From Eubacteriales bacterium (GTDB taxonomy: Bacteria > Bacillota > Clostridia > Oscillospirales > CAG-272), in contig JAZRRX010000039.1 in assembly GCA_045651165.1 (NCBI GenBank), positions 111,448 to 175,447 on the forward strand: a DNA stretch of 64,000 bases. Reading direction: 5' to 3'. The notes below the pieces were generated by a model that made no database searches, had not been told where the DNA came from, and was given only the letters and a program-made list of their open reading frames with translations. Positions 1 through 64,000 of this stretch are shown here, piece by piece. Both the position numbers and the translations under genes were made by a program. Position 1 is the first letter of the stretch, and every line of letters begins with the position of its first letter.

Positions 1-2997
1 ACTTATGCACAAAGAGCATATGCAAAAACAACACTTAAGGTTGCATACAATGGTATGAGAAAAATCGTAATCACTTGTGATGATTACGAAGGTAACGGTC
101 AGAAGTATTATACTGGTATGGACGGTATGACAGTGGACGGTGCTGTAATCGTTCGTAAAGATGCAGTTATTTCTATTTACTTCCCCAATGGTCCTGTAAA
201 CGAATTCCTTACCACTCCTATTGCTTCTCAGCTTCGTATTGAGAAAATTGAAGTATTCACATCTTTGACAGCTGAAGACCAGGCTGCTATCAGCGGCGCT
301 GGTAACCAGGGCGGTACAACTGAGACTTATGAAGCTCCTGTTGAAGGTACTGCTTATAAGCTCTACCTTTATCAGGTTGATGCTGATGGAATTTATTACT
401 TCAAGGCAGGTGCACTCGACAAAGGTCAATTCCTTCCCACAACTACAATTTTTGATCAAGCAACTGATATTTTCTTTGAAGTTGTTGACGGTGGATATCA
501 TATCTACTACATGGATGGAGAAAATAAGACTTACATCAATGCTGAAGGTTATAAAAAGAGTAGCGGTTATCTTGGCGCTAAATTTGTAGTTGGCACAGAG
601 CCCAACTGCGTATGGACATATAATGAAACATTCGGTATTTTTGAAGTTGAACTTGCATCTGACGAAGTTACCCAGGGCACAAATCCCGATACATTCTTTG
701 CAGGAACATACACTCAAGACGGCATGGCTCCTTTTACAACAGTTAGTTTGTCCGGTTCTTACTACAAAGACCAGATTACAACAGGAACACAGTATCCTGC
801 AAGAATTTCTGCAAGCGCTAACGGTGCTGTAAGCAAGCCCACAACAAATCCTGACCAGGGTGGCGATCAGCCCACAACTCCTAATTATACAGCTCCCGAA
901 ACAGGTAAAGCTTATAAGTTCTACCTTGAACAGAAGTTACAAAACAAGAATTTCTACTTCAATGGTGGCTCTGAATCATACGGTGGTGGCTTTATTTTCC
1001 AAACAAGCGAATCAAGCGATGATGCTGTTGAAATCTTCTTCGAAACAAACGGAAACGGTTACAATATCTACTTCTACGATGCTAACAATGTAAAAACTTA
1101 CTTTGATGTTGCTCCTTACAGTGGTGGTACACCATTTAAGTGTCAGTTTAAACTTTCAACTGAGGTTCCTAGTACAGTATGGACATTCGACACAACATAC
1201 GGTGTTATCAAAGCAAGTGTTACATTTGAAGGTAATACTGCAGAATTCTATGCTGGTAACTATGATTCTGGTACAACTATTAGACTTTCCAACTATAGCT
1301 ATGTTGGTCAGTTGTTGGATACAACTAAAAATCAGTATGCTGCAAGAATAGTTCCTGCTGATGGTACTATTGTAAATCCTGAACAGCCTAATCCTGAACA
1401 GCCTAATCCCGAACAGCCCGGTGAAACAACTGGTGCTCTTACATCTCTTAAGACAGGTGACGTAGTTTATATCGTAGCTCCTGCTTACAATATGGCAATG
1501 TCCTCAACTCTTGTATCTACATATTATCAAGTTGCAGTAGATGTTACTAACGGATTCTCTGGACTTACAGATGCCGAAAAATGGACTGTAACAAAGAATG
1601 ACGATGGTTCTTATACTTTTACATCTCTTACTAACTACAGACTTTCTCAGTCCGAAGGATATAATTCATTCAATTCAACTACAGAAAATTATAAGTGGAC
1701 ACTTGAAGAGGTTAGCACAGGCGTATTCAAGATTAAAAATGCAGATACTGCAGGTTATATTGAGTATTATGCTACAAAAGGTAACTGGAGTATCTATACA
1801 AATCCAAACGATGCTCAATATGAAATCGCATTCTACTCTGTTGACGGTACTGTAACACCTCCTTCTACTGACGACGGTGATGATAATGAGGGTAGTGGAA
1901 CTACTCCTCCTGCTGGTGATGAAGACGGCAACGAAGAAGGCGTTATGACTCACGCTGAATATCTTGCAGTTGCAAAGGGTGGCAGCGTATGCATTAAGGG
2001 TTACGTATCATACATTTCCGGTAACAACACATTCCTTGTTGATGCTGAAGGTAATGGTTATTATCTTTACGGTTCTGCAGTTGACGCAACTGTAGGTGAA
2101 GAGATTATCGTAACAGGCACACAGGATATCTTCAATAATTTGTATGAAGTTAAAAGCTTCACATATGAAAAGACCGGTAATACAACAACAGTTGCTCCTG
2201 TTGATTACACAGAAACGCTTGCTGCTAATGGCTTTAATGTAACAAAAGAACTTCAAAACAAGCTTGTTGTATTCACAGGCACTTTGACTGCTAGCAAAAC
2301 CGTTACTGTTGGCGGTAAAACAGTTGCTCTCTACTATAAAGGTAGTGTAAATGAGCCTGCTGTAGGTGCAGAAGTAACAGTAATTGGTGTACTTTCTGTT
2401 TATAACTCAAATAGCCAGGTTTTGGTATGGAATCAGGATGGTTTGAAAGTTGCTGAGCACACATGTGAAGGTCAATATCCTTGTTCTTCTACATGCAAGA
2501 TTTGTAACCAAGCTGTTACTGCAGCTGACCACACATACGAAGACGGATTCTGCGTTTGCGGACAACCTCAACCCTCTGCTGGTCAGACAACTGTTACAGT
2601 TTCCATTGCTGATTACGCTACTGCTAACAATTGGGCAAATGGTGTTGCATATAATACACTCACCATGGATGATAACATTACTGTAACTGCTAATAAAACA
2701 ACTGGTAATAACTCGAATACTGGTAAATATTATAACAATGGTACTAACTGGAGAATGTATCAAAACGAAGCTCCAGAAATCAAGGTAACTGCTGCAGAAG
2801 GAAAAACAATAGTATCTATAAAAATAACATATTCTAATGCTAATACAGGTATTCTTACATCTAATGGCCAAAACATTACTTCTGGTACAATTGTAACAGT
2901 AAATGCTAATTCTATAACATTTAGTGTAGGCAATACAAACAGTTCGACTACAAATGGAAATATTCAAATTACTAATATTGAGGTAATTTACCAATAA
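1..2997 (+). CDS. Large secreted/cell-surface repeat protein (5' end outside window)
   Basis: Frame is open from nt 1 (no stop before the ATG at 55). Two ~170-aa tandem internal repeats (YEAPVEGTAYKLYLYQ... and YTAPETGKAYKFYLEQ...), a PEQPN x3 linker and a Cys-rich HTCEG..CKIC..CVCG segment. No catalytic motif recognised. Confidence 0.6.
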   Translation, partial: TYAQRAYAKTTLKVAYNGMRKIVITCDDYEGNGQKYYTGMDGMTVDGAVIVRKDAVISIYFPNGPVNEFLTTPIASQLRIEKIEVFTSLTAEDQAAISGAGNQGGTTETYEAPVEGTAYKLYLYQVDADGIYYFKAGALDKGQFLPTTTIFDQATDIFFEVVDGGYHIYYMDGENKTYINAEGYKKSSGYLGAKFVVGTEPNCVWTYNETFGIFEVELASDEVTQGTNPDTFFAGTYTQDGMAPFTTVSLSGSYYKDQITTGTQYPARISASANGAVSKPTTNPDQGGDQPTTPNYTAPETGKAYKFYLEQKLQNKNFYFNGGSESYGGGFIFQTSESSDDAVEIFFETNGNGYNIYFYDANNVKTYFDVAPYSGGTPFKCQFKLSTEVPSTVWTFDTTYGVIKASVTFEGNTAEFYAGNYDSGTTIRLSNYSYVGQLLDTTKNQYAARIVPADGTIVNPEQPNPEQPNPEQPGETTGALTSLKTGDVVYIVAPAYNMAMSSTLVSTYYQVAVDVTNGFSGLTDAEKWTVTKNDDGSYTFTSLTNYRLSQSEGYNSFNSTTENYKWTLEEVSTGVFKIKNADTAGYIEYYATKGNWSIYTNPNDAQYEIAFYSVDGTVTPPSTDDGDDNEGSGTTPPAGDEDGNEEGVMTHAEYLAVAKGGSVCIKGYVSYISGNNTFLVDAEGNGYYLYGSAVDATVGEEIIVTGTQDIFNNLYEVKSFTYEKTGNTTTVAPVDYTETLAANGFNVTKELQNKLVVFTGTLTASKTVTVGGKTVALYYKGSVNEPAVGAEVTVIGVLSVYNSNSQVLVWNQDGLKVAEHTCEGQYPCSSTCKICNQAVTAADHTYEDGFCVCGQPQPSAGQTTVTVSIADYATANNWANGVAYNTLTMDDNITVTANKTTGNNSNTGKYYNNGTNWRMYQNEAPEIKVTAAEGKTIVSIKITYSNANTGILTSNGQNITSGTIVTVNANSITFSVGNTNSSTTNGNIQITNIEVIYQ

Positions 2998-3028
2998 TTC
3001 AAATGAATTATTATTCTAATAATTTTTT

Positions 3029-3058
3029 GCACACACCCTTCAGGGTGTGTGCTTTTTT
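3029..3058 (+). terminator. Rho-independent terminator after the surface-protein gene
   Basis: 10-bp stem GCACACACCC/GGGTGTGTGC, 4-nt loop, then TTTTTT; about 30 nt after the stop at 2997. Confidence 0.8.
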
Positions 3059-3099
3059 ATATAAACAAAAATAGCAGGGACTTTTCCCTGCTGGTTTTA

Positions 3100-3193
3100 T
3101 TGTCATTCTGGAGCGAAACGAAGTGAAGCGATAGAATCTCGTTTTTATTTGGTGTAGATTCTATCGGTCGTTACACTTACTCCAGAATGACAA
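3100..3193. repeat. 94-nt imperfect palindromic element between convergent genes
   Basis: Perfect 14-nt terminal inverted repeat TTGTCATTCTGGAG (3100-3113) / CTCCAGAATGACAA (3180-3193), plus inner arms CGATAGAATCT (3129-3139) / AGATTCTATCG (3156-3166). No ORF. Confidence 0.6.
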
Positions 3194-3200
3194 GTAAATG

Positions 3201-3926
3201 TTAAAATTTCATATTCTTGAGTTTTTCAAATGCCGGCAAGTCAGTTCTCTCTTTTGTCATTGGAGTTACCGATATAAATCCTTCGCCAAAGGCAACGCTA
3301 TCACGTGTTTTATCCTCGGGACAAGTATCGCATATCATTTGTCCGTATTGTCTATAGGTAATTTCATCAACTTGATAGAAGGCATCAGAGAAAAATCCGT
3401 CACCCTGTTTCGTTATCTTAATTCCCTTTACTTCTTCTGGAATGTTAACGTTATAAAGGTCGGAATAATCAAAAAGATTATTCTTAACTATAAAATTGAA
3501 TGCATCGTCAAGATATTTTGAGGCGCCTTCGAGATTTTCGGGAGTTGTGGAGAAAGCTATTCCCTTATGGTGCTGATTTCCTGCCTCAAAAATTGCGCCC
3601 ATCGTTCCCGAATAGATTATATCACCACTCATATTTGTACCACGATTTATGCCGGAGAGGACAACGTCATATTGTCTGTGTAGTCCAAAAATGCCAAATC
3701 TTACACAATCAGCCGGGGTTGACGCCATAGACCATGCTTCAACACCCTCTAAAAAATCAACGCGTTTAATTTCTATGGGATTCATAAAGTCGATAGCGTG
3801 GCTTTTTCCACTTTGCTCATATTTTGGAGCTACAACAGTTACTTCTCCATACTGTAAAGCCCATTTCGCAAGAAGCTTAATGCCCTCTGCATTGATGCCG
3901 TCATCGTTTACTATAAGGAATCTCAT
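3201..3926 (-). CDS. surE: 5'/3'-nucleotidase SurE
   Basis: N-terminal MRFLIVNDDGINAEGIKLL (SurE NDDG signature); 241 aa is a typical length. Confidence 0.9.
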   Translation of the reverse strand: MRFLIVNDDGINAEGIKLLAKWALQYGEVTVVAPKYEQSGKSHAIDFMNPIEIKRVDFLEGVEAWSMASTPADCVRFGIFGLHRQYDVVLSGINRGTNMSGDIIYSGTMGAIFEAGNQHHKGIAFSTTPENLEGASKYLDDAFNFIVKNNLFDYSDLYNVNIPEEVKGIKITKQGDGFFSDAFYQVDEITYRQYGQMICDTCPEDKTRDSVAFGEGFISVTPMTKERTDLPAFEKLKNMKF

Positions 3927-4906
3927 AACCAGCCCTCATTATTCTCTTTAAATTCCTTAATAAGAGCGTCAGCATCTGCGATAAACTGTGCCATTTCTTC
4001 TTTTGAATGAAGTGTAGCACCACAAGCGCACTCGTGTCCACCACCGCGATATTTTTCAGCAAGAGGATTTACGGGAACAAATCTTGAACGCAATCTTACG
4101 CGTATTGTTCCGTCTGCATTATCAATAAATGCAATCCAGATGATTGAACCACGAATGGAGTCCATAAAACTAACAGATGCAGATGCTTGCTCATTTGTAA
4201 GTGCAAATTTTTCTTGCATTTCTCTATCAATATAAAGGTATACAAGTCCATTCTCTGTCATTTCCATCTTTTCGTGAGCATAGGATTCGAATTTGAACTC
4301 ATTGAACTCTTTAAGGTAAAGATTTGCATAGAGGAGATCAGTGTCAATACCCTGGTCGAGCATAAGTCCAGCTAAACGAAGTGTATCACCCGAAACGTCA
4401 CGGAAACGGAAGCGACCACTATCGGTGACCATACCACAGTAGATATATGTTGCAGCTTCTTTATTGATTTTAAGCTCGTCTTTGAACGTATCATAAAACT
4501 CTGCAATCATTTCACATGTTGAAGATTTTTCTTCAATAACCCAATGATAATCGCCATAGTGTTTATCTACAATATGGTGATCAATTTTAACTATTTCTTT
4601 GCAAAGAGCATATTTTTTGTTAGAAATTCTATCTTCAGTACCTGTATCAAGGACTAAACCAAGTGCATCTGCATAATATTCGTCGGCTACCGGCTCGTCC
4701 TCACCACCAAGGAATTTGAGGTAATCTGAATAATCCGAGTTGAGCAAAAGAATTTCTTTTTCGGGATATGTCAATCTCAAAATTTCACGAAGTCCTTTTG
4801 TTGAGCCTGTAGCATCACCATCAGGACGAAAATGACGGAAAATTATGATTTTATTATATTCTTTAATTTTATCAAGTATCTGTTTTTTTCTTTCAAAATT
4901 TGTCAT
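3923..4906 (-). CDS. DHH/DHHA1 phosphoesterase, NrnA-like
   Basis: DHH motifs RHFRPDGDATGS, VLDTGT and KIDHH, plus DHHA1 GGGH (YRGGGHECACGA). Overlaps the surE start by 4 nt. Confidence 0.85.
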   Translation of the reverse strand: MTNFERKKQILDKIKEYNKIIIFRHFRPDGDATGSTKGLREILRLTYPEKEILLLNSDYSDYLKFLGGEDEPVADEYYADALGLVLDTGTEDRISNKKYALCKEIVKIDHHIVDKHYGDYHWVIEEKSSTCEMIAEFYDTFKDELKINKEAATYIYCGMVTDSGRFRFRDVSGDTLRLAGLMLDQGIDTDLLYANLYLKEFNEFKFESYAHEKMEMTENGLVYLYIDREMQEKFALTNEQASASVSFMDSIRGSIIWIAFIDNADGTIRVRLRSRFVPVNPLAEKYRGGGHECACGATLHSKEEMAQFIADADALIKEFKENNEGWL

Positions 4907-4920
4907 GTTTGATTCCTTTC

Positions 4921-5853
4921 TTATTTGGTCAACGCGATAAGATCAGAGAGCATATTCATTGCCTCTTCTCTATCTTTTATGGTTGCACCACTTGCTTTAG
5001 CGTGTCCACCACCACCGTATTTTACTGCAATAGGATTAATATTATACTTATTTGAACGAATTTCGCAAAGAACTCCGTTTTCAGTTTCAGTAAAGTTTAC
5101 CCAAATGTCAATTCCTTTAATATCACCCATAGTATTAACCATTCCGCGTGAAATTGTGAAGGTATCAGCATTATAACCCTTTGCTTCTTCAAGTGTGGTA
5201 TATATGTATGCAACAGGATGCTCAGTTTTATTAATTTTAAGAACAAATTTTGCTCTTAATTGAACCGAATTAAGTTCGTCAGCATAGAGATTTGAGAAAA
5301 TATCGTTAGTGTTGAACTTTTGCTCCATAAGGAAAGATGCTACCTTGAATGTTTGTGCACTAACGGAATCATAGCGGAATCTTCCTGAGTCGGTAATCAT
5401 ACCTGTATAAAGTGCTTTAGCTGCTATTGGTGTCAATTTAAGGCCTGTTTGCATCGTAAACATCCCTATAAGACCACAACAAGATTCGAATGATGTGTCA
5501 ATAACCTCGATATGTGCGAATTCTTCGCAGAAAATGTGATGATCCATTTTGATAACAGTATCTGCAAGTTTATATCTTTCATCACTAATAAGGGCTGTTG
5601 CGCTTGTGTCAAGAACAAATGCAAGTGCGCCATTGTAATATTCATCAGGAATTGTATCAGTAGCAGAGTCCTCAATAAAACCATAGCGCTTTGATGCATC
5701 CCCAACTGCATAAATTTCCTTTTCTGGATAATTCTCTTTTAATATATGCTTTAATCCTACCTGGGAGCCAATAGCATCACCATCGGGATTGGAATGTCTG
5801 TGAATTATTATTCTATCATATTTTTCAATAGTTTCTATAACTTTTTTAAACAT
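4921..5853 (-). CDS. DHH/DHHA1 phosphoesterase, NrnA-like (paralog)
   Basis: HRHSNPDGDAIGS, VLDTSA, KMDHH, GGGGHAKASGA. Start moved to the ATG at 5853, preceded by GAAAGGAA; the ORF track starts at 5880. Confidence 0.85.
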   Translation of the reverse strand: MFKKVIETIEKYDRIIIHRHSNPDGDAIGSQVGLKHILKENYPEKEIYAVGDASKRYGFIEDSATDTIPDEYYNGALAFVLDTSATALISDERYKLADTVIKMDHHIFCEEFAHIEVIDTSFESCCGLIGMFTMQTGLKLTPIAAKALYTGMITDSGRFRYDSVSAQTFKVASFLMEQKFNTNDIFSNLYADELNSVQLRAKFVLKINKTEHPVAYIYTTLEEAKGYNADTFTISRGMVNTMGDIKGIDIWVNFTETENGVLCEIRSNKYNINPIAVKYGGGGHAKASGATIKDREEAMNMLSDLIALTK

Positions 5854-6046
5854 TATTTTATTCCTTTCATACTTTATCATTATATTATACTATAAAATCA
5901 ATGATTTTGCAAACATTTTTTGAAGGTTTTTGAAATAATTTTATTAATATTGCAATTATTTTATAGTAAGTACTTGAAAAATAGAAAAATATAGGTTATA
6001 ATTAATTGGATAATAATGTAATTATTTATATTAGGAGGATATTTCT

Positions 6047-6955
6047 TTGAATAATTCTAAGAAAAAACCAATTATAGCAATTTGCTATGACTTTGACAAA
6101 ACTCTTTCTCCCGATGATATGCAGACATTTACTCTCATTCCCTCTTTTGGTGTGAACGTTGGTCAATTCTGGCATGAGTCGGACGAGCTCGCAAAAGATA
6201 ATCGCATGGAAATGAACCTTGCTTGGATGTATGAGCTTATAAAGTATTCACAGTTTAAAGGTAAATCTCTTAAGCGTCAGTATTTTATCGACAGTGGCGC
6301 TGAGGTTAAACTCTATGAAGGTGTTAAAACATGGTTCCAAAGAATCAATCAGTACGCTGAATCTAAAGGCATTGAGGTTGAACACTATGTTATTTCTTCT
6401 GGGCTTCGTGAAATTATCGAGGGTAGTGAAATAGCAAGCGAATTCAAGAAGATTTATGCTTCATCTTATCTCTATAACGCAGACGATGTTGCTGTTTGGC
6501 CCGCACAGGCAGTTAACTACACAAACAAAACTCAATATCTTTTCAGAATCTCCAAGGGCTTCCTTGAAGAACACGATGAAAGAGTAAACGATAGCATCCC
6601 CTCTAACGAACGCAGAATTCCCTTCTCAAACATGGTTTACATAGGTGACTCTGCTACTGATATTCCTTGTATGCACCTCGTTAAAGAGCGCGGTGGTTAT
6701 ACTATTGGCGTATTTGACCCCGTAAAAGACAATCGTGCAAAGGTTTACAAACTCCTTACTGAAGGCAGACTTACTTTCTATGCACCTGCAGATTACACTG
6801 CTAAGAGTGCTATGAGCAAATATATGAAGCAGATTATTGATACTATTGCTCTTAATGAAAAAATCAAAGAAGAGCAAAGACATCTTGAACAACCTGCTAT
6901 TGACTTTATGATTGCTAAGCAAAATGCTGACGACGATCAAATCCAAATTCTTTAA
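6047..6955 (+). CDS. HAD-superfamily hydrolase-like protein
   Basis: HAD motifs CYDFDKTL (DxDxT), VISSGL and YIGDSATD. TTG start after a GGAGGA RBS. Confidence 0.65.
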   Translation: MNNSKKKPIIAICYDFDKTLSPDDMQTFTLIPSFGVNVGQFWHESDELAKDNRMEMNLAWMYELIKYSQFKGKSLKRQYFIDSGAEVKLYEGVKTWFQRINQYAESKGIEVEHYVISSGLREIIEGSEIASEFKKIYASSYLYNADDVAVWPAQAVNYTNKTQYLFRISKGFLEEHDERVNDSIPSNERRIPFSNMVYIGDSATDIPCMHLVKERGGYTIGVFDPVKDNRAKVYKLLTEGRLTFYAPADYTAKSAMSKYMKQIIDTIALNEKIKEEQRHLEQPAIDFMIAKQNADDDQIQIL

Positions 6956-6962
6956 TAACCAC

Positions 6963-6998
6963 AATACGGTATGCACAAATGTGCATACCGTATTTTTT
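6963..6998. terminator. Bidirectional terminator between convergent genes
   Basis: 14-bp stem AATACGGTATGCAC/GTGCATACCGTATT, 4-nt loop, T-run; overlaps the stop of the minus-strand permease gene. Confidence 0.8.
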
Positions 6999-7728
6999 AT
7001 TGCTTTTTCATTTGTCTGCAAAATAGAATTATTGCAACTACTACAGTAACAATTACATAAGCTAATACTACAAATAAATGTGGAAGAATATCACTAAAAT
7101 TACCGTTTAATGCTGCTCTTTCCAATTCCACCGCGTGCACAAAAGGAAGTGCATATGAAATCTTTTTAAATGCTCCCCCAACAAGTTCAAGATCAAACCA
7201 AACTCCAGAAAGCCATGCAGAAAGATTTGTGAGCAATGCTCCACATATTCCACCCACTTGCTTATCATTCAAAACACTTCCACAAAGAAGTCCTAATGCG
7301 ATATAAAATATGGATACAGGAATAATCAAAAGTATTGCAAATAAAATATTTATGCTAAATTCGAGTCCCAAGATAAGAGCTACAATGTAGCATATTAGTG
7401 ATTGAGCAATAGCAATTGGAATCATTGGCAACGCATAGCCAAGAATAAAATCAATAGAAGTTAATGGTGTTGTATATAATCTTTGTAACAATGAACTGCT
7501 TCTATCTTTAGCTATTATAGTAGCAGAAAACAAAGTCATAAATGCTAAACCAAATACAGTTACACCAGGTGTTAACTTTTCAATTTCAAAAAGTGAAACA
7601 GGCACATTTGCTTGAATTGCGCTAAGCAATAAAATCAAAACAAGTGGAAATCCAAGTTCAAAGAATAAGTTGAGTGGATCTCTCAATATTTCTTTTGTAT
7701 TTCTTTTGGCAAAGGACAACATTTTCAT
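6997..7728 (-). CDS. ABC-2 type transporter permease
   Basis: 243 aa with multiple hydrophobic helices; immediately downstream of the ABC ATPase gene with no gap. Confidence 0.75.
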   Translation of the reverse strand: MKMLSFAKRNTKEILRDPLNLFFELGFPLVLILLLSAIQANVPVSLFEIEKLTPGVTVFGLAFMTLFSATIIAKDRSSSLLQRLYTTPLTSIDFILGYALPMIPIAIAQSLICYIVALILGLEFSINILFAILLIIPVSIFYIALGLLCGSVLNDKQVGGICGALLTNLSAWLSGVWFDLELVGGAFKKISYALPFVHAVELERAALNGNFSDILPHLFVVLAYVIVTVVVAIILFCRQMKKQ

Positions 7729-8454
7729 TTATATGCCCCCCTTTACAATATTGATAAATGCTTGCTCAAAATTATCTGTTTGAGCGCTTTTCTTAATATT
7801 TTCAGCAGTATCACATATAAGAAGTTTACCATCTTTCATTATTGCAATTCTATCTGAAAGTGCCTCTGCTTCTTCCATATAATGAGTAGTTAAAACTATT
7901 GTAATCTTTCCTTTAAGTGAACGGATTAAATCCCAAAGCTCACTTCGAGCTAAAACATCAAGCCCAAGTGTTGGTTCGTCGAGAAACAAAATTTGGGGCT
8001 CACTAATCAAAGCCATTGCTATGCTAACTCTTCTTTGCCATCCGCCAGAAAGTTTGCCAGCTTTTTTATTAATTATCGATTCGAGCTTGAGTAATTCAGT
8101 TAATTCGGTAATTTTTGCGTTTTTCTTATCTTTATCAAATCCATGAACACCACACATAAGTTCAAGATTTTCATACGTCGAAAGTCCCGGTGCAACTGCC
8201 GTTTCTTGAGGAGAAACAGCTATAATAGCTTTGACGGATGCAACGTCTTTAGTAATACTTTTGCCATCTAAAAATGCATCTCCACATGTTGGTTTTGTAA
8301 GACCGGATAACATCTTGATTGTTGTCGTTTTACCCGCTCCATTTACTCCCAACAAAGAAAACAATTCTCCCTTATCTATTGTCAGTGAGAGATTATCTAC
8401 TGCTAATACATCACGATATTCCTTTGAAAGATTTACAATTTTAATTGCGTGCAT
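7729..8454 (-). CDS. ABC transporter ATP-binding protein
   Basis: Walker A GVNGAGKTT, signature LSGGWQRR, Walker B ILFLDEPTLGLD. Start set to the ATG at 8454 behind GGAGGA. Confidence 0.9.
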   Translation of the reverse strand: MHAIKIVNLSKEYRDVLAVDNLSLTIDKGELFSLLGVNGAGKTTTIKMLSGLTKPTCGDAFLDGKSITKDVASVKAIIAVSPQETAVAPGLSTYENLELMCGVHGFDKDKKNAKITELTELLKLESIINKKAGKLSGGWQRRVSIAMALISEPQILFLDEPTLGLDVLARSELWDLIRSLKGKITIVLTTHYMEEAEALSDRIAIMKDGKLLICDTAENIKKSAQTDNFEQAFINIVKGGI

Positions 8455-9019
8455 CAATTTCTCCTCCATCTAAATGTTTTGACAAAACTCCGTGATAAAC
8501 ATCGCTTGTCATTTGGCTAATAACGTCCCATTCTAGTTCGAAAAATGAAGTTGCTATCATTGTAGCAATACCGTGAACACAAGTCCACATTTCAAAATGC
8601 ATAAATTGTGCTTTTTCATAACTCAAACCCGTTGATTTCATAATCATTTGAACAGATTCTTCAAAATCAATTGATATAGAATTTTCTTCATTAGTTCTAT
8701 CTCGCATAAACAAAATTTTGAAGAGTTCTCTTTCTTCTTTGGCAAAGCGAATATAAGCCATTCCATATGCCTTATATTGTGGATATTTTTGACTTCTAGC
8801 TTCATTTGTTAGGAATGAAAGATAAATATTATATATTCCAACTATAACCTCTTGCTCTAATTCTTCCATTGAATCGAAATTTGAAAAAATAGGTTGTGTT
8901 GAACAATTTAACGCATTTGCAATTGCTCTAGCATTAATAGAACCATCACCATTGGTGCGTATAAGCTTTATTGCAGTGGCAATTATATCATCTTTTGTTA
9001 CTTTTATTCTTGGTGCCAT
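8441..9019 (-). CDS. TetR-family transcriptional regulator
   Basis: 192 aa with an N-terminal HTH region (ARAIANALNCSTQPIFSNF); first gene of the ABC export operon, overlapping it. Confidence 0.75.
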   Translation of the reverse strand: MAPRIKVTKDDIIATAIKLIRTNGDGSINARAIANALNCSTQPIFSNFDSMEELEQEVIVGIYNIYLSFLTNEARSQKYPQYKAYGMAYIRFAKEERELFKILFMRDRTNEENSISIDFEESVQMIMKSTGLSYEKAQFMHFEMWTCVHGIATMIATSFFELEWDVISQMTSDVYHGVLSKHLDGGEIDARN

Positions 9020-9036
9020 ATATTTAATCCTCCGTA

Positions 9037-9054
9037 ATATAACACTCGTTATAT
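9037..9054. promoter_or_regulatory. Candidate TetR operator
   Basis: Inverted repeat ATATAAC-N4-GTTATAT, 18-35 nt upstream of the TetR start codon. Confidence 0.35.
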
Positions 9055-9103
9055 ATCATATGTTATTTTACCACATGTATATTAATATGTCAATAGAATT
9101 ATG

Positions 9104-9135
9104 AAAAAAGCACTAGAATAAAAATCCTAGTGCTT
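9104..9135 (-). terminator. Terminator of the carboxypeptidase gene
   Basis: Stem AAGCACTAG/CTAGTGCTT; an A-run on the plus strand gives a T-run on the minus strand. Just downstream of the stop at 9141. Confidence 0.7.
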
Positions 9136-9140
9136 TAGTT

Positions 9141-10646
9141 TTATTTAAGATTATATATCTTTGAATATTTTTCTTCAAGATAATTTGTAAAATATGTGGG
9201 GTCAAATTTTTCACCAAGTGCGCTTTCTAAAAGTTCATCGGGATTTTTCAAGCAACCATATTTCCAAATATGTTCTCTATTCCACTCATTTATAGTAGCA
9301 AAGTTTCCTTCTGCAAGGCATTGTTCAACATCAACATCTTGTTTCATTTTGTGAAGAAGATGTGCACCATAGGCAGAACCTAGTGCATAAGATGGGAAAT
9401 ATCCAACACTACCGCCTGACCAGTGACTATCCTGAAGAACTCCTTCTCTATCGTTGGGAACTTCAACACCCAAATATTCTTTATAGAGCTTCTTCCATTC
9501 AGTTGCTAAATCTTTGACCTCGAGCTCACCACTCATAACTCTCTTTTCAAGCTCGTAACGAATCATAACGTGCAAACAATAGGTCACCTCGTCCGACTCG
9601 GTGCGAATCAAAGAAGGAGTTACCAAGTTTATTGCTTTATAAAGATCGTTTGCTGTATATCCCTTCATTTGTTCAGGGAAACATTCACAAACTTTTGGGA
9701 AAACGTAGTTTACAAATGCTTCGCTTCTACCAAGCAGGTTTTCATAAAAACGGCTTTGGCTTTCGTGAATGCCCATTGATACACCACCATCAAGATAAGT
9801 ATAGGCATAATCATCTTGTGGATTCATTTCATAGAGTGCGTGTCCACCCTCGTGAATTACGCTAAACATTGATGAAGCAAAGTTTTCTTCATCGAAATTA
9901 GTTGTAATTCTTACATCGTAATGCGATCCGATGCTCGTCGTAAAAGGGTGCTCTGTTGTGCCAAGACCACAAATACCAAGATCAATTCCCATTATTTTCA
10001 TGAGTTCTCGAGAGAATTTTTCCTGTGATAATTCATCAAAATAACCGTGGATACAAGAATCATCTACCTGTTTTGTCTCACCAATTTTTTTAATTAGAGG
10101 AACAATTCTTGATTTTAGAGTTGCAAAAAACTCATCACATTTTTCCATTGTTAGTCCCTTTTCGTACTGATCAAGACAGTAATCGTAAGGATGCTTTTCG
10201 GGTGCGCAATAGTGCGCAATTTTTTTATTATATTCAAATATTTGTTCAAGATATGGACGGAATAGTTCAAAATCGTCAGTTTCTTTTGCAGTGTGCCACA
10301 CATCACCTGCATTTACAAGCAATTCTTGATATGCAATATAATCTTCAAGTGGAATCTTTTTCATTTCCTTCATTCCCTTGCAAGCAAGATACACTATTCT
10401 CTGCTCTTTTTCTTCAAGTTCGTTAATATGTGCATCCAAAAATTCAAGCATAGCAACAGTATCTTCGTTGGTTGTGAGATTATATGTTTCTTCACTTAAA
10501 ATTCCCAATGTATGAGCTCTATTGGCTGCGGTTTTCTTTGGAGCAACAGTTGCTCCATCGTAATAAATAATGGACATTGCGTGATTATATGCACTTAGTT
10601 TATTTTGCCAAGCATATAATTTGGCAATAGCTTCTTGTAAATTCAT
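9141..10646 (-). CDS. M32 carboxypeptidase (Taq-like metallocarboxypeptidase)
   Basis: HEGGHALYE (HExxH), HESQSRFYEN and IRTESDEVTY; 501 aa. Confidence 0.9.
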   Translation of the reverse strand: MNLQEAIAKLYAWQNKLSAYNHAMSIIYYDGATVAPKKTAANRAHTLGILSEETYNLTTNEDTVAMLEFLDAHINELEEKEQRIVYLACKGMKEMKKIPLEDYIAYQELLVNAGDVWHTAKETDDFELFRPYLEQIFEYNKKIAHYCAPEKHPYDYCLDQYEKGLTMEKCDEFFATLKSRIVPLIKKIGETKQVDDSCIHGYFDELSQEKFSRELMKIMGIDLGICGLGTTEHPFTTSIGSHYDVRITTNFDEENFASSMFSVIHEGGHALYEMNPQDDYAYTYLDGGVSMGIHESQSRFYENLLGRSEAFVNYVFPKVCECFPEQMKGYTANDLYKAINLVTPSLIRTESDEVTYCLHVMIRYELEKRVMSGELEVKDLATEWKKLYKEYLGVEVPNDREGVLQDSHWSGGSVGYFPSYALGSAYGAHLLHKMKQDVDVEQCLAEGNFATINEWNREHIWKYGCLKNPDELLESALGEKFDPTYFTNYLEEKYSKIYNLK

Positions 10647-10655
10647 ATTTTCTCC

Positions 10656-11726
10656 TTAAGCACAAAAAGTGCTATCAAAATAATATTTTTTATTGTAATA
10701 TATAAATGCAACTTCAACATATTCAATACCTGTGTTTTCTGTTGCGCCAATATAAAGGTTCTTTCTTACAACTGCAACATAAGGTGTGGGATTATAATCA
10801 TATTTGCTTGATATTGTTCCACCTCCGGTAATGTTGCCAAACATTTCTCCCCAACCACCTTCATAGTTGAGATATTCTTGGAAATCATTATAATGGTTAT
10901 ATGTATAGAACAGATATTTTTCGTTAATATCAATTATTTTATCACCATTTTTATCATATCTTGTGTAAACGATACGAGCAGCCCCTCTTGTGATTTTATA
11001 ACCATTATTATAAATAGCTGCGGTATATTTAGGATCACAATCAGTGCCAGTTGTCCCGATATCTATTTCATAATAATCAAGTTCACCACCACATCCTGAT
11101 ATATTAGGAAGCACTGGTTCATAGGGATAGCTATAAGTATTTCCTGAAAAATAAGTATTATTAAGACGAAGATATTTTCCCCAAGGATTACTTGATGGGC
11201 TTCCACTCTTTTTATTTGTATAGTTAGCAGGGATTTCACCGAAAGCAAAAACGTATGCCGCGACCTCTTCTAGAGTAACATATGCTCCGCCTTTAAAAAC
11301 TTTATTAACTACTTCACCATTCGAATTGATTATGTAATATACGTTTCCATCAGAAGAATAGAGGGCACTTGTGTTTCGTATGAATAAGCCGTTTTCCTTC
11401 GGCTGATTTTGTGCAATAGTTGGCTCTTGATCTTGCTCATCTATTGAACCTGACATTAAATAATGTTGTGAACGATAATAAGCATCCCAATAATTTTCAG
11501 CAGGAGTATAGTTTGCATAAAACTCAGTTTTATCAACATTTTTATATGGATCTTCAGCTGGTTCTTCTGTTATATCCATATCGGGATTGAAATTATCTAT
11601 GGGTTGTCGAGTAGTTGTTAAGATTGAGGATTGGGAAGATTCCGTGGTACTATTTTGAACAAATAGATCGCATGAAACCAAGCTCAAAACTACTAAAAGT
11701 ATTAATAGTGATTTCAAAAATTTCAT
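10656..11726 (-). CDS. Lipoprotein with C-terminal barnase-like (N1/T1 superfamily) ribonuclease domain
   Basis: Signal peptide plus lipobox MKFLKSLLILLVVLSLVSC. Barnase-like blocks EEVAAYVFAFGEIPANYTNKKS, YYEIDIG, RGAARIVY and YNHYNDF. Start set to 11726 behind AGGAGA. Confidence 0.7.
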   Translation of the reverse strand: MKFLKSLLILLVVLSLVSCDLFVQNSTTESSQSSILTTTRQPIDNFNPDMDITEEPAEDPYKNVDKTEFYANYTPAENYWDAYYRSQHYLMSGSIDEQDQEPTIAQNQPKENGLFIRNTSALYSSDGNVYYIINSNGEVVNKVFKGGAYVTLEEVAAYVFAFGEIPANYTNKKSGSPSSNPWGKYLRLNNTYFSGNTYSYPYEPVLPNISGCGGELDYYEIDIGTTGTDCDPKYTAAIYNNGYKITRGAARIVYTRYDKNGDKIIDINEKYLFYTYNHYNDFQEYLNYEGGWGEMFGNITGGGTISSKYDYNPTPYVAVVRKNLYIGATENTGIEYVEVAFIYYNKKYYFDSTFCA

Positions 11727-11850
11727 AATTTCTCCTAAATTTTTACTATAAAACAATTATATCATATTTTTATGCTTTTGAAAATAGATTTTTGTTGAAA
11801 ATTTGTGAAATTTGTGTTATTATTAAAATATAAAATGAAAGGAGATAATT

Positions 11851-12603
11851 ATGAAGTTTATTTCTTGGAATGTTAATGGCTTTAGAGCTTGTTTAAATAA
11901 AGGATTTGGCGATTTCTTTGCCAATGAGGATGCAGATTTCTTTTCTATTCAAGAATCCAAAATGCAACCCGGTCAAGCAGAATTTAATGCCGAGGGTTAT
12001 TATCAATATTGGTACAGTGCTGAGAAAAAAGGTTATAGTGGCACTGCAATTTTTACAAAGCACGAACCCCTATCTGTTAAGTTTGGGCTTGGAATTGACG
12101 AACACGACCACGAGGGACGCGCAATCACGCTTGAATATGAAAACTTCTATCTTTTGAACGTATATACACCCAATTCACAAAGAGAATTGACTCGACTCGA
12201 TTATCGTATGACTTGGGAAGATGCGCTCAGAAATTATATGATGGAGCTTGATAAAGTTAAGCCCGTTATTTACTGTGGAGATTTGAACGTAGCCCACGAA
12301 GAAATTGACCTTAAGAATCCCAAGACAAACCACTTTTCCGCTGGATTTACTGATGAAGAAAGAGGCAAATTTTCAGAGCTTTTAGCAAGTGGTTTTTCAG
12401 ACACCTTCCGTTCGCTTTACCCCGACAAAGTGGAATACTCTTGGTGGAGTTATATGTTCCAAGCAAGACAGAAGAACGTTGGTTGGAGAATTGACTATTT
12501 CGTAGTTTCAAATCGCATTTTAGAAAAGGTTAAGGAAGCAAAAATCCATACCGAAATTATGGGTAGTGACCATTGCCCCGTATCCATTGAAATTGATATT
12601 TAA
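11851..12603 (+). CDS. xth: Exodeoxyribonuclease III
   Basis: MKFISWNVNGFRA N-terminus and C-terminal GSDHCPV; 250 aa. Confidence 0.9.
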   Translation: MKFISWNVNGFRACLNKGFGDFFANEDADFFSIQESKMQPGQAEFNAEGYYQYWYSAEKKGYSGTAIFTKHEPLSVKFGLGIDEHDHEGRAITLEYENFYLLNVYTPNSQRELTRLDYRMTWEDALRNYMMELDKVKPVIYCGDLNVAHEEIDLKNPKTNHFSAGFTDEERGKFSELLASGFSDTFRSLYPDKVEYSWWSYMFQARQKNVGWRIDYFVVSNRILEKVKEAKIHTEIMGSDHCPVSIEIDI

Positions 12604-12610
12604 AAAGATA

Positions 12611-12642
12611 ACCCGACGGAAATCCGTCGGGTTGTTTTGTTT
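12611..12642. terminator. Bidirectional terminator between xth and tdk
   Basis: Stem ACCCGACGG/CCGTCGGGT, loop AAAT, then a T-rich tail. Confidence 0.8.
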
Positions 12643-13210
12643 ATTCTTTAGTTGCCTTTTTCCAGCAAGCGTGGCACATTGCGACATAGGAGTCATTACC
12701 ACCGATAAGTATTTGTCCACCTTCGGTTACAACCTTGCCATTGCCATCAATTCTAGCATTAACAACTGCCTTTTTACCGCAAGTACAGATTGTTTTAATT
12801 TCAGAGATAGAATCTGCCACCTCGAAAAGACGATGGCTACCTTCGAAAGTATGTGTCAAGAAGTCAGTACGAAGTCCGAAGCAAAGAACCGGAATTTCAA
12901 GCTCATCGACAATTCTTCGAAGCTGGTCAATTTGCTCTTTTGTAAAGAACTGACATTCATCAGCAATTACTGCGTGAGTGCTAACGTGACTCTTAAATTC
13001 TTCATAAATATCCATATCAGGAGTGATAATCTGAGCTCTCTGCTCAAGGCCAATTCTTGAACGAATAATATCAGCACCATCGCGGTCGTCAATAGATGGT
13101 TTAATAAGCCACACTCTCATTCCTCTTTCTTCATAATTGAATTTTGTAATGAGTGCATTTGCTGTTTTAGAAGAGCCCATAGCTCCATATTTAAAATATA
13201 ATTTAGCCAT
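12641..13210 (-). CDS. tdk: Thymidine kinase
   Basis: P-loop GAMGSSKT and C-terminal zinc-binding Cys pairs (CTCGKKA ... CHACW); 189 aa. Confidence 0.9.
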   Translation of the reverse strand: MAKLYFKYGAMGSSKTANALITKFNYEERGMRVWLIKPSIDDRDGADIIRSRIGLEQRAQIITPDMDIYEEFKSHVSTHAVIADECQFFTKEQIDQLRRIVDELEIPVLCFGLRTDFLTHTFEGSHRLFEVADSISEIKTICTCGKKAVVNARIDGNGKVVTEGGQILIGGNDSYVAMCHACWKKATKE

Positions 13211-13212
13211 TT

Positions 13213-14439
13213 TTAGTTCCTTTCAGCATACGTTGCATTGATTATGATTCTTTCAACAATTTCGACTACTTTATGAAGTGATTGAACAGAAAGGTATTCA
13301 AATCTTGAGTGGAAGTTTTCTCCGCCTGTGCAAATGTTAGGACAAGGCAATCCCATAAATGAAAGACGTGCACCATCAGTACCACCGCGAATGGGCATAA
13401 TAATAGGTTTAACTCCAACCTGCTCCATAGCTTCAACCGCTCTATCAATTGTATACATATGGTTGTCGATAATTTCTTTCATGTTAAAATAGGAGTCTTT
13501 AACTGTGGCTACACAACTTTCCTCTCCATATTTAGCATTAATTTTATTTGCGCATTCAAGAAGAAGGGCCTTTTTATCATTGAACTTATTAATATCGTGG
13601 TCGCGGATGATGTAAACAAGTGTTGCATTTTCACATTCACCATTCATTTCGATAAGATGGAAGAAACCTTCATATCCTTCTGTCTTTGCAGGAATTTCAT
13701 CTTGTGGCAAAAGCGCATTGAAATCCATAGCCATAAGAGATGCATTCTTCATTTTATCTTTAGCAGAACCTGGGTGGATTGAAACACCGTTGAATTTTAC
13801 TACTGCTGAAGCAGCATTGAAGTTTTCATATTCAATTTCACCTAAAGAACCACCATCAACTGTATATCCGTAATCTGCGCCGAATTTTTCAACATCAAAA
13901 TGGTTTGCACCACGTCCAATTTCTTCATCAGGAGTGAAACAAATTCTAATCTTTCCGTGAGCTACGCCACTTGCGATAATATTCTCAACCGCAGAAACGA
14001 TAGCGCAAACGCCTGCTTTATCATCTGCCCCAAGAAGTGTCGTACCATCAGTTACGATAAGGTCATCGCCAAGGTATTTGTTAAGCGAAGGATATTCCTC
14101 TTTAGTAAGGTAAATTCCCTTTTCTTCATTAAGGCAAATATCGTTACCATCATATTTAACAATTTTGGTTTTGATCGGATAATCTGCGCAGGCATCACTT
14201 GTGTCAACATGCGCAACAAGACCAAGAGTAATTGTTGAATTTTCAACATTTGCAGGCAAAGTAGCATAAAGATACCCCATATCGTCAAGCTCAACATCAT
14301 CAAGTCCCAAAGCAATAAGCTCCTCTGCAATCGCTCTGCTCAAAACCAACTGTTTTTTAGTGCTTGGCACAGTTTCACTTGTTTCATCACTCATTGTGGG
14401 GTATGAAACGTATTTTAAAAATCTATCAGTAATTTTCAT
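13213..14439 (-). CDS. pepT: Peptidase T (tripeptide aminopeptidase, M20B)
   Basis: GLVAHVDTSD, LLGADDKAGV, FTPDEEIGRG; 408 aa. Confidence 0.9.
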   Translation of the reverse strand: MKITDRFLKYVSYPTMSDETSETVPSTKKQLVLSRAIAEELIALGLDDVELDDMGYLYATLPANVENSTITLGLVAHVDTSDACADYPIKTKIVKYDGNDICLNEEKGIYLTKEEYPSLNKYLGDDLIVTDGTTLLGADDKAGVCAIVSAVENIIASGVAHGKIRICFTPDEEIGRGANHFDVEKFGADYGYTVDGGSLGEIEYENFNAASAVVKFNGVSIHPGSAKDKMKNASLMAMDFNALLPQDEIPAKTEGYEGFFHLIEMNGECENATLVYIIRDHDINKFNDKKALLLECANKINAKYGEESCVATVKDSYFNMKEIIDNHMYTIDRAVEAMEQVGVKPIIMPIRGGTDGARLSFMGLPCPNICTGGENFHSRFEYLSVQSLHKVVEIVERIIINATYAERN

Positions 14440-14595
14440 ATTTCCTCCATAAAGTAAACTTTAATTAATTATAGCATATTTTTATTTTCTCGGCAATAGC
14501 AAAACTAAATAAAATAAAATTATTTTACTTTACAAATTCGGATTTGTGTGTTATAATTATTATGTATATTTATATCTAAAACAGGAGTGTAATGT

Positions 14596-15132
14596 ATGAG
14601 CTATATTTTGACTTATAAAAAGAAGGAGTTTTATCCCCTTGAACCTAAAATTGAAGATATAGACATTGAGGATATTGCCCATGCACTTTCTCTACTCTGT
14701 CGTGCTAATGGACATTTTAAACACTTTTATTCGGTTGCATTGCACTCTTTAAACTGTGCAAATGAAGCGCAGGCACGAGGATACTCTCAAAACGTTATTC
14801 TTGGTTGCCTTTTGCATGATGGAAGCGAAGCATATCTTGCAGACATAACTCGCCCCGTTAAAAAGCATCTTCATAAGTATCTTGAAATTGAGGATGTTCT
14901 CCAAAACAACATATTTGAAAAATGGATTCCCTCTCTTACAGAGGAAGAAAGAAAGCAAATTTTTGATATTGACGATGCTATTCTCTATTATGAATTCATC
15001 ACACTTTTTGGTGAAAAAATATTTAACTATGTGCCTGAATTACAATCTCAACCACGATTTGAATATATTGAATTTTCTAAAATAGAAAATGAATTTTTAG
15101 GGCTTTTTTATAAACTCACCAATACTAAATGA
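14596..15132 (+). CDS. HD-domain phosphohydrolase
   Basis: CLLHDGSEAYLADI (HD motif) plus an upstream His (ALHSL); 178 aa. Confidence 0.65.
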   Translation: MSYILTYKKKEFYPLEPKIEDIDIEDIAHALSLLCRANGHFKHFYSVALHSLNCANEAQARGYSQNVILGCLLHDGSEAYLADITRPVKKHLHKYLEIEDVLQNNIFEKWIPSLTEEERKQIFDIDDAILYYEFITLFGEKIFNYVPELQSQPRFEYIEFSKIENEFLGLFYKLTNTK

Positions 15133-15147
15133 TAAGGAAGTAATCAA

Positions 15148-16431
15148 ATGAAGGGCTATAAGGGCTTTAATTGGTTCAAGCTTGATAATGCTGCAAAGAT
15201 ATATCCTGCATCACACAACAGATATTGGAGCAATTTGTTCCGACTGTCTGCAACGCTTTACGAGGATGTTGACATTAAAATTCTTGAACAAGCAATAAAA
15301 AACACTATACCTCGTTTTCCGAGTATTGCTGCACGACTTTCAGAGGGGCTTTTCTGGTATTATTTGCGCCCGATAAATACTCCGCCCGCAATTTTAGCGG
15401 AATACAGTTATCCACTTGCATATATGACAAAAAAAGAGATGAAAACTTGTGCATTCAGAGTTATAGTTTATAGAAAACGAATAGCTGTTGAAATATTCCA
15501 TGCACTTACAGATGGTACGGGCGGATTGATATTCTTAAAATCTCTTGTTGCAGAATATCTTGAACTAAAGCATCAGATTGAAATTCCTTGTGAACATGGC
15601 ATTCTTTCAAGAAAGGAACGTCCCAAACATTATGAAATCGAGGATAGCTTTCTTAAAAATTCTGCTCCTATTAAAGAAACTCGCAAGGATACAAATGCAT
15701 GGCGAATTGACGGTACGCCTGAGGATGACGGATATCTAAATATAACCAATTTTCAAATGTCCTGCCAGAAAATTCGTGATATGGCTCTGGAGAAAAACGT
15801 TTCAGTAAATACGTTTTTGACTGCAGTAATGATGAAGGCAATTTTGAATCTTCAATTAGATTTAATTCACAATCCCAAAAAGTACAAGCCCGTCAAGGTG
15901 CTTGTCCCAATAAATTTGCGCCGAATTTTTGATAGTAAAACCTTAAGAAATTTTGCGCTTTACACCATACCCGAAATCGATCCTCGTCTTGGTGACTACA
16001 CCTTAGATGAAATTATAAACATTGTGCATCACAAGGTTGGAATGTATGCCACAAAAAAGAATATGGCAAAAATGATAGAAACCAACGTTGCAGATGAAAG
16101 AAATCCATTTTTGAGAATTGTTCCTCTATTTATTAAAAATCTTGTTATGAAAATGGTATTCAATTCAGTTGGCGAGAAAAAATCCTGCCTTAGTTTCTCA
16201 AATCTTGGCGAAATAAAATTACCCCCAAATATGAAGGAACACATCCAAAAAATCGATTTTATTTTAGGGCCTCAGGCGCAAGCACCCTATAATTGCAGTG
16301 CCTATTCTTACCGTGATATTCTTAACGTAACTTTTTCGCGCGATATTAAAGAAGCGCGTCTTGAAACATATTTCTTCCGCGAGATGCAAAATCTCGGTGT
16401 TGAGATAACTGTACAGACAAATCAAAGATAG
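15148..16431 (+). CDS. HxxxD-motif acyltransferase (condensation/alcohol acetyltransferase-like)
   Basis: FHALTDGTGG (HxxxDG), characteristic of the condensation/WS-DGAT/PapA5-type acyltransferase superfamily; 427 aa. Confidence 0.5.
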   Translation: MKGYKGFNWFKLDNAAKIYPASHNRYWSNLFRLSATLYEDVDIKILEQAIKNTIPRFPSIAARLSEGLFWYYLRPINTPPAILAEYSYPLAYMTKKEMKTCAFRVIVYRKRIAVEIFHALTDGTGGLIFLKSLVAEYLELKHQIEIPCEHGILSRKERPKHYEIEDSFLKNSAPIKETRKDTNAWRIDGTPEDDGYLNITNFQMSCQKIRDMALEKNVSVNTFLTAVMMKAILNLQLDLIHNPKKYKPVKVLVPINLRRIFDSKTLRNFALYTIPEIDPRLGDYTLDEIINIVHHKVGMYATKKNMAKMIETNVADERNPFLRIVPLFIKNLVMKMVFNSVGEKKSCLSFSNLGEIKLPPNMKEHIQKIDFILGPQAQAPYNCSAYSYRDILNVTFSRDIKEARLETYFFREMQNLGVEITVQTNQR

Positions 16432-16442
16432 GAGGATTCAAT

Positions 16443-17135
16443 ATGTATTGTGCTAATTGTGGCGTAAAGCTTGCAGATACAGAAAAAAGATGTCCACTAT
16501 GTGGAACTGAGGCATATCATCCTGATATCGAACGACCCGAAATTGCTCCGCTATTCCCCCAGGACTTTGTTCCCAAGCGAGAATTGAGCAAAACGACTAT
16601 TCACATAATTATTTTGACTTTGTTTTTAATACCGATTTTTCTAACTTTCTATTCGGATTATTACATAAATCAGAAAATGACTTGGTCAGCGTATGCTATC
16701 TTTGCAATATCGTTGGTATATATAATATCAATTATGCCTTTTTGGTTCAAAAAACCAACTCCAGCCGTATTTGTTCCTATTGATTTTCTCTTGCTTATCC
16801 TTTTCTTACATTACATCAATTTTTCAACTAATGGAGATTGGTTTTTAACCCTTGCGTTTCCCCTTGTAACTTATCTCGGGCTCATAGTAACAGCCACATC
16901 AATTTTACTATATTATCTAAAAAAAGGACATCTCTATGTTATCGGTGCTTTCTTTATAGCACTTGGATTATATATGGATATTATAGAGCTTTTCCTTGTA
17001 ATAACATTTAAAGTGAATTTTGATGGTTGGTCGCTTTATCCTATGATTCCCCTTGTTATTATCGGTCTTGGAATGATAGGAATTTCAATTAGTAGAAATG
17101 CTAGAGCAGCTTTGGCAAGAAAGCTTCATATTTAA
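16443..17135 (+). CDS. Membrane protein with N-terminal zinc ribbon
   Basis: CANCG..x..CPLCG at the N-terminus, followed by about five hydrophobic helices. Confidence 0.6.
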   Translation: MYCANCGVKLADTEKRCPLCGTEAYHPDIERPEIAPLFPQDFVPKRELSKTTIHIIILTLFLIPIFLTFYSDYYINQKMTWSAYAIFAISLVYIISIMPFWFKKPTPAVFVPIDFLLLILFLHYINFSTNGDWFLTLAFPLVTYLGLIVTATSILLYYLKKGHLYVIGAFFIALGLYMDIIELFLVITFKVNFDGWSLYPMIPLVIIGLGMIGISISRNARAALARKLHI

Positions 17136-17157
17136 TAAAAGTTAAGGTGAAATATTT

Positions 17158-19476
17158 ATGATTAGTTTTGAAAATAGGACTTTTAAGCTTGATACATTAT
17201 CAACAAGCTACATTTTTAAAATAGCAGATAATGGCAAGCTCGAAAATCTGCATTATGGACCTTTGCTTCGTACACAGTCATATGATGCATTAGCTCTTAA
17301 AAACACTATAATGCTTGGTAGTTGCGTTGATTATAACACCAAATCAACTATCTCGCTTGATAACGTGCTTCTTGAATACAGTGAGAATGGCAAAGGTGAC
17401 TTTAGACATTCTCCCATAGAAATTATAATGCCCGATGGAACTTATGTAAGTGATTTTGTTTATCTTTCACACGAAATTAACAACTCTGCTTACTCTTCAA
17501 AAGACCTACCAACCGCTTATGGTAAGGCACAAACTCTTACAATCACTTTAAGAGATAAGAAGTTTGCAAGTATTTTCTTAAAACTTTCTTATACTGTTTT
17601 TGAAGAATCCAATGTAATCGTTAGAAATACTGTTATTGTCAACAACAGTTCGTCTGCTATAACTATTAACAAGTTAATGAGCTTCTCACTTGATTTGCCA
17701 TCAACCTATTACAACATTGTAACCTTGAATGGCTCATGGATTAAAGAAGCGCATTTGAATTCCACACCCGTTAGCGAAGGCATTTATGTTAATTCTTCAA
17801 CTGTAGGTGCATCGTCCAACAGACACAACCCTGCATTTATGCTTGTTGGCAAAGGTGCAGATTATTCTCACGGAAATGTATATGGATTTAATCTTATTTA
17901 TTCGGGCAATCATTACTCGGCTATTGAAGGTTCTCCTACAGGAACAACAAGAGTAATGAGTGGTATCAATCCTCATTGCTTTAAATGGGTAATAAATCCT
18001 CGTGAATCCTTTGAAACTCCACAAGCGGTAATGACATACTCTTCAAAGGGCATCAACAAAATGGCACAAAATATGCACGCCTTTGTTAATGAAAATATTG
18101 TTCGCGGAGTTCACAAAGGTAAAGAGCGTCCCATTGTTATAAACAACTGGGAAGCTATGATGTTTAATTTTAACAAACAAAAAATAATTGCCCTTGCTGA
18201 TAAAGCAAAAAAACTTGGCGTTGAGATGTTAGTTCTTGACGATGGTTGGTTTGGTGCAAGAAATAGTGATAAAGCAGGACTTGGAGACTGGATTGTAAAC
18301 ACTAAAAAGCTCCCTGGTGGCTTAAAATCACTTGCAAAAGCTATTAATCATCGTGGAATGAAATTCGGACTTTGGTTTGAACCTGAATGTGTAAACCCAG
18401 ATTCTGACTTGTACAGAGCACATCCTGATTGGGCAATTGCTGTTCCCTCTCGCATACCATCTTTGGGTAGAAACCAAATGGTACTTGACTTAACTCGCAA
18501 GGAAGTTAGAGATTATATTGTTAAATCTGTTGATGATATTCTTTCAAGCGCTAATATAGAATACGTAAAATGGGACTACAATCGTCACATCAGTGATATG
18601 TACTCTGCAACGCTTTCCAATCAAGGTGAATTTTATCACAAATATATTCTTGGTCTTTATGAGGTGCTTGATAGAATTTTCTATCAAAAGCATCCTAATA
18701 TACTCTTTGAAAGCTGTTCATCTGGTGGTAATCGCTTTGACCTTGGTATGCTCTGCTATTCACCTCAAGTATGGACAAGTGATGACACAGACCCTATTGA
18801 GAGACTTGATATTCAAGGTGGTATGTATAATTTTTATCCACCATCAACAATTTCTGCTCATGTTTCGATGTCACCTCACGCACAAACACTTCGTGCAACA
18901 CCTCTATCAACAAGATTCAATGTCGCTTCCTTTGGAGTGCTTGGATATGAGCTTGATTTTGCAGAATTGACACCGGACGAGTTAAAGCAGGTTAAACGAC
19001 AAATAGCTTTTTATAAGGCGCATAGAAAAACGTTCCAATATGGAAAATTTGAATTTGTAAATGTGGATAATCCCAGTCAACTCTCTTGGCAAATATCTAG
19101 CAAAAACGAAATAATTGCTGGCCTTTTCCAGAAAAAAACATGCGCCGCTCCCTATCGCGACCGTTTGACAATTCCCTCTGCTAATCCCGATAAAAAATAT
19201 AGCGTTGAATGTGTTAAGCAAAATCTTCGCATAAAAACTTTTGGTCCTCTTATCAATCACATCACCCCAGTAAAACTAAAGGCAGATGGATTTATTTTAA
19301 GAACCATAGACAAACACTTTTCACTCACTGACGGTCACGAATCATATGAATGCTATGGTGATATTCTTAATTTCGGAATTAATCTTGAGATGCAATATGA
19401 GGGTACTGGCTATAACGAAAACATCAGATTGCTTGGCGACTTTGGAAGCAACCTGTATTTAATAAAGGAGAAATAA
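17158..19476 (+). CDS. Alpha-galactosidase, GH36
   Basis: LVLDDGWFGARN and VKWDYNRHI motifs; 772 aa. Confidence 0.9.
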   Translation: MISFENRTFKLDTLSTSYIFKIADNGKLENLHYGPLLRTQSYDALALKNTIMLGSCVDYNTKSTISLDNVLLEYSENGKGDFRHSPIEIIMPDGTYVSDFVYLSHEINNSAYSSKDLPTAYGKAQTLTITLRDKKFASIFLKLSYTVFEESNVIVRNTVIVNNSSSAITINKLMSFSLDLPSTYYNIVTLNGSWIKEAHLNSTPVSEGIYVNSSTVGASSNRHNPAFMLVGKGADYSHGNVYGFNLIYSGNHYSAIEGSPTGTTRVMSGINPHCFKWVINPRESFETPQAVMTYSSKGINKMAQNMHAFVNENIVRGVHKGKERPIVINNWEAMMFNFNKQKIIALADKAKKLGVEMLVLDDGWFGARNSDKAGLGDWIVNTKKLPGGLKSLAKAINHRGMKFGLWFEPECVNPDSDLYRAHPDWAIAVPSRIPSLGRNQMVLDLTRKEVRDYIVKSVDDILSSANIEYVKWDYNRHISDMYSATLSNQGEFYHKYILGLYEVLDRIFYQKHPNILFESCSSGGNRFDLGMLCYSPQVWTSDDTDPIERLDIQGGMYNFYPPSTISAHVSMSPHAQTLRATPLSTRFNVASFGVLGYELDFAELTPDELKQVKRQIAFYKAHRKTFQYGKFEFVNVDNPSQLSWQISSKNEIIAGLFQKKTCAAPYRDRLTIPSANPDKKYSVECVKQNLRIKTFGPLINHITPVKLKADGFILRTIDKHFSLTDGHESYECYGDILNFGINLEMQYEGTGYNENIRLLGDFGSNLYLIKEK

Positions 19477-19480
19477 TTTT

Positions 19481-20875
19481 ATGAAACTGACCACAAGAAA
19501 CAAAATCTGCTTCGGTCTTGGAACTGTCGGCAGAGATGCATTGTATTCACTTGTTAGTATGTACCTCTTGGTGCATTTGACTGACGTTGTAAAATTTTCT
19601 GATAAGGGTCTTGGCGTAATTGGTATTATGCTCACTCTTTTTGGAACATTCGATGCAATTATCGACCCCTTTGTAGGTGCGATAGTTGACAACACCAAAA
19701 CAAAATGGGGTAAATTTAAACCTTGGATATTGATTGGTATGATTGGCACAGCTATTCTCACTGTTTTAATGTTCCATAACTTTAAGATGGACGAAACATC
19801 TCATATCGTTCTTCTTGCAGTAACTTACCTTCTTTTTAGCATATTCTTCTCACTTAACGACATCTCTTATTGGTCACTTATGCCTGCGATTTCTAAGGAT
19901 CAAGGTGTTCGTGAAAGCGTAGGTGCGTTTGCAAGAATTTGTGCAAACGTAGGTATGTTCTCAATGGTTCTTATATACCTCAATGTTCCCGGATTCTTCC
20001 CCAACCTTAATAATCGTGATGCATACTTTATTTTTGCAATTATAGTTGCTATTATTATGATGGTTTTCCAAAGCATTACTATCTTTGGTGTAAAAGAAGA
20101 CCGCTCACAACTTGAAAAAACCGAAAGAACTACTATAAAAGATCTTTTCCGTGCACTTTTCAAAAATGATCAACTTATGATAACTGCAGTTTCAATGGCA
20201 CTCTTTATGATTGGATATTGCACAACTACAGGATTTGGTACATACTACTTTAAGTATGCCGTTAAGAACGAAGATTTGTATATGATCTTTGCTGCAGTTC
20301 TTGCGGTAGCACAACTCACAGCTCTCTCTGTATTCCCTCTTTTTAGAAAGAAATTCACAAGAAAACAGCTCTACACTGGTTCAATGATAGCAGTGACTAT
20401 TTCTTATGTAATATTCTTCCTCTCCTTCGAGTGGTTGCCCCTTATCATTATTGCTGGTCTTGGTCTTTTCTTTGCTCAGGCGTTTATTCAACTTCTTATG
20501 CTCCTCTTCCTTGCGGATGCTGTTGAATACGGTGAATGGAAGCTCGGCAAGAGAAATGAAGCTGCAAGCTTTGCTGTTCAGCCTTTCATCAATCAGTTCG
20601 GCGGTGCAGTAAGTAAGGGTATTGTATCATTTACACTTATTATTTCCGGAATTAATATGATTGCACAATCCCTCACAGGAGATAAGATTATTGACGCAGA
20701 ATACATCATGAATAACACTTCTGATACTTCTGTATGGATAATGAAACTTTCTATGATGATTCTTCCTCTTATTTGTATTTTGATAGGCTTCTGGCTCTAC
20801 CACAAGAAATTCAAAATTGATGAAAAGATGTATGCGCAAATCTGCAAGGATCTTGAAGAAAGAAATAAACAATAA
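19481..20875 (+). CDS. Glycoside-pentoside-hexuronide (GPH):cation symporter, MelB-like
   Basis: 464 aa, about 12 TM helices; 5 nt downstream of the GH36 gene; N-terminal GLGTVGRDALY pattern typical of GPH carriers. Confidence 0.8.
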   Translation: MKLTTRNKICFGLGTVGRDALYSLVSMYLLVHLTDVVKFSDKGLGVIGIMLTLFGTFDAIIDPFVGAIVDNTKTKWGKFKPWILIGMIGTAILTVLMFHNFKMDETSHIVLLAVTYLLFSIFFSLNDISYWSLMPAISKDQGVRESVGAFARICANVGMFSMVLIYLNVPGFFPNLNNRDAYFIFAIIVAIIMMVFQSITIFGVKEDRSQLEKTERTTIKDLFRALFKNDQLMITAVSMALFMIGYCTTTGFGTYYFKYAVKNEDLYMIFAAVLAVAQLTALSVFPLFRKKFTRKQLYTGSMIAVTISYVIFFLSFEWLPLIIIAGLGLFFAQAFIQLLMLLFLADAVEYGEWKLGKRNEAASFAVQPFINQFGGAVSKGIVSFTLIISGINMIAQSLTGDKIIDAEYIMNNTSDTSVWIMKLSMMILPLICILIGFWLYHKKFKIDEKMYAQICKDLEERNKQ

Positions 20876-20882
20876 AAACCAA

Positions 20883-20916
20883 AAGCCCTCGGCAACACCG
20901 AGGGCTTAATTTTTTT
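20883..20916 (+). terminator. Rho-independent terminator of the aga/GPH operon
   Basis: Stem AAGCCCTCGG/CCGAGGGCTT, loop CAACA, then a T-run. Confidence 0.85.
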
Positions 20917-21435
20917 AAAAATTTAATTCAAAAATAAAAAAGCATAACATGAAATTGATTGTGCGTGATTGATACCATAAGCTTGATATTTCGCTGCAAA
21001 CAAATGACTGTTATGCTTCTTTTATTTTGTGGAAAACGCGTATTGGCCCATGCGTTCCACTACGAGGGTTATTATACCACAAAAAAATAGATTTGTAAAT
21101 TATTAAAATTGCCAAATATTTGGCTAAAATTTCGTGGAAATTCATAGCAAGTAGAAAATTTGACACATTTCGACCTGATTTTTTGTGTATTTCGACAATA
21201 CTTTTTCTTGTTTTTCATTATTCGATATGTAACAAAAAATATGTTGTGTGAAAATACAATTGAATTCCTGTAAATAAACTAGTTTATAAGTTTATCACGA
21301 GTTAGAAAATGACGAAATTTCCGAGCTTATGCCTTATAAGAAATGGCAAAATAGAACATACAAAAAATTTGTTAACGCTTGATGACTAATAAATTAAATA
21401 AATATATATTTTTTAAATTTTTTTTACAAAATCTC

Positions 21436-21464
21436 TTGACTTTTGTCTAAATATATGGTAATAT
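21436..21464 (+). promoter_or_regulatory. Sigma-70-type promoter of tRNA-Pro
   Basis: TTGACT (21436-21441), 17-nt spacer ending in TGG, TAATAT (21459-21464); about 15 nt upstream of the tRNA 5' end. Confidence 0.6.
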
Positions 21465-21479
21465 ATACAAGTCGAAAAT

Positions 21480-21555
21480 CTAGGTGTAGCTCAGCTGGGA
21501 GAGCGCTACCTTGGGGTGGTAGAGGCCGCAGGTTCAAGTCCTGTCACTTAGACCA
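21480..21555 (+). tRNA. tRNA-Pro (anticodon GGG)
   Basis: Hand-folded cloverleaf. Acceptor CTAGGTG/CACTTAG, D-arm GCTC-AGCTGGGA-GAGC, anticodon stem CTACC/GGTAG with loop TTGGGGT, T-arm GCAGG-TTCAAGT-CCTGT, encoded CCA. Confidence 0.85.
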
Positions 21556-21558
21556 GAA

Positions 21559-21597
21559 AAAACCTTGAAAACATTGAGTTTTCAAGGTTTTTTCTTT
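21559..21597 (+). terminator. Terminator after tRNA-Pro
   Basis: 14-bp stem AAAACCTTGAAAAC/GTTTTCAAGGTTTT, then T-rich sequence. Confidence 0.8.
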
Positions 21598-21601
21598 TGC
21601 C

Positions 21602-21645
21602 TGTTACGCAGTTTTTAAGCGGGGTGTTACACAATTTGTTACGCA
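21602..21645 (+). repeat. Triple TGTTACRCA module A (candidate integrase arm-type sites)
   Basis: TGTTACGCA 21602-21610, TGTTACACA 21625-21633, TGTTACGCA 21637-21645. The same three-site layout recurs at 46893-46935 and 58786-58828. Confidence 0.6.
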
Positions 21646-21691
21646 GATTTGTATAATGCCCTAGCTTTTTTATTGTGTCTTTGTACATACT

Positions 21692-23206
21692 TTATATTGC
21701 CCTATTCAAATTAAAAGTCTGTACTAGTCTTTTTTTGATTTCTTTTTCTTTTTCAACAAATCCTTCAAAATTGGAAACAATTTTTTCAAGTTGATTTATT
21801 ACTTCGTCTGTTTCATATCGGGTATCTTCATCGCAACTATCGTCAATATTTCCTTCTTCGTTGTATGAAACAAATCCGTATTCAATCTGGATAAAACCTT
21901 GCGCAGGCTCATCACTTCCATACAGCTTCAAACACAATGTATCTTCGCCGCCATCGTCACACGAAAGGTAAAGTTCATCCATCTTTATTCCAATAAGTTT
22001 TTTGTTTTCATTATAAAAATAAAACGCATCACCATAATCAAAACTATCTGACAACTCTCCAATACATTCAGAGTAGTCCAACTTTGTGGCTTGTTCATTT
22101 ATATATTCAACGACAGCGAGTAGGTCATTTACTGTGCCTTCAATATCATTGTCATCCACAAATGCTTTCCATTTTTCAATAAAAAGTGGCATATTTTCAA
22201 TTGGAATAGACAATACATGATTGATAAGGTCATCGCAATAAAACAAATTTAGTTCTTCTAAATCATTGTAACATTTTCGTATTCTTTCTGAAAATGAAAC
22301 AATTTCATCGGCAAATTCTGATTCTCTAAATTCTTCAATAAACTTTTCCTCATAGGTACCCAACGAACTTAATCCAACAGATTCACGAGCAATGTCCTTC
22401 ACCTCAGAACAAAAGTCCAAATACTCCTGTTCTTTCTGCTCACGCATTTCTTGTTCGAACTCTTCTTTAAGAGATGCATTATTTATTTCCACGGAAAGAT
22501 CGTTGCCGATTAATTTTTCAAAATGTCTAGTAAATACTATTTGTTCAGACAACCCCTTTTCCGCGATATCTTTCAGTATATCTTCGTGTAGTTTCTCGCT
22601 TTTAACATTTTCACAAAAATCACTTGCATTACCTGTAACTAAATATATTCTGTCTTCAGGGTATAATTCAACGATATCTTTTATATTCAATAATGTTTCA
22701 ATAATCAATGCGTCGGCAAAGCAATCTTTGGATTCGTGATGAAATGGCGCAATTTTATAAATTCTGCGTCTTAGACAAGCTGAACGTAATTTGTCAGTAT
22801 CCTGAACGACCAAACTATTTCGATGTTCGAATAAGTTCTTAATTATAGATGATAACTCTACCGAATACTGAGATAATTTTGACTCATAAATAGTACTTAA
22901 CTCGTGTAAAGTTCCTCTTGCCTTTTCCTTGTATTCTTTTACTTCCAAACCATCAATAGTACAACCATTAATTCCGTATATTTCGCCGATTGCTTTCTTG
23001 GCCTCTTTTATAGTTTTCCCTACCTTGGACAATTCATCACCAATGTGCTTGTACGTTTCATGGACAACAATAGATGGAAGCAAGAGCTTGATTTCATCAT
23101 AATCCAATAACTTAATAAAAGATTTAAGCAATGAAGATGAAAAATTGTTTTTTCGATCAATAATCATATCCAAAAAAATATTTGTGTCTATGAGTAAATA
23201 TTTCAT
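21692..23206 (-). CDS. PIN-like domain protein with ~300-aa uncharacterised C-terminal region
   Basis: N-terminal MKYLLIDTNIFLDMI, plus later acidic positions (VVHETYK, DCFADALIIE, TGNASDF) in PIN-like spacing. GGAGGAAAGAA RBS 17 nt after the upstream gene. Confidence 0.6.
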   Translation of the reverse strand: MKYLLIDTNIFLDMIIDRKNNFSSSLLKSFIKLLDYDEIKLLLPSIVVHETYKHIGDELSKVGKTIKEAKKAIGEIYGINGCTIDGLEVKEYKEKARGTLHELSTIYESKLSQYSVELSSIIKNLFEHRNSLVVQDTDKLRSACLRRRIYKIAPFHHESKDCFADALIIETLLNIKDIVELYPEDRIYLVTGNASDFCENVKSEKLHEDILKDIAEKGLSEQIVFTRHFEKLIGNDLSVEINNASLKEEFEQEMREQKEQEYLDFCSEVKDIARESVGLSSLGTYEEKFIEEFRESEFADEIVSFSERIRKCYNDLEELNLFYCDDLINHVLSIPIENMPLFIEKWKAFVDDNDIEGTVNDLLAVVEYINEQATKLDYSECIGELSDSFDYGDAFYFYNENKKLIGIKMDELYLSCDDGGEDTLCLKLYGSDEPAQGFIQIEYGFVSYNEEGNIDDSCDEDTRYETDEVINQLEKIVSNFEGFVEKEKEIKKRLVQTFNLNRAI

Positions 23207-23223
23207 TTCTTTCCTCCAAAAAA

Positions 23224-24345
23224 TTACTCTTCAGTAGGTAATGGGTTTAAACCAATAATAAAATCAGTCAGCAGAATAGCATTAAGTGATGCCTTCTTAT
23301 TAGGATAACGCTTATATTTGCTATGTGAAATGCCATTCCTATTTGGAACTCCTTCGATAACTTCTTCAGGAGTATCGCATTGACTCATAATAAAGTTGTC
23401 GTAATACTCACCGAAAATGGGTTCAAAGTCATTTTCGGTTAATAACTTTCCAAAGTCTTCTTTGGTCTTTTTAGATCCCTGCCTACCGACTACGTTTGTT
23501 TTTTTGTGGATCAAACCTTCCCACATTGTAGCTAAGCACGTAATCGTTAATGCATATTCTCCGCGCAGGTGCGCTTCAATAGCTTGTCCTAATATCTTTT
23601 TTGTGTGTGGCTCTAAATCAGAATTTCTCCACCCGCGCTTTATGATCTTTATTTCTTTGGCTGTGTAATAAGATAAAATCACTTTATCAATACGCTTTTC
23701 TCGCCTCTGACTCGCTCCTCTGCTTGACACTATGATTTCATTGACCTCGGCAAAAAGCTCTATGTTAACAGTCCATCCTGCATAGGGAAACCATTTTGAT
23801 TCGTACATAACTTGAAGATATCGTTCGTTCAATTCACGATAACGTTGCAAAACATCGCTATCAAAATTGAGGTTTTCAAGTATTGTTTTTAATGGCGTAA
23901 AATCGAAACTGCTGATCCATTGTACAAAAGGAGAATTTACATAAGTCTGCAGAGCAACAGTACAACTCTCGATCACAGCATGCATTGAGTTATATAACGA
24001 GGCCGATGCTTCACCTATACTTTGAACGGCTGAATATATAGCTGGATTGATTTGAAAATTAGCAGACCATACTGCAAATTTGGTTAATGCGGATACTGTT
24101 TCTGAAAGCATCGACTCTCTATAACTATTTAACACATTATTATTTGCTACTTGAGTTAAGGCTGTAACTATAGATGGCTGAACTGAAACAGTAGGCATTA
24201 CCATCGTAGTTGATTCAACAATAGCTCTGAACTTTTCTTGCCTTTCTAATGCTGGCGTTATATTTTTTTGCAGTTGTTCCATACCCTCATCATTTTTACT
24301 AACAACCTTTTCAATAGCATCGTAGTTTTCCTTGTCTGTAATCAT
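23224..24345 (-). CDS. Uncharacterised protein with C-terminal HEPN-like (Rx4H) region
   Basis: C-terminal helical region ILGQAIEAHLRGEYALTITCLATMWEGLI ... VPNRNGISHSKYK (R-x4-H). Start set to the ATG at 24345 behind GGAGG; the ORF track starts at 24366. Confidence 0.5.
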   Translation of the reverse strand: MITDKENYDAIEKVVSKNDEGMEQLQKNITPALERQEKFRAIVESTTMVMPTVSVQPSIVTALTQVANNNVLNSYRESMLSETVSALTKFAVWSANFQINPAIYSAVQSIGEASASLYNSMHAVIESCTVALQTYVNSPFVQWISSFDFTPLKTILENLNFDSDVLQRYRELNERYLQVMYESKWFPYAGWTVNIELFAEVNEIIVSSRGASQRREKRIDKVILSYYTAKEIKIIKRGWRNSDLEPHTKKILGQAIEAHLRGEYALTITCLATMWEGLIHKKTNVVGRQGSKKTKEDFGKLLTENDFEPIFGEYYDNFIMSQCDTPEEVIEGVPNRNGISHSKYKRYPNKKASLNAILLTDFIIGLNPLPTEE

Positions 24346-24577
24346 AATGGCCTCCGTTCCTTCCAAATTACCCTTCTATAATCATATTAGTTCATATGTC
24401 AAACGCCATTTATTGAAGTTACATAATTATATCACATATCATCTGTTTTTTCAATACAAATAATCAAATGCAAATATATATTTAATTTGCAACATTTCTG
24501 CTAACAATTCCCTTTTGGCGTTCGCGGGTGGGAGAATTCGCGATATAATTAGCTTAACGTTTTATGGGAGGTTAATT

Positions 24578-24850
24578 ATGAAGTCGATACTTGAGGAGTT
24601 GTTTTACGGAAATATATGTCCTAACACGGACTGCAGGGGCAATGATGAGCAAACGAAGGAGCTTATGGTTTACATAGCCGATCATCGCAATACGCTCAAG
24701 GGTGAACTCACGGAAAAGCAAAAGGAAATTTTAGAAAAGTTTGATGATTGTTGGAACGAGCTTACTGATATTAACGAGCGCGAGATATTCATTTATGCCT
24801 TTAAGCTTGGTGCTCGGATTGCCATTGAAGTCCTCTCAAGCAAGGAGTGA
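24578..24850 (+). CDS. Small acidic helical protein directly upstream of the integrase
   Basis: ATG at 24578 behind GGGAGG; ends 10 nt before int. The position would suit a directionality factor, but no HTH was recognised. Confidence 0.5.
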   Translation: MKSILEELFYGNICPNTDCRGNDEQTKELMVYIADHRNTLKGELTEKQKEILEKFDDCWNELTDINEREIFIYAFKLGARIAIEVLSSKE

Positions 24851-24859
24851 GGTGGCATT

Positions 24860-26035
24860 ATGACAGGTTGTGTTGCGGAGCGTAATGGTGTATATTACGT
24901 TCGGTTAAGTTATTACGATAGAAATCACAAAAGGCGGGACAAATTCATAAGCACTGGGCTTTCGGGTCGTGGTGCTAAAAAGAAGGCAACTGCTATGATC
25001 GAGCAATTGATTGAAAAATACAAGTATCTTGAGAAAAGTGATCATCCATCCAAGATGGCTGACTATCTAATAATGTGGAAAAATCTTCGCAAAAGCGAGG
25101 TTGCTGAAACCACTTATGACGGATATCACACCTATATTGATAGGCACCTTGTTCCCTATTTTAGAGATCTCAATTTGAATATTCAAGATATCACTGCAGG
25201 TCATATTTTTGATTATGTCAATTATCTTTCTAATGACGGTGGCAGAAAGGATAACAAGATTGGCGGGCAATCTAACACCTCAATTAGAAAGATTATCAGT
25301 ATTCTTAGACAGGTATTTGAATATGCCGTTCTATATGGAGATATCAAAATCAACCCTGCCCTTCAAGTGCCCTTGCCCAAGAAAACCAACAAAAAAGATG
25401 AGCGTCAAGTTTTCTTGACATCCGAAGATGCTCAAAAGATGCTTGACGCTTTTCAAAACGAGGAGATTGGGCCTATTGTTTATGTAACGCTTTATTATGG
25501 ATTAAGAAAGTCCGAAGCGCTTGGTCTTCGTTGGCAAGCCGTTGATTTTGATGCTAACACTATCACGATAAATCACACTGTGGTTGGCAACGGTCATATT
25601 GTAAGAAAAGATACCACCAAGACATACACAAGCCGACGAACTTATGAGTTGCTCCCCGATGTTAAGGCGTTACTTTTAAAACTAAAAGACCAACAAGATG
25701 ACTACAAGCGCAGGCTTGGTTCAGGCTATCATATGAACGATTATATATTCAAGAATCCTAATGGCGTACCCTACCGTCCCGATAGCCTCACACGGAGTTT
25801 TAAGCGCGCCCTGGCTCGTCACGGACTTCCTCAAATGCGCTATCACGACTTGCGACATTCGACCGCCTCTATCCTTGTCGATAAAGGTTGGGACATCAAT
25901 GATATAAAGGAGTGGCTCGGTCACGCTGACATCTCAACCACGGCGAATATTTATGCGCATATTAGCCATAGAAAGAAAGTCTCGCTCGCTAAAAGCCTGA
26001 ATGGGTCGCTGAGTTTTGAGCAAAAATCTGAATAA
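24860..26035 (+). CDS. int: Tyrosine-type site-specific integrase
   Basis: ALGLRWQAVDF (Arg I), YHDLRHSTASILV (H-x-x-R), LGHADISTTANIYAH (catalytic Tyr region); 391 aa. Confidence 0.9.
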   Translation: MTGCVAERNGVYYVRLSYYDRNHKRRDKFISTGLSGRGAKKKATAMIEQLIEKYKYLEKSDHPSKMADYLIMWKNLRKSEVAETTYDGYHTYIDRHLVPYFRDLNLNIQDITAGHIFDYVNYLSNDGGRKDNKIGGQSNTSIRKIISILRQVFEYAVLYGDIKINPALQVPLPKKTNKKDERQVFLTSEDAQKMLDAFQNEEIGPIVYVTLYYGLRKSEALGLRWQAVDFDANTITINHTVVGNGHIVRKDTTKTYTSRRTYELLPDVKALLLKLKDQQDDYKRRLGSGYHMNDYIFKNPNGVPYRPDSLTRSFKRALARHGLPQMRYHDLRHSTASILVDKGWDINDIKEWLGHADISTTANIYAHISHRKKVSLAKSLNGSLSFEQKSE

Positions 26036-26088
26036 TATATTTGCAAATTAAATTTATTGTGTTATAATAAAAACGAGGCGGTGAAAAT

Positions 26089-26508
26089 ATGGATATTAAT
26101 TCTTTAGAGAGATTTATCGAGGCGCAAGAACGCATGTATTCTTTTGCATTACAAGAAATAAAAAATGGTAGAAAACGCTCCCATTGGATGTGGTATATCT
26201 TACCTCAATTGAGAGGGCTAGGCAGGAGCTCCATGGCTCACATATACGGCATTTGTGGACTTGAGGAAGCCCAAGCATACCTTGAGCATCCGGTGTTGTC
26301 TGCGAGATTATACGAGATTTGTGGCGCGTTGCTTGAACACAAGGGTGCAAATATAGTTGAAATATTTGGGGATATTGATGCCCTTAAATTACGTTCATCT
26401 ATGACCTTGTTCTCTCTTACAAGTGAGGACTATACAATATTCGACGAGGTACTCAATTGCTTTTTCGATGGTGAAATGGATGAGGCAACTTTAAAGCTTT
26501 TATCATAA
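26089..26508 (+). CDS. DUF1810-family protein
   Basis: LERFIEAQERMYSFALQEIKNGRKRSHWMWYILPQLRGLGRSSMA matches the DUF1810 N-terminal signature as I remember it. Confidence 0.7.
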   Translation: MDINSLERFIEAQERMYSFALQEIKNGRKRSHWMWYILPQLRGLGRSSMAHIYGICGLEEAQAYLEHPVLSARLYEICGALLEHKGANIVEIFGDIDALKLRSSMTLFSLTSEDYTIFDEVLNCFFDGEMDEATLKLLS

Positions 26509-26600
26509 ATCTTCTCTTAAATTTGCTAAATTATATAGGATGACAATATTTTGTCCTCTGTTGACATCCTAGTAATTTATAAATATAAGGAAGTACTATT

Positions 26601-26975
26601 ATGGAAATTAATAAAACTGCAGAAAAACAAATTAATAAAACCACTGAGACTTTAAGAAAAGAATTAGAAACGATGAATAGCTCCGAACTACATGATATGT
26701 TCATGGTTTTCTACAAGCTCAACTACCGCCATGGAAATATGATTTATGGTGATAAATTCAATGAGTTTCTTGAATCTTTCACTAGCAATCCTTTTAGGCT
26801 CAATGAAGATAAGACCTTCAAAAAGGAATTAATAGATAACCTAATCAGCTACAACACTGAACACATGAGTCTACTCACTGCAAGTCTTCTTATAAAGAAG
26901 AAGTTTACTATTGAAGAGGTAGTAGATAACTACTACGCCAATGTTGATGCCTTTGGTAATGATATGTTTTATTAA
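26601..26975 (+). CDS. Hypothetical protein
   Basis: 124-aa ORF with an upstream AAGGAAG RBS; no recognisable domain. Confidence 0.5.
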   Translation: MEINKTAEKQINKTTETLRKELETMNSSELHDMFMVFYKLNYRHGNMIYGDKFNEFLESFTSNPFRLNEDKTFKKELIDNLISYNTEHMSLLTASLLIKKKFTIEEVVDNYYANVDAFGNDMFY

Positions 26976-27029
26976 ATAAAGTAGGGATTGATAGGACAAA
27001 ATATCAATATTGCTTTTACTGATCATAAG

Positions 27030-27066
27030 AGTTGGTGCTAGTCCAGGCACCAACTTTTTTCTTTTT
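27030..27066 (+). terminator. Rho-independent terminator
   Basis: Stem AGTTGGTGC/GCACCAACT followed by TTTTTTCTTTTTT. Confidence 0.8.
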
Positions 27067-27132
27067 TGTTTAAAAATTTGCGCTAAATTAATTGAAGAAT
27101 GTGTAAAGTCATAGTCAGAGGTGGGTCTAGAT

Positions 27133-27624
27133 ATGGAAGAAGTTTATAAAATGAAAGACGCGCCACAGACATCTAAAATGATATTAAAATACAACCTAGA
27201 CAGGTTAGACAAAAACAAATTTAAGATGTTTTATAGCATACTGGTGCACTATTGGGCCAACTATAAATACTTTATCGATATACGTAGTTTCTTCAACCTA
27301 TGGTGTGAGCTTAACGAACTTTGTCATGAGGTGGATAAAAGCTTCCCTGACCAATATTATGATCATAATTTGGTGAAGGATTTCTGCATCGAGCATCCGT
27401 ATTATTTTATAGATATCCTCGACCTAGGACTTGTCAAAAAGCTCTTCTGTCAACACCTTAATGACCGAATTGATATACTTTCAGAGGTAGTTAATAAACT
27501 ATACACAGAAGGCCTAAAAGCCACCTACGAGTACTCTAATGAGGCTCTAAGATTGACTGAAGATGTTGATAATTTGGTCGAAGAAACAAAAAAACTTTTA
27601 AATGCCTTTAATGTTCCCCAATAA
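27133..27624 (+). CDS. Hypothetical protein
   Basis: ORF with its first ATG at 27133 (the track starts at a GTG at 27121); no recognisable domain. Confidence 0.5.
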   Translation: MEEVYKMKDAPQTSKMILKYNLDRLDKNKFKMFYSILVHYWANYKYFIDIRSFFNLWCELNELCHEVDKSFPDQYYDHNLVKDFCIEHPYYFIDILDLGLVKKLFCQHLNDRIDILSEVVNKLYTEGLKATYEYSNEALRLTEDVDNLVEETKKLLNAFNVPQ

Positions 27625-27650
27625 AGGAAATAAATTTTTAGTCACAAAAA

Positions 27651-27686
27651 GCATTGAGAACCATATGAGGTCTCAATGCTTTTTTA
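27651..27686 (+). terminator. Rho-independent terminator
   Basis: Stem GCATTGAGA/TCTCAATGC, 11-nt loop, TTTTTT. Confidence 0.75.
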
Positions 27687-27870
27687 TTTCCACTACCACG
27701 CCCTCTCTCAATCTTTCAAAACAATGCAGTTTGTATCCTATAAATAAAACCATTTTTAACTACCCTATTTATTTCTATCTCAACTCACAAAAACAACTTT
27801 TATTTTACTAACAAAAGACAGTTTTCTGTAAAGTTTATTTAACAAATATAAAGAGTAAATATATCAAAGA

Positions 27871-27900
27871 TAATTTAAAGTTTCAAGAAACTTTAAATTA
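27871..27900. repeat. Perfect 30-bp palindrome next to an AT-rich tract (candidate origin/operator)
   Basis: TAATTTAAAGTTTC-AA-GAAACTTTAAATTA, followed by TTATTATT-type low-complexity sequence (27901-27940). Confidence 0.5.
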
Positions 27901-28025
27901 AAATATTATTTTTTATTATTATTCTTTATTATTATTTATGTTTAATTTACAGACCAAATAAGTTCAAAATATGAACCACTATAGTTTGATTTTTAGTCAT
28001 ATGTATTTAAAATTGAATTGTTTTT

Positions 28026-28067
28026 TATATATAAAAATACACCTGCACATATTCAGTGCAGGTGTAT
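28026..28067 (-). terminator. Terminator of the RepA_N-like gene
   Basis: 12-bp stem ATACACCTGCAC/GTGCAGGTGTAT; the T-run on the minus strand is the plus-strand A-rich 28026-28037. Confidence 0.75.
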
Positions 28068-28071
28068 AAAG

Positions 28072-28458
28072 TTATTCAAATGGCATTTCTTCATCGTCAT
28101 CATTGGCATTTGAGTGCAACTCAAAATCATTATACAGTTTATTAACTGCACTCATGTCGATTTTAAAGTATCTCTTTTTAGGCATACCATGATGCTTTAT
28201 TTTAATTATACCATATGACTCAAGCTCTTTACATGCCACTAATTGCTGATGCTTGCTAAGCCCTGTGTTATTATACATATTTTCAATAGTGCTATAGAAC
28301 CAACCTCCTGACTGCAACCCACCGCGCTCATTCCAATATGTATATTCAGAATAAATTTCAGATAACATAATTGCAGTGTTAAGATTGAATCGCCTGATAA
28401 ATGGTCGTGGCAGTCTTATAAAGTCATATTGGAACATTTTTTCTAAATTGTTTTTCAA
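28072..28458 (-). CDS. RepA_N-like winged-helix DNA-binding protein (replication-initiator N-terminal domain only)
   Basis: FIRLPRPFIRRF ... GGWFYSTIENMYNNTGLSKHQQLVACKELESYGIIKIKHHGMPKKRYFKI follows the RepA_N / replisome-organiser pattern; only 128 aa. Confidence 0.5.
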   Translation of the reverse strand: MKNNLEKMFQYDFIRLPRPFIRRFNLNTAIMLSEIYSEYTYWNERGGLQSGGWFYSTIENMYNNTGLSKHQQLVACKELESYGIIKIKHHGMPKKRYFKIDMSAVNKLYNDFELHSNANDDDEEMPFE

Positions 28459-28531
28459 TTACTTTATACCTCCGTGTTTAGTATCTATTCATTTTCTCAA
28501 AGACAAAACTAAATTGATTGAAGAAATCTCA

Positions 28532-28569
28532 AGACATAGCTATAAATAGATCTTTTTATAGCTATGTCT
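28532..28569. repeat. Perfect 15-bp inverted repeat hairpin
   Basis: AGACATAGCTATAAA (28532-28546) / TTTATAGCTATGTCT (28555-28569). Lies between the LRR gene stop and the RepA_N-like gene start; could be a terminator or an operator. Confidence 0.5.
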
Positions 28570-28780
28570 GAAAGCAAATTATACTATACACTAGCAATCA
28601 ATTACCACCGTAGAAACAACCAAATCTTTAGCATTTGTAAAAACGTTGTAAGTATTAACCGCATAGTGTACAAATATATAATTCTAATCTAAAAAGTTTT
28701 GAACATTACCGTCTCCCTCCATAATTAGAAGGTAAAGTCTTTTCTTATTAACTATGAAGAAAATTCTACTCGATTTTATA

Positions 28781-31117
28781 TCAAAATACCAACCCATTAA
28801 ATGTAGCGGGGTTATCGAGTGGCTCCAATGTTTCCACCACCTCACCGTTTTCGGTGATTTCCAGTGTTACACGATGTCTCATTTTTTCCTTGACATACTG
28901 TTCCATATATGAACCACGTGGTGAGCGAATAACAATACCGTTATAACAAGAAAGGCAATAAACATCCTCCACATTTATGACGCTTGCGGGAATCAGGACA
29001 GTGCCATTCACATCAGAAAGTGCAAAGACACCAAGCGTTTCGGTACCGTCGGGCACGGCATAGAAATCCTCCAAAATTTTGGCATGTACAAGCTTTTTAC
29101 CGTCTTTCGTAAATATAGAACCATCCACCGACTTATAATTAGGGTTGTCGGTGGACACCTCCGCCTCATAGAACAATCCGCCCCACTTGTACTGAGGTTC
29201 GATATGCGTAACAGAAGAAGGAATACATAGCTTTTCAAAAGATCCGTCAGATAGTTGGAAAGCACTGCCACCGATCGACGATATGCTCTCCGGCAAAACT
29301 CCTTGAATCTCTACCGCACCTGGTGCATAAGTCAAAAGCTCTCCTTGGCGACTGCACAGATGTCCTTCTATTGCCACGTATTTGGGATTTCTCTCCGAAA
29401 CAACAAATTCTTTAAGGTCTGGTGCCGGACCGTCAAAGCCCTCGCACCAAAGACGTGTCATAGTTGATGGAATTACAACCTTTTTGCATTGTGATAAATT
29501 AATACGATCATTGGTAGTGGTTACACCTTCCGGAAAAACAAGCTCATCACCGAACTCGCCTAACTGCCTAACGTTTCCATGCTCATCAACTATCATAATG
29601 CTCTGCAAATCTATAAGATATTTATCGGCATTCTCATCTAGTATAGGAGTTTTCATAAAATCTTCAATCTCATACTCCTTGATAACATGAAATTTCAAAC
29701 CGTGCTTATCACAGTATTGTTGAGCAGCACTTCCCTCTGCTCCTCCAATCACTATGTCATTATCGATATACGGACACTCAAAACCGCAAATCTGCACAAA
29801 GAATGGATATGTGTCATCAGGGAATCCCTCAACGCCTGCGGCAAAATAGATATGACGCAGGTCTCGGGCATTAATAAATGCACTTTCATTGATTGATACA
29901 CAATTATTTCCCACCTTCAAGCACTGCAAATTTTTGGCATACTCAAAAGCGCATTCCCCAACATTACACACGCGTTCGTCAACTTCGTAATAAAGCTGTG
30001 GTTTTGCAGGACAGTATTTTACGAGTGTTTTATAATTACTTGTAAAAAGCACATCATCCTCTGCAACATACCATTTGTTGTTTTCGTCAACCGTGATACT
30101 TTCCAAATTCGGGCACCCGTAACTATAGGAGTGATTTTTACCACAAAACGCCTCGGGGGTGATTTTTTGCACATCAGCACCGATGTGTACGCTTTTCAGA
30201 TTTGGATAGTCATCAAAAGCGAGATCCGAAAGCACGGTAATACTGTCGCCAATAATGATTTTCTCGATTTTTTCTCGACGGTATCGATTAATTTTTCGAT
30301 TGGCATTTTTGATAACAATATCCGTCATCGTATTCTGAACGCACGGAGCAAGAATCATAAGCACTCCGTCAACAAATCTAATACTATAACCCTTGTCGCT
30401 CTCATCAATGAAAAATTCAGTTTCACATTCAATCTGTTCACGTAATTTTCTGCGAAGCTCCTCTTCGCTTGCAGCATAGAAGCTCTCCACCTCGTCTTCA
30501 TCAACTTCAACAAAGTCTATGTTTCGTTCGTTACAGTATTCCTCAATAACAGAACCTTTCGCACCACCGACAGTGCTAATGGGATAATAGCGTCCGCCGT
30601 CATCACCACCTACATCAAATATCTCACCTTCAAGCTCGGTGACTGTTGGTGGGATATAGATTGTTCTCAGATTAAAATATCCGTCACTCATCAAACCACG
30701 ATTTCCGATTTTAGTAATGTTTCTGCCAATATCAATGCGAAGAAGCTCTGGCGCATCTGCAAAGCAATCCGCGGCAATTTCAGTTGCGAAATCAGGAATC
30801 GTATAACGCGACTCCCCTTCCTTATTGTACTTCACGACTATCTTTCTATCCTTGGAAAACATTACTCCGTCTTCGATAACATAATTTTCACTTATATATT
30901 TCTTTCTATATTCCTCAATGGTTGATTTATTGGCAGGCGAATACTCGTCTTCAAACTTCAATGGTTCCGCTTCCCAATTACAATGAGGGCAAACAAACCA
31001 ATCGTCAAAGGTCTCGTCGCCGCAAATAGGACAGCTGATAATATCTCTACCCAAATCAAGGCACATTTGATATTCGTCCTTGCCGATTATTTCAATTAAT
31101 TTTTTCTTTGTTGTCAT
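28781..31117 (-). CDS. Cytoplasmic zinc-ribbon plus BspA-type leucine-rich-repeat protein
   Basis: N-terminal CPICGDETFDDWFVCPHCNWEAEP. Recurrent LRR-type units (IPPTVTELEGEIF, IPSTMTRLW, IPSSVTHIE, IPASVINVE). No signal peptide or TM helix seen. Confidence 0.65.
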   Translation of the reverse strand: MTTKKKLIEIIGKDEYQMCLDLGRDIISCPICGDETFDDWFVCPHCNWEAEPLKFEDEYSPANKSTIEEYRKKYISENYVIEDGVMFSKDRKIVVKYNKEGESRYTIPDFATEIAADCFADAPELLRIDIGRNITKIGNRGLMSDGYFNLRTIYIPPTVTELEGEIFDVGGDDGGRYYPISTVGGAKGSVIEEYCNERNIDFVEVDEDEVESFYAASEEELRRKLREQIECETEFFIDESDKGYSIRFVDGVLMILAPCVQNTMTDIVIKNANRKINRYRREKIEKIIIGDSITVLSDLAFDDYPNLKSVHIGADVQKITPEAFCGKNHSYSYGCPNLESITVDENNKWYVAEDDVLFTSNYKTLVKYCPAKPQLYYEVDERVCNVGECAFEYAKNLQCLKVGNNCVSINESAFINARDLRHIYFAAGVEGFPDDTYPFFVQICGFECPYIDNDIVIGGAEGSAAQQYCDKHGLKFHVIKEYEIEDFMKTPILDENADKYLIDLQSIMIVDEHGNVRQLGEFGDELVFPEGVTTTNDRINLSQCKKVVIPSTMTRLWCEGFDGPAPDLKEFVVSERNPKYVAIEGHLCSRQGELLTYAPGAVEIQGVLPESISSIGGSAFQLSDGSFEKLCIPSSVTHIEPQYKWGGLFYEAEVSTDNPNYKSVDGSIFTKDGKKLVHAKILEDFYAVPDGTETLGVFALSDVNGTVLIPASVINVEDVYCLSCYNGIVIRSPRGSYMEQYVKEKMRHRVTLEITENGEVVETLEPLDNPATFNGLVF

Positions 31118-31256
31118 TTTTTATTCCTTTCTGCCATTATGGCATTAAAATTTGTATTATATTATTGAGTTTTCTTTTTTTGTGGGGCCATGGTACTATA
31201 CTATAGCCCGTCACAATACATATTTTTGATTTTTGTTTTATCCTTTTATTAATTTA

Positions 31257-31598
31257 TCAACTGCATTTAAGTGTCATTATAGTGTTTTCTGGGAAATTAT
31301 TCTCAATCACAAATTCTGCCAATGTATCGAAATATTCAAAAATCTCTTCGGGCACATCGGTTTCCATAATAATCTCAAAGTTATAGTAATTGTCTCCAAC
31401 CTCCCATACACTAACAAGAAACTTATCGGGACCTTTTACGAGGTCGTTTTCAAAGTAGTATCTTATCATTCCACCCGTATCATCAAGACAAGTAGGATAT
31501 ATCCCGTCTAGCGGAACGATTCGATACATCGCTCCTTCGCATTTAGTCTCCACCTTAATATTAGTCCACACAAAATGTTTTGTCTTACTTATTTTCAT
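31257..31598 (-). CDS. Hypothetical protein
   Basis: 113-aa ORF co-directional with its neighbours; no recognisable domain. Confidence 0.45.
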   Translation of the reverse strand: MKISKTKHFVWTNIKVETKCEGAMYRIVPLDGIYPTCLDDTGGMIRYYFENDLVKGPDKFLVSVWEVGDNYYNFEIIMETDVPEEIFEYFDTLAEFVIENNFPENTIMTLKCS

Positions 31599-31687
31599 TT
31601 TATTAATTCTCCTTATTATAAATTAAATAGCGATTTATGATACTAAGCATTTGTTTTGAAATCATGATAGTATTTTACTTTCATATA

Positions 31688-32200
31688 TTAGAAGCTCAAT
31701 CCACCAAATTTTCTAGGGGCACAAGGGCTTGCTATAGGGGGCTGAACTACTTCTTTTTCACATTTTTTTGCCTCATCAGTAGAGTTATCATCCGGCCATT
31801 CTGGAAGATCTTTCTGCTGATTGCGACTTAAGCAAAACTCAACCTTTGCAATCGTACGACCTTTGTATTCAGCGTGTACCACGCGAACCGCACCACGTTT
31901 ATGCCACCAATCAACAAGCGCATCTTGTTCATCTTCTCTGATATCAAACGAATTGAAAAACTCACCAATAAGCTGGTTCGTGCGAGCCGGATTCTCGGGG
32001 TTATACCAAATATAATGTCTAAGTTTGTGAGTGAATCCATTTACATAAAGCTCAATTTCGAGCCCTTTTCTACCATTGCTAGCCATTGTCTCACTTACGA
32101 GATCAATTTGAGCTCTATAATCTCCCTCAGGAAGAAGGTTTGATTTGCCAGTCTGGCTTTCGTTATACTGATTTGAGTTGTAATTCCATGTAAATCCCAT
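31688..32200 (-). CDS. DUF669-like phage-associated protein
   Basis: LLPEGDYRAQI, NGRKGLEIELYV and KRGAVRVVHAEYKGRTIAKVEF follow the DUF669 pattern as remembered. AAAGGAG RBS. Confidence 0.5.
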   Translation of the reverse strand: MGFTWNYNSNQYNESQTGKSNLLPEGDYRAQIDLVSETMASNGRKGLEIELYVNGFTHKLRHYIWYNPENPARTNQLIGEFFNSFDIREDEQDALVDWWHKRGAVRVVHAEYKGRTIAKVEFCLSRNQQKDLPEWPDDNSTDEAKKCEKEVVQPPIASPCAPRKFGGLSF

Positions 32201-32317
32201 GATAATTTCTCCTTTAATATATTTTTGATTTTATTGCTTTTGATAATTGAATTAAATATAATCAGCAGATCTTTTTATTTCAAATTACTTTTTTGTTAAT
32301 GTTAATTTAATAAGTAG

Positions 32318-32731
32318 TTATTTTTGTTTAATATAATTAACTTCCTTCCACTTTGGAAGTTTCTTTTGATATTCTTTATCAAGACAGAAAGCGATCTTAG
32401 CAAACATTTTACCCTGATATTGTGTATGTGTTATTCGAATCGCTCCCGTTTTGCGCTTCCACGAATCTAGGTTATCCTGCTCACTATAGTTAATATCAAA
32501 CGAGTTATATAATGCTTTGAGTCGATTGTTAGTGTGCTGCTCGTTACTTTCATCCAAACAAATGTGGTAAGTAAGTTTTCTAGCGGTGCCGCTAACATCA
32601 AGGACAATTTCAAGTAGATCATTGTTGTCACTATCGACTGTAATAGATGCTCGGTTAATTCGAACTCTGTAGTCCCCCTCTCTCATTATAGGGAAATTGG
32701 TATCAGTAATTAAATTTAAATAGTGATTCAT
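32318..32731 (-). CDS. DUF669-like protein, tandem paralog
   Basis: Shares EGDYR.RI, FNSFDI..EQD, GA.R..H..Y.G...AK..FCL and LP.W blocks with the 31688-32200 product. Start set to the ATG at 32731 behind GAGGT. Confidence 0.5.
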   Translation of the reverse strand: MNHYLNLITDTNFPIMREGDYRVRINRASITVDSDNNDLLEIVLDVSGTARKLTYHICLDESNEQHTNNRLKALYNSFDINYSEQDNLDSWKRKTGAIRITHTQYQGKMFAKIAFCLDKEYQKKLPKWKEVNYIKQK

Positions 32732-32749
32732 AGTTATAGACCTCATTTC

Positions 32750-32888
32750 ATTAGTAAAGTAATAGAGTAAATAATATAGGGGGTTATAAGATAGGTTTGG
32801 ATATGATATAGTATGGGTATAGGTAGGGAGAGAGGAGAGATGGGTAATAAAGATTGTATGAAATATAAATATTTAATAAAAAATGTAG
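32750..32888. other. 139-nt tract completely lacking C on the plus strand
   Basis: Direct reading: the last C is at 32749 and the next at 32889, with only three C up to 32971. G-rich purine runs such as GGTAGGGAGAGAGGAGAGATGGG. Confidence 0.9.
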
Positions 32889-33084
32889 CGTAAATAGTAA
32901 TTTGGGGATAAGTGTGGTTAGTGGATTTGCTAGTTTACGGTGATTTTTTAGTAAATAATATATTTATTTTTCAAAGAGCAAAAAAATGGGCAATTTTTAT
33001 ATATAGGGACCTCCACTGGACCACATATATATTATACAAAATGGGAGGTTTACTTTTATAGTCGCGTTGCGACCATTTTTATAA

Positions 33085-33120
33085 TAAAAAAAGCAAGCGA
33101 TGAACCTCGCTTGCTTTTTT
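33085..33120. terminator. Bidirectional terminator
   Basis: A-run, stem AGCAAGCGA/TCGCTTGCT, T-run; 13 nt downstream of the minus-strand stop at 33133. Confidence 0.8.
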
Positions 33121-33132
33121 CTGCTATTCTAT

Positions 33133-33909
33133 TTAAAATAATGGTTCGCACCCATTTCTTTCTAAAGTGTCATTTATTTCATGTATAATAAATCTTCTCG
33201 AGCTATTACATTTCAAAATAGCCTCTATAACCACCTCTTCTTTTTTATTGCGTCGAAAATCATATCCAATACTCTCTAGTAATCTTTTTGCATCTTCATA
33301 ATCAAGTTCCAACGCAAAACACAATCTAAATAAAATCCTACGGGAAACTGTTCCATATTTTTCTCTTCTTATTGAATTAAAAGTATCAATAGATACTCCA
33401 TAAGTTGTGGTTAAAGAATCTTTAAATTGCTTTTTTAAAGCACCCCTGGTCTTTTTTCCATCTTTATACTTGTCATAATATTTTTCAAGCAGTTCATCCA
33501 AAACATTATAAAATGATGTTTTTACTTCTATGTTTTCTATGGCAATATAGTTTGACATTGTTGTATCTTGGCCTACTAAAAAGCACTTATCACCATCAAC
33601 TATTTCATCCGAGCGATAAGTATCTTTTACATATTGGTCAATCCAAGCGAATATTTGTACTCGAGTATTAATCAAATCCATTACAAAATATTCTTGATTT
33701 GTTGCATAAGGAGTGGAGAAATTAGCCATCAAATCATCATAGTTACGAGTTCTCTTTTTTATGGCTACTTTGCTTCTATCCGCAAATCCAGCTTTTTTCA
33801 ACAAGTCTTCTATTATTTCAATATCCATATCACTGCGAAAAGCCCTGAGGTTCTCCATACAGTATTTGCAAACAATATAATCTTCTTCTATTGTCCATCT
33901 TTTTGCCAT
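33133..33909 (-). CDS. Putative DNA-binding protein (SANT/Myb-like N-terminus, XRE-like HTH C-terminus)
   Basis: N-terminal KRWTIEEDYIV (W-T-x-E-E-D) and C-terminal FNSIRREKYGTVSRRILFRLCFALELDYEDAKRLLESIGY. Confidence 0.4.
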   Translation of the reverse strand: MAKRWTIEEDYIVCKYCMENLRAFRSDMDIEIIEDLLKKAGFADRSKVAIKKRTRNYDDLMANFSTPYATNQEYFVMDLINTRVQIFAWIDQYVKDTYRSDEIVDGDKCFLVGQDTTMSNYIAIENIEVKTSFYNVLDELLEKYYDKYKDGKKTRGALKKQFKDSLTTTYGVSIDTFNSIRREKYGTVSRRILFRLCFALELDYEDAKRLLESIGYDFRRNKKEEVVIEAILKCNSSRRFIIHEINDTLERNGCEPLF

Positions 33910-33929
33910 AACATGAGCCCCCTAATAAA

Positions 33930-34029
33930 TTTGGTACAAAGATAGTATATCATACTTTTGGTACTAATTCAATATACAAATATCTTAAAATCAGTACCAA
34001 AAGAAACATTTGTGAACAAAGTACTAATT
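33930..34029. promoter_or_regulatory. Cluster of TTTGGTAC / GTACTAATT repeats upstream of the serine recombinase (res-like or operator sites)
   Basis: TTTGGTAC at 33930-33937 and 33957-33964 (the latter followed by TAATT), inverted GTACCAAA at 33994-34001, and AAAGTACTAATT at 34018-34029. Confidence 0.45.
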
Positions 34030-34126
34030 TTTATCAAAAGGGGCTCCCTTTTAGCTCAAAACACGACATAATATAGGTATAGAAAGAAACTTTAGTTTGA
34101 TTTAATACTGAAAGGAAGCTTATATT

Positions 34127-34825
34127 ATGATCTACGCTTATTGTCGTGTTTCAACTACACATCAAAGAATTGCTAGGCAGATTACCAACATTACTGCCGT
34201 GTATCCAAACGCCACCATTATTCGTGAGTTCTACACCGGAACGAAACAGGACCGCCCTAATTGGAATAAGCTCATGCATATAATTAAAAAGGAAGACACT
34301 ATCGTTTTTGATAGCGTCTCCCGTATGAGCCGTAATGCCGAAGAAGGCTTCAAAGATTACAAGATGCTATATGAATTAGGAGTACATCTCATTTTTCTCA
34401 ACGAACCATTAATAAACACTTCCGTCTTCGACTCAACACGTAATAACCTATTGAGTGTCAATGTCGAAACTGGTAATGAGGCGGTAGATAATTTCTTTAA
34501 AGGAAATATTGAGTTAATCAATAATTTCCTAATGGCACTCGCTGAAGAGCAAATCAAGACCGCATTTGACCAGGCAGAAAAGGAAGTCACAGACCTTCAC
34601 TCAAGAATATCTCAAGGTATCCGAGAAGCTAAGAAAAATGGAACACAGATAGGCCTAGCCAAAGGCACTTCCCTCACAACCAAGAAATCGCTTGATTGCA
34701 TCGCCATCATCAAAAAGCACTCAAAAGATTTCGGTGGTACTCTCGATGACCCTGATGTAATGAAACTCTGCGGTTGCTCCAGAAATTCTTATTATAAATA
34801 TAAAAAGGAAGCAAAGTCAAATTAA
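34127..34825 (+). CDS. Small serine recombinase (resolvase/invertase family)
   Basis: MIYAYCRVSTTHQ (catalytic Ser), VFDSVSRMSRN, C-terminal HTH-like tail; 232 aa. Confidence 0.85.
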   Translation: MIYAYCRVSTTHQRIARQITNITAVYPNATIIREFYTGTKQDRPNWNKLMHIIKKEDTIVFDSVSRMSRNAEEGFKDYKMLYELGVHLIFLNEPLINTSVFDSTRNNLLSVNVETGNEAVDNFFKGNIELINNFLMALAEEQIKTAFDQAEKEVTDLHSRISQGIREAKKNGTQIGLAKGTSLTTKKSLDCIAIIKKHSKDFGGTLDDPDVMKLCGCSRNSYYKYKKEAKSN

Positions 34826-34835
34826 GGAGGACATT

Positions 34836-35030
34836 ATGGACAAGGTTAAAATTGGAGATACCATTAAAATCATCAAAATGGAAGGCGAACCTCACTACAC
34901 CTACCGAGAGGGTGTAGTTACTCACATCGATGACGCAGGTCAAATACACGGAACCTGGGGTGGTTGTGCTATCATTCCATGGGTTGATACTTATATAGTC
35001 TTAAACAATAACATCAAAAAAAGAACTTGA
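34836..35030 (+). CDS. Small DUF4314-like protein
   Basis: IGDTIKIIKMEGEPHYTYREGVVTHIDDAGQIHGTWGG pattern; 64 aa; 10 nt after the recombinase gene. Confidence 0.45.
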   Translation: MDKVKIGDTIKIIKMEGEPHYTYREGVVTHIDDAGQIHGTWGGCAIIPWVDTYIVLNNNIKKRT

Positions 35031-35054
35031 CCATTTGAGTCAAGTTCTTTTTTT
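35015..35054. terminator. Bidirectional terminator
   Basis: A-run, stem AAGAACTTGAC/GTCAAGTTCTT, T-run; between convergent genes. Confidence 0.8.
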
Positions 35055-35060
35055 ACCTTA

Positions 35061-35486
35061 TTAAATTAATATGCCATTACAATGATCCACCTCGTGTTGG
35101 ATGATCTGCGCTGTCCAGCCGGTGTAGGTTTTGATGCGCATTTGCATTTCAAGAGTTTGATATCGCACCTTGATGGTATTATATCGCTTGCACTTGCGTG
35201 GGCCACCGAGTAGCGACAAACAGCCCTCTTCGGTATCGTACGCGCCGTCCTTCTTGATGATTTCGGGATTCAGCATCACGGTGTACGTAGGAGCTCGTCC
35301 GCTCTCGTCGAGAAAGGCGATAATGCGCTTGCGCACACCGATCATATTCGCAGCCATACCGACACAGCTTTCTCTGTGCGCTATCAGCGTGTCGAGCAAG
35401 TCGTGTGCCACCTGCAAATCTTCTTTCGTTGCAACCTCCGACTTTCCTGCAAGAAATATCGGGTCGTGCATTAATTCCTTAATCAT
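35061..35486 (-). CDS. def: Peptide deformylase (short, divergent motif 1)
   Basis: GMAANMIG (variant of GxGxAAxQ), EGCLS, HEVDHCNG; 141 aa. Visibly more GC-rich than its neighbours. Confidence 0.85.
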   Translation of the reverse strand: MIKELMHDPIFLAGKSEVATKEDLQVAHDLLDTLIAHRESCVGMAANMIGVRKRIIAFLDESGRAPTYTVMLNPEIIKKDGAYDTEEGCLSLLGGPRKCKRYNTIKVRYQTLEMQMRIKTYTGWTAQIIQHEVDHCNGILI

Positions 35487-35520
35487 CTCTCGTTACCTTA
35501 CCGTTAATTTCTTGTACTCA

Positions 35521-36198
35521 TCAATTATTAGAATTAGCGATCAAATATTTTTTATTATCGCAATAGTCTTCCATACCTTGAATAATACCCTGTAGAAATC
35601 TAATGATTATGTCTTTAATTGACTCCAAATCAGACAAAGTAAGATCTCTCGCGCACTGACTAAAGCTTTCATCCCCATGTGCCAAAGAATTTCGCTTCTT
35701 TCTTACTTCTTCAAGCTTGTTATCGTCATCAACAACAGTATATCTAATTCTATGATCATCACAAATATGTTTGATTCGCCCTGCGTTTAAATTGCCGTTT
35801 ATGTTGAGCATTCCTTTTTCAAGAATAAAAGGGGCGCTAGTCGTAATATCATCAACGATGTCTTTTACTCTATTGGTATATGTTTTTAATTCTGTTGAAG
35901 ATGAATAAACTTGCTTAACCTTAGCATCTCTCCATATAGTTTGAAGCTCTTGAACCATATTTTTATATGTACAAGAATCATTTTTTATGGATTCATAAAT
36001 TTCCAACATCCCAGTCGATACAGTAGATTCAACCAAATTATATAACATCAAAATAAAATTGGATTTCATTATTTTGAATAGTCGTGCGTTATCTATTGTA
36101 TGTATTGAAGAATTTTCTTTATCTATTTCTACTAAAACAGAATAATAAAATTCTATCTCACCTTTTCTTTCTTCAAAAGTTTCCTTAACGTTAATCAT
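35521..36198 (-). CDS. HEPN-domain nuclease-like protein (MAE_28990/MAE_18760-type)
   Basis: RKKRNSLAHGDESF (R-x4-H HEPN motif); 8-nt overlap with the upstream DUF262 gene. Confidence 0.65.
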   Translation of the reverse strand: MINVKETFEERKGEIEFYYSVLVEIDKENSSIHTIDNARLFKIMKSNFILMLYNLVESTVSTGMLEIYESIKNDSCTYKNMVQELQTIWRDAKVKQVYSSSTELKTYTNRVKDIVDDITTSAPFILEKGMLNINGNLNAGRIKHICDDHRIRYTVVDDDNKLEEVRKKRNSLAHGDESFSQCARDLTLSDLESIKDIIIRFLQGIIQGMEDYCDNKKYLIANSNN

Positions 36199-37234
36199 TT
36201 AACTTACCCAAAAGTATATCCCTTACATACTCAATTCTACCAATTAGTTTGTTTTGATTATTACTTGCATCCGATGTTGTCAAATGCTTAAATTCTTCAG
36301 AATTTATCCAATCCACATTATCAACTGTAAGGTCCGGTTGCTCTCGCAACGCCAAAGCGACGCCAACAGATATTGCTTCAAACCTTACACGTGGGGTTGT
36401 CGAAGCATTTTGTGTTTTGGCAAATCCAAACTCGAAATTTGCATCAACAAACGCTAGCATACGAGCAAATTCTATTTGATATTGTTCTTCATTGAATGTT
36501 TCCATATTATCAATCAAGAAGTCATTCAAAAATCCATTCACCTTATGAACGAAATTTTGGTAGTTGTTTAAATAAGCAAAGAAACGAAGAATAAGTTCAA
36601 AACGTTCTTGTCTCAAATTCTTTCCAGTAGATACAGGACAAAGTCTAATGAAATCAGCATTTTCTGTACAGTTCTCAATGAAGGTAGTTAATGGACCAGG
36701 ATAGGATCCACGGCGCACCTCAGAATCAGTAGCCTTCATTCCCGAAGTGTTGATTCTATTAAACAAATCCTGTCTAACATCAGAAGTTGTCTTTTCATCC
36801 AACACAATAACTCTAAATGCTTTGTTATTGAACTTTCTTTGTTGGGCTTCGGTCAAATCCTTAAACCTAAATCCGTTAAGATATGTCAGCTTTTCTAGAT
36901 TAGAAAGCCTCAATTTATTACTAACGAATTCAACAAGAGTTTGCATTCGTTGTGCACCATCGACTATCTCAAGGCGCCCATCATCACACGCTGCAAAGAA
37001 CATAAAAGGGATAGGCAATCCCAACAAAACAGATTCAATAAACATCGACTTATTTTTAGGACGCCATACGAATTTTCTTTGATATCCTGGAATGAAAAAG
37101 TCTTGCTTGTTAAATTTATCAACCAAATGTTCGATAGTATAATCTTTTGTATCGTATTCAATCTGTTTTTGAAATTCTTTAATTTGAAGCTCGGCTCTTT
37201 CTATTAATTCAGATGTTATTTTAATTCTCGGCAT
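36191..37234 (-). CDS. DUF262 (ParB/GmrSD N-terminal-like) protein
   Basis: PGYQRKFVW and IVDGAQRMQTL (DGQQR-like). Start set to the ATG at 37234 behind GGAGG, overlapping the methyltransferase stop. Confidence 0.75.
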   Translation of the reverse strand: MPRIKITSELIERAELQIKEFQKQIEYDTKDYTIEHLVDKFNKQDFFIPGYQRKFVWRPKNKSMFIESVLLGLPIPFMFFAACDDGRLEIVDGAQRMQTLVEFVSNKLRLSNLEKLTYLNGFRFKDLTEAQQRKFNNKAFRVIVLDEKTTSDVRQDLFNRINTSGMKATDSEVRRGSYPGPLTTFIENCTENADFIRLCPVSTGKNLRQERFELILRFFAYLNNYQNFVHKVNGFLNDFLIDNMETFNEEQYQIEFARMLAFVDANFEFGFAKTQNASTTPRVRFEAISVGVALALREQPDLTVDNVDWINSEEFKHLTTSDASNNQNKLIGRIEYVRDILLGKLND

Positions 37235-38276
37235 TATTGTTAACCTCCACAATATGATTTAGAATTGATTCTCCAATGATTTCGCCTAAACGCACAGGAA
37301 CTGCGTTTCCGATATGTCTTGCAATATCACTAAAAACAAAATTAGTTTCCGGATTAATGAAATTATAATCTGCAGGAAAAGTCTGCAATAATGCTCCTTC
37401 TCTCAAAGACAGAGCTCGATCTTGCTCCGGGTGTCCATATCTGCCCGTGCCATAATTATAAAACTGTGTTGTTATAGTTGGGCCAATCTGTTCCCAAGTC
37501 ATTCTACCATAAACAGAGCAATATGTTTTGCCGCTCTCCTTCTTATGGCATTCGCAGCGTAAATCCTCTGGCCAATCTCGCCAAGATCCTCCTGGCCTAG
37601 AGTGCTGAATTCTTTTTAGATTTAGTGCGTTCAACCCAGCGGCTCTATGCATAGGATCATTTGGATCTGTTTCTCCTGCAGCTATTTGAGGTAGATTTTC
37701 AATAAAATCTCTTACATGAATATCTGCGCTATCGTGCGTAGGTTCAATGATTCTTATCTCACCCAACAACGATCCAACCAAAACGAAACGACGTCGTGTT
37801 TGTGGAATTCCGTAATCAGGACAATAAATAACTTTTGCATCAATTTGATATCCTAAACGTTCTAAAATAGCAAGAAATTCTTGATATACACCTGTTTCTT
37901 TTATTTGAGGTACATTTTCCATCGCAATTACAGATGGATTTGTCTCTTCAATCAATCTTCCAAATTCTAACAACAAATCATACTTGTCGTCCTGTTCATT
38001 TGCATCTCTTAGTTTAAATCTCATCTGTGAGAACGGTTGGCAAGGAGCGCATCCAACTAATATTCTAGTTGCATTTTCGTCATATAGTGCGGCTATTTCC
38101 TCACCTGTAACTTCACGAATATTTTTCAAATGATAATCCACATTATTATTGTGTTCGTAAGTGAATTGGCATGTTGCATCAATGTCAAATCCTGCTATCA
38201 CATTGAGGCCTGCATCAAGTAAACCACGTGTCAATCCTCCAACGCCACAAAATAAATCCACAACTTGTATTGGCAT
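37221..38276 (-). CDS. DNA (cytosine-5)-methyltransferase
   Basis: DLFCGVGG, APCQPFS, ENVPQ, QTRRRF, GNAVPV. Confidence 0.9.
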   Translation of the reverse strand: MPIQVVDLFCGVGGLTRGLLDAGLNVIAGFDIDATCQFTYEHNNNVDYHLKNIREVTGEEIAALYDENATRILVGCAPCQPFSQMRFKLRDANEQDDKYDLLLEFGRLIEETNPSVIAMENVPQIKETGVYQEFLAILERLGYQIDAKVIYCPDYGIPQTRRRFVLVGSLLGEIRIIEPTHDSADIHVRDFIENLPQIAAGETDPNDPMHRAAGLNALNLKRIQHSRPGGSWRDWPEDLRCECHKKESGKTYCSVYGRMTWEQIGPTITTQFYNYGTGRYGHPEQDRALSLREGALLQTFPADYNFINPETNFVFSDIARHIGNAVPVRLGEIIGESILNHIVEVNNNAEN

Positions 38277-38277
38277 C

Positions 38278-38670
38278 TTATTTCCCTCTTAATAATATTA
38301 TTGTTTGATAAAATACAGTTATTGCCTCCGAGGCAAACTCTGCAGTTCCCGCGCCATACTTGTCGATGTTTTTCTTGAATCGCTCATCAGCTACGTACAT
38401 CTTTCCAAGCCCTACGAGAATCTCATCTGTGCAAGTGTAGTAGTTCTCCGTGATATGTGACTGAAGCATGGCAACAAGTGCCTGCGCTTCATCAGAATCG
38501 GCACTCACTCCACTATCCTTGCACACAGCAAACTCGGCAAATATGGCCATCAAATCCTCATTTGCCTCAGCCCACTTCTCTTTTGTGTAATTCTTTGTCT
38601 TTTGCTCGTACTCACGGTAGGGTGAGGTGTTGCCATAGCGCTCACGAGCTTCCGTCTCGTAGTTTTTCAT
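38278..38670 (-). CDS. TipAS antibiotic-recognition domain protein (no MerR HTH)
   Basis: ARERYGNTSPYREY ... GLGKMYVADERFKKNIDKYGAGTAEFASEAI. Start set to the ATG at 38670, since the longer track ORF overlaps the upstream gene. Visibly GC-rich. Confidence 0.75.
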   Translation of the reverse strand: MKNYETEARERYGNTSPYREYEQKTKNYTKEKWAEANEDLMAIFAEFAVCKDSGVSADSDEAQALVAMLQSHITENYYTCTDEILVGLGKMYVADERFKKNIDKYGAGTAEFASEAITVFYQTIILLRGK

Positions 38671-38677
38671 ATCTTTC

Positions 38678-39361
38678 TTATTTAGATCTATCTTTAGTAA
38701 CAAAAACAAACATAACATCAATTACACTTTGAAGATCATCTATAAATATCTCAATATTGTTACGTTTTCTACTACTCATTAATCCGTAAACACTACGTAT
38801 TATCCAAATAATAGCATATATCAAAAACACAATGGCAATCAACCCCAAAACATATCCAATAATATCTTCAATGTTAGTCTGACTTGAAATAAACGTAGTA
38901 ATTATAGCAAGCATTAATGGAATAATCAAAGTTTGCATCCATTTGTCAATTTTATCACTTTGCTGCCTTTTGAGTGCATCTTGCTTTTCCAAATCGTGCG
39001 CTAGGCGTGATTTGATTAATTCTATATCTTCTTGTGTAGTTATAGAGTATTCGGACAACCAATTGTATAAATCGTGAGCCGATGTTCTAAAATCATCATA
39101 ATGTTCGCGACTATACTTAATTTTCCACTTCTCTTGAACCCAATAAAGTATAAAAGCAACAGTTGCTTCTATAAAAGTAAGTATATAAAACCACTCGTTA
39201 ATACCAATAGCAAAAATATTAATAATACTTGCTACAAAGCATAAAACAGCCAATATTAGTAGCACAATAATATACCACGGTATTTTCTTGATAGCATTAG
39301 TAAATGATCCACTATGGTCTTTTTGATATTTCAAATAACTATTTAGCAAATGATACTCCAC
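38678..39361 (-). CDS. Four-TM membrane protein, uncharacterised
   Basis: Two N-terminal and two C-terminal hydrophobic helices flanking a charged helical segment (SRLAHDLEKQDALKRQQSDKIDKW). Confidence 0.55.
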   Translation of the reverse strand: MEYHLLNSYLKYQKDHSGSFTNAIKKIPWYIIVLLILAVLCFVASIINIFAIGINEWFYILTFIEATVAFILYWVQEKWKIKYSREHYDDFRTSAHDLYNWLSEYSITTQEDIELIKSRLAHDLEKQDALKRQQSDKIDKWMQTLIIPLMLAIITTFISSQTNIEDIIGYVLGLIAIVFLIYAIIWIIRSVYGLMSSRKRNNIEIFIDDLQSVIDVMFVFVTKDRSK

Positions 39362-39397
39362 TATGAATCTCCTTTTTGTTATGTTATTAAGAAACCA

Positions 39398-40336
39398 TTA
39401 TACGATAGTTTCCTTTATTTTTTCAGCAATCCTTCTAATTACAGGCACAACAACACTATTCCCACATTGCTTGTATGCACTTGCCATAGGTATCTTAGGG
39501 AAACGATATTCTTTAGGAAAACCTTGTAAGGCCAAGCACTCATATGGCGTAATTTTTCTGATACCGCAATCATCTCTAATTATTGGAACCCTATCAGGAA
39601 AAGTTCCCATATTGGCAGTCAGTGTTGGGCATACGTAATGCGCCTTTCTTGATACGCCCGAATCGTAAATCTTATATAGCGCATCTTTATTGTCAATAAT
39701 TCTTTGCAAATCCTCATAATAAACACTACTATCTGTGTAATAATAGCTCTTATCGTGTTTGGCGTTTCTTACCAATATGTCATTCAACTTGGTTGTTAAC
39801 TTAATCTTTTCAGGAAACTCAAATCTATCACACTGGTCGTTTTCAAGAAATGCCACAATGTAGATGCGTGTACGATGCTGAGGTATATTACTATACTCTA
39901 TCGCATCCATGACTCTATATTTGAACGTATAACCATAAGGAACAAGTGCATTATATATGGTTAAGAATGTCTTTCCATCGTCATGTTCTAATAGATTTGC
40001 AACATTTTCAAGGAAGATGACCGGCGGACGCTTGTCCTTAACAATTCGCGCAATCTCAAAGAACAAGTTTCCGCGCGGATCATCGAATCCTTTTTGCTTG
40101 CCTGCTATAGAGAACGGTTGGCATGGAAAGCCGGCAACAAGCACGTCAAAATCGGGGATATCCTCACTTTTGACACTTCTAATATCGCGTTCAACTAAGT
40201 GCTCTCCGCCGAAATTATGACGATATGTTCTTGCGGCATCACGATCAAATTCGTTTGCCCAAACAATTTCAAATCCTGCTTGCTGGAAGGCTAAATCTAT
40301 TCCCCCAATGCCGCTAAATAGGCTACATACTCTCAT
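39398..40336 (-). CDS. DNA (cytosine-5)-methyltransferase
   Basis: SLFSGIGG, FPCQPFS, ENVANL, QHRTRIY, GNSVVVPV. Confidence 0.9.
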   Translation of the reverse strand: MRVCSLFSGIGGIDLAFQQAGFEIVWANEFDRDAARTYRHNFGGEHLVERDIRSVKSEDIPDFDVLVAGFPCQPFSIAGKQKGFDDPRGNLFFEIARIVKDKRPPVIFLENVANLLEHDDGKTFLTIYNALVPYGYTFKYRVMDAIEYSNIPQHRTRIYIVAFLENDQCDRFEFPEKIKLTTKLNDILVRNAKHDKSYYYTDSSVYYEDLQRIIDNKDALYKIYDSGVSRKAHYVCPTLTANMGTFPDRVPIIRDDCGIRKITPYECLALQGFPKEYRFPKIPMASAYKQCGNSVVVPVIRRIAEKIKETIV

Positions 40337-41604
40337 TTCTCTACAGCTTTTCCTATATCTTCAATAAGTTTCGTAATATCCTCAGTGCAATTTCCTTGCG
40401 ACCAAACAGAAATCAAGTGTTTAGTATCAATTAAAAATGCACATATACGTGTATGAGATAACGCATCGTTTCTCCAATTAGCTTCTGAATATCCGATATA
40501 TTCAAGGTCGGAATCATATCCAAATGGATTATTTGCTCTATTATAAGGCATTACAAATGCATTGTACACATATGTTATATTCTCTTTCTTTTGCAAATTA
40601 CAAATTATATTATCACCATACGTAATTTGCTTTTGAATAGAGGTTGTTGTCGGCAAATCGCTTTCATTACCCGTTGTTCCGAAACGATAAAACTTAGCAT
40701 CAAGAACATATGCTACCTTCTCATCTGTGCTAGAATCGCTAGAAATCGGCTCTAACCTAATGGTGTCAGGTCTCAAAGAAGAAGCATCTTTAGGAGCGTA
40801 TGCGTTTTTCTTCAAGTACCATTTGGCATTAGGATTATACTTAGTTATGTCTGTAACATTACTGAAAACATAATCCACCATACGCTCGTATACATAATGA
40901 TACTTATCCACACCATACACAATCTCTCTCGTTCTATCAGAGTCATCAACGCCTGTAAGAACTCGCAACATGTGATTTAAACGAATCTTTTTTACATCAT
41001 CAAAGGTACGCGTGAGTTCTGTTTTAATAGCTCGGATATACTTTTTCAGTACAGAGTCCACAGTTCTTGCAACAAAGACACTCTTTTCGTTTAATCCGAA
41101 CAACCACCCGATTTTACGAACAGAATCGAACACACACCACTTATGTGCTTCGGTTATAATGTCGTCGCAATCGTTGCGCACTTCAACAATAACGTTATTA
41201 TAAATAATATTACCATTAGAGATGATCGGCTGCGTTTCTAATGTCTTTTTCCAATTTACCTTTCCCTTACCGTTGGTACGGTAGATTTTTTCACTATTTC
41301 GATAGTATCCATTAGAAAGATAATCTCTAATAATCCACAGATATGACCTTATGGCGAACTGATCGTTTTGAGCAACACCATTGTCGTTGTTGAAGCTGAT
41401 ATTAGCTTTACTTTTGGCCAACGAAATTGTTCGGATGATATTTACTACATCATGTCTAAAAGCCTTTTTATCTTCTTGTTTTGCTAAATGATATGATTCA
41501 GGGTAATGAAAATGAATTTCTCCGTTTCTTATGCGAAGACCGACAAAAGAGTTTTGTTCTTCATTGGTAACCGAATGAAGAATTATCTTCTTATCATCAT
41601 TCAT
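40333..41604 (-). CDS. LlaJI-type / McrC-like restriction endonuclease subunit
   Basis: Overlaps the McrB-like gene by 8 nt. AYVLDAKFYRFG ((D/E)xK-type core); size and position match an LlaJI R2 / McrC partner. Start set to the ATG at 41604 behind GAGGG. Confidence 0.65.
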   Translation of the reverse strand: MNDDKKIILHSVTNEEQNSFVGLRIRNGEIHFHYPESYHLAKQEDKKAFRHDVVNIIRTISLAKSKANISFNNDNGVAQNDQFAIRSYLWIIRDYLSNGYYRNSEKIYRTNGKGKVNWKKTLETQPIISNGNIIYNNVIVEVRNDCDDIITEAHKWCVFDSVRKIGWLFGLNEKSVFVARTVDSVLKKYIRAIKTELTRTFDDVKKIRLNHMLRVLTGVDDSDRTREIVYGVDKYHYVYERMVDYVFSNVTDITKYNPNAKWYLKKNAYAPKDASSLRPDTIRLEPISSDSSTDEKVAYVLDAKFYRFGTTGNESDLPTTTSIQKQITYGDNIICNLQKKENITYVYNAFVMPYNRANNPFGYDSDLEYIGYSEANWRNDALSHTRICAFLIDTKHLISVWSQGNCTEDITKLIEDIGKAVEK

Positions 41605-44203
41605 TGTTTCCCTCTTCTTCTGCACTTACGGCAGCTCTAGCCTCAAATATACCTGTTTTGAAAACGCCTACTCCACCTGTTTTATATGCGTCAATAAGGT
41701 TTTCTAAAGTGTCATACGGATTGAAGAAGATACCGTGATCAAGCTTAGCTACATCGCTCCACAGGTAGTCAAATACCTTATATGCAAACTTTTCAGCGTC
41801 ATTACTTGCCAAAAGATTTTCTTTTACAAAGAACGCTCCAATCTGCTTATCCTCATTGACCTGAAGATCTTCCAAATGCCTTGCAATACATTTATTGATA
41901 CTTGTAACAAACTCTTCCCAAGTGTACTGTATCATTCCCGGAACAGGCATAGCTTTAAATTTGCAATTTTTAAAGGAATTCTTAATCTTTTCCTTATCCC
42001 AACGACGAACAAATGCGGTATCTAACGTATAGACATTTTGGTCACTTGTGTTCATAGTTGCAAAGATATCCATATTACCAGGAATTTTAATTTCGCTGAA
42101 AGTATAACGCTTCTTTTCCCCATCAACTATAAACTCATAAGCATTGAGATAATCTATCATGCTGACATTGACAATCCCATATTCACTGATGCTGTTTTCA
42201 TCTCTATCCAAAAGTTGGAATATGTCTCCGAAAATGGCAGGAGCATTTCCTCTGTTGATTTCTTCAATAACAAGAGCAACCTTTTTACTAGGATTACTGA
42301 TTGCCTGAATCAATGCAAGAGTGAACGGACCGGGGTTGAATATGTACTCAACAGTATCTTTCTCTCCGTTTCTTCCTTTAACCACCTTAGGAAGAATCTG
42401 ACCAACAAAATCAGTATTAGAATAATCCTGATAGAAAGTGGTTCGAATTACTCTTTCATTACTATATGGGTCAACGTATTCCTTGGTAACTTTATCCTTA
42501 CCTAAAATATCGTGCTCAATGTGATACGATTTTCCACAACCAGGTGTACCAAAGAATATCTTGTTGATTCCTGATCCAACGGTAGTCTTATAGTCAAAAT
42601 CAGTTGCCGGAATTACCTGTTCGGGCTCATGGAAATGAATACCATACTCATTATCTCTTACAGACTTATAGATGCTAATTCCCTTATTAACTTCTACATG
42701 ATAAGAATTTTGTAATCTAGAAGCTTTAACTATTTGAGTTGCGGTATATCCTTTACTAATGATTATCGCGGCATACTTGAAGCCAAACATATGAATAGCA
42801 GTTGTCTTGTTATCTGCAGCATCATACATATCAGAAAGGATTTCTGCCAACTCTTCAACGGTATAATCTTTTCCGATATCATCCGCCTCAAGTTCTATAT
42901 CTTCTTCAATTAACAAAGATTCATCTTTGACGTATGTGCCATTCAATAAATCGTTAACTGCCGATTTATAATCGTTGAGTCTGAAAACAGACATAGCAGC
43001 ACCCAAAGAGTTTTGGAAGACTTCCGACAAATCGCTCTTGCGAATATCCTTTTTAAGCCACTCAACATCTCTAACGTTAACGTAATCCGGATCTTGGTTT
43101 GCGTTTTGTGCATTATCAAAGTAATAATCTGAAGCTATGCGACCAATATGACAAGTGTCACCATTAGAGAATACAACGTAGTCGCCAATTTGCATTTCCT
43201 TAACAAAACGCCAAATCTGACCCAAATCCTGAGCCTTTTTTCTTACTTTTTCGTTAGGATAGGCAGATTCATATCTTGAATCAAGATCTTCCCTCGTGGT
43301 AATGTCGGATATGTCCCCTATCTTAGACCAACCAATACAGATGTGAGGCTTAGTATCAGATAAAGCATCATTCTGAAGTTTGATATGCATACCGTAAAGA
43401 TCATGAACAAAAACATCATCGCACAACGAATTATTGGAATCACCAGTCGAATTTTCAATATCCATATAATTCTCATATGAAGATCTATTAGTCACATAAT
43501 TTTGATTAGGATCTGGTGACCAAAAACGAGTGTATGTCAATATATCAAACAATACCGCTTTATTATCTGTGGTCAGATTATCATGCTCTATGTATAGCTC
43601 TTGACGTTCATTTTCAGATATACATCCCGAATACAAAAGGAGCTTTACCATTTCACGAATTTGACGGTCTTCATGTTTCCAAATTCTTTTATCAGGATCT
43701 ATCTCTACTGTTGTAGGTAGGGTTCCTGTTTTTCTGTATTCTATAATCTGCTGTGCCAACTCTACGATATTAGGAGTTTTACTTTTTGCAACTACACTGT
43801 TATAGAAAAAGAAATGCAGTATTTCATCACGTGTCAAATGAGCAGCACCCGGGTATAACATATGCATGTTGTAAAGAACTTGTAAAACTAATCTCATGGG
43901 TGCAATGGTAATACCATCATTAAATGCATCCAACATAGACTCTTGGGTGCGTGGATTGGGAAATTGGAATTTTTTAATAAAATTCAACACAACTTTTCTT
44001 ACATTCCCATTCTGACACTCCTTGGCACAATTGCTTGTTGATGTTAGATTGAAATAGAAGCCAAGCGTCTTCATATTGTTATTTTCACTTTTATCTTCAC
44101 TGGCAGATGGAACTGTATCTGTAACAAAGCATGTGCCAGCTTTTGTTAAGGCAGACTGCAAGCTAGATATTCTCAAATCATTCGTAAATAAATAGTGATA
44201 CAT
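41597..44203 (-). CDS. McrB-like AAA+ GTPase restriction subunit with long N-terminal extension
   Basis: FFGTPGCGKSY (Walker A), LVIEEINRGNAPAIFGDIFQLLDR, ATMNTSDQNVYTLDTAFVRRW; about 520 aa precede the NTPase core. Confidence 0.85.
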   Translation of the reverse strand: MYHYLFTNDLRISSLQSALTKAGTCFVTDTVPSASEDKSENNNMKTLGFYFNLTSTSNCAKECQNGNVRKVVLNFIKKFQFPNPRTQESMLDAFNDGITIAPMRLVLQVLYNMHMLYPGAAHLTRDEILHFFFYNSVVAKSKTPNIVELAQQIIEYRKTGTLPTTVEIDPDKRIWKHEDRQIREMVKLLLYSGCISENERQELYIEHDNLTTDNKAVLFDILTYTRFWSPDPNQNYVTNRSSYENYMDIENSTGDSNNSLCDDVFVHDLYGMHIKLQNDALSDTKPHICIGWSKIGDISDITTREDLDSRYESAYPNEKVRKKAQDLGQIWRFVKEMQIGDYVVFSNGDTCHIGRIASDYYFDNAQNANQDPDYVNVRDVEWLKKDIRKSDLSEVFQNSLGAAMSVFRLNDYKSAVNDLLNGTYVKDESLLIEEDIELEADDIGKDYTVEELAEILSDMYDAADNKTTAIHMFGFKYAAIIISKGYTATQIVKASRLQNSYHVEVNKGISIYKSVRDNEYGIHFHEPEQVIPATDFDYKTTVGSGINKIFFGTPGCGKSYHIEHDILGKDKVTKEYVDPYSNERVIRTTFYQDYSNTDFVGQILPKVVKGRNGEKDTVEYIFNPGPFTLALIQAISNPSKKVALVIEEINRGNAPAIFGDIFQLLDRDENSISEYGIVNVSMIDYLNAYEFIVDGEKKRYTFSEIKIPGNMDIFATMNTSDQNVYTLDTAFVRRWDKEKIKNSFKNCKFKAMPVPGMIQYTWEEFVTSINKCIARHLEDLQVNEDKQIGAFFVKENLLASNDAEKFAYKVFDYLWSDVAKLDHGIFFNPYDTLENLIDAYKTGGVGVFKTGIFEARAAVSAEEEGNNE

Positions 44204-44204
44204 A

Positions 44205-45419
44205 TTATAACTCTCCTATCAACTCAAAAATTGCATTGGCGATTGCTTTTGCCAACATTGGAGGAACTGCATTTCCAATCATCTGATATGCTCCTCCTCT
44301 GCTAGCAACAAATTCAAAATCGTCTGGGAAGGATTGTAATCGTGCGGCCTCTCGCACAGTTATTGTACGTTGCTGCTTTGGATCATAATGAATAAAGCGA
44401 TTACCATCTTTATATAAATGTGCGATTATTGTTGTGCTAGGTTCATCCGGGGCAAGAACATGATATCTATGAATAGGCGACTTAGAACCAATTTTCTGTT
44501 CATAAAGCTCACTAATTTTTTTGCTATCATATTCGAATTTGCCAGAAGAAACATCTTCAGCCAATAACCTAAATGTATCCATATCACGCAAGTTGCTATA
44601 ACGGGGAGTATGCCATGAAACATTTGATATGGGAGTAGAGTGAGAGACTCTCTTGCTATGATGTTCCAAATCAAAATATGGTTCACATGGTGGTAAATCA
44701 CCGATAGCCTCTTGTACTGTAACCTTTTTTTGACCTTTATATTTCGGCAACAACTCAGTATAAAATTTATTCAGCAACGATTGAATATCTGTGTTCAAAT
44801 CCTTTCTGACACCAACAATTACTACTCGATTGCGGTTTTGTGGTACATTATAATCACTCGCATTTACCACAGCTCGATGCAAATCATCTATAATCTCATA
44901 GCCAATTCCATCAAATCCGCTCTTGATAAGATCTGTTATTGGAGTTCCATTAGGAGTTGCGCTTAAGATCCCCGGTACGTTTTCGAAAACAAACAGTAAG
45001 GGGCGATAACGATTTACCACGCTTAAATAATGTTCAAATAAGTAATTGCGATAATCGTTTTTCATGCCATTTTCGTCTCTAACTCGTCCAGCAATCGAAT
45101 ACGCCTGGCATGGTGGTCCTCCAATGATAATATCAATACCACCCACCGCATTAACATAATGATCTAATCCTTTATTAGAGCCATACTCACAGTCATTCCA
45201 GCCGCCAAATAACTCTGCTTCACGCTGTATGTCAAAACGCATTACACTTTCATTAGCATGGGAAATATTCCAATGTGTCAGTAATCTGTGTCTCAATGTA
45301 TCTATTTGAGGTCCTAACCACTCAACTGCCGCAACCTCGCTATAATGACCAGTTTGCAAAAAACCCTCTGTCAAACCGCCACATCCAGCGAAAAGGTCTA
45401 TCATTTTAATCTTTGACAT
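44205..45419 (-). CDS. DNA (cytosine-5)-methyltransferase
   Basis: DLFAGCGG, GPPCQAYS, FENVPG, QNRNRVV, GNAVPPML. Confidence 0.9.
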   Translation of the reverse strand: MSKIKMIDLFAGCGGLTEGFLQTGHYSEVAAVEWLGPQIDTLRHRLLTHWNISHANESVMRFDIQREAELFGGWNDCEYGSNKGLDHYVNAVGGIDIIIGGPPCQAYSIAGRVRDENGMKNDYRNYLFEHYLSVVNRYRPLLFVFENVPGILSATPNGTPITDLIKSGFDGIGYEIIDDLHRAVVNASDYNVPQNRNRVVIVGVRKDLNTDIQSLLNKFYTELLPKYKGQKKVTVQEAIGDLPPCEPYFDLEHHSKRVSHSTPISNVSWHTPRYSNLRDMDTFRLLAEDVSSGKFEYDSKKISELYEQKIGSKSPIHRYHVLAPDEPSTTIIAHLYKDGNRFIHYDPKQQRTITVREAARLQSFPDDFEFVASRGGAYQMIGNAVPPMLAKAIANAIFELIGEL

Positions 45420-45420
45420 T

Positions 45421-46491
45421 TTATTCTTTCTCCAGATAAGGAATTAATTGTTGTGCAACTACATAACCCAACATAGGAGGTACCGCATTGCCAACTTGAC
45501 AATATTGCTCAGCCTTGCTACCATAAAATATAAAATCGTCAGGGAAACTTTGCAATCTAGCACTCTCTCGAACCGTAGGAATTCTATTCCATTTGTAATG
45601 AAAATGAGAACGATGACCAGTGTTTATTGTAAGAGACGGCTTTTTACTATGATATCTAGTTAGTGCTTCGTGATACTTAAATCTTGCACTCAATTCAGGA
45701 GGTAACGCTTTGTAATTTTTGCCTTCCGGAATAAGCTTGAGTAACGCAACAGTCTTTTCCTCATGAATGCTTCCAATATGATTATATATTTTTTTGGAAT
45801 TACATCTCATTTTCTCTTGGTATGAACTTAACGGAGGACATTCATAGTCTTGAACTTCTTCTCCATATATTCCCTCTAGTGCCGGTAAATCTCCAATGGC
45901 TTGCTCGCATGTTATATATTCTTCAGGTGCAAAGCGAGGACTAGGAAATTCAAAATTGATTTTCGAATCTAACAATCCGACAAAAAATACTCGTTTACGA
46001 ATTTGTGGAACGCCATAATCGGGGGCATATAAAATCTTGGCATTCATTCGATAACCCAGAGCTGAGAAATCTTCTATAATTCGTTTGGCACCAATACCAT
46101 CGTTAGTTTGAATCATTCCAGGAACATTTTCCAAAACCACGGCTTTAGGTTGAAGAATTTGTGCCAATTTTACCATCGCTAAATAAAGCGAATTACGTTT
46201 ATCGTTCATATCACGTGGTCCTGCGATAGAAAAACCTTGACAGGGGGGGCCACCCACAAGAACATCAAGATCAATATTTCTCTCGCGTAAGTAATCCACA
46301 ATTACATTGATATTATCATGATTAAATAAATCTAATTTCATCGCTTCGGCCGAACCGTGATTTGCTTTAAATGTACGCAAAGCTGCATCATCAAAATCAA
46401 CGCCTAAAACCACATCATATCCGGCATCCAAAAAGCCTCGCGACAAACCGCCCGCGCCAGAAAACAAATCTACAACTTTTAATTTGCTCAT
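45421..46491 (-). CDS. DNA (cytosine-5)-methyltransferase
   Basis: DLFSGAGG, GPPCQGFS, LENVPG, QIRKRVF, GNAVPPML. Confidence 0.9.
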   Translation of the reverse strand: MSKLKVVDLFSGAGGLSRGFLDAGYDVVLGVDFDDAALRTFKANHGSAEAMKLDLFNHDNINVIVDYLRERNIDLDVLVGGPPCQGFSIAGPRDMNDKRNSLYLAMVKLAQILQPKAVVLENVPGMIQTNDGIGAKRIIEDFSALGYRMNAKILYAPDYGVPQIRKRVFFVGLLDSKINFEFPSPRFAPEEYITCEQAIGDLPALEGIYGEEVQDYECPPLSSYQEKMRCNSKKIYNHIGSIHEEKTVALLKLIPEGKNYKALPPELSARFKYHEALTRYHSKKPSLTINTGHRSHFHYKWNRIPTVRESARLQSFPDDFIFYGSKAEQYCQVGNAVPPMLGYVVAQQLIPYLEKE

Positions 46492-46502
46492 ATCAATCCA
46501 CC

Positions 46503-46718
46503 TCAGCCTTCTTTGGAAGGAATTATATCCATGATCTCATCCACTGTACAGCCCAATGCAGTACATATCTTCACCAATACATCACTGGATACAGTAGCCC
46601 CATCTTTTTTCATCTTCGCAAGCGTAGTAGGACTAATTCCTGCCTGTGCAGCAAGGTCTTTATTCTTAATCTCGCGATCAATCATTAATTTGAATAGTTT
46701 CTTATAGCTAGCAGCCAT
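46503..46718 (-). CDS. XRE-family HTH protein (candidate R-M controller)
   Basis: 71 aa; KNKDLAAQAGISPTTLAKMKKDG HTH; first gene of the methyltransferase/restriction block. Confidence 0.75.
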   Translation of the reverse strand: MAASYKKLFKLMIDREIKNKDLAAQAGISPTTLAKMKKDGATVSSDVLVKICTALGCTVDEIMDIIPSKEG

Positions 46719-46749
46719 GTTTTCACCTCAAATAATTTAAATAATAAAA

Positions 46750-46771
46750 ATATACTATAGTAAAAGTATAT
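46750..46771. promoter_or_regulatory. Candidate controller-protein operator
   Basis: ATATACT-N8-AGTATAT inverted repeat containing the ACTATAGT palindrome; 32-53 nt upstream of the HTH gene start. Confidence 0.35.
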
Positions 46772-46892
46772 CACAACTTGCGTCATAAATCAACATTATT
46801 TGAAAAATAATTCGCGATGTTGAAATATTTTTCACTATAGCCATATGTATTTCATAACGGCAAATCGACTACTTGAAGCTGTAAGTTCAGGC

Positions 46893-46935
46893 TGTTACGC
46901 AATCACGCAAACTTTGTTACGCAGGCTGTTACGCA
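46893..46935 (+). repeat. Triple TGTTACGCA module B
   Basis: TGTTACGCA at 46893-46901, 46915-46923 and 46927-46935, plus a partial TCACGCA at 46903-46909. Spacing of 22 and 12 nt matches module A. Confidence 0.6.
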
Positions 46936-47029
46936 AGGCTATTTGATAAAGCAAAAGCGTACCATCAGAATCGTTTAGATTCTGTGGCACGCTCTGTCTA
47001 AAAGCTGTGCGATAAAGCTGGAAAAGGCG

Positions 47030-47103
47030 ATCTAGGTGTAGCTCAGCTGGGAGAGCGCTACCTTGGGGTAACTATGACCGCAAGTTCAAGAGTTTGACCA
47101 GCT
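47030..47103 (+). pseudogene. tRNA-Pro-derived att remnant: perfect 5' half fused to a divergent 3' half
   Basis: 47030-47069 is 40/40 identical to 21478-21517. The downstream AACTATGACCGCAAGTTCAAGAGTTTGACCAG cannot pair with the anticodon or acceptor stems, though GACCGCAAGTTCAAG resembles the T-arm GGCCGCAGGTTCAAG. Confidence 0.8.
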
Positions 47104-47224
47104 GAATTACACCTAATATATCGTTTATCCTATGTATTTTATCCTATTTATTAAGATTATTTTATTACTATTCCCTGCTACGCAATTTGAGTTATCCATT
47201 CCAAAAGAATTCAATAGTAATATC

Positions 47225-47255
47225 AAAAAAGACGACCGCGTGGTCGTCTTTTTTT
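47225..47255. terminator. Bidirectional terminator after the Fic gene
   Basis: A-run, stem GACGACC/GGTCGTC, T-run; overlaps the Fic stop codon. Confidence 0.75.
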
Positions 47256-48141
47256 AGTATTTGATTCTATAATAATCTAAACGCAATTTGAAGTTATCCT
47301 GCGCTGAAAGACAGGTATCAACGAGGTATCCGCGCTCACGGGTCCATTCTTTAAGTCCGCGATAATAAAAGAGCTTGTGCTTCTCGTCAATGATAAATGG
47401 TACGATATTATTCTTCAAGCACTCCTTGAACATAATCAATCGACCGACACGACCGTTTCCGTCTTGGAACGGGTGAATTTTCTCAAAACGCACGTGAAAT
47501 TCAATTATATCCTCAAGTGTTACGTTCTCAATCGCGTTGTACCAAGCCAAAAGGTTTTTTATTTCTTTTGAAACTTCTTCCGGCAGGGTAGTATCCATAC
47601 CGCCAACTTCATTTGGCAGTTTCTTGTATTCACCTACCGCAAACCAATCCTTGCGACTATCACTTGTGCCACTCTTGAGCAAAGAATGAAGCTGCTTAAT
47701 CACAGTTTCACTCAAGCTCGCATTTGCCTTGTCGATGATAAAATCAATACAACGGAAGTGGTTAGTTGTTTCAATGATATCGTCAACGCGCACCGCCTCA
47801 TCAACAATTCCGATGGTATTTGTTTCAAAAATGTATCTCGTCTGGTCGTGGGTCAAACGGCTTCCCTCAATGTGATTGGAATTGTAAGTCAAATCAACTT
47901 GCACTCTATGATAAATGCCGCCACGAAGTTTCGTCTTCTTTTCTTCCTTCAAAATATCAAGCAAAGTGTTGGAAGCATCTTCCCTTTTCTTGCGCACGGG
48001 TTTTTCGGCATCTTCTGGAATCTTCCAAGTCTTGCCCTCAAGGATTGCCCCTGCAACACGACCTTCCGCGCAATAATTTCTCACTGCGCGCTCGGACATC
48101 CCCCACTTTTTCGCAATTTGGACAACTGAAATGTAATTCAT
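47254..48141 (-). CDS. Fic-family protein with N-terminal HTH
   Basis: HPFQDGNGRVGRL (canonical Fic motif) and N-terminal VVQIAKKWGMSERAVRNYCAEGRV HTH. Confidence 0.9.
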   Translation of the reverse strand: MNYISVVQIAKKWGMSERAVRNYCAEGRVAGAILEGKTWKIPEDAEKPVRKKREDASNTLLDILKEEKKTKLRGGIYHRVQVDLTYNSNHIEGSRLTHDQTRYIFETNTIGIVDEAVRVDDIIETTNHFRCIDFIIDKANASLSETVIKQLHSLLKSGTSDSRKDWFAVGEYKKLPNEVGGMDTTLPEEVSKEIKNLLAWYNAIENVTLEDIIEFHVRFEKIHPFQDGNGRVGRLIMFKECLKNNIVPFIIDEKHKLFYYRGLKEWTRERGYLVDTCLSAQDNFKLRLDYYRIKY

Positions 48142-48249
48142 AATATCACCTCCAACATCTATCGGTAATATTATACCACATTATAGGCAAAATATCAATA
48201 TATTTTGTAAAAATATACGCGAGTTATTTTGCCGATAATTAACAGTAAT

Positions 48250-48277
48250 AAGGCAAGACCGAAATCGGTCTTGCCTT
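48250..48277 (-). terminator. Hairpin downstream of the protease gene (weak terminator)
   Basis: Stem AAGGCAAGACC/GGTCTTGCCTT; only a weak U-tract on the minus strand. Confidence 0.4.
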
Positions 48278-48350
48278 CATTTGGTGTTTAAATTTCACCC
48301 ATATAGTAATTAATAATTTCAAATGCAATTGATATGTATAATAATACATT

Positions 48351-49193
48351 TTACTCCTCTGTTATTGCTTCAATTGCATCAGTTTCCACTTTAGTTTCAA
48401 GTGTTTTTACCCTTAAATACTCAGACTCAATAGTATCTTTTATTGAATCAACATCATACGCAACAGCTATCCCGCTATTTTCTTGCAAAACTTGCATTGT
48501 TTTACCGGTTTTTTTGCTAATAAGTTCTTCCATATATGGAATGTATCCTGCTATTATACCCACTAAACGTGTAGCATTGTAATGTTTAGTTCCTTGAAGA
48601 TGATTTGATTCAATTCTATTTATTATAGGACTACCTGAACTACCAGGAAAATTCTGTATATCCAACAAATAGCCGTTTTCTCCATATGGTTCTTTTATTT
48701 TGGAAACACATCCCATTCTACATAATGGTATTTTAGAATCTACTCCTACTAATCCAGAAGGAAATCCTAACATATATACAATAGTCCCTTCAACAACATC
48801 GTGTTCTATCATTTGTTCACGTGTTAACGCATGTTCATCCAAAACAAATGCACTAACGCTTCCGATAGTCTTATTTAGCACAGAACCATTAAGTAATATG
48901 CATCCAACATCAGCTGTTGGATGAACAGAAAAAATATCATTACCATTTCCATCTTGCAAATCTAAGAGTAAATCTTTTGCATCAGTTTTACCGGAAATGT
49001 TAAAACGAAGGAATACATTAGTTAATCGAGATTCTAACACATGTTTATTTGTAATTAAAAATGCATTATACACTCCATACTCATTTTTTCTAACAACAAT
49101 AAACCCTGTTGCTATCCACTTCTTTTCATTATTTTGATCATTTATACCGATTGCCACAACGGCATCGCTGAAAAATTGGGGAATGATTGCCAT
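48351..49193 (-). CDS. Trypsin-like (S1 family) serine protease, cytoplasmic
   Basis: LITNKHV (His) and FPGSSGSPIINR (Ser); no signal peptide; GGAGG RBS. Confidence 0.75.
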   Translation of the reverse strand: MAIIPQFFSDAVVAIGINDQNNEKKWIATGFIVVRKNEYGVYNAFLITNKHVLESRLTNVFLRFNISGKTDAKDLLLDLQDGNGNDIFSVHPTADVGCILLNGSVLNKTIGSVSAFVLDEHALTREQMIEHDVVEGTIVYMLGFPSGLVGVDSKIPLCRMGCVSKIKEPYGENGYLLDIQNFPGSSGSPIINRIESNHLQGTKHYNATRLVGIIAGYIPYMEELISKKTGKTMQVLQENSGIAVAYDVDSIKDTIESEYLRVKTLETKVETDAIEAITEE

Positions 49194-49314
49194 AAAAATT
49201 ATCCTCCTATATTATTTGATGATAATAGATGTTCTGAAATATTGTGGTTTTCACCGTAAAACCGAGTTGGGTCTTGCCTTAGTATTAGTTTTAATTAGAA
49301 AATCTCTTGTTAGG

Positions 49315-49631
49315 GCAACTCGGGGCGTATTTTTAGTACAGCGCCCGGAGTTGCTATATGTGCGTTCAGCGATATGTTTTTAGTACGGTATCGGAAACGG
49401 TTCATTATGTATCAAGCTCAGCGAAGTGTTTTTAGTACAGCTTCGGGAGCATGTGGCGCTCAGCGGTGGGTTTTTATTACGTCACCGGGAGCGCGTGTAA
49501 GATTTTCCATTTTAGGATTTGAGCAAGCACGCGGCAGCTCGATTATTTAGTTCGCTCAACGAAGTGTTTTTATTACAACTTCGGGAGCGTGTGGCGCTTA
49601 ACGATGGATTTTTAGTATGTCATCGAGAGCC
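49315..49631. repeat. Tandem array of six to seven ~42-nt stem-loops with conserved loop TTTTTA(G/T)TA(C/T) and covarying stems
   Basis: Units at 49315-49354, 49363-49399, 49416-49450, 49456-49494, 49553-49589 and 49593-49631, plus a degenerate unit near 49521-49552. Inner stems are CGATA/TATCG, CGAAG/CTTCG, CGGTG/CACCG, CGAAGT/ACTTCG, CGATG/CATCG. Conserved TGTG linker. Strand of any transcript is unknown. Confidence 0.85.
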
Positions 49632-49654
49632 ATTGTATAGCTTTATATTTTTTG

Positions 49655-50077
49655 TTAAGTTTTATTTTCAATGGTATCAGTAATTACATCAACTGTACCA
49701 TCAGTGCCTGTTACCTCAAGCGTAAACGTTGCACGATATGTACCGGAACCGTTAAGGGACATTTCATGATAAAATATACCATCAAGATCAGTAGAAGTTG
49801 AGGTCCACGTGCCAACATCATTCCAAAAAGCAAAAAGAAATCTTTTTTCAACTTTAACCGTTAATTTTGCACTAACAAAGCTTGGGGAATACCCTGTATA
49901 ATTTGCATAGATATATCCAACAGAACTTGTAGCATCAAAAGAAAAGGATGCGCCGCCAATATGTGACAAACGCGGCATCACCTGGTTTTCCGATTCTGCC
50001 GCGCAAACAGGAATGCTCGTCAAACACATAAGTATTGACATCAGAATTAAAATGATTGATTTGATTGTTTTTTTCAT
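49655..50077 (-). CDS. Small secreted protein
   Basis: Signal peptide MKKTIKSIILILMSILMCLTSIPVCAAE. Start set to the ATG at 50077 behind GAGGTG. Confidence 0.6.
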   Translation of the reverse strand: MKKTIKSIILILMSILMCLTSIPVCAAESENQVMPRLSHIGGASFSFDATSSVGYIYANYTGYSPSFVSAKLTVKVEKRFLFAFWNDVGTWTSTSTDLDGIFYHEMSLNGSGTYRATFTLEVTGTDGTVDVITDTIENKT

Positions 50078-50169
50078 AACTTTCACCTCTAAAATATAAA
50101 AATTTGAGTATTTTTTATATACTCTACATTATACTACCCATTTTTTTGACAAAATTCTTCAAATTTTCA

Positions 50170-50210
50170 CAAAAAAAATAAAAACACCTCAAATTGTATA
50201 ATTTGTGGTG
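50170..50210 (-). terminator. Terminator after the anti-sigma-like gene
   Basis: Stem CACCTCAAATT/AATTTGTGGTG (one mismatch), with a long T-run on the minus strand. Confidence 0.7.
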
Positions 50211-50220
50211 TTTTGTATGT

Positions 50221-50883
50221 TTATTTCGTATTAATTCCATTAATGATTAACGTCAAAGTTTGCTCTGGTAGTTCATTGGACACATATAGTTGCATAGCAT
50301 ATTTACCGTCATTCCATATGTAGCAATAACCGGTGTTTATTTGACGATAATATATTCCATATTCGCCTATATTAATAATTTCATAATCACCGTGCTCAAT
50401 ATCAACTGAAAAACTGGAACTATCAAGTGGTTGTTGTATAAATTTAATTGATTCACCCTCTTCATTTGTGAATTTGTATTGAATTCCCATACGAGTAATA
50501 CTTTCTTCTGTCAAAACATATCCCTCTGGCACATATGTAAGCTCATAAATTTCTTCTATATTTTGGCTTTCATTCTCACCTTCAGAAAAACTAACCTTAA
50601 CGAAACGTTCTCTAATATCTGTAATAAATTCACGAATTTCATTACGATAGATAATAGCACAACCTGCAAGGAGAAGAATTGCAGCAGCAACGAGAATTGC
50701 TATCATTTTCCTATTAAGTGGCTTCTTAATCTGTTTTCCATTCACTATACGCGCCATATTTTTAATATGCCTGCGCGAATAAGTAATTTCTTCATCACAA
50801 GCATCTATCTCACGGTCAAGACGCCTATTTACGCCTTCAACCAATGCCTGTTTGAAAAGCTCCTGATTTGTTTTGTTATCCAT
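50221..50883 (-). CDS. Anti-sigma-like single-pass membrane protein (DUF4367-like)
   Basis: Central TM (MIAILVAAAILLLAGCAII) and C-terminal YELTYVPEGYVLTEE pattern; starts 1 nt after the sigma gene. Confidence 0.6.
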   Translation of the reverse strand: MDNKTNQELFKQALVEGVNRRLDREIDACDEEITYSRRHIKNMARIVNGKQIKKPLNRKMIAILVAAAILLLAGCAIIYRNEIREFITDIRERFVKVSFSEGENESQNIEEIYELTYVPEGYVLTEESITRMGIQYKFTNEEGESIKFIQQPLDSSSFSVDIEHGDYEIINIGEYGIYYRQINTGYCYIWNDGKYAMQLYVSNELPEQTLTLIINGINTK

Positions 50884-50884
50884 A

Positions 50885-51433
50885 TCATTCTCCTTTCAAA
50901 GCATCTCTCAACATCTTTTTGCCTCTTGAAAGTCGAGTATAAACTGTCTTTTCGGGTATTTCCATCATTTCTGCTATTTCAGTGGGTGAAAGTCCCCTTT
51001 CATATTTAAGAAGCAAGGTAGTGCTATACACGGGGTCAAGGTTTTCAATCGCCTTAACAACGTCTTCATACATTAACTTGATGTCGATATCCTCTATAAT
51101 ATTATACCCGTCATCGACGAAAATTTCTTCACGAAATTCTAAATCTTTAACATTTTCTTCAGAAATTCTTATAACTTCATGCAAAACAACCGAAAAAACA
51201 TAACATCTAAGTTTGTTATCGTGCATTGGAAACCTAAGATTATGTATATATTTTGTTATTCTTAAATATGCTCTTTGAACAGCATCCTCTGCATCAAGGA
51301 CAGGATTGTGACTATCCATGCTTCTAAATTTGCTAATCGCAAATCTCATCATATCGTCGTGAAAACGATTATATATGTATTCAATCCGACTGTGATATTT
51401 TTCGTCGCATAGTGTTAATAGAAATTGTAACAT
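50885..51433 (-). CDS. Sigma-70 family (ECF-like) RNA polymerase sigma factor
   Basis: Region 2-like DAEDAVQRAYLRI and region 4 LSPTEIAEMMEIPEKTVYTRLSRGKKML. Confidence 0.8.
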   Translation of the reverse strand: MLQFLLTLCDEKYHSRIEYIYNRFHDDMMRFAISKFRSMDSHNPVLDAEDAVQRAYLRITKYIHNLRFPMHDNKLRCYVFSVVLHEVIRISEENVKDLEFREEIFVDDGYNIIEDIDIKLMYEDVVKAIENLDPVYSTTLLLKYERGLSPTEIAEMMEIPEKTVYTRLSRGKKMLRDALKGE

Positions 51434-51639
51434 TGGTATTCCCTTTCAAATTGATTATTTGACAAAATTATACCATAAATGACATATATATTCAATATTT
51501 TCTACATAAAAACCGCAAAATAAGTAATTATTTGAAGAATTTTATTTAATAAATAGGTAATATATATGTGTTTTTTCGGACATAAGTACTATTTGTATTT
51601 TTCTCACTCTCCAATTTTTTGAAGAAAGGAGGTGATGAA

Positions 51640-51873
51640 ATGAATTACAAATACGTACTTACAGAAACCACTTATTACAACGGCGAGTATACCCGCACAA
51701 GCTACGGAATAGCTGTTATTAGCACACTTGATAATATTAGTGTTCTTTGCGAAATAACAGATATCACCGACGAGCGCGATAAATCCCAAAAACTTGTGGA
51801 ACTTTGCAACAAAAAACAATTAGACATCGACCATCTGCAAAATGTGGTCGATGACTTTTTGTGTATGAAATAA
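51640..51873 (+). CDS. Small hypothetical protein
   Basis: ATG at 51640 behind AAGGAGGTG; 77 aa; no recognisable domain. Confidence 0.45.
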   Translation: MNYKYVLTETTYYNGEYTRTSYGIAVISTLDNISVLCEITDITDERDKSQKLVELCNKKQLDIDHLQNVVDDFLCMK

Positions 51874-51900
51874 CAACAAATTAATTTTCATACAAACAAA

Positions 51901-51948
51901 AGAGTGAATAAGTCTGATAAAAACGGACTTGTTCACTCTAAATTTTTG
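51901..51948 (+). terminator. Rho-independent terminator
   Basis: 16-bp stem AGAGTGAATAAGTCTG/CGGACTTGTTCACTCT (two mismatches), then AAATTTTT. Confidence 0.65.
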
Positions 51949-52249
51949 GAACTCATAGTCTATGATAGTAGGGTGAGCTCTTTTCTTTAATATAATATAA
52001 AATTTTAAGATTATTTTGTATTCAATATTGACTCTTAAAAAGCCAAATGTTATAATATATACAGAGATGAAATATACGGTAGTTCCTCTGATTTTGTATC
52101 AACTATTTGTATCAACTTGTGATAAAAGTTGAACACGAATGTGACAAAAGTGGAGCGATATCCCATTATTTACAGAAATATATTAACAAATACGGTGATA
52201 TATTAACAAATATATGGGGAAATTACTCGGAAAGTGGTAAAAATATGCC

Positions 52250-52295
52250 CCTTGGGGTGGTAGAGGCCGCAGGTTCAAGTCCTGTCACTTAGACC
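52250..52295 (+). repeat. tRNA-Pro anticodon-loop plus 3'-half copy (att-like)
   Basis: 46/46 identical to 21509-21554; no 5' half upstream. Confidence 0.9.
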
Positions 52296-52357
52296 CAAAA
52301 TGGAGTGGTGTCCGATGTTACGGCCCCCTCCATTTTTCTTTATTTATCAATACTTTA

Positions 52358-52394
52358 AGGGCATTTTGGAGCTTTCTCCAAAATGCCCTCTTTT
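52358..52394. terminator. Hairpin terminator downstream of the PMI-like gene
   Basis: 14-bp stem AGGGCATTTTGGAG/CTCCAAAATGCCCT, loop CTTT, T-rich tail. Confidence 0.65.
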
Positions 52395-52408
52395 CTATTA
52401 TCCAATTG

Positions 52409-52960
52409 TTATTTACAGCTTTTTAGACCACAGTACTTAAGCATACCGTCTAAATCGCTGGATGTTGAGTACGCGATTATTTCACCAAGATCATTTTCAA
52501 TCTTATTATCCTTTAGATAATATTTGCGAATTGTGGTAATTATTGATGTAAAGCTACCCGATGCAACAAAATCACCAAAGGTTGCAGGAACAAAAACAGA
52601 CTCTCCCTTTTTTATGGGCATATTTCCAATCGTTCCCTCACCATCAAGACAAGTGAAGCAACAGAATGAATTAGTATCATTGGAAAATTCCTTTTTGCCG
52701 TTTATATCCTGAGCATCAATAAATTTAACAAGCACAGGAAAGAAATCAAATGCTTTGCAGTTTTCTCCAAGATTTTCTTCGGTCACAACATCGCAAAGCG
52801 TTCTACCGTCTTCAAGCATAGTTTTACCATCTTTGTGAAAGGAAAGCTCCCAAGTTTCTGCAAGTGGAGAGATCTCTGTATCCTTGCTATATTCACTTTT
52901 CAATTTATTTCCGCCCCAAATTATGCTCTTGTAGGCGGGCACAAGCTTAACTATATTCAT
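52409..52960 (-). CDS. Class I mannose-6-phosphate isomerase-like protein apparently lacking the catalytic core
   Basis: N-terminal LVPAYKSIIWGGNKL ... FPVLVKFIDAQD and C-terminal cupin-like KKGESVFVPATFGDF are present, but the central QVHP/zinc-ligand region is not seen. Start set to the ATG at 52960. Confidence 0.5.
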   Translation of the reverse strand: MNIVKLVPAYKSIIWGGNKLKSEYSKDTEISPLAETWELSFHKDGKTMLEDGRTLCDVVTEENLGENCKAFDFFPVLVKFIDAQDINGKKEFSNDTNSFCCFTCLDGEGTIGNMPIKKGESVFVPATFGDFVASGSFTSIITTIRKYYLKDNKIENDLGEIIAYSTSSDLDGMLKYCGLKSCK

Positions 52961-52973
52961 AATAATCCTTTTA

Positions 52974-53816
52974 TTAGTATTTGATTGATCTTGTAAAGGT
53001 GATTTGCTCGCCCTTTTCAAGAGTTACTACGCCATCTCTTTCTTTGAATTCTTTGATTTCATCAACGTATGAGGGTAAGCACTGCCAAGGCTCAATGCAA
53101 AGCATTTTTGAGCCGTGGGGATGCCACAAAAGAAGATTTGAGAAGCCGTCGTAGGTGATTTCAACCACCTTTTCATCGGTTTTCTTATCTTTAAGTATTG
53201 CTTTTCTTGAATTGATGTTGCCAAGAATAACAGTTGCGCTATTATCAGTAAAATCATTTTCGAGAGGCAAAATTTTACCCGCTCCGTGATTTACTTTCTC
53301 ACCTGTGAGCATACCACCTGAATTATGAATAAGAAAGTCAAAATGTTCTTCCTTTTCAAATTCAACGTAGTAGTTTTCTACTTCATTATCGAGCGTGAAG
53401 GACTCGTGTCCTCCACAAACAAAAGGAATTTCCTTTGAGTCCTTATTTTCTACAGTATAAGAAACCTCATATCCATAGTCCACAACCTCATATTTCACTC
53501 TGAACGCGAATTCATATGGGTATACGGCTCTTGTTCTATCATTTGCACAAAGCTCAAATTCAATGCTGTTTTCAGCCTGTGAAACAAGATTGAATTCTTC
53601 ACTTCTACAAAATCCGTGCTTTTGAACACCGAAATCAACTCCGTCATAAATAAGACGGTTAAAACCAGCGAATGGGAAAAGGAGTATTGCGCATCCCGAC
53701 CACTCACCTGTTTCGTTCTGCCAAGCGCGTTCTTTGCCATCATATATTACGCTTCTAACTTCAGCGCCAATTTCACTAATTTGAATCTTTATTTTTTTAT
53801 TGCTAATTGTATACAT
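52974..53816 (-). CDS. Aldose 1-epimerase family protein (LacX-like)
   Basis: GAEVRSVIYDGKERAW, LLFPFAG and QKHGFCR patterns. Start set to the ATG at 53816, 1 nt after the galE stop. Confidence 0.7.
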   Translation of the reverse strand: MYTISNKKIKIQISEIGAEVRSVIYDGKERAWQNETGEWSGCAILLFPFAGFNRLIYDGVDFGVQKHGFCRSEEFNLVSQAENSIEFELCANDRTRAVYPYEFAFRVKYEVVDYGYEVSYTVENKDSKEIPFVCGGHESFTLDNEVENYYVEFEKEEHFDFLIHNSGGMLTGEKVNHGAGKILPLENDFTDNSATVILGNINSRKAILKDKKTDEKVVEITYDGFSNLLLWHPHGSKMLCIEPWQCLPSYVDEIKEFKERDGVVTLEKGEQITFTRSIKY

Positions 53817-53817
53817 T

Positions 53818-54828
53818 TTAGTTATATCCATTTGGGTTTTTAGTTTGCCAATTCCAAGATGAAGCACACATTTCATCAATTCCATGCTCTGCTGTCCATC
53901 CAAGTTCTTCTTTAGCTTTTGTAGCATCCGCATAACAAGATGCTATATCACCCGGGCGACGAGGAGCAAATCTATATGGAACATCATGTCCACATGCCTT
54001 GCCAAATGCTTTAACAAGGTCAAGAACAGAATATCCCACACCCGTGCCAAGATTGTAAATATGACATCCTAAATTCTCTATTTTTTCAATTGCAACAACA
54101 TGACCTTTTGCCAAATCTACAACGTGAATATAGTCTCGTACTCCCGTTCCGTCATGCGTATCATAGTCATTTCCAAATACATTAAGATATGGAAGCTGAC
54201 CTATTGCAACCTTTGCAACATATGGTGTAAGGTTGTTTGGAATACCTGATGGTGCTTCTCCAATAAGTCCACTTTCGTGTGCACCAACAGGATTAAAATA
54301 TCTAAGGAGCACTACTGTCCACTCTTTGTCGGCTTTGCAAAGGTCTGAGAGAATTATCTCTTGAAAATACTTTGACGTACCGTAAGGATTTGTAGTTCCA
54401 CCCACTTTACATTTTTCGGTCAATGGAAGTGTCTCGGGATCACCATATACAGTTGCAGATGAAGAGAAAACAATCTTTTTACAGTTGTATTTTTCCATTA
54501 CCTCTACAAGAGAAAGAGTACTTTCAAGATTATTTTGATAATATTTTATGGGCATTGAACAACTTTCGCCTACTGCCTTTAAGCCAGCAAAATGAATCAC
54601 GTATGAAATTGTATTTTCAGTAAATATTCTTTCAAGTAATTCTTTGTCACGCACATCCCCTTCATATAGTGTAACGCTTTTTCCAGTTATTTGACTCACT
54701 CTGTTCAGAGATTCTTTCGATGAATTAACAAAGTTATCAATAACAATAACATTATATCCTTTATTAAGCAATTCAACACACGTGTGACTACCAATATAGC
54801 CCGCGCCACCTGTAACTAAAATATTCAT
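53818..54828 (-). CDS. galE: UDP-glucose 4-epimerase
   Basis: [13 protein letters not shown] and YGTSKYF (YxxxK). Start set to the ATG at 54828 behind AAAGGAG. Confidence 0.9.
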
Positions 54829-54874
54829 AATGATCTCCTTTATCAATAACTCATTGTAAAATATTTAAATTGTA

Positions 54875-56251
54875 TCATCCGATTTTAGGCAAGCTTGCGG
54901 CCGCTACTGACTGTCCTACTCTTCTTGCCTTTTCGTCTGGAATATTGAGGGTTATCTTTTCGTTGAGCTCGGGGAATTCAGTTGCTATTACCTCTCTTGC
55001 TTTATTAAGAAGGATTTCGCCACCGTCACCGCTTGTTACTCGTCCCATAATGAGAACGTGCTTTATATCGTAAAATTCAGCGTAGTAAGCAAGTGAATAG
55101 CCAAAATATGCACCGATTGTTTCATAGATTGCCTTGGCTCTTTCGTCGCCCTCTTTCATAAGGTTTTGTACTACCTTAAGCTTTTCTGCGGGAGAAAGAT
55201 TTTCGTCAAGGTCGATATTTGCATAGGGTGCGAGTTTGATAACTCCGTCCTGTGAGAAATACTTAACTCCACAGCCGTAATCACCCGACCACTCGTCAAC
55301 CATTGCGTCCTCGTTGTAGTCAACGGGAGCGAATGCAAGTTCGTTAAGCCACCCTGTGATGTTTCCGTCCATATCAACGTAACCTGCCGCCTCACTTGTG
55401 CCCATAGCGATACCGAGAATTCCGTTATCCTCAAGGCTCATAGCACCTGCAAGTGCAGTTACGTCACCGTCATTTGCAACTTCGATCGGGATATTTTCAC
55501 CGATCTCGCGCGCAACGTCGATATACATATTCTTTACTTTCTTTTCAAAATCGTCATCATTTACCTTAATAAAGAGTGATGCGACCATTATCTTATTATC
55601 AATGTAAACACCTGCGCTCGATACACCGATAGCATCAACTCTCGGCATGTGCGATGCGGCAGTTTTCATAGCACTCAGTATTCCCTCATAGTGATAATTG
55701 GGATCGCTATTGAGTTTAGGAAACCAAACTACTTCCTCGGAATATACGGTTTCACCGTTAACTACTGCAGACACCTTTCTGTCCGATCCGCCTGCATCAA
55801 AACCGATACGACATCCATCAAGGTGCTTACCTACGGGAGAAGCAGAGCTTTTTTCCACGGGCGCGTGTTCAAGATCGGTTACAACAACCTCAAACGGTCT
55901 TTCATATACTCTCTCCATAAACCTAACATCGAAATCTCTTGTTCCACCATAGCAGAAAGTATTTTTGATATATTCGCCAACGACTTCGCTTCCTGCAACT
56001 GTGATCTTATAACCACCTGCTACCCACAAAAGAGTTTTTGCAATTCTATCGATAAATTTGCAGTTTTCTTCGTCGTGACCTGTTCCGTCTTTATATATTC
56101 TTGTTTTATAAACGTATGTATAGCCTTGATTTCTTTCAACCGCAACAACGATGTCCTGTCCGTTGTCCTTTGTATTCTCTCTCATTTCTTTGCAAACGAG
56201 AGCCATTGGCATAAAGCCACCATCAAGCTTTGTATATTCTGTAGAAAGCAT
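54875..56251 (-). CDS. ASKHA-fold (ROK/BadF-like) sugar-kinase-like protein
   Basis: IGFDAGGSDRKV (phosphate-1-like) and GIAMGTSEAAGY; 458 aa; lies between nahK and galE. Confidence 0.5.
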   Translation of the reverse strand: MLSTEYTKLDGGFMPMALVCKEMRENTKDNGQDIVVAVERNQGYTYVYKTRIYKDGTGHDEENCKFIDRIAKTLLWVAGGYKITVAGSEVVGEYIKNTFCYGGTRDFDVRFMERVYERPFEVVVTDLEHAPVEKSSASPVGKHLDGCRIGFDAGGSDRKVSAVVNGETVYSEEVVWFPKLNSDPNYHYEGILSAMKTAASHMPRVDAIGVSSAGVYIDNKIMVASLFIKVNDDDFEKKVKNMYIDVAREIGENIPIEVANDGDVTALAGAMSLEDNGILGIAMGTSEAAGYVDMDGNITGWLNELAFAPVDYNEDAMVDEWSGDYGCGVKYFSQDGVIKLAPYANIDLDENLSPAEKLKVVQNLMKEGDERAKAIYETIGAYFGYSLAYYAEFYDIKHVLIMGRVTSGDGGEILLNKAREVIATEFPELNEKITLNIPDEKARRVGQSVAAASLPKIG

Positions 56252-56275
56252 AATAATTGTCTGCTCCTTTAGTCT

Positions 56276-57331
56276 TTATAAATATTTTTTTACGATTTCT
56301 ATCATTACGTCTTCATTTTTTTCCATTTCGGAGAGAAGCTTCATTTGTGTTCTACATCTATCCAAATTATGGTGTTCTCTATGAATTCTAAAGTATGTGT
56401 CACCGGAAAGATAATCGGTTAAAAAACGCATACCGCATTCGTAAGTCATAAGCATTGCACCAAAATGCATATTGGTTCTTTCGCCTTCTGTAAGCATATG
56501 CTTAACAAGTGGTAAAAAGCCTTTGCAATAACTTTCATAATACTCTTTAGAAAAATTAATCTTAGACAAATCAATCTCATCCTCGGCTCCGGTATTTGCA
56601 CCATAACGAATACTATCTCCGAAATCATAAAGAATACTACCCGACATAATGGTATCAAGATCAAGCACACCAACAACTCTATCGTTTGCCTCATCCACAA
56701 GAACATTATTGGGTTTGGTATCATTATGAGTCACGCGAAGCGGTATTTCACCACTCGCAATAAGGTCAAGAATTCTTGAACAATACTCTTTTCTTGATTT
56801 AAAAAATTCTACCTCTTCATTACAGCTGTTAACTCTTCCCATCAAATCAGCATCAACCGCAGCCTCAAATTTTTCAAATCTATCGACCGTATTGTGAAAA
56901 TTTTTGATGGGATCAAACAATTTGTCCGCTGGGTATCCATTAAGAAGATTTTGGAATTGACCAAAACCTCTTCCGGCAAGCTCAAACTGCTTGAGAGTGG
57001 CACCGGTTTCTACAGTTTCTCCTGAAAGGAAAGTATAAACTCTATAATAACCTTCCCCATCAAAATAATATGGCTTATTATCAAGTGTTGGAACTACCAA
57101 AAGTAATTCCTCTCCGTGATTGGGAGAATTTGCAATATATTCGGTTACTCCACAAATATTTGACATCAGCTCATCCACATTAGGAAAAGTTTTATTATTA
57201 ATTTTTTGTAATATATACTTGGTTCCATCTTCACATACTATAAGATATGTTGTATTAATATGCCCTGCGCCATAAATTTCAGCAGAAACAACTGTGGAAC
57301 ACAGATTAAAATTATTAGCTACGTTTTTCAT
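56276..57331 (-). CDS. nahK: N-acetylhexosamine 1-kinase-like phosphotransferase
   Basis: APH-type HNDTKPNNVLVD and LDLDTIMSGSILYDFGD; about 350 aa, like NahK/LnpB. Confidence 0.7.
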   Translation of the reverse strand: MKNVANNFNLCSTVVSAEIYGAGHINTTYLIVCEDGTKYILQKINNKTFPNVDELMSNICGVTEYIANSPNHGEELLLVVPTLDNKPYYFDGEGYYRVYTFLSGETVETGATLKQFELAGRGFGQFQNLLNGYPADKLFDPIKNFHNTVDRFEKFEAAVDADLMGRVNSCNEEVEFFKSRKEYCSRILDLIASGEIPLRVTHNDTKPNNVLVDEANDRVVGVLDLDTIMSGSILYDFGDSIRYGANTGAEDEIDLSKINFSKEYYESYCKGFLPLVKHMLTEGERTNMHFGAMLMTYECGMRFLTDYLSGDTYFRIHREHHNLDRCRTQMKLLSEMEKNEDVMIEIVKKYL

Positions 57332-57367
57332 CAATTATACCTTTCAAATACTATCTTAAGTTCAATT

Positions 57368-58504
57368 TTAAGATTCATATCTGAGGACACCTCCGATAAT
57401 TGTTTTCTTTACGTTAAATTCTTCATCAAGAACAACTATATCAGCATCCTTGCCCATCTCGATTGATCCCTTTTTGTCGGCAACGCCGATAGCATTTGCG
57501 GGATTGAGAGTTGCACAGTTTACGCATTCATAAAGCGGAATTGAGGAATTATTATACACATTCCAAACGCCCTTATTGAGCTTCAATACGCTTCCTGCGA
57601 TAGTTCCATCTTCAAGCTTACAAAGATTGTTCTTATAGATAATCTTTGCGCCTCCGAGTGTATATTCTCCCTCGGGGAGTCCTCCTGCAGGCAAACAGTC
57701 GGTGATAAAGCAGAGCTTTCTTCCCTTCATCTTGTAAACCATTTCATAGAGTGCAGGGTCAACGTGATATGTATCAACGATAAGCTCGCAAGAAACGTCG
57801 GAATTGAGTGCCGCACCAACAACACCCGGTGCACGATGAGTCATAGGAGTCATCGCATTAAAGAGATGTGTTGCGTGCTTAACACCGTTCTTTGTGCTTT
57901 CCATTGCGGTCTTATAGTCCGCAGAGGTGTGTCCCATAGACACTACAACGTTTGTTTCTTCTGCCATTCTCTTTATCTCAAGGAAATCCTTGTCCTCTTC
58001 GGGAGCGAGTGTTATTATCTTAATAATATCTGCATTTGCCTTGACAAAATCAGCATCAGGTTTGAGTATAAATCTCTCGTCCTGCGCACCCTTTTTAGAT
58101 GCGGAGATAAAAGGACCTTCCGCATGCACTCCAAGGATTTGAGAGCCATAATATTCACCGCTATTCTTAACAGAACGGCAAGCGTTAAGTACGCCATTTA
58201 TAACGGACATACTAACTGTCATTGTTGTAGGCAAAAAGCCGGTTACACCATTTTCAACGATTCCGCCAGCGATTGTTCTGATACTATCGGCGGTTGCATC
58301 GCAGACATCCTTCCCAAAATATCCGTGAATGTGCAAATCGATAAATCCGGGAGTTACATAACCGCCATCGCAATCAATAATCTCTGCGCTCTCGGGAATT
58401 TCATTTTCTTCTACTATTCCCTCTATTTTGTCGGAGATAAGTAATACCTTTTTCTCTACTATTTCATTTTCAAGTATGAGCTTTGCGTTTTTTATTGCAA
58501 GCAT
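57368..58504 (-). CDS. nagA: N-acetylglucosamine-6-phosphate deacetylase
   Basis: FIDLHIHGYFG and HLFNAM. Start set to the ATG at 58504 behind GAGGTG. Confidence 0.9.
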   Translation of the reverse strand: MLAIKNAKLILENEIVEKKVLLISDKIEGIVEENEIPESAEIIDCDGGYVTPGFIDLHIHGYFGKDVCDATADSIRTIAGGIVENGVTGFLPTTMTVSMSVINGVLNACRSVKNSGEYYGSQILGVHAEGPFISASKKGAQDERFILKPDADFVKANADIIKIITLAPEEDKDFLEIKRMAEETNVVVSMGHTSADYKTAMESTKNGVKHATHLFNAMTPMTHRAPGVVGAALNSDVSCELIVDTYHVDPALYEMVYKMKGRKLCFITDCLPAGGLPEGEYTLGGAKIIYKNNLCKLEDGTIAGSVLKLNKGVWNVYNNSSIPLYECVNCATLNPANAIGVADKKGSIEMGKDADIVVLDEEFNVKKTIIGGVLRYES

Positions 58505-58527
58505 AAGCACCTCAAAATTATTTTTTA

Positions 58528-58647
58528 TTAAATATTTAAGCTTTCAATATATGCGGCCAATGATTTAGCCAACTCTTCGTGCGCTTCCTTTGTTGGATGT
58601 CCATTCACGCCAGATGCATTAGGAACAAATTCAAAAGGATTGAATAT
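58528..58647 (-). pseudogene. C-terminal remnant of an SGNH/GDSL-type hydrolase
   Basis: A 39-codon open frame reads IFNPFEFVPNASGVNGHPTKEAHEELAKSLAAYIESLNI, resembling SGNH block V (GxHP). No upstream coding continuation. Confidence 0.3.
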
Positions 58648-58785
58648 TTACAACAGGCTCTTGGAACAATCCGTCCTCCTTATTATATCACAAAAACAAA
58701 TAAAGTACAATATTAAAATGATAATTAATTATATTTTTGCACTTTATTTTGCACTTTATTTTTATAATCTAAAATAATATTCCCC

Positions 58786-58828
58786 TGTTACACAATTTGA
58801 CTCCTTGTGCTACGCAGTTTGTTACGCA
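58786..58828 (+). repeat. Triple TGTTACRCA module C
   Basis: TGTTACACA 58786-58794, the variant TGTGCTACGCA 58806-58816, and TGTTACGCA 58820-58828. Same spacing pattern as modules A and B. Confidence 0.55.
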
Positions 58829-58954
58829 ATTATGTTTTTAAATCACTTTAGTGTTCAAAAATTCCGTTAATTCCGCACAAAATATAGGTCAAACAATGAA
58901 ACTTAAGGTCGTTATTCACTATGTGTAATGACCGAAAGTTTAAAAATTGACCAG

Positions 58955-58999
58955 TTGGGGTGGTAGAGGCCGCAGGTTCAAGTCTTGTCACTCAGACCA
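58955..58999 (+). repeat. tRNA-Pro 3'-half copy (probable ancestral 3' end, att-like)
   Basis: 43/45 identical to 21511-21555 (mismatches at 58985 and 58993), including CCA; followed directly by a strong terminator. Confidence 0.85.
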
Positions 59000-59046
59000 T
59001 ATCGAGTGTTCATAACTGATGTTAGAACACTCGATATTTTTTTGCT
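58999..59046 (+). terminator. Terminator following the tRNA 3'-half copy
   Basis: 13-bp stem ATATCGAGTGTTC/GAACACTCGATAT followed by TTTTTTT. Confidence 0.8.
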
Positions 59047-59104
59047 TGTATTTACTTAATATTTACTTGTTTTGAGCAGATTCATCTGCTCTTTTTTCTT
59101 TGGG

Positions 59105-60289
59105 TTATACTGCGCTTGGGAGATATTCGATAGCCACTCCCTGCCGTGAGTCAAGCTTGTCGGTGTGCTTGGGAACGATGCTCGGCAGATCGATACAACC
59201 TACGAAACGATAATGAATGATAAGTCGATGCGTTCTGTTCTTGCCTGTTCCTTCAATCGGGAAAACCTCTATCTTGTCGATGAGTTCTTGAAGAACAATC
59301 GGGGTGAGCGTTTGCATCGTCATAAACTTATGGATTGCTCGGATAAAGCTGCCCGATGAGTTTTGTGCGGTGTTAAGGCGGTCAAGCTTGTTCTTCAAGC
59401 CAAACATCTGCTTCTTGAGTTCTTCTTGCTCAACCTCGTATTTGTGAGACAGTCGCATAAACCAATCGTATGTCACCTTGGCATTGACATTATCCTCATA
59501 CACTCTCTCATATAGCCGGAGCAGTTCTTGACTTCGTGCCGTAGCCGCCGCCAAGGCACTCTCTGCCGTTTTTCTTTCAGCCATCGAGTCCTTGTTGCTC
59601 TTTCGTTCCAAAAGCTCTGCAAAGGCATTCTCGTCGAGATCAAGGTAGGTGGCGAGCTTGAACAGTTCCATCTTCACCACCTGCTCCAAGGAATCCTCTC
59701 TGACGTAATGCGTTGACTCACAGGTGCCGCGAAGCCCCTTGCAGTTGGAGCAACTGTAAAAGCGAATGCTCGGATTTTGTTTGTTGATGTTAAACCATAG
59801 CTTGTGTCCGCAATCTCCACAATAAAGAAGATTTGTAAAGATGCTTTTCTTCACGTTCTCGTTCTTTGGCTTGCAGCGTTTGGAATTCTTGCTTAGCTCT
59901 TGTACCCTTTCCCAAGTCTCACGGTCAATGATCGGCTCGTGAACGTCCTTGAAGATCGCCCAATTCTCTTTAGGATTCTCAATGCGGGTTTTGTTGCGGA
60001 AGGATTTGGAATAGCTCTTGAAATTGATGATATCTCCGCAATACTCCTGTTGTTCAAGCATCTTGGCTATCGTGATCTTGCACCACTTATACGGATCGGG
60101 CTGTGTCTTCTTACCACCTCTACTCATACCCTTACTCTGCCAATAGGCTTGTGGCACAAGAACCTTATCGTCTTGGAGAATCCTTGCGATAGTCTCGTTT
60201 CCATTCCCCTCAATACAAAGGCGGAATATTCTCCTCACAATCTCTGCCGCATCGGGATCAATGATCCACTTCTTTTTGTTCTCGGGATC
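59105..60289 (-). pseudogene. Large serine recombinase, 5'-truncated (catalytic resolvase domain missing)
   Basis: The frame reads DPENKKKWIIDPDAAEIVRRIFRL from 60289, right after an in-frame stop. It has the recombinase domain, a zinc ribbon (CGDCGHKLW ... CSNCKGLRGTC) and a coiled coil, but no N-terminal Ser domain. Visibly GC-rich. Confidence 0.8.
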
Positions 60290-60591
60290 CTATTTCACAT
60301 ATTCATGAAAGGTATTTTGAGAAAATCACAATTGATGATTTGTTACAAATTGCGCATATGTCCCGCACGGTATATATCCAAAAATTCAAAGATATTTGCA
60401 AAATGTCGCCCGCCGCTTACATCAACAAAACGCGAATAGAATCCGCATCTGTAATGCTTGCCAACACCTCTATGAGCGTATCTGAAATTGCGTATCGAAC
60501 GGGTTTTTACGATGCATCTCATTTCACAAAATCATTTGAAAACTTTTATAAAATCTCTCCAATTGAATATAGAAAACAAAAAACAAAATAA
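60290..60591 (+). pseudogene. AraC-family regulator, C-terminal HTH domain only
   Basis: ISHIHERYFEKITIDDLLQIAHMSRTVYIQKFK ... SVSEIAYRTGFYDASHFTKSFENFYKISPIEYRK. The N-terminal sensor domain is absent, and the fragment abuts the recombinase remnant. Confidence 0.75.
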
Positions 60592-60633
60592 AAATTTGAT
60601 TGATATTTTCACTTCCTTTCGGTTAGATATAAT

Positions 60634-60666
60634 AAAAAGGAGAAGCTCTCGCTTCTCCTTTTTTAT
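60634..60666. terminator. Bidirectional terminator
   Basis: Stem AAGGAGAAGC/GCTTCTCCTT, loop TCTC, flanked by A- and T-runs. Confidence 0.8.
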
Positions 60667-60669
60667 TTA

Positions 60670-61689
60670 TTAGTCATAGAATTCGTCAATAAAGTATGCA
60701 CGGCTATAAGCAGTATTTCCATTTCCGTCCACCAAAGTAATACGAATATATGGATTTTTATTTATGCCCTGATTTTCCATATTCAGATGCCAAGCAATGT
60801 CAAATTCAACTTCAGTTAACAGATTTTCTTCATCTCTTTGGGAAAACAGATGTCTGTTATCGGCTGAAAGTCCAACAAACGCAACCGGTGATGTAACGAT
60901 TTTAACAACGCCGTTATTGATTGAGATTTCAAATATTTCAGGTCCCGTAGAAGCATAAAATTCACCGTTTTTCAATGCTTCAAAAACACTGCTGTATGTC
61001 AACTCTTTTGAACCTATCATAACGTATCCGCCAAAGCAATCCCTCAATTTGTGCGCATCGTCAGTAGCCAATGGGAAAACCTTTTCTCCATTTCTCAAAA
61101 GATCATCAAACGGCTGTGCGGTATCAAAATATCCATTTCTTGCGCATCCCGTGTTGTAAAGCTCAATTCCCCACAATCCTTTAAGACCTGCATAATCGGA
61201 ATAATTCTGCAAGGACCACACAGGATGATTATATGAAACCAAGCATCCCTCATCATTTGCCATTTTTATTACCTTGTTGACGTCTTCAACATCATAAATA
61301 CGGTTATATTGCGATGCTTCTTGCTCTTTTGTAATATATTGATACGAATGTTCAAGCCACATCTTGTTCTTGTTAAACGTACTAAAGCAATTTTTGTTTT
61401 CATCAGGGGAATAAATATTTAAATGGTACGTTTTTGCAAATGAGAAATCACAATCAACTCTGTTATTTGTGCTTATCTCGGTTGCCGTAAGAGCAACAAA
61501 GTTTTCATCGGTAAGCTCTGGGTGTGGCACCATAACCTCGTGATCGGTAAAGGCAACGATAGAATATCCCTTTTCCATATACATTTGCTTTACTTCTTCA
61601 GGGGAAAAATCCCCGTCAGAAACAGTTGTATGAACATGCAAATTTGCCTTATAAAAATCACCAACGTTTTTTAAAAGATATTTTCGCAT
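60670..61689 (-). CDS. PHP-domain metal-dependent phosphoesterase
   Basis: ANLHVHTTVSDG at the N-terminus, with later His/Asp clusters (FTDHE, DDAH). Confidence 0.7.
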   Translation of the reverse strand: MRKYLLKNVGDFYKANLHVHTTVSDGDFSPEEVKQMYMEKGYSIVAFTDHEVMVPHPELTDENFVALTATEISTNNRVDCDFSFAKTYHLNIYSPDENKNCFSTFNKNKMWLEHSYQYITKEQEASQYNRIYDVEDVNKVIKMANDEGCLVSYNHPVWSLQNYSDYAGLKGLWGIELYNTGCARNGYFDTAQPFDDLLRNGEKVFPLATDDAHKLRDCFGGYVMIGSKELTYSSVFEALKNGEFYASTGPEIFEISINNGVVKIVTSPVAFVGLSADNRHLFSQRDEENLLTEVEFDIAWHLNMENQGINKNPYIRITLVDGNGNTAYSRAYFIDEFYD

Positions 61690-61691
61690 AA

Positions 61692-63425
61692 TTATTTTGA
61701 TATAATTTTACTTAATCTTTCAACATCAACCTTAATATTGTGTTCATCATCAAGCAAGCCGTTAACTTCCTGCTGAACATCAGTGAGCTGAGTATAGCAG
61801 AAGCCTTGGAATTTACATTCTTTAATACCATCTATAAGTTCTTCCAATCTATTAAAAAACTCATCACAATTTTTCGCTGCAGAATTATATCCCCAGTTGC
61901 CGTTTCTTTGGTCTTTTTCAAACATAATTCCACCAAACTCCGTAAACAATACGGGCTGACCAAGATAGGGGTTATTATTTGCAAGAACTTTTCTAAATGT
62001 TTGGAAAGCATCATCATATGTCCCTTCGTTATATCTTGCATTTAGTTCTCGACCCAAGCTTGAATAGTCATGTATTGCCAAAATGTCACTGTCGGACATA
62101 TTTTCCCAGCCGTCATTTGTAGAAACAAGTCTTGAAGGATCAATTGCTTTTGTTAAATAATACAAAGATGATGCAAAATTCTGCTGTTCATGATTAAGCA
62201 TTATTTTTCTTACACCCCAAGATTCATTAATCGGAACGTAAGTGATGATTGATGAAAATTTCTTTGCGGTATTAACGATTTCCTGCCACTCCTTGGTAAT
62301 GTATGCTACTTCATCAGCATTGAAATTATAAGCCGAAGGCATTTCGCACCAAGTTAAAAGTCCCATTTCATCCGCATAATAGTAATAGTAAGGGTCCTCA
62401 AACTTCTGATGCTTTCTTGCACCGTTAAAGCCCATATCCTTAGTAATCTGAACGTCTTTCTTGATCTCCTCAATGCTTGGGGGAGTAAGACCGGAATCCT
62501 TCCAATATCCCTGATCCAATATCAAGCGCTGATAGAGAGGTTTGTTATTAAGCAATACTCGTCCATCTTGAACACTAATCTTTCTCATACCGAATCTTGT
62601 GTGAACAGTATCAAGCAGTTCGTTATCTTTATATGCACTAATATCAACATAGAAAAGATTGGGATGCTCAGGCGCCCAATAAGTTACCTCATCAACAAAA
62701 TTAAGCTCCATCATATTAACACTATAGCGAGTATATTTACCATCTGGGGAAATCATCTGGCGCTTAATGAGTTTATTATCATAATAAACTTTAATTTCAA
62801 TCAAATCAGCAAGTGAATTTCTAAGTTTGATTTCTCCACTAAAAGAATTGGTATCTATATCTGGAGTAATTGAAAAATCTTCAATGGAATCCTTGCCAAC
62901 ATAGTCAATCCAAACACTCTGCCAAATACCACTATTAGGTATATACCAACAGCTAAATGGATCATTTAACCAAGATTGCTTGCCTCTTGGAATAGTTGGG
63001 TCAAGTGGGTCAAAGCACTTGACAACGATTGTATTATCTCCTTCAAGAACAAATTTGGTAATGTCGACTGTAAAAGGAGCAAAACCACCTTGATGTGAGG
63101 TCGCAAAATGTCCGTTAACCCAAACTGTAGTGATATAATCACTCGCATTAAATCCAAGTATTACATTCTTATCAAGTTTATCATAAACAAAGCTCTTTCT
63201 ATACCATAAAGTATCGTGGAATGATTTATCCCCGATTCCACTATCCTCATATTGATATGTAAAAGGAACGTTGATTTCCTTTGAGAATTTCACATTGCCT
63301 TTATAAATTCCTCTCAAATCACCATCATGATTATCATCAAATTCAAATTCCCATATTCCGTTTAATGATAACCACTCGTCTCTTCTAAAATGCGGTCTTG
63401 GATATTCATTTCTTAATCTCAACAT
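61692..63425 (-). CDS. Glycoside hydrolase family 2 enzyme
   Basis: GH2 layout with INESWGV (acid/base NE) and N-terminal sugar-binding-type sequence. Start set to the ATG at 63425 behind AGGAG. Confidence 0.8.
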   Translation of the reverse strand: MLRLRNEYPRPHFRRDEWLSLNGIWEFEFDDNHDGDLRGIYKGNVKFSKEINVPFTYQYEDSGIGDKSFHDTLWYRKSFVYDKLDKNVILGFNASDYITTVWVNGHFATSHQGGFAPFTVDITKFVLEGDNTIVVKCFDPLDPTIPRGKQSWLNDPFSCWYIPNSGIWQSVWIDYVGKDSIEDFSITPDIDTNSFSGEIKLRNSLADLIEIKVYYDNKLIKRQMISPDGKYTRYSVNMMELNFVDEVTYWAPEHPNLFYVDISAYKDNELLDTVHTRFGMRKISVQDGRVLLNNKPLYQRLILDQGYWKDSGLTPPSIEEIKKDVQITKDMGFNGARKHQKFEDPYYYYYADEMGLLTWCEMPSAYNFNADEVAYITKEWQEIVNTAKKFSSIITYVPINESWGVRKIMLNHEQQNFASSLYYLTKAIDPSRLVSTNDGWENMSDSDILAIHDYSSLGRELNARYNEGTYDDAFQTFRKVLANNNPYLGQPVLFTEFGGIMFEKDQRNGNWGYNSAAKNCDEFFNRLEELIDGIKECKFQGFCYTQLTDVQQEVNGLLDDEHNIKVDVERLSKIISK

Positions 63426-63510
63426 ACTAAAAACTCCTATTTGTATGATTTTTTTCATAAGAAAATATATTTTACACTAAATATACTTTATTACAAGAAA
63501 AATCTTGTCG

Positions 63511-63550
63511 GTGTTAAGGCGAAAGACGAAATATGCTTTCGCCTTAACAC
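63511..63550 (-). terminator. Hairpin downstream of the GLUG-motif gene
   Basis: 15-bp stem GTGTTAAGGCGAAAG/CTTTCGCCTTAACAC; the U-tract on the minus strand lies a few nt away. Confidence 0.55.
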
Positions 63551-63628
63551 TTATAATAATTTTATATGATAAAATTGACTTTCTGTGATTTACTAATTAA
63601 ACCAATATAAGAAAGTATAAACTAATGA

Positions 63629-64000
63629 TTATTTCTTACCGATAATGTCGCCCGAGTTAGAGCCTTCAACCACACCGTTGTTTACATTAGTAGTATTTAT
63701 CAAATCAAAATGTGTGGTAGCATAGAGCTGACCAACTATACCACCCGCAATATCCGTGGTAGCTTTTACATGGCCGTTGTTGGTACATTCAGTTACCTTT
63801 CCGTATGCTTTACCTACTATACCAGCAACTTGACCGGGAGCGGTAATTGTGCCATTATTTACACATCCGGAAATCACTCCATTTGTATCACCAGCGACAC
63901 CACCAACACCCCATGTGCCTTGAACATTACCAATATTTATGCATTCTGTAATAATTGCCATACCTGTAGCAGATGTATTACCCTCTAAAATACCAAATAT
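63629..64000 (-). CDS. GLUG-motif repeat protein, C-terminal part (5' end outside window)
   Basis: The frame stays open to nt 64000. Repeated GGVAG / GIVGK / GGIVGQ units are typical of GLUG motifs. Confidence 0.6.
   Translation of the reverse strand: MFGILEGNTSATGMAIITECINIGNVQGTWGVGGVAGDTNGVISGCVNNGTITAPGQVAGIVGKAYGKVTECTNNGHVKATTDIAGGIVGQLYATTHFDLINTTNVNNGVVEGSNSGDIIGKK

What the first reader, a model, noticed from the sequence alone, without database searches (positions are those of the whole stretch)
35521..38276. Dcm methyltransferase + DUF262 + HEPN triad with overlapping reading frames
The three genes overlap (37221-37234 and 36191-36198), which implies translational coupling. DUF262 (QR and DGQQR-like motifs) is the NTP-binding/ParB-like half of GmrSD-type type IV enzymes, but here the usual DUF1524 HNH-type nuclease is absent. 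A separate MAE_28990-type HEPN protein (RNSLAH) follows instead. A modification-dependent sensor coupled to an RNase-type effector, next to a modification enzyme, is an unusual mix of self-marking and type IV logic. As far as I know it has not been characterised experimentally.
Basis: partly seen in the sequence, partly recalled or inferred. Interest (0 to 1): 0.62.

Follow-up and report, generated by a model that had tools for sequence, protein, structure and literature searches.

The report
Methylase, DNA sensor, RNase defence cassette
This is a real and widely conserved three-gene mobile cassette (a dedicated cytosine methylase, a DUF262 DNA-sensing NTPase and a HEPN RNase) that almost certainly defends bacteria against phages; the gene combination was noted by computation in 2013 and a methylase-less relative is a proven defence, but nobody has shown how it works.

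Summary
Three minus-strand genes, Dcm (37221-38276), DUF262 (36191-37234) and a MAE_28990 HEPN (35521-36198), overlap by 14 and 8 nt, and all catalytic motifs are intact. The triad is not a chance neighbourhood. I found 27 non-redundant complete copies in the same order with junctions of -35 to +8 nt in unrelated flanks. Distant copies sit on proteobacterial and actinobacterial plasmids, in Moraxella prophages and in the E. coli P2 prophage defence hotspot, with the Dcm first, last or convergent. The Dcm belongs to one dedicated clade, and its target-recognition region is its most conserved part, so there is probably one fixed methylation motif. The DUF262 protein is NsnA-like (the Menshen sensor) and has no DUF1524, NsnB or NsnC partner. 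The novelty claim is overstated. Anantharaman et al. [quoted passage not shown] My best model is that 5mC marks self DNA, the sensor reads it, and the HEPN RNase aborts infection. Which methylation state triggers the sensor is unresolved. Verdict: a new member of a known but mechanistically uncharacterised kind, of moderate interest.

The parts
37221..38276 (-). C5 cytosine DNA methyltransferase (351 aa), first gene of the triad. It belongs to a dedicated clade with a conserved target-recognition region. The catalytic Cys is C79 in the PCQ motif.
   Evidence: PF00145 1e-56 and TIGR00675. It is 47-55% identical to the Dcm of every other triad but only 24-28% to the three other Dcm genes of this window. 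Residues 226-289 of the TRD are the most conserved segment.
36191..37234 (-). NsnA-like DUF262 (ParB-fold NTPase) plus C-terminal all-helical ParBDB-like domain (347 aa), the putative DNA/modification sensor. It has no nuclease domain.
   Evidence: PF03235 4e-29. PADLOC NsnA 1e-61 over the full length and PD-T4-2_A 8e-36. QRxxxW, DGxQR and FxRxN are invariant in orthologues. AF2 model pLDDT 74, with best PDB matches BrxU, SspE and the ParB CTPase. ATG at 37234 with a GGAGG RBS.
35521..36198 (-). MAE_28990-family HEPN protein (225 aa), the putative RNase effector, with R169-N-S-L-A-H174.
   Evidence: PF18737 1.6e-20 and PF18735 1.7e-7. R169, N170, L172 and H174 are invariant in 15 orthologues, and R[NQ]xLAHG is present in all intact loci. 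There are 1136 50%-identity clusters at E<=1e-3.
37221..37234 (-). 14-nt overlap of the Dcm stop with the DUF262 start (translational coupling).
   Evidence: Sequence read. The orthologous junctions are -35 to +6 nt.
36191..36198 (-). 8-nt overlap (ATGATTAA) of the DUF262 stop with the HEPN start.
   Evidence: Sequence read. The orthologous junctions are -37 to +8 nt.

Best explanation
This is a self-contained, horizontally mobile three-gene defence/addiction cassette. Shown here: the domain identities, the intact motifs, the operon conservation, the co-inheritance of all three genes, and the location in mobile elements and defence hotspots. Inferred: (1) the dedicated Dcm writes 5-methylcytosine at one fixed short motif on resident DNA; (2) the NsnA-like DUF262/ParBDB protein is an NTP-dependent DNA-binding sensor that reads the methylation state of that motif; (3) when it meets DNA in the non-self state, most likely the unmethylated motif on incoming phage or plasmid DNA, NTP-driven conformational change activates the partner HEPN RNase; (4) the RNase cleaves cellular and/or phage RNA and stops translation, giving abortive infection or growth arrest, and incidentally stabilises the cassette by post-segregational toxicity. 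In short, it is an R-M-like epigenetic self-mark wired to an RNA-targeting effector instead of a DNase. I put about 0.8 on 'three-part defence cassette with these roles' and about 0.45 on the stated trigger polarity. The confidence given is for the whole statement.
For: The triad is conserved in the same order in 27 non-redundant loci from Bacillota, Desulfovibrio, Bacteroides, Synergistaceae and Fusobacteriaceae, while the flanks differ (HpaII R-M, MmeI, integrases). Distant relatives, with HEPN only 21-25% identical, keep all three genes in other arrangements. DUF262-HEPN-Dcm(-Vsr) occurs in Rhizobium, Roseomonas and Rhodococcus plasmids. A convergent Dcm occurs in Klebsiella, Rhodococcus and Roseomonas plasmids, in Moraxella prophages, and in E. 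coli P2-like prophages at the gpQ-gpA hotspot. Rousset 2022 define that site as a defence hotspot. The DUF262 and HEPN trees agree with the arrangement type. The Dcm is one clade, and its TRD C-half is 61-73% identical across phyla against 36-49% for the catalytic core. Vsr lies directly beside the triad Dcm in two unrelated loci, so real DNA 5mC is made. Catalytic motifs of all three proteins are intact in all complete loci. Precedents: PD-T4-2 (DUF262+HEPN) defends against T4. DUF262 is the sensing NTPase in GmrSD, BrxU and SspE. Li et al. 2025 raise the idea that methylase-linked ParB-DUF262 may target non-modified genomes. PADLOC also matches a REBASE-derived 'Type II REase' DUF262 model.
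Against: No experiment exists for this form. All characterised DUF262 sensors respond to modified, not unmodified, DNA (GmrSD, BrxU, SspE, and Dazbog). Intact DUF262+HEPN pairs exist without an adjacent Dcm: L035 in Peptococcaceae, IncF plasmids of E. coli and Salmonella, small Klebsiella and Pedobacter plasmids, and PD-T4-2 itself. One MAG (L009) has the Dcm catalytic loop deleted but an intact sensor and effector. The pair is therefore not always lethal without the linked methylase. The methylation motif, RNase activity and protein-protein contact are all unverified. The HEPN structure model was poor (pLDDT 57).
Confidence: 0.5

Rival explanations
1. Type IV polarity. The DUF262 sensor is triggered by foreign modified DNA (hmC, glucosyl-hmC, or 5mC in another context), as in GmrSD, BrxU and Dazbog, and fires the HEPN RNase. 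The linked Dcm has an auxiliary role, for example shielding the element from other restriction systems or masking self sites from the sensor.
For: Every characterised DUF262 sensor reads modified DNA. Dazbog is an abortive DUF262 system triggered by a phage C5-methylase. PD-T4-2 was selected on T4, whose DNA is glucosyl-hmC, and needs no linked methylase. Dcm-less intact pairs exist.
Against: It does not explain why one dedicated Dcm clade with a frozen TRD is co-inherited with the pair across phyla and through three gene arrangements. A 5mC-sensing trigger next to a 5mC writer would be self-toxic.
Confidence: 0.22
2. Ssp-like licensing. The sensor must bind the host's own 5mC mark to become competent, as SspE needs phosphorothioate. 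Without the Dcm the pair is inert rather than toxic, and the actual phage trigger is something else.
For: SspE's DUF262 NTPase is stimulated by the self modification and its defence depends on it. This would reconcile the tight Dcm linkage with occasional tolerated Dcm loss (L009, L035).
Against: There is no direct evidence. Dcm-less pairs such as PD-T4-2 are active, although E. coli supplies its own Dcm methylation (my own knowledge, and the motif identity is untested).
Confidence: 0.15
3. The DUF262 (ParB-like) protein is itself the DNA nickase or nuclease of a Type II-like R-M pair with the Dcm, and HEPN is an accessory second-line RNase.
For: Anantharaman 2013 call the partner a 'ParB nuclease'. 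A REBASE-derived PADLOC 'REase_II' model matches the DUF262 domain at 4e-16.
Against: There is no recognisable nuclease domain. In studied systems DUF262 is an NTPase sensor and cleavage is done by DUF1524. HEPN is as strictly conserved as the other two genes.
Confidence: 0.08
4. There is no functional triad. A solitary methylase (or the second methylase of the neighbouring LlaJI-like system) merely sits next to a PD-T4-2-like two-gene system.
For: The window holds four Dcm genes within 9.3 kb and an adjacent LlaJI-type system. Some pairs lack a Dcm.
Against: The LlaJI-like unit is complete by itself (M1, M2, R1, R2), and its R genes occur in none of the other 40+ loci. The triad Dcm is a specific clade, 47-55% identical between triads against 24-28% to the window's other Dcm genes, and it overlaps the DUF262 gene in nearly all loci.
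Confidence: 0.04

Closest known systems
MAE_28990 HEPN / ParB(DUF262) / DNA methylase operons (Anantharaman, Makarova, Burroughs, Koonin & Aravind 2013, Biol Direct 8:15, Table 1)
   Same: It has the same three components and the same HEPN family (PF18737) with a conserved Rx4-6H motif. The window locus is a straightforward member.
   Different: The 2013 description is a one-line computational observation. It gives no mechanism, no experiment, and no note of the dedicated Dcm clade, the frozen TRD or the prophage-hotspot location.
PD-T4-2 (Vassallo et al. 2022; E. coli ECOR65)
   Same: It is a two-gene DUF262 + small HEPN system. The paper's HHpred gives PF18735 97.8% and PF18737 96.9% for the HEPN. 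It is experimentally protective against T4, both cloned and in the native strain. The window DUF262 matches the PD-T4-2_A model at 8e-36.
   Different: It has no methylase. The whole system is only about 1.54 kb. The window HEPN does not match the PADLOC PD-T4-2_B model even at E=10, and the window DUF262 scores much better against NsnA.
Menshen (NsnABC; Millman 2022; Li et al. 2025)
   Same: The sensor module is the same. The window DUF262+ParBDB protein matches the NsnA model over its full length (1e-61). Menshen loci are also often next to methylases.
   Different: The NsnB ABC-ATPase transducer and the NsnC inPIN-nuclease effector are absent. A HEPN protein directly follows the sensor instead.
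GmrSD / BrxU / SspE (DUF262-DUF1524 type IV and PT-dependent enzymes)
   Same: They share the DUF262 ParB-fold NTPase with QR, DGxQR and FxxxN motifs. The best structural matches of the model are BrxU (7p9k) and SspE (6jiv). SspE, like this system, is paired with a dedicated DNA-modification module.
   Different: There is no DUF1524 His-Me nuclease. The effector is a separate HEPN (RNase-type) protein, and the modification is 5mC rather than phosphorothioate.
Dazbog (DzbAB)
   Same: It is a two-gene DUF262 system acting by abortive infection and linked to cytosine-methylation status.
   Different: Dazbog is triggered by a phage methylase and carries none itself. The window proteins do not match the PADLOC Dazbog models.

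Membership tests
MAE_28990 HEPN-ParB-methylase operon (Anantharaman 2013) | HEPN of the MAE_28990 family with a conserved Rx4-6H motif | tested here: met
   PF18737 at 1.6e-20, 74.6 bits against a cut-off of 26.8. RNSLAH at 169-174 is invariant in orthologues.
MAE_28990 HEPN-ParB-methylase operon (Anantharaman 2013) | ParB-like (DUF262) gene in the same operon | tested here: met
   PF03235 gene overlapping the HEPN start by 8 nt, conserved in all loci.
MAE_28990 HEPN-ParB-methylase operon (Anantharaman 2013) | DNA methylase gene in the same operon | tested here: met
   PF00145 gene overlapping the DUF262 start by 14 nt. It is present in 27 of 28 intact Bacillota-type loci and in 6 of 9 plasmid lineages.
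GmrSD/BrxU type IV restriction enzymes | N-terminal DUF262 NTPase domain with DGxQR | tested here: met
   PF03235 at 4e-29, DGAQR at 92-96, and a Foldseek BrxU match at E 3.6e-4.
GmrSD/BrxU type IV restriction enzymes | C-terminal DUF1524 His-Me/HNH nuclease in the same polypeptide | tested here: not met
   No DUF1524 hit in Pfam. The protein is 347 aa, and residues 180-347 form an all-helical domain aligned to the NsnA C-terminal region.
Menshen (NsnABC) | NsnA: DUF262 + ParBDB protein | tested here: met
   PADLOC NsnA at 1.1e-61, residues 17-340 against model positions 34-378 of 385.
Menshen (NsnABC) | NsnB ABC-type ATPase and NsnC inPIN-nuclease immediately downstream | tested here: not met
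   The downstream gene is a HEPN with no NsnB or NsnC hit. The next gene is a peptide deformylase.
PD-T4-2 | PD-T4-2_A-type DUF262 protein | tested here: met
   PADLOC PD-T4-2_A at 8e-36 (121.8 bits), though weaker than the NsnA match at 207 bits.
PD-T4-2 | PD-T4-2_B-type HEPN protein | tested here: not met
   No PD-T4-2_B hit even at E<=10. The only shared feature is the Pfam families PF18735/PF18737 reported by HHpred in the paper's supplement.
Classical Type II restriction-modification | Methyltransferase plus a DNA endonuclease of a known nuclease fold | tested here: not met
   The methyltransferase is present, but no PD-(D/E)XK, HNH, GIY-YIG or PLD domain was found in either partner.
Dazbog | DzbA/DzbB profile matches | tested here: not met
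   No Dazbog model appears among the PADLOC hits at E<=0.01.
Anti-phage defence system (functional class) | Measured protection against phage | not testable with these tools
   There is only indirect support: location in the P2 gpQ-gpA hotspot, prophage lysogeny modules, plasmids and defence islands, and the PD-T4-2 precedent.

The most novel reading that the evidence does not exclude
The triad is a distinct defence class: a 5mC-based counterpart of Ssp/Dnd in which a universally fixed methylation motif serves as the self mark. An NsnA-like ParB-fold NTPase reads that mark, and the output is RNA cleavage by a HEPN RNase rather than DNA cleavage. That would make it a 'restriction-modification system that restricts with an RNase'. 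A corollary is that methylase-less versions in Enterobacteriaceae (PD-T4-2, IncF plasmid pairs) might rely on the host's chromosomal Dcm mark.
Probability: 0.4. Interest if true: 0.65.

Novelty: new member of a known kind. Interest (0 to 1): 0.4.

Why it matters
If the model holds, this cassette links epigenetic self-marking of DNA to an RNA-directed abortive response, a logic not yet demonstrated for any methylation-based system. It is common in human-gut and rumen Clostridia. One DUF262 orthologue cluster named Gemmiger formicilis is recorded on at least 1000 contigs. It is also carried by E. coli P2-like prophages, Moraxella prophages and plasmids including a Rhizobium Ti plasmid, so it probably affects phage therapy, gene transfer and transformability. 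The frozen methylase specificity makes it an unusually clean system for asking what a DUF262 sensor actually reads. This is also the open question for Menshen, PD-T4-2 and Dazbog.

Tried and rejected
(1) The triad Dcm as the second methylase of the adjacent LlaJI-like system. Rejected: that system has its own M1 and M2, and its R genes are absent from all other triad loci.

(2) Classification as Menshen. Rejected for lack of NsnB and NsnC.

(3) Classification as PD-T4-2. The A component matches, but the B model does not.

(4) Dazbog. No profile match.

(5) A Dnmt2-like RNA methylase protecting tRNA from the HEPN. Rejected as unlikely because Vsr sits beside the triad Dcm in two loci and the enzyme has a DNA-type TRD with DNMT1/HaeIII/HhaI matches.

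(6) Predicting the methylation motif from PDB or PADLOC similarity. No reliable inference was possible.

(7) HEPN structure prediction. The model was too poor (pLDDT 57), so I ran no fold search. The profile search of the PDB gave nothing.

(8) Promoter scan. Hits were no more frequent than in shuffles (44 against 45.9), so I define no promoter.

(9) Identifying the source genome by exact look-up of the HEPN protein. Not on record, so the organism remains unknown, probably a low-GC member of Clostridia judging from its homologues.

(10) The apparent Dcm pseudogene in phage P24B2. It is a 1-nt difference from an otherwise identical E. coli prophage whose Dcm is intact, so it is not evidence for dispensability.

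(11) Literature search for mechanistic work on PD-T4-2 or the triad. None found in the held library.
Full report
**Observation.** The sequence confirms the overlaps:
- The DUF262 gene starts at the ATG at 37234, 9 nt after a GGAGG. That start lies 14 nt inside the end of the Dcm gene, whose stop is at 37223-37221.
- The HEPN ATG at 36198 lies inside ATGATTAA, overlapping the DUF262 stop by 8 nt.

Pfam gives PF00145 (1e-56) for the 351-aa protein and PF03235/GmrSD_N (4e-29) for the 347-aa protein. For the 225-aa protein it gives PF18737/HEPN_MAE_28990 (1.6e-20), plus PF18735 above its cut-off. There is no DUF1524 anywhere. The Dcm has motifs I, IV (PCQ, Cys79), VI, VIII and X.

**Is it a unit?**
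- Homologues of the HEPN protein (276 hits) were traced to their contigs, and a scan of one genome per species returned 33 loci.
- ORF and tblastn analysis found 27 non-redundant complete triads. All are ordered Dcm, DUF262, HEPN on one strand, with junctions from -35 to +8 nt.
- The hosts are mostly Bacillota, but also include Desulfovibrio, Bacteroides, Synergistaceae and Fusobacteriaceae MAGs.
- The flanks are unrelated to each other (an HpaII R-M system, MmeI plus Vsr, integrases, relaxases), so the three genes travel as a module.
- Catalytic motifs of all three proteins are intact in every complete copy.
- The exceptions are informative. Two loci are cut by contig ends. Two are truncated DUF262/HEPN remnants without a Dcm (L034, L036). 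One has a truncated HEPN (L039). One has an intact pair but no adjacent Dcm (L035). One MAG has an internal deletion of the Dcm catalytic loop (L009).

**Distant relatives.** tblastn against plasmids and phages found HEPN relatives at only 21-30% identity, and DUF262 relatives in phages at 42-44% identity, and most of these loci still carry all three genes in other arrangements:
- DUF262-HEPN-Dcm: followed by Vsr on the Rhizobium tumorigenes Ti plasmid, and without Vsr on Roseomonas and Rhodococcus plasmids.
- DUF262-HEPN with a convergent Dcm: on Klebsiella, Rhodococcus and Roseomonas plasmids, and in nine Moraxella catarrhalis prophages next to the CI-type repressor.
- The same convergent arrangement in E. 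coli P2-like prophages between portal gene Q and replication gene A. Rousset et al. 2022 define that site as a defence hotspot.

Neighbour-joining trees of the DUF262 and HEPN proteins agree with each other and with the arrangement type. Three plasmid lineages lack a Dcm: IncF plasmids of E. coli and Salmonella, a small Klebsiella plasmid and a Pedobacter plasmid.

**The methylase is special.**
- The window Dcm is 47-55% identical to the Dcm of every triad, including those whose HEPN is under 25% identical.
- It is only 24-28% identical to the three other C5-methylases encoded within 9 kb in this window.
- Residues 226-289, in the C-terminal half of the target-recognition region, are the most conserved segment. 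They are 61-73% identical across phyla, against 36-49% for the catalytic N-terminal core. This region is normally the most variable part of such enzymes.
- I infer a single, frozen methylation specificity that co-evolves with the sensor.
- Vsr lies directly beside the triad Dcm in two unrelated loci, which indicates genuine DNA 5mC. I could not deduce the motif.

**The neighbours do not explain the Dcm.** Upstream lies a complete LlaJI-type system: two Dcm genes (45421-46491 and 44205-45419), a McrB-like R1 (41597-44203) and R2 (40333-41625). A third Dcm, a membrane protein and a TipAS-only protein follow before the triad. The LlaJI R genes occur in none of the other loci.

**What the parts resemble.**
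- The DUF262 protein matches the PADLOC NsnA (Menshen sensor) model over its full length (1e-61). It matches PD-T4-2_A less well (8e-36).
- Its AF2 model (pLDDT 74) has an N-terminal ParB-like domain and a confident all-helical C-terminal domain. The best PDB matches are BrxU, SspE and ParB CTPase domains.
- The HEPN matches no PADLOC model of PD-T4-2_B, NsnB or NsnC. The same holds for the distant relatives. Current defence finders would therefore probably not call this locus.
- The HEPN family has 1136 clusters at 50% identity.

**Literature.**
- Anantharaman et al. [quoted passage not shown]
- PD-T4-2 is annotated 'DUF262, HEPN', and the paper's HHpred assigns its B protein to PF18735 and PF18737. 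It protects E. coli against T4 both when cloned and in its native strain.
- Menshen shares the sensor but uses an ABC ATPase and inPIN-nuclease effectors. Its authors note frequent methylase neighbours and ask whether ParB-DUF262 might target non-modified genomes.
- Dazbog, another DUF262 pair, is an abortive system triggered by a phage cytosine methylase.
- SspE's DUF262 reads the host's own phosphorothioate mark.
- I found no mechanistic study of PD-T4-2 or of the Dcm-containing form.

**Mechanism.** The best-supported model is an epigenetic self-mark (5mC at one motif) written by the Dcm and read by the NsnA-like NTPase, with the HEPN RNase as an abortive effector.
- The dedicated methylase, its frozen TRD, its retention through three gene orders, and the convergent R-M-like layouts favour a trigger by unmarked DNA.
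- The existence of viable methylase-less pairs, and the precedent that DUF262 sensors read modified DNA, keep type IV polarity and Ssp-like licensing alive.
- All biochemical steps are inferred. Only anatomy, conservation and context are shown.

**Verdict.** The locus is a new member of a computationally known, experimentally uncharacterised kind. Its two-gene core is represented among validated defence systems.

Noticed in passing
window 40333-46491 (-): A complete LlaJI-type restriction system in canonical order: two C5-methylases (45421-46491 and 44205-45419), a McrB-like AAA R1 with an HTH_73 domain (41597-44203) and a LlaJI R2 (40333-41625).
   Followed up: partly
window 39398-40336 (-): A third C5-methylase (312 aa) overlaps the end of LlaJI R2 by 4 nt, making four Dcm genes within 9.3 kb. 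Its 58%-identical orthologue directly precedes the triad in L001, after an unrelated 370-aa gene. Its partner and specificity are unknown.
   Followed up: partly
window 38278-39361 (-): A multi-pass membrane protein (38678-39361) and a TipAS antibiotic-recognition domain protein lacking the MerR HTH (38278-38721) lie between the third Dcm and the triad. The TipAS stop is 1 nt before the triad Dcm ATG, so they may be co-transcribed. Neither gene is found next to any other triad.
   Followed up: partly
window 35015-35486 (-): A short peptide deformylase (141 aa, 35061-35486) starts 34 nt after the HEPN stop. It is followed by the only strong terminator-like hairpin of the region (18-bp stem, 35015-35055). 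It is possibly the last gene of the same transcript and is not conserved at other triads.
   Followed up: partly
window 21480-34825: Mobile-element signatures flank the island: tRNA-Pro (21480-21555), a tyrosine integrase (24860-26035), a serine resolvase (34127-34825) and a BspA-type LRR protein (28781-31117). Further upstream lie Fic (47254-48141) and a trypsin-like peptidase (48351-49193). I did not determine the element boundaries.
   Followed up: no
window 31688-32200 and 32318-32746 (-): Two adjacent paralogous small proteins (170 and 142 aa) share a conserved C-terminal stretch (…GA[VI]R[VI]xHxxYxGxxxAK[VI]xFCL…LPxW). They have no Pfam match.
   Followed up: no
L009 403-1388: In an uncultured Eubacteriales MAG, the triad Dcm has lost residues 69-94 (including the catalytic PCQ loop) and is frameshifted, while DUF262 and HEPN are intact. 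It is either an assembly artefact or a natural case of the pair tolerated without its methylase.
   Followed up: partly
L039 5986-6456; L034 1120-2020; L036 5788-6614: These are decayed copies. L039 has a HEPN truncated before the Rx4H motif, with intact Dcm and DUF262. L034 and L036 are short DUF262/HEPN remnants with no Dcm.
   Followed up: partly
L047 (Peduovirus P24B2, NC_049387.1) ~2290-2370: The phage record's 'DNA methyltransferase' is split by a 1-nt frameshift in the TRD. The otherwise identical prophage in E. coli 181.1 (L055) has an intact 348-aa Dcm, so this is probably a sequencing error in the phage record.
   Followed up: yes
L005 5429-5860; L040 6871-7284: Vsr very-short-patch repair endonuclease genes sit directly next to the triad Dcm in a rumen Clostridia MAG and on the Rhizobium Ti plasmid, consistent with mutagenic 5mC being produced.
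   Followed up: partly
window 37221-38276 (protein): The best solved-structure sequence matches of the triad Dcm are eukaryotic DNMT1 catalytic domains (E about 1e-19, including the 212-338 region), ahead of M.HaeIII and M.HhaI. Its best PADLOC model is a DISARM DrmMII cluster (1e-92).
   Followed up: no

Follow-up and report, generated by a model that had tools for sequence, protein, structure and literature searches.

A conserved hairpin array lies directly downstream of one small secreted-protein gene in uncultured gut Clostridia

Reiterated hairpins occur in several described bacterial systems. In the CsrB/RsmZ RNAs, several hairpins carry the same conserved unpaired motif, a repeated GGA in the loops, on stems that vary, and copy number differs among relatives; these RNAs are stand-alone genes with their own promoter and terminator, and they have a CsrA-like partner. 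Type III toxin-antitoxin arrays (ToxI, CptI, TenpI) are short, near-identical tandem repeats with a fixed period of ~34–45 nt, placed upstream of a conserved ToxN/AbiQ-type toxin gene. REP/BIME elements and the pneumococcal BOX are imperfect palindromes that cluster after genes, are able to stabilise the upstream mRNA and exist in tens to hundreds of dispersed copies. Integron attC sites retain a structure and a few unpaired bases while their stems vary, with exchangeable single-gene cargo adjacent to them, and guanidine-II (mini-ykkC) riboswitches are tandem small hairpins in 5′ leaders, with covarying stems and invariant loops that are ACGR tetraloops. Here, from comparison of related loci, we describe a strongly conserved and previously undescribed non-coding element found, in a group of uncultured gut Clostridia, always after the same small secreted-protein gene.

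The element lies at positions 49315–49631 of the window, the whole 64-kb stretch of DNA that was analysed, and comprises six hairpin units that can be read from the sequence, flanked by the features listed below.

48252–48279, no strand assigned: full closing hairpin GGCAAGACCGAAATCGGTCTTGCC, found directly after the array in other loci and displaced here by a 1-kb protease insert
49258–49280, no strand assigned: half copy (right arm) of the closing hairpin, 23 nt, 83% identical, left by the insertion of the S1-protease gene
49281–49314, minus strand: conserved spacer from the closing hairpin to H1, T-rich on the window plus strand, defined by the block alignment
49315–49354, minus strand (the strand of the adjacent gene): hairpin H1 (unit 1), outer stem GCAACTC/GAGTTGC, G/G internal loop, inner stem GGGCG/CGCCC, loop TTTTAGT; 43.1 bits
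49363–49399, minus strand: hairpin H2 (unit 2), CGTTC/AAACG, AG/G internal loop, CGATA/TATCG; 53.9 bits
49416–49450, minus strand: hairpin H3 (unit 3), GCTC/GAGC, AG/G internal loop, CGAAG/CTTCG; 54.6 bits
49456–49494, minus strand: hairpin H4 (unit 4), GCGCTC/GAGCGC, AG/G internal loop, CGGTG/CACCG; 61.9 bits
49497–49552, minus strand: remnant of the spacer after H4, carried along by the duplication; not a unit
49553–49631, minus strand: units 5 and 6, a diverged tandem copy of H3–H4 (110-nt repeat, 76% identical)
49655–50086, minus strand: secreted-protein gene (signal peptide and Ig-like β-sandwich), stop codon 24 nt from the array; the sole constant neighbour
50130–50164, minus strand: ECF-type promoter-like motif TGAAGAATTTTG-N11-GGGTAGTAT, upstream of the secreted-protein gene
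50171–50213, minus strand: canonical intrinsic terminator, a hairpin with a long U tract, after the anti-sigma gene

Searching the 64 kb with the pattern YARCGNNNNNTTTTTAKTAYNNNNNCGRGAG and at most three mismatches returned exactly six matches, with 0 expected, all of them array units, and a covariance model built from 51 units (filters off, E ≤ 10) detected the same six only, at 43–62 bits. The six units and their stems had been proposed in a first-pass annotation of this DNA, and sequence, pattern scan and covariance model all agree with that proposal. Single units fold with z scores of −3.3 to −4.9 relative to shuffles, on either strand. The annotation's impression that the array is richer in GC than its surroundings was borne out by computation (0.47–0.48, against 0.25–0.39 in the flanks). 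A scan of 49200–49660 found no terminator-like site on either strand, in agreement with the view that the hairpins are not terminators; intrinsic terminators pair a GC-rich hairpin with a U tract, and at this locus only the closing hairpin has a T tract, on its plus side.

Other details did not hold. The units are 63–70% identical to a reference unit, are separated by 2–16 nt where contiguous and show start-to-start spacings of 52, 42, 96 and 42 nt. Positions 49404–49513 and 49542–49651 form a 110-nt tandem duplication, 76% identical, so that units 5 and 6, the latter the most divergent of all units in the data set, are a local duplication of units 3 and 4 together with the spacer that follows them. 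A degenerate unit had been proposed near 49521–49552, within this carried-along spacer; it lacks the loop motif, escapes the unit model at E ≤ 10 and folds like its shuffles (z = −0.95 and −1.87). The supposedly conserved TGTG linker is present at only three of five junctions, and orthologues carry GTAGG, GTGGG or GTGG in its place.

To define the unit, we used a gapless alignment over 42 columns of 51 distinct units from 25 loci. Read on the window plus strand, a unit has an outer stem of 5–6 bp, an internal loop of AG opposite G and an inner stem of 5 bp. Above these, after one or two unpaired bases, a 2-bp apical stem closes a 7-nt loop, TTTTAKT, which is found in 51/51 units. The first description, a stem-loop with a conserved loop, was therefore right in outline, whereas its 10-nt loop is really a covarying 2-bp apical stem closing the TTTTAKT heptamer. 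Over the 51 units, 85% of cells pair on the proposed structure, compared with 72% after column shuffling and 35–49% when the partners are slid; changes occur on both sides in 11 of 13 pairs, with a covariation score of 0.45 versus 0.21. The excess of pairing and the double changes support the original argument that compensatory stems around a conserved loop reflect selection on a folded single strand. The inner pairs 12–31 and 13–30 switch freely (GC 25 / AU 24, and UA 27 / AU 13 / GC 6 / CG 4, respectively), and the apical pairs covary as well (G-C to A-T, GC 41 / AU 7; T-A to C-G, UA 39 / CG 11). Invariant or near-invariant columns are gathered in two patches, one in the apical loop (T18–T21, A22 and T24) and one at the internal loop, in the context CG...CGGG (C10, G11, C32, G33, G34 and G35). 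Such a distribution is the signature of a hairpin that is read at two places by something sequence-specific.

Alignment of related loci delimited a syntenic block of ~260 nt, usually consisting of four hairpins and a closing 13-bp stem-loop. The four hairpins, H1–H4, are paralogous and each has its own orthologues, and the first-hairpin region comes in two architectures; the units are neither equivalent to one another nor regularly spaced. In type A (the window, L008, L002, L027 and L035) H1 is a simple hairpin, orthologous among these loci. In type B (L004, L006, L007, L012, L014, L021, L033, L036 and L043) the same outer stem, GGCAAC/GTTGCC, surrounds two hairpins that resemble units together with a further small one, and the region forms a multi-helix junction. 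Through duplication and loss, the number of units ranges from three (L018) to six (the window and L033). Small open reading frames across the type B arrays were rejected, as their frames are not common to type A.

The two architectures can be exchanged between near-identical genomes. L035 (5380–5700, type A) and L036 (5380–5730, type B) are at least 99% identical on both sides and differ in architecture over ~150 nt; identical flanks around different types point to allelic replacement by a short recombination tract over the H1–H2 block. In the same pair, the final 60 nt of the secreted-protein gene show a raised density of single-nucleotide differences. Block identity among loci of one type is 85–93%, and the adjacent secreted-protein gene is 62–84% identical overall and 27–74% at fourfold sites. 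On these values the block either is constrained much more strongly than the preceding gene or has been homogenised repeatedly by recombination; in neither case is this repeat DNA undergoing decay.

We scanned 185,579 species, each represented by one genome, with a strict unit pattern. The scan recovered five Clostridia/Eubacteriales MAGs from animal guts, with one locus each, plus three isolated chance matches, and a scan of metagenomes contributed one further locus. The pattern matches L001, L003, L005, L009–L011 and L013 from the genome and metagenome scans were solitary and formed no hairpin, and were discarded. Viral contigs returned one chance match to the pattern and nothing relevant, and a blastn search with the array as query found no match in collections of phages or plasmids. 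In all true matches the gene that ends just before the array is a homologue of the one in the window encoding the 143-aa secreted protein. This protein has 222 close homologues; contigs were fetched for seven, and in every contig reaching far enough an array was present 24–35 nt past the stop codon. Altogether, every clade locus examined (25 distinct sequences) has the block after the stop codon of this one gene, once per genome and always in direct orientation. A covariance-model search of 204 kb of related contigs gave 105 hits, all within array blocks. Dispersed copies of REP/MITE type, the alternative that the first-pass annotation had raised, are thus lacking from the 64-kb window and from these 204 kb, where units occur in arrays only. 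The annotation had also presented the array as an element upstream of the S1-protease and Fic genes; across loci the constant neighbour is instead the secreted-protein gene, and the other side varies.

No recognised RNA class accounts for the array, as first supposed. Rfam 15 searched over the whole window at gathering thresholds assigned no family to it; the only match in the window at that threshold is a tRNA gene at 21480–21552 (61 bits). With the array region and a type B locus as queries at E ≤ 10, nothing exceeded 20 bits, and for the array region no antitoxin RNA family appeared, the only hits being chance snoRNA matches outside the array. A tRNA-like reading of the 7-nt loop was dropped when ARAGORN found no tRNA-like gene. 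The unit sequences had no match in the first 200 of the 408 supplementary files of a human-microbiome structured-RNA catalogue (PMC8040213). Guanidine-II riboswitches share the tandem small hairpins, covarying stems and invariant loop, but the present hairpins follow a stop codon, have 7-nt loops and number three to six. The units are also diverged and lack spacers, unlike CRISPR arrays with their identical repeats and unique spacers of similar length, and on this point the first reading was correct.

The secreted-protein gene belongs to a module with a divergent DUF6514 gene, with or without an HTH gene, an ECF-type sigma factor of 182 aa, a DUF4367 anti-sigma factor of 220 aa and the secreted protein of ~140 aa, followed by the array and then the 13-bp stem-loop CCAAGGCAAGACC-loop-GGTCTTGCCTTGG. 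The 35-nt motif upstream of the secreted-protein gene recurs at 51530–51564 on the plus strand, upstream of the DUF6514/HTH gene, with the shared form TGAAGAATTTTG-N11-GGGTAnTAT, and is kept in all related loci; the module's ECF sigma factor probably recognises it as its cognate promoter. The −10 part of this promoter, GGTAnTA, shares about six bases with the gene-strand loop CGTAmTAAAA, an AT-rich likeness that we put down to chance, and pairing of the loops with the 5′ UTRs of module mRNAs was rejected for want of conservation. For the secreted protein, modelled at pLDDT 89, the predicted fold was a generic Ig-like sandwich with no informative match, and the DUF6514 model (pLDDT 82) has no significant match in the PDB. 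A literature search turned up nothing on DUF6514 and, on DUF4367, one unrelated paper. Among these leads, the DUF6514 and secreted-protein models, none emerged as a candidate binding protein for the hairpins.

The terminator at 50171–50213 sets the secreted-protein gene and the array apart as a separate transcription unit. The stop codon and the array have no terminator between them, so transcription of the gene presumably continues through the array on the gene strand. We tentatively favour, as one possibility among several, a reading in which the block is the structured 3′ tail of the secreted-protein mRNA, on the gene strand, and serves as a multivalent docking platform for a sequence-specific factor. 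The module's ECF-type sigma factor would fire the promoter at 50164–50130, and RNA polymerase, meeting no terminator, would read through the 140-aa gene into the four hairpins (six in the window). Each hairpin would display two conserved patches separated by roughly one helical turn, namely the AG/G internal loop with its CG/CGGG flanks and the apical loop of 7 nt, with the helix between them free to vary. The presence of the same two patches on every hairpin leads us to propose that the tail docks one trans-acting factor many times over. Such a factor, if it exists, would most likely be a protein, and the tail might titrate it or might use it to control the fate of the mRNA and the downstream transcript, in the manner of CsrB/RsmZ. 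The range of three to six units fits redundant binding modules, and the type B multi-helix junction with its two embedded hairpins, an RNA-like architecture, speaks for an RNA tail. Three observations stand out against it, namely the folding advantage of the plus strand, the excess of wobble pairs favouring that strand and the side on which the closing hairpin bears its T tract. The lack of a candidate partner among the fold models and the absence of the element from more distant modules also weigh against it.

CsrB/RsmZ is the closest working analogy to such a tail, with its several hairpins, one conserved unpaired motif, variable stems and differing copy number. The likeness to these sponges drawn in the first-pass annotation is reasonable as a possible mode of working; it is not evidence of family membership. 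The loops here carry UUUUAKU (AMUAAAA on the gene strand) in place of GGA, and the array adjoins the 3′ end of a protein-coding gene instead of standing alone. It also has a second conserved patch, at the internal loop. We would provisionally class the element as a reiterated-hairpin bacterial RNA element, unusual in its high conservation and in its position beside a slot for the exchange of defence genes; the function given to it is one that we infer. If it is RNA, it would add to the bacterial RNA motifs a new one under unusually strong constraint, with conservation far exceeding that of the preceding protein gene, and its reiterated recognition hairpins would predict an RNA-binding partner in uncultured gut Clostridia.

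Evidence on the strand points both ways. The plus strand might instead encode an independent non-coding RNA, convergent with the secreted-protein mRNA and partly antisense to it, with loops UUUUAKU and AG/G internal loops; we consider this unlikely, though it has several observations in its favour. The plus strand folds 16–24 kcal/mol better than the gene strand in 7/7 loci tested, and alifold energies are likewise lower (−58 versus −46, and −72 versus −61), whereas z scores against shuffles are better for the gene strand (−6.9 versus −3.9). Wobble cells also favour the plus strand, with 24 G·T against 7 A·C, including mid-stem G·U pairs in H4 of L004, L007 and L014 and a GC–GU–AU path at pair 14–29, but they reduce to only ~9–10 versus 6 independent events, and the intermediates in the apical stem are of the A·C type. 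The internal loops are purine-rich on the plus strand. A U-rich tract follows H4, but starts 8–9 nt from the stem.

The closing hairpin bears on the same question. Its T tract (TTTGTTGTTTTT; for example at 5682–5709 in L014) is on the array-facing, plus side in all loci, and its stem shows a compensatory change in L033 (GGCGAGAC/GTCTCGCC). With the tract on this side, the hairpin resembles a terminator for transcription entering from the variable island, not for the secreted-protein mRNA, which is left with no canonical 3′ end. A plus-strand RNA would thereby be insulated from island transcription by the hairpin and U tract upstream of it, and a terminator just upstream is the usual layout before an sRNA gene. 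Against this stands the lack of a conserved promoter between the closing hairpin and H1: the candidate plus-strand hexamers there, TTGCCT and TAGAAA, are 16 nt apart in type A but 14 nt apart in type B and were rejected for this inconsistency, and a scan of the interval returned nothing. Neither flank of the array yielded a promoter, nor did the gene strand yield a canonical terminator.

It is also conceivable, if improbable, that the array is a passive 3′ barrier without a specific partner, which protects against 3′–5′ exonucleases or insulates the operon from its variable neighbours, as REP elements do. Stable hairpins in a 3′ UTR that borders a variable region are in keeping with such a role. 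However, a passive barrier leaves unexplained why loop and internal-loop nucleotides are invariant in 51 units despite changing stems, and why the whole block is 85–93% identical. REP and BOX elements resemble the array in being imperfect palindromes clustered after genes, but the present element has a single locus in each genome, keeps a direct orientation throughout and can be matched to its orthologues hairpin by hairpin. No RAYT (IS200/IS605-like) transposase was seen among the ORFs scanned.

On its far side the array borders a region of exchange. Left of the closing hairpin, loci have nothing in common, and gene content changes exactly at the hairpin foot; the genes found there include Mrr, a type I restriction-modification system (HsdM), KwaA/KwaB, Fic, unknown proteins of 440 and 711 aa, SASP, an acetyltransferase and a rhamnosidase. 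In the window this side is occupied by a defence island of ~15 kb (34127–49193) that ends at the array. It contains a serine resolvase at its far end, a HEPN protein, GmrSD_N, four C5 methyltransferases, an HTH_26 protein and a restriction system made up of an LlaJI endonuclease and a McrB-like 868-aa protein. Fic and the S1 protease also belong to this island. The S1 protease has a Trypsin_2 domain, and PADLOC places both it and Fic in candidate single-gene defence families (PDC-S45, 4e-22, and PDC-S04, 1e-114, respectively).

The S1-protease gene sits between the full (48252–48279) and half (49258–49280) copies of the closing hairpin. In L012 the same slot, between hairpin copies at 330–357 and 1333–1359, holds an unrelated gene of 269 aa (BLASTP E = 0.23), and beyond the slot the window and L012 share the same Fic gene with its promoter. 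The bracketed position thus looks like a slot for the exchange of single genes. The loop sequences of the two hairpin copies differ, which shows that they are not a fresh target-site duplication. Given the variable neighbours and the protease as an insert, protease and Fic are not functional partners of the array; they are interchangeable cargo of the defence island.

These observations could also be taken to mean that the array acts as DNA, its hairpins, extruded or single-stranded, marking a hotspot for recombination or insertion of defence genes in the way of attC, a reading that we hold to be quite unlikely. It would accommodate the switch in gene content exactly at the closing-hairpin foot, the single genes bracketed by hairpin copies in the window and L012, the H1–H2 allelic swap between genomes otherwise at least 99% identical, the serine resolvase at the far end of the island and the mixed wobble evidence between strands. 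Yet none of the loci has a recombinase next to the array, array units are not separated by cassettes, and what is repeated on either side of the cargo is the closing hairpin, not a unit; RNA is indicated by the multi-helix junction of type B and by the asymmetry of the internal loops. The resemblance to attC extends to the conserved structure and a few conserved unpaired bases, the variable stems and the exchangeable single-gene cargo alongside, but the locus has no integrase, no R/L core sites and no cassettes between units, and its cargo is bracketed by a separate 13-bp closing hairpin. No IntI tyrosine recombinase was found near the array, where the neighbours are sigma, anti-sigma, DUF6514 and HTH genes; the sole recombinase is the serine resolvase, 15 kb away.

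The fixed site of the array between an ECF sigma-controlled gene and a hotspot of defence-gene replacement raises the question of whether it feeds envelope stress into cargo expression or is a mere insulator. As a speculative extension to which we attach little probability, the block might be a read-through or anti-termination RNA (put/EAR-like), or an equivalent control point, through which an ECF sigma factor that senses the envelope is tied to a plug-in slot for single-gene anti-phage systems. Cargo inserted between the array and the closing hairpin would be co-oriented with the sigma-dependent promoter, as may be the case for the S1 protease (PDC-S45) here and for the unrelated 269-aa gene in L012, and passage of the sigma signal on to the defence cargo would depend on the conserved RNA. 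In the window, half of the hairpin is deleted, and the interval from the secreted-protein gene to the protease gene is left with no terminator-like site.

An antitoxin-like or regulatory RNA array for the S1 protease or Fic, in the style of type III toxin-antitoxin systems, is highly improbable: short tandem units do lie directly upstream of a minus-strand gene in the window, and protease and Fic match PDC-S45 and PDC-S04, but the array persists beside Mrr, HsdM, KwaA/B, SASP, acetyltransferase, rhamnosidase or unknown genes, the protease is an insert between hairpin copies, and the units, 63–70% identical and irregularly spaced at 42–96 nt, have no ToxI-like match in Rfam. The likeness to type III systems suggested initially, short tandem units beside a protein gene in a defence-rich region, is refuted by the comparative data and fails on each defining feature: the units are diverged and irregularly spaced, the downstream gene is variable and not a ToxN-family endoribonuclease, and the constant neighbour is upstream and secreted. 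Comparison of loci in this way corrects a tempting but wrong link of the array to the neighbouring protease and Fic genes.

The secreted-protein family as a whole is far broader than the set of genes followed by arrays, with 295 clusters at 50% identity. We examined more distant modules whose protein is 37–51% identical to a reference homologue (P0127), itself 45% identical to the window protein. The unit model found no match in these modules, in which the secreted-protein gene is followed, after gaps of 45–230 nt, by HTH and DUF6514 genes or by an RHS toxin gene. We take the element to be a recent, clade-specific addition, and its absence from more distant versions implies that it is not needed for the basic function of the module. 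In L058 (3430–7852), the gene 45 nt past the secreted-protein gene encodes a 2138-aa RHS/YD-repeat protein with an AHH nuclease domain, and in L051–L055 a PycTM/cyclase (Pycsar-like) pair lies nearby.
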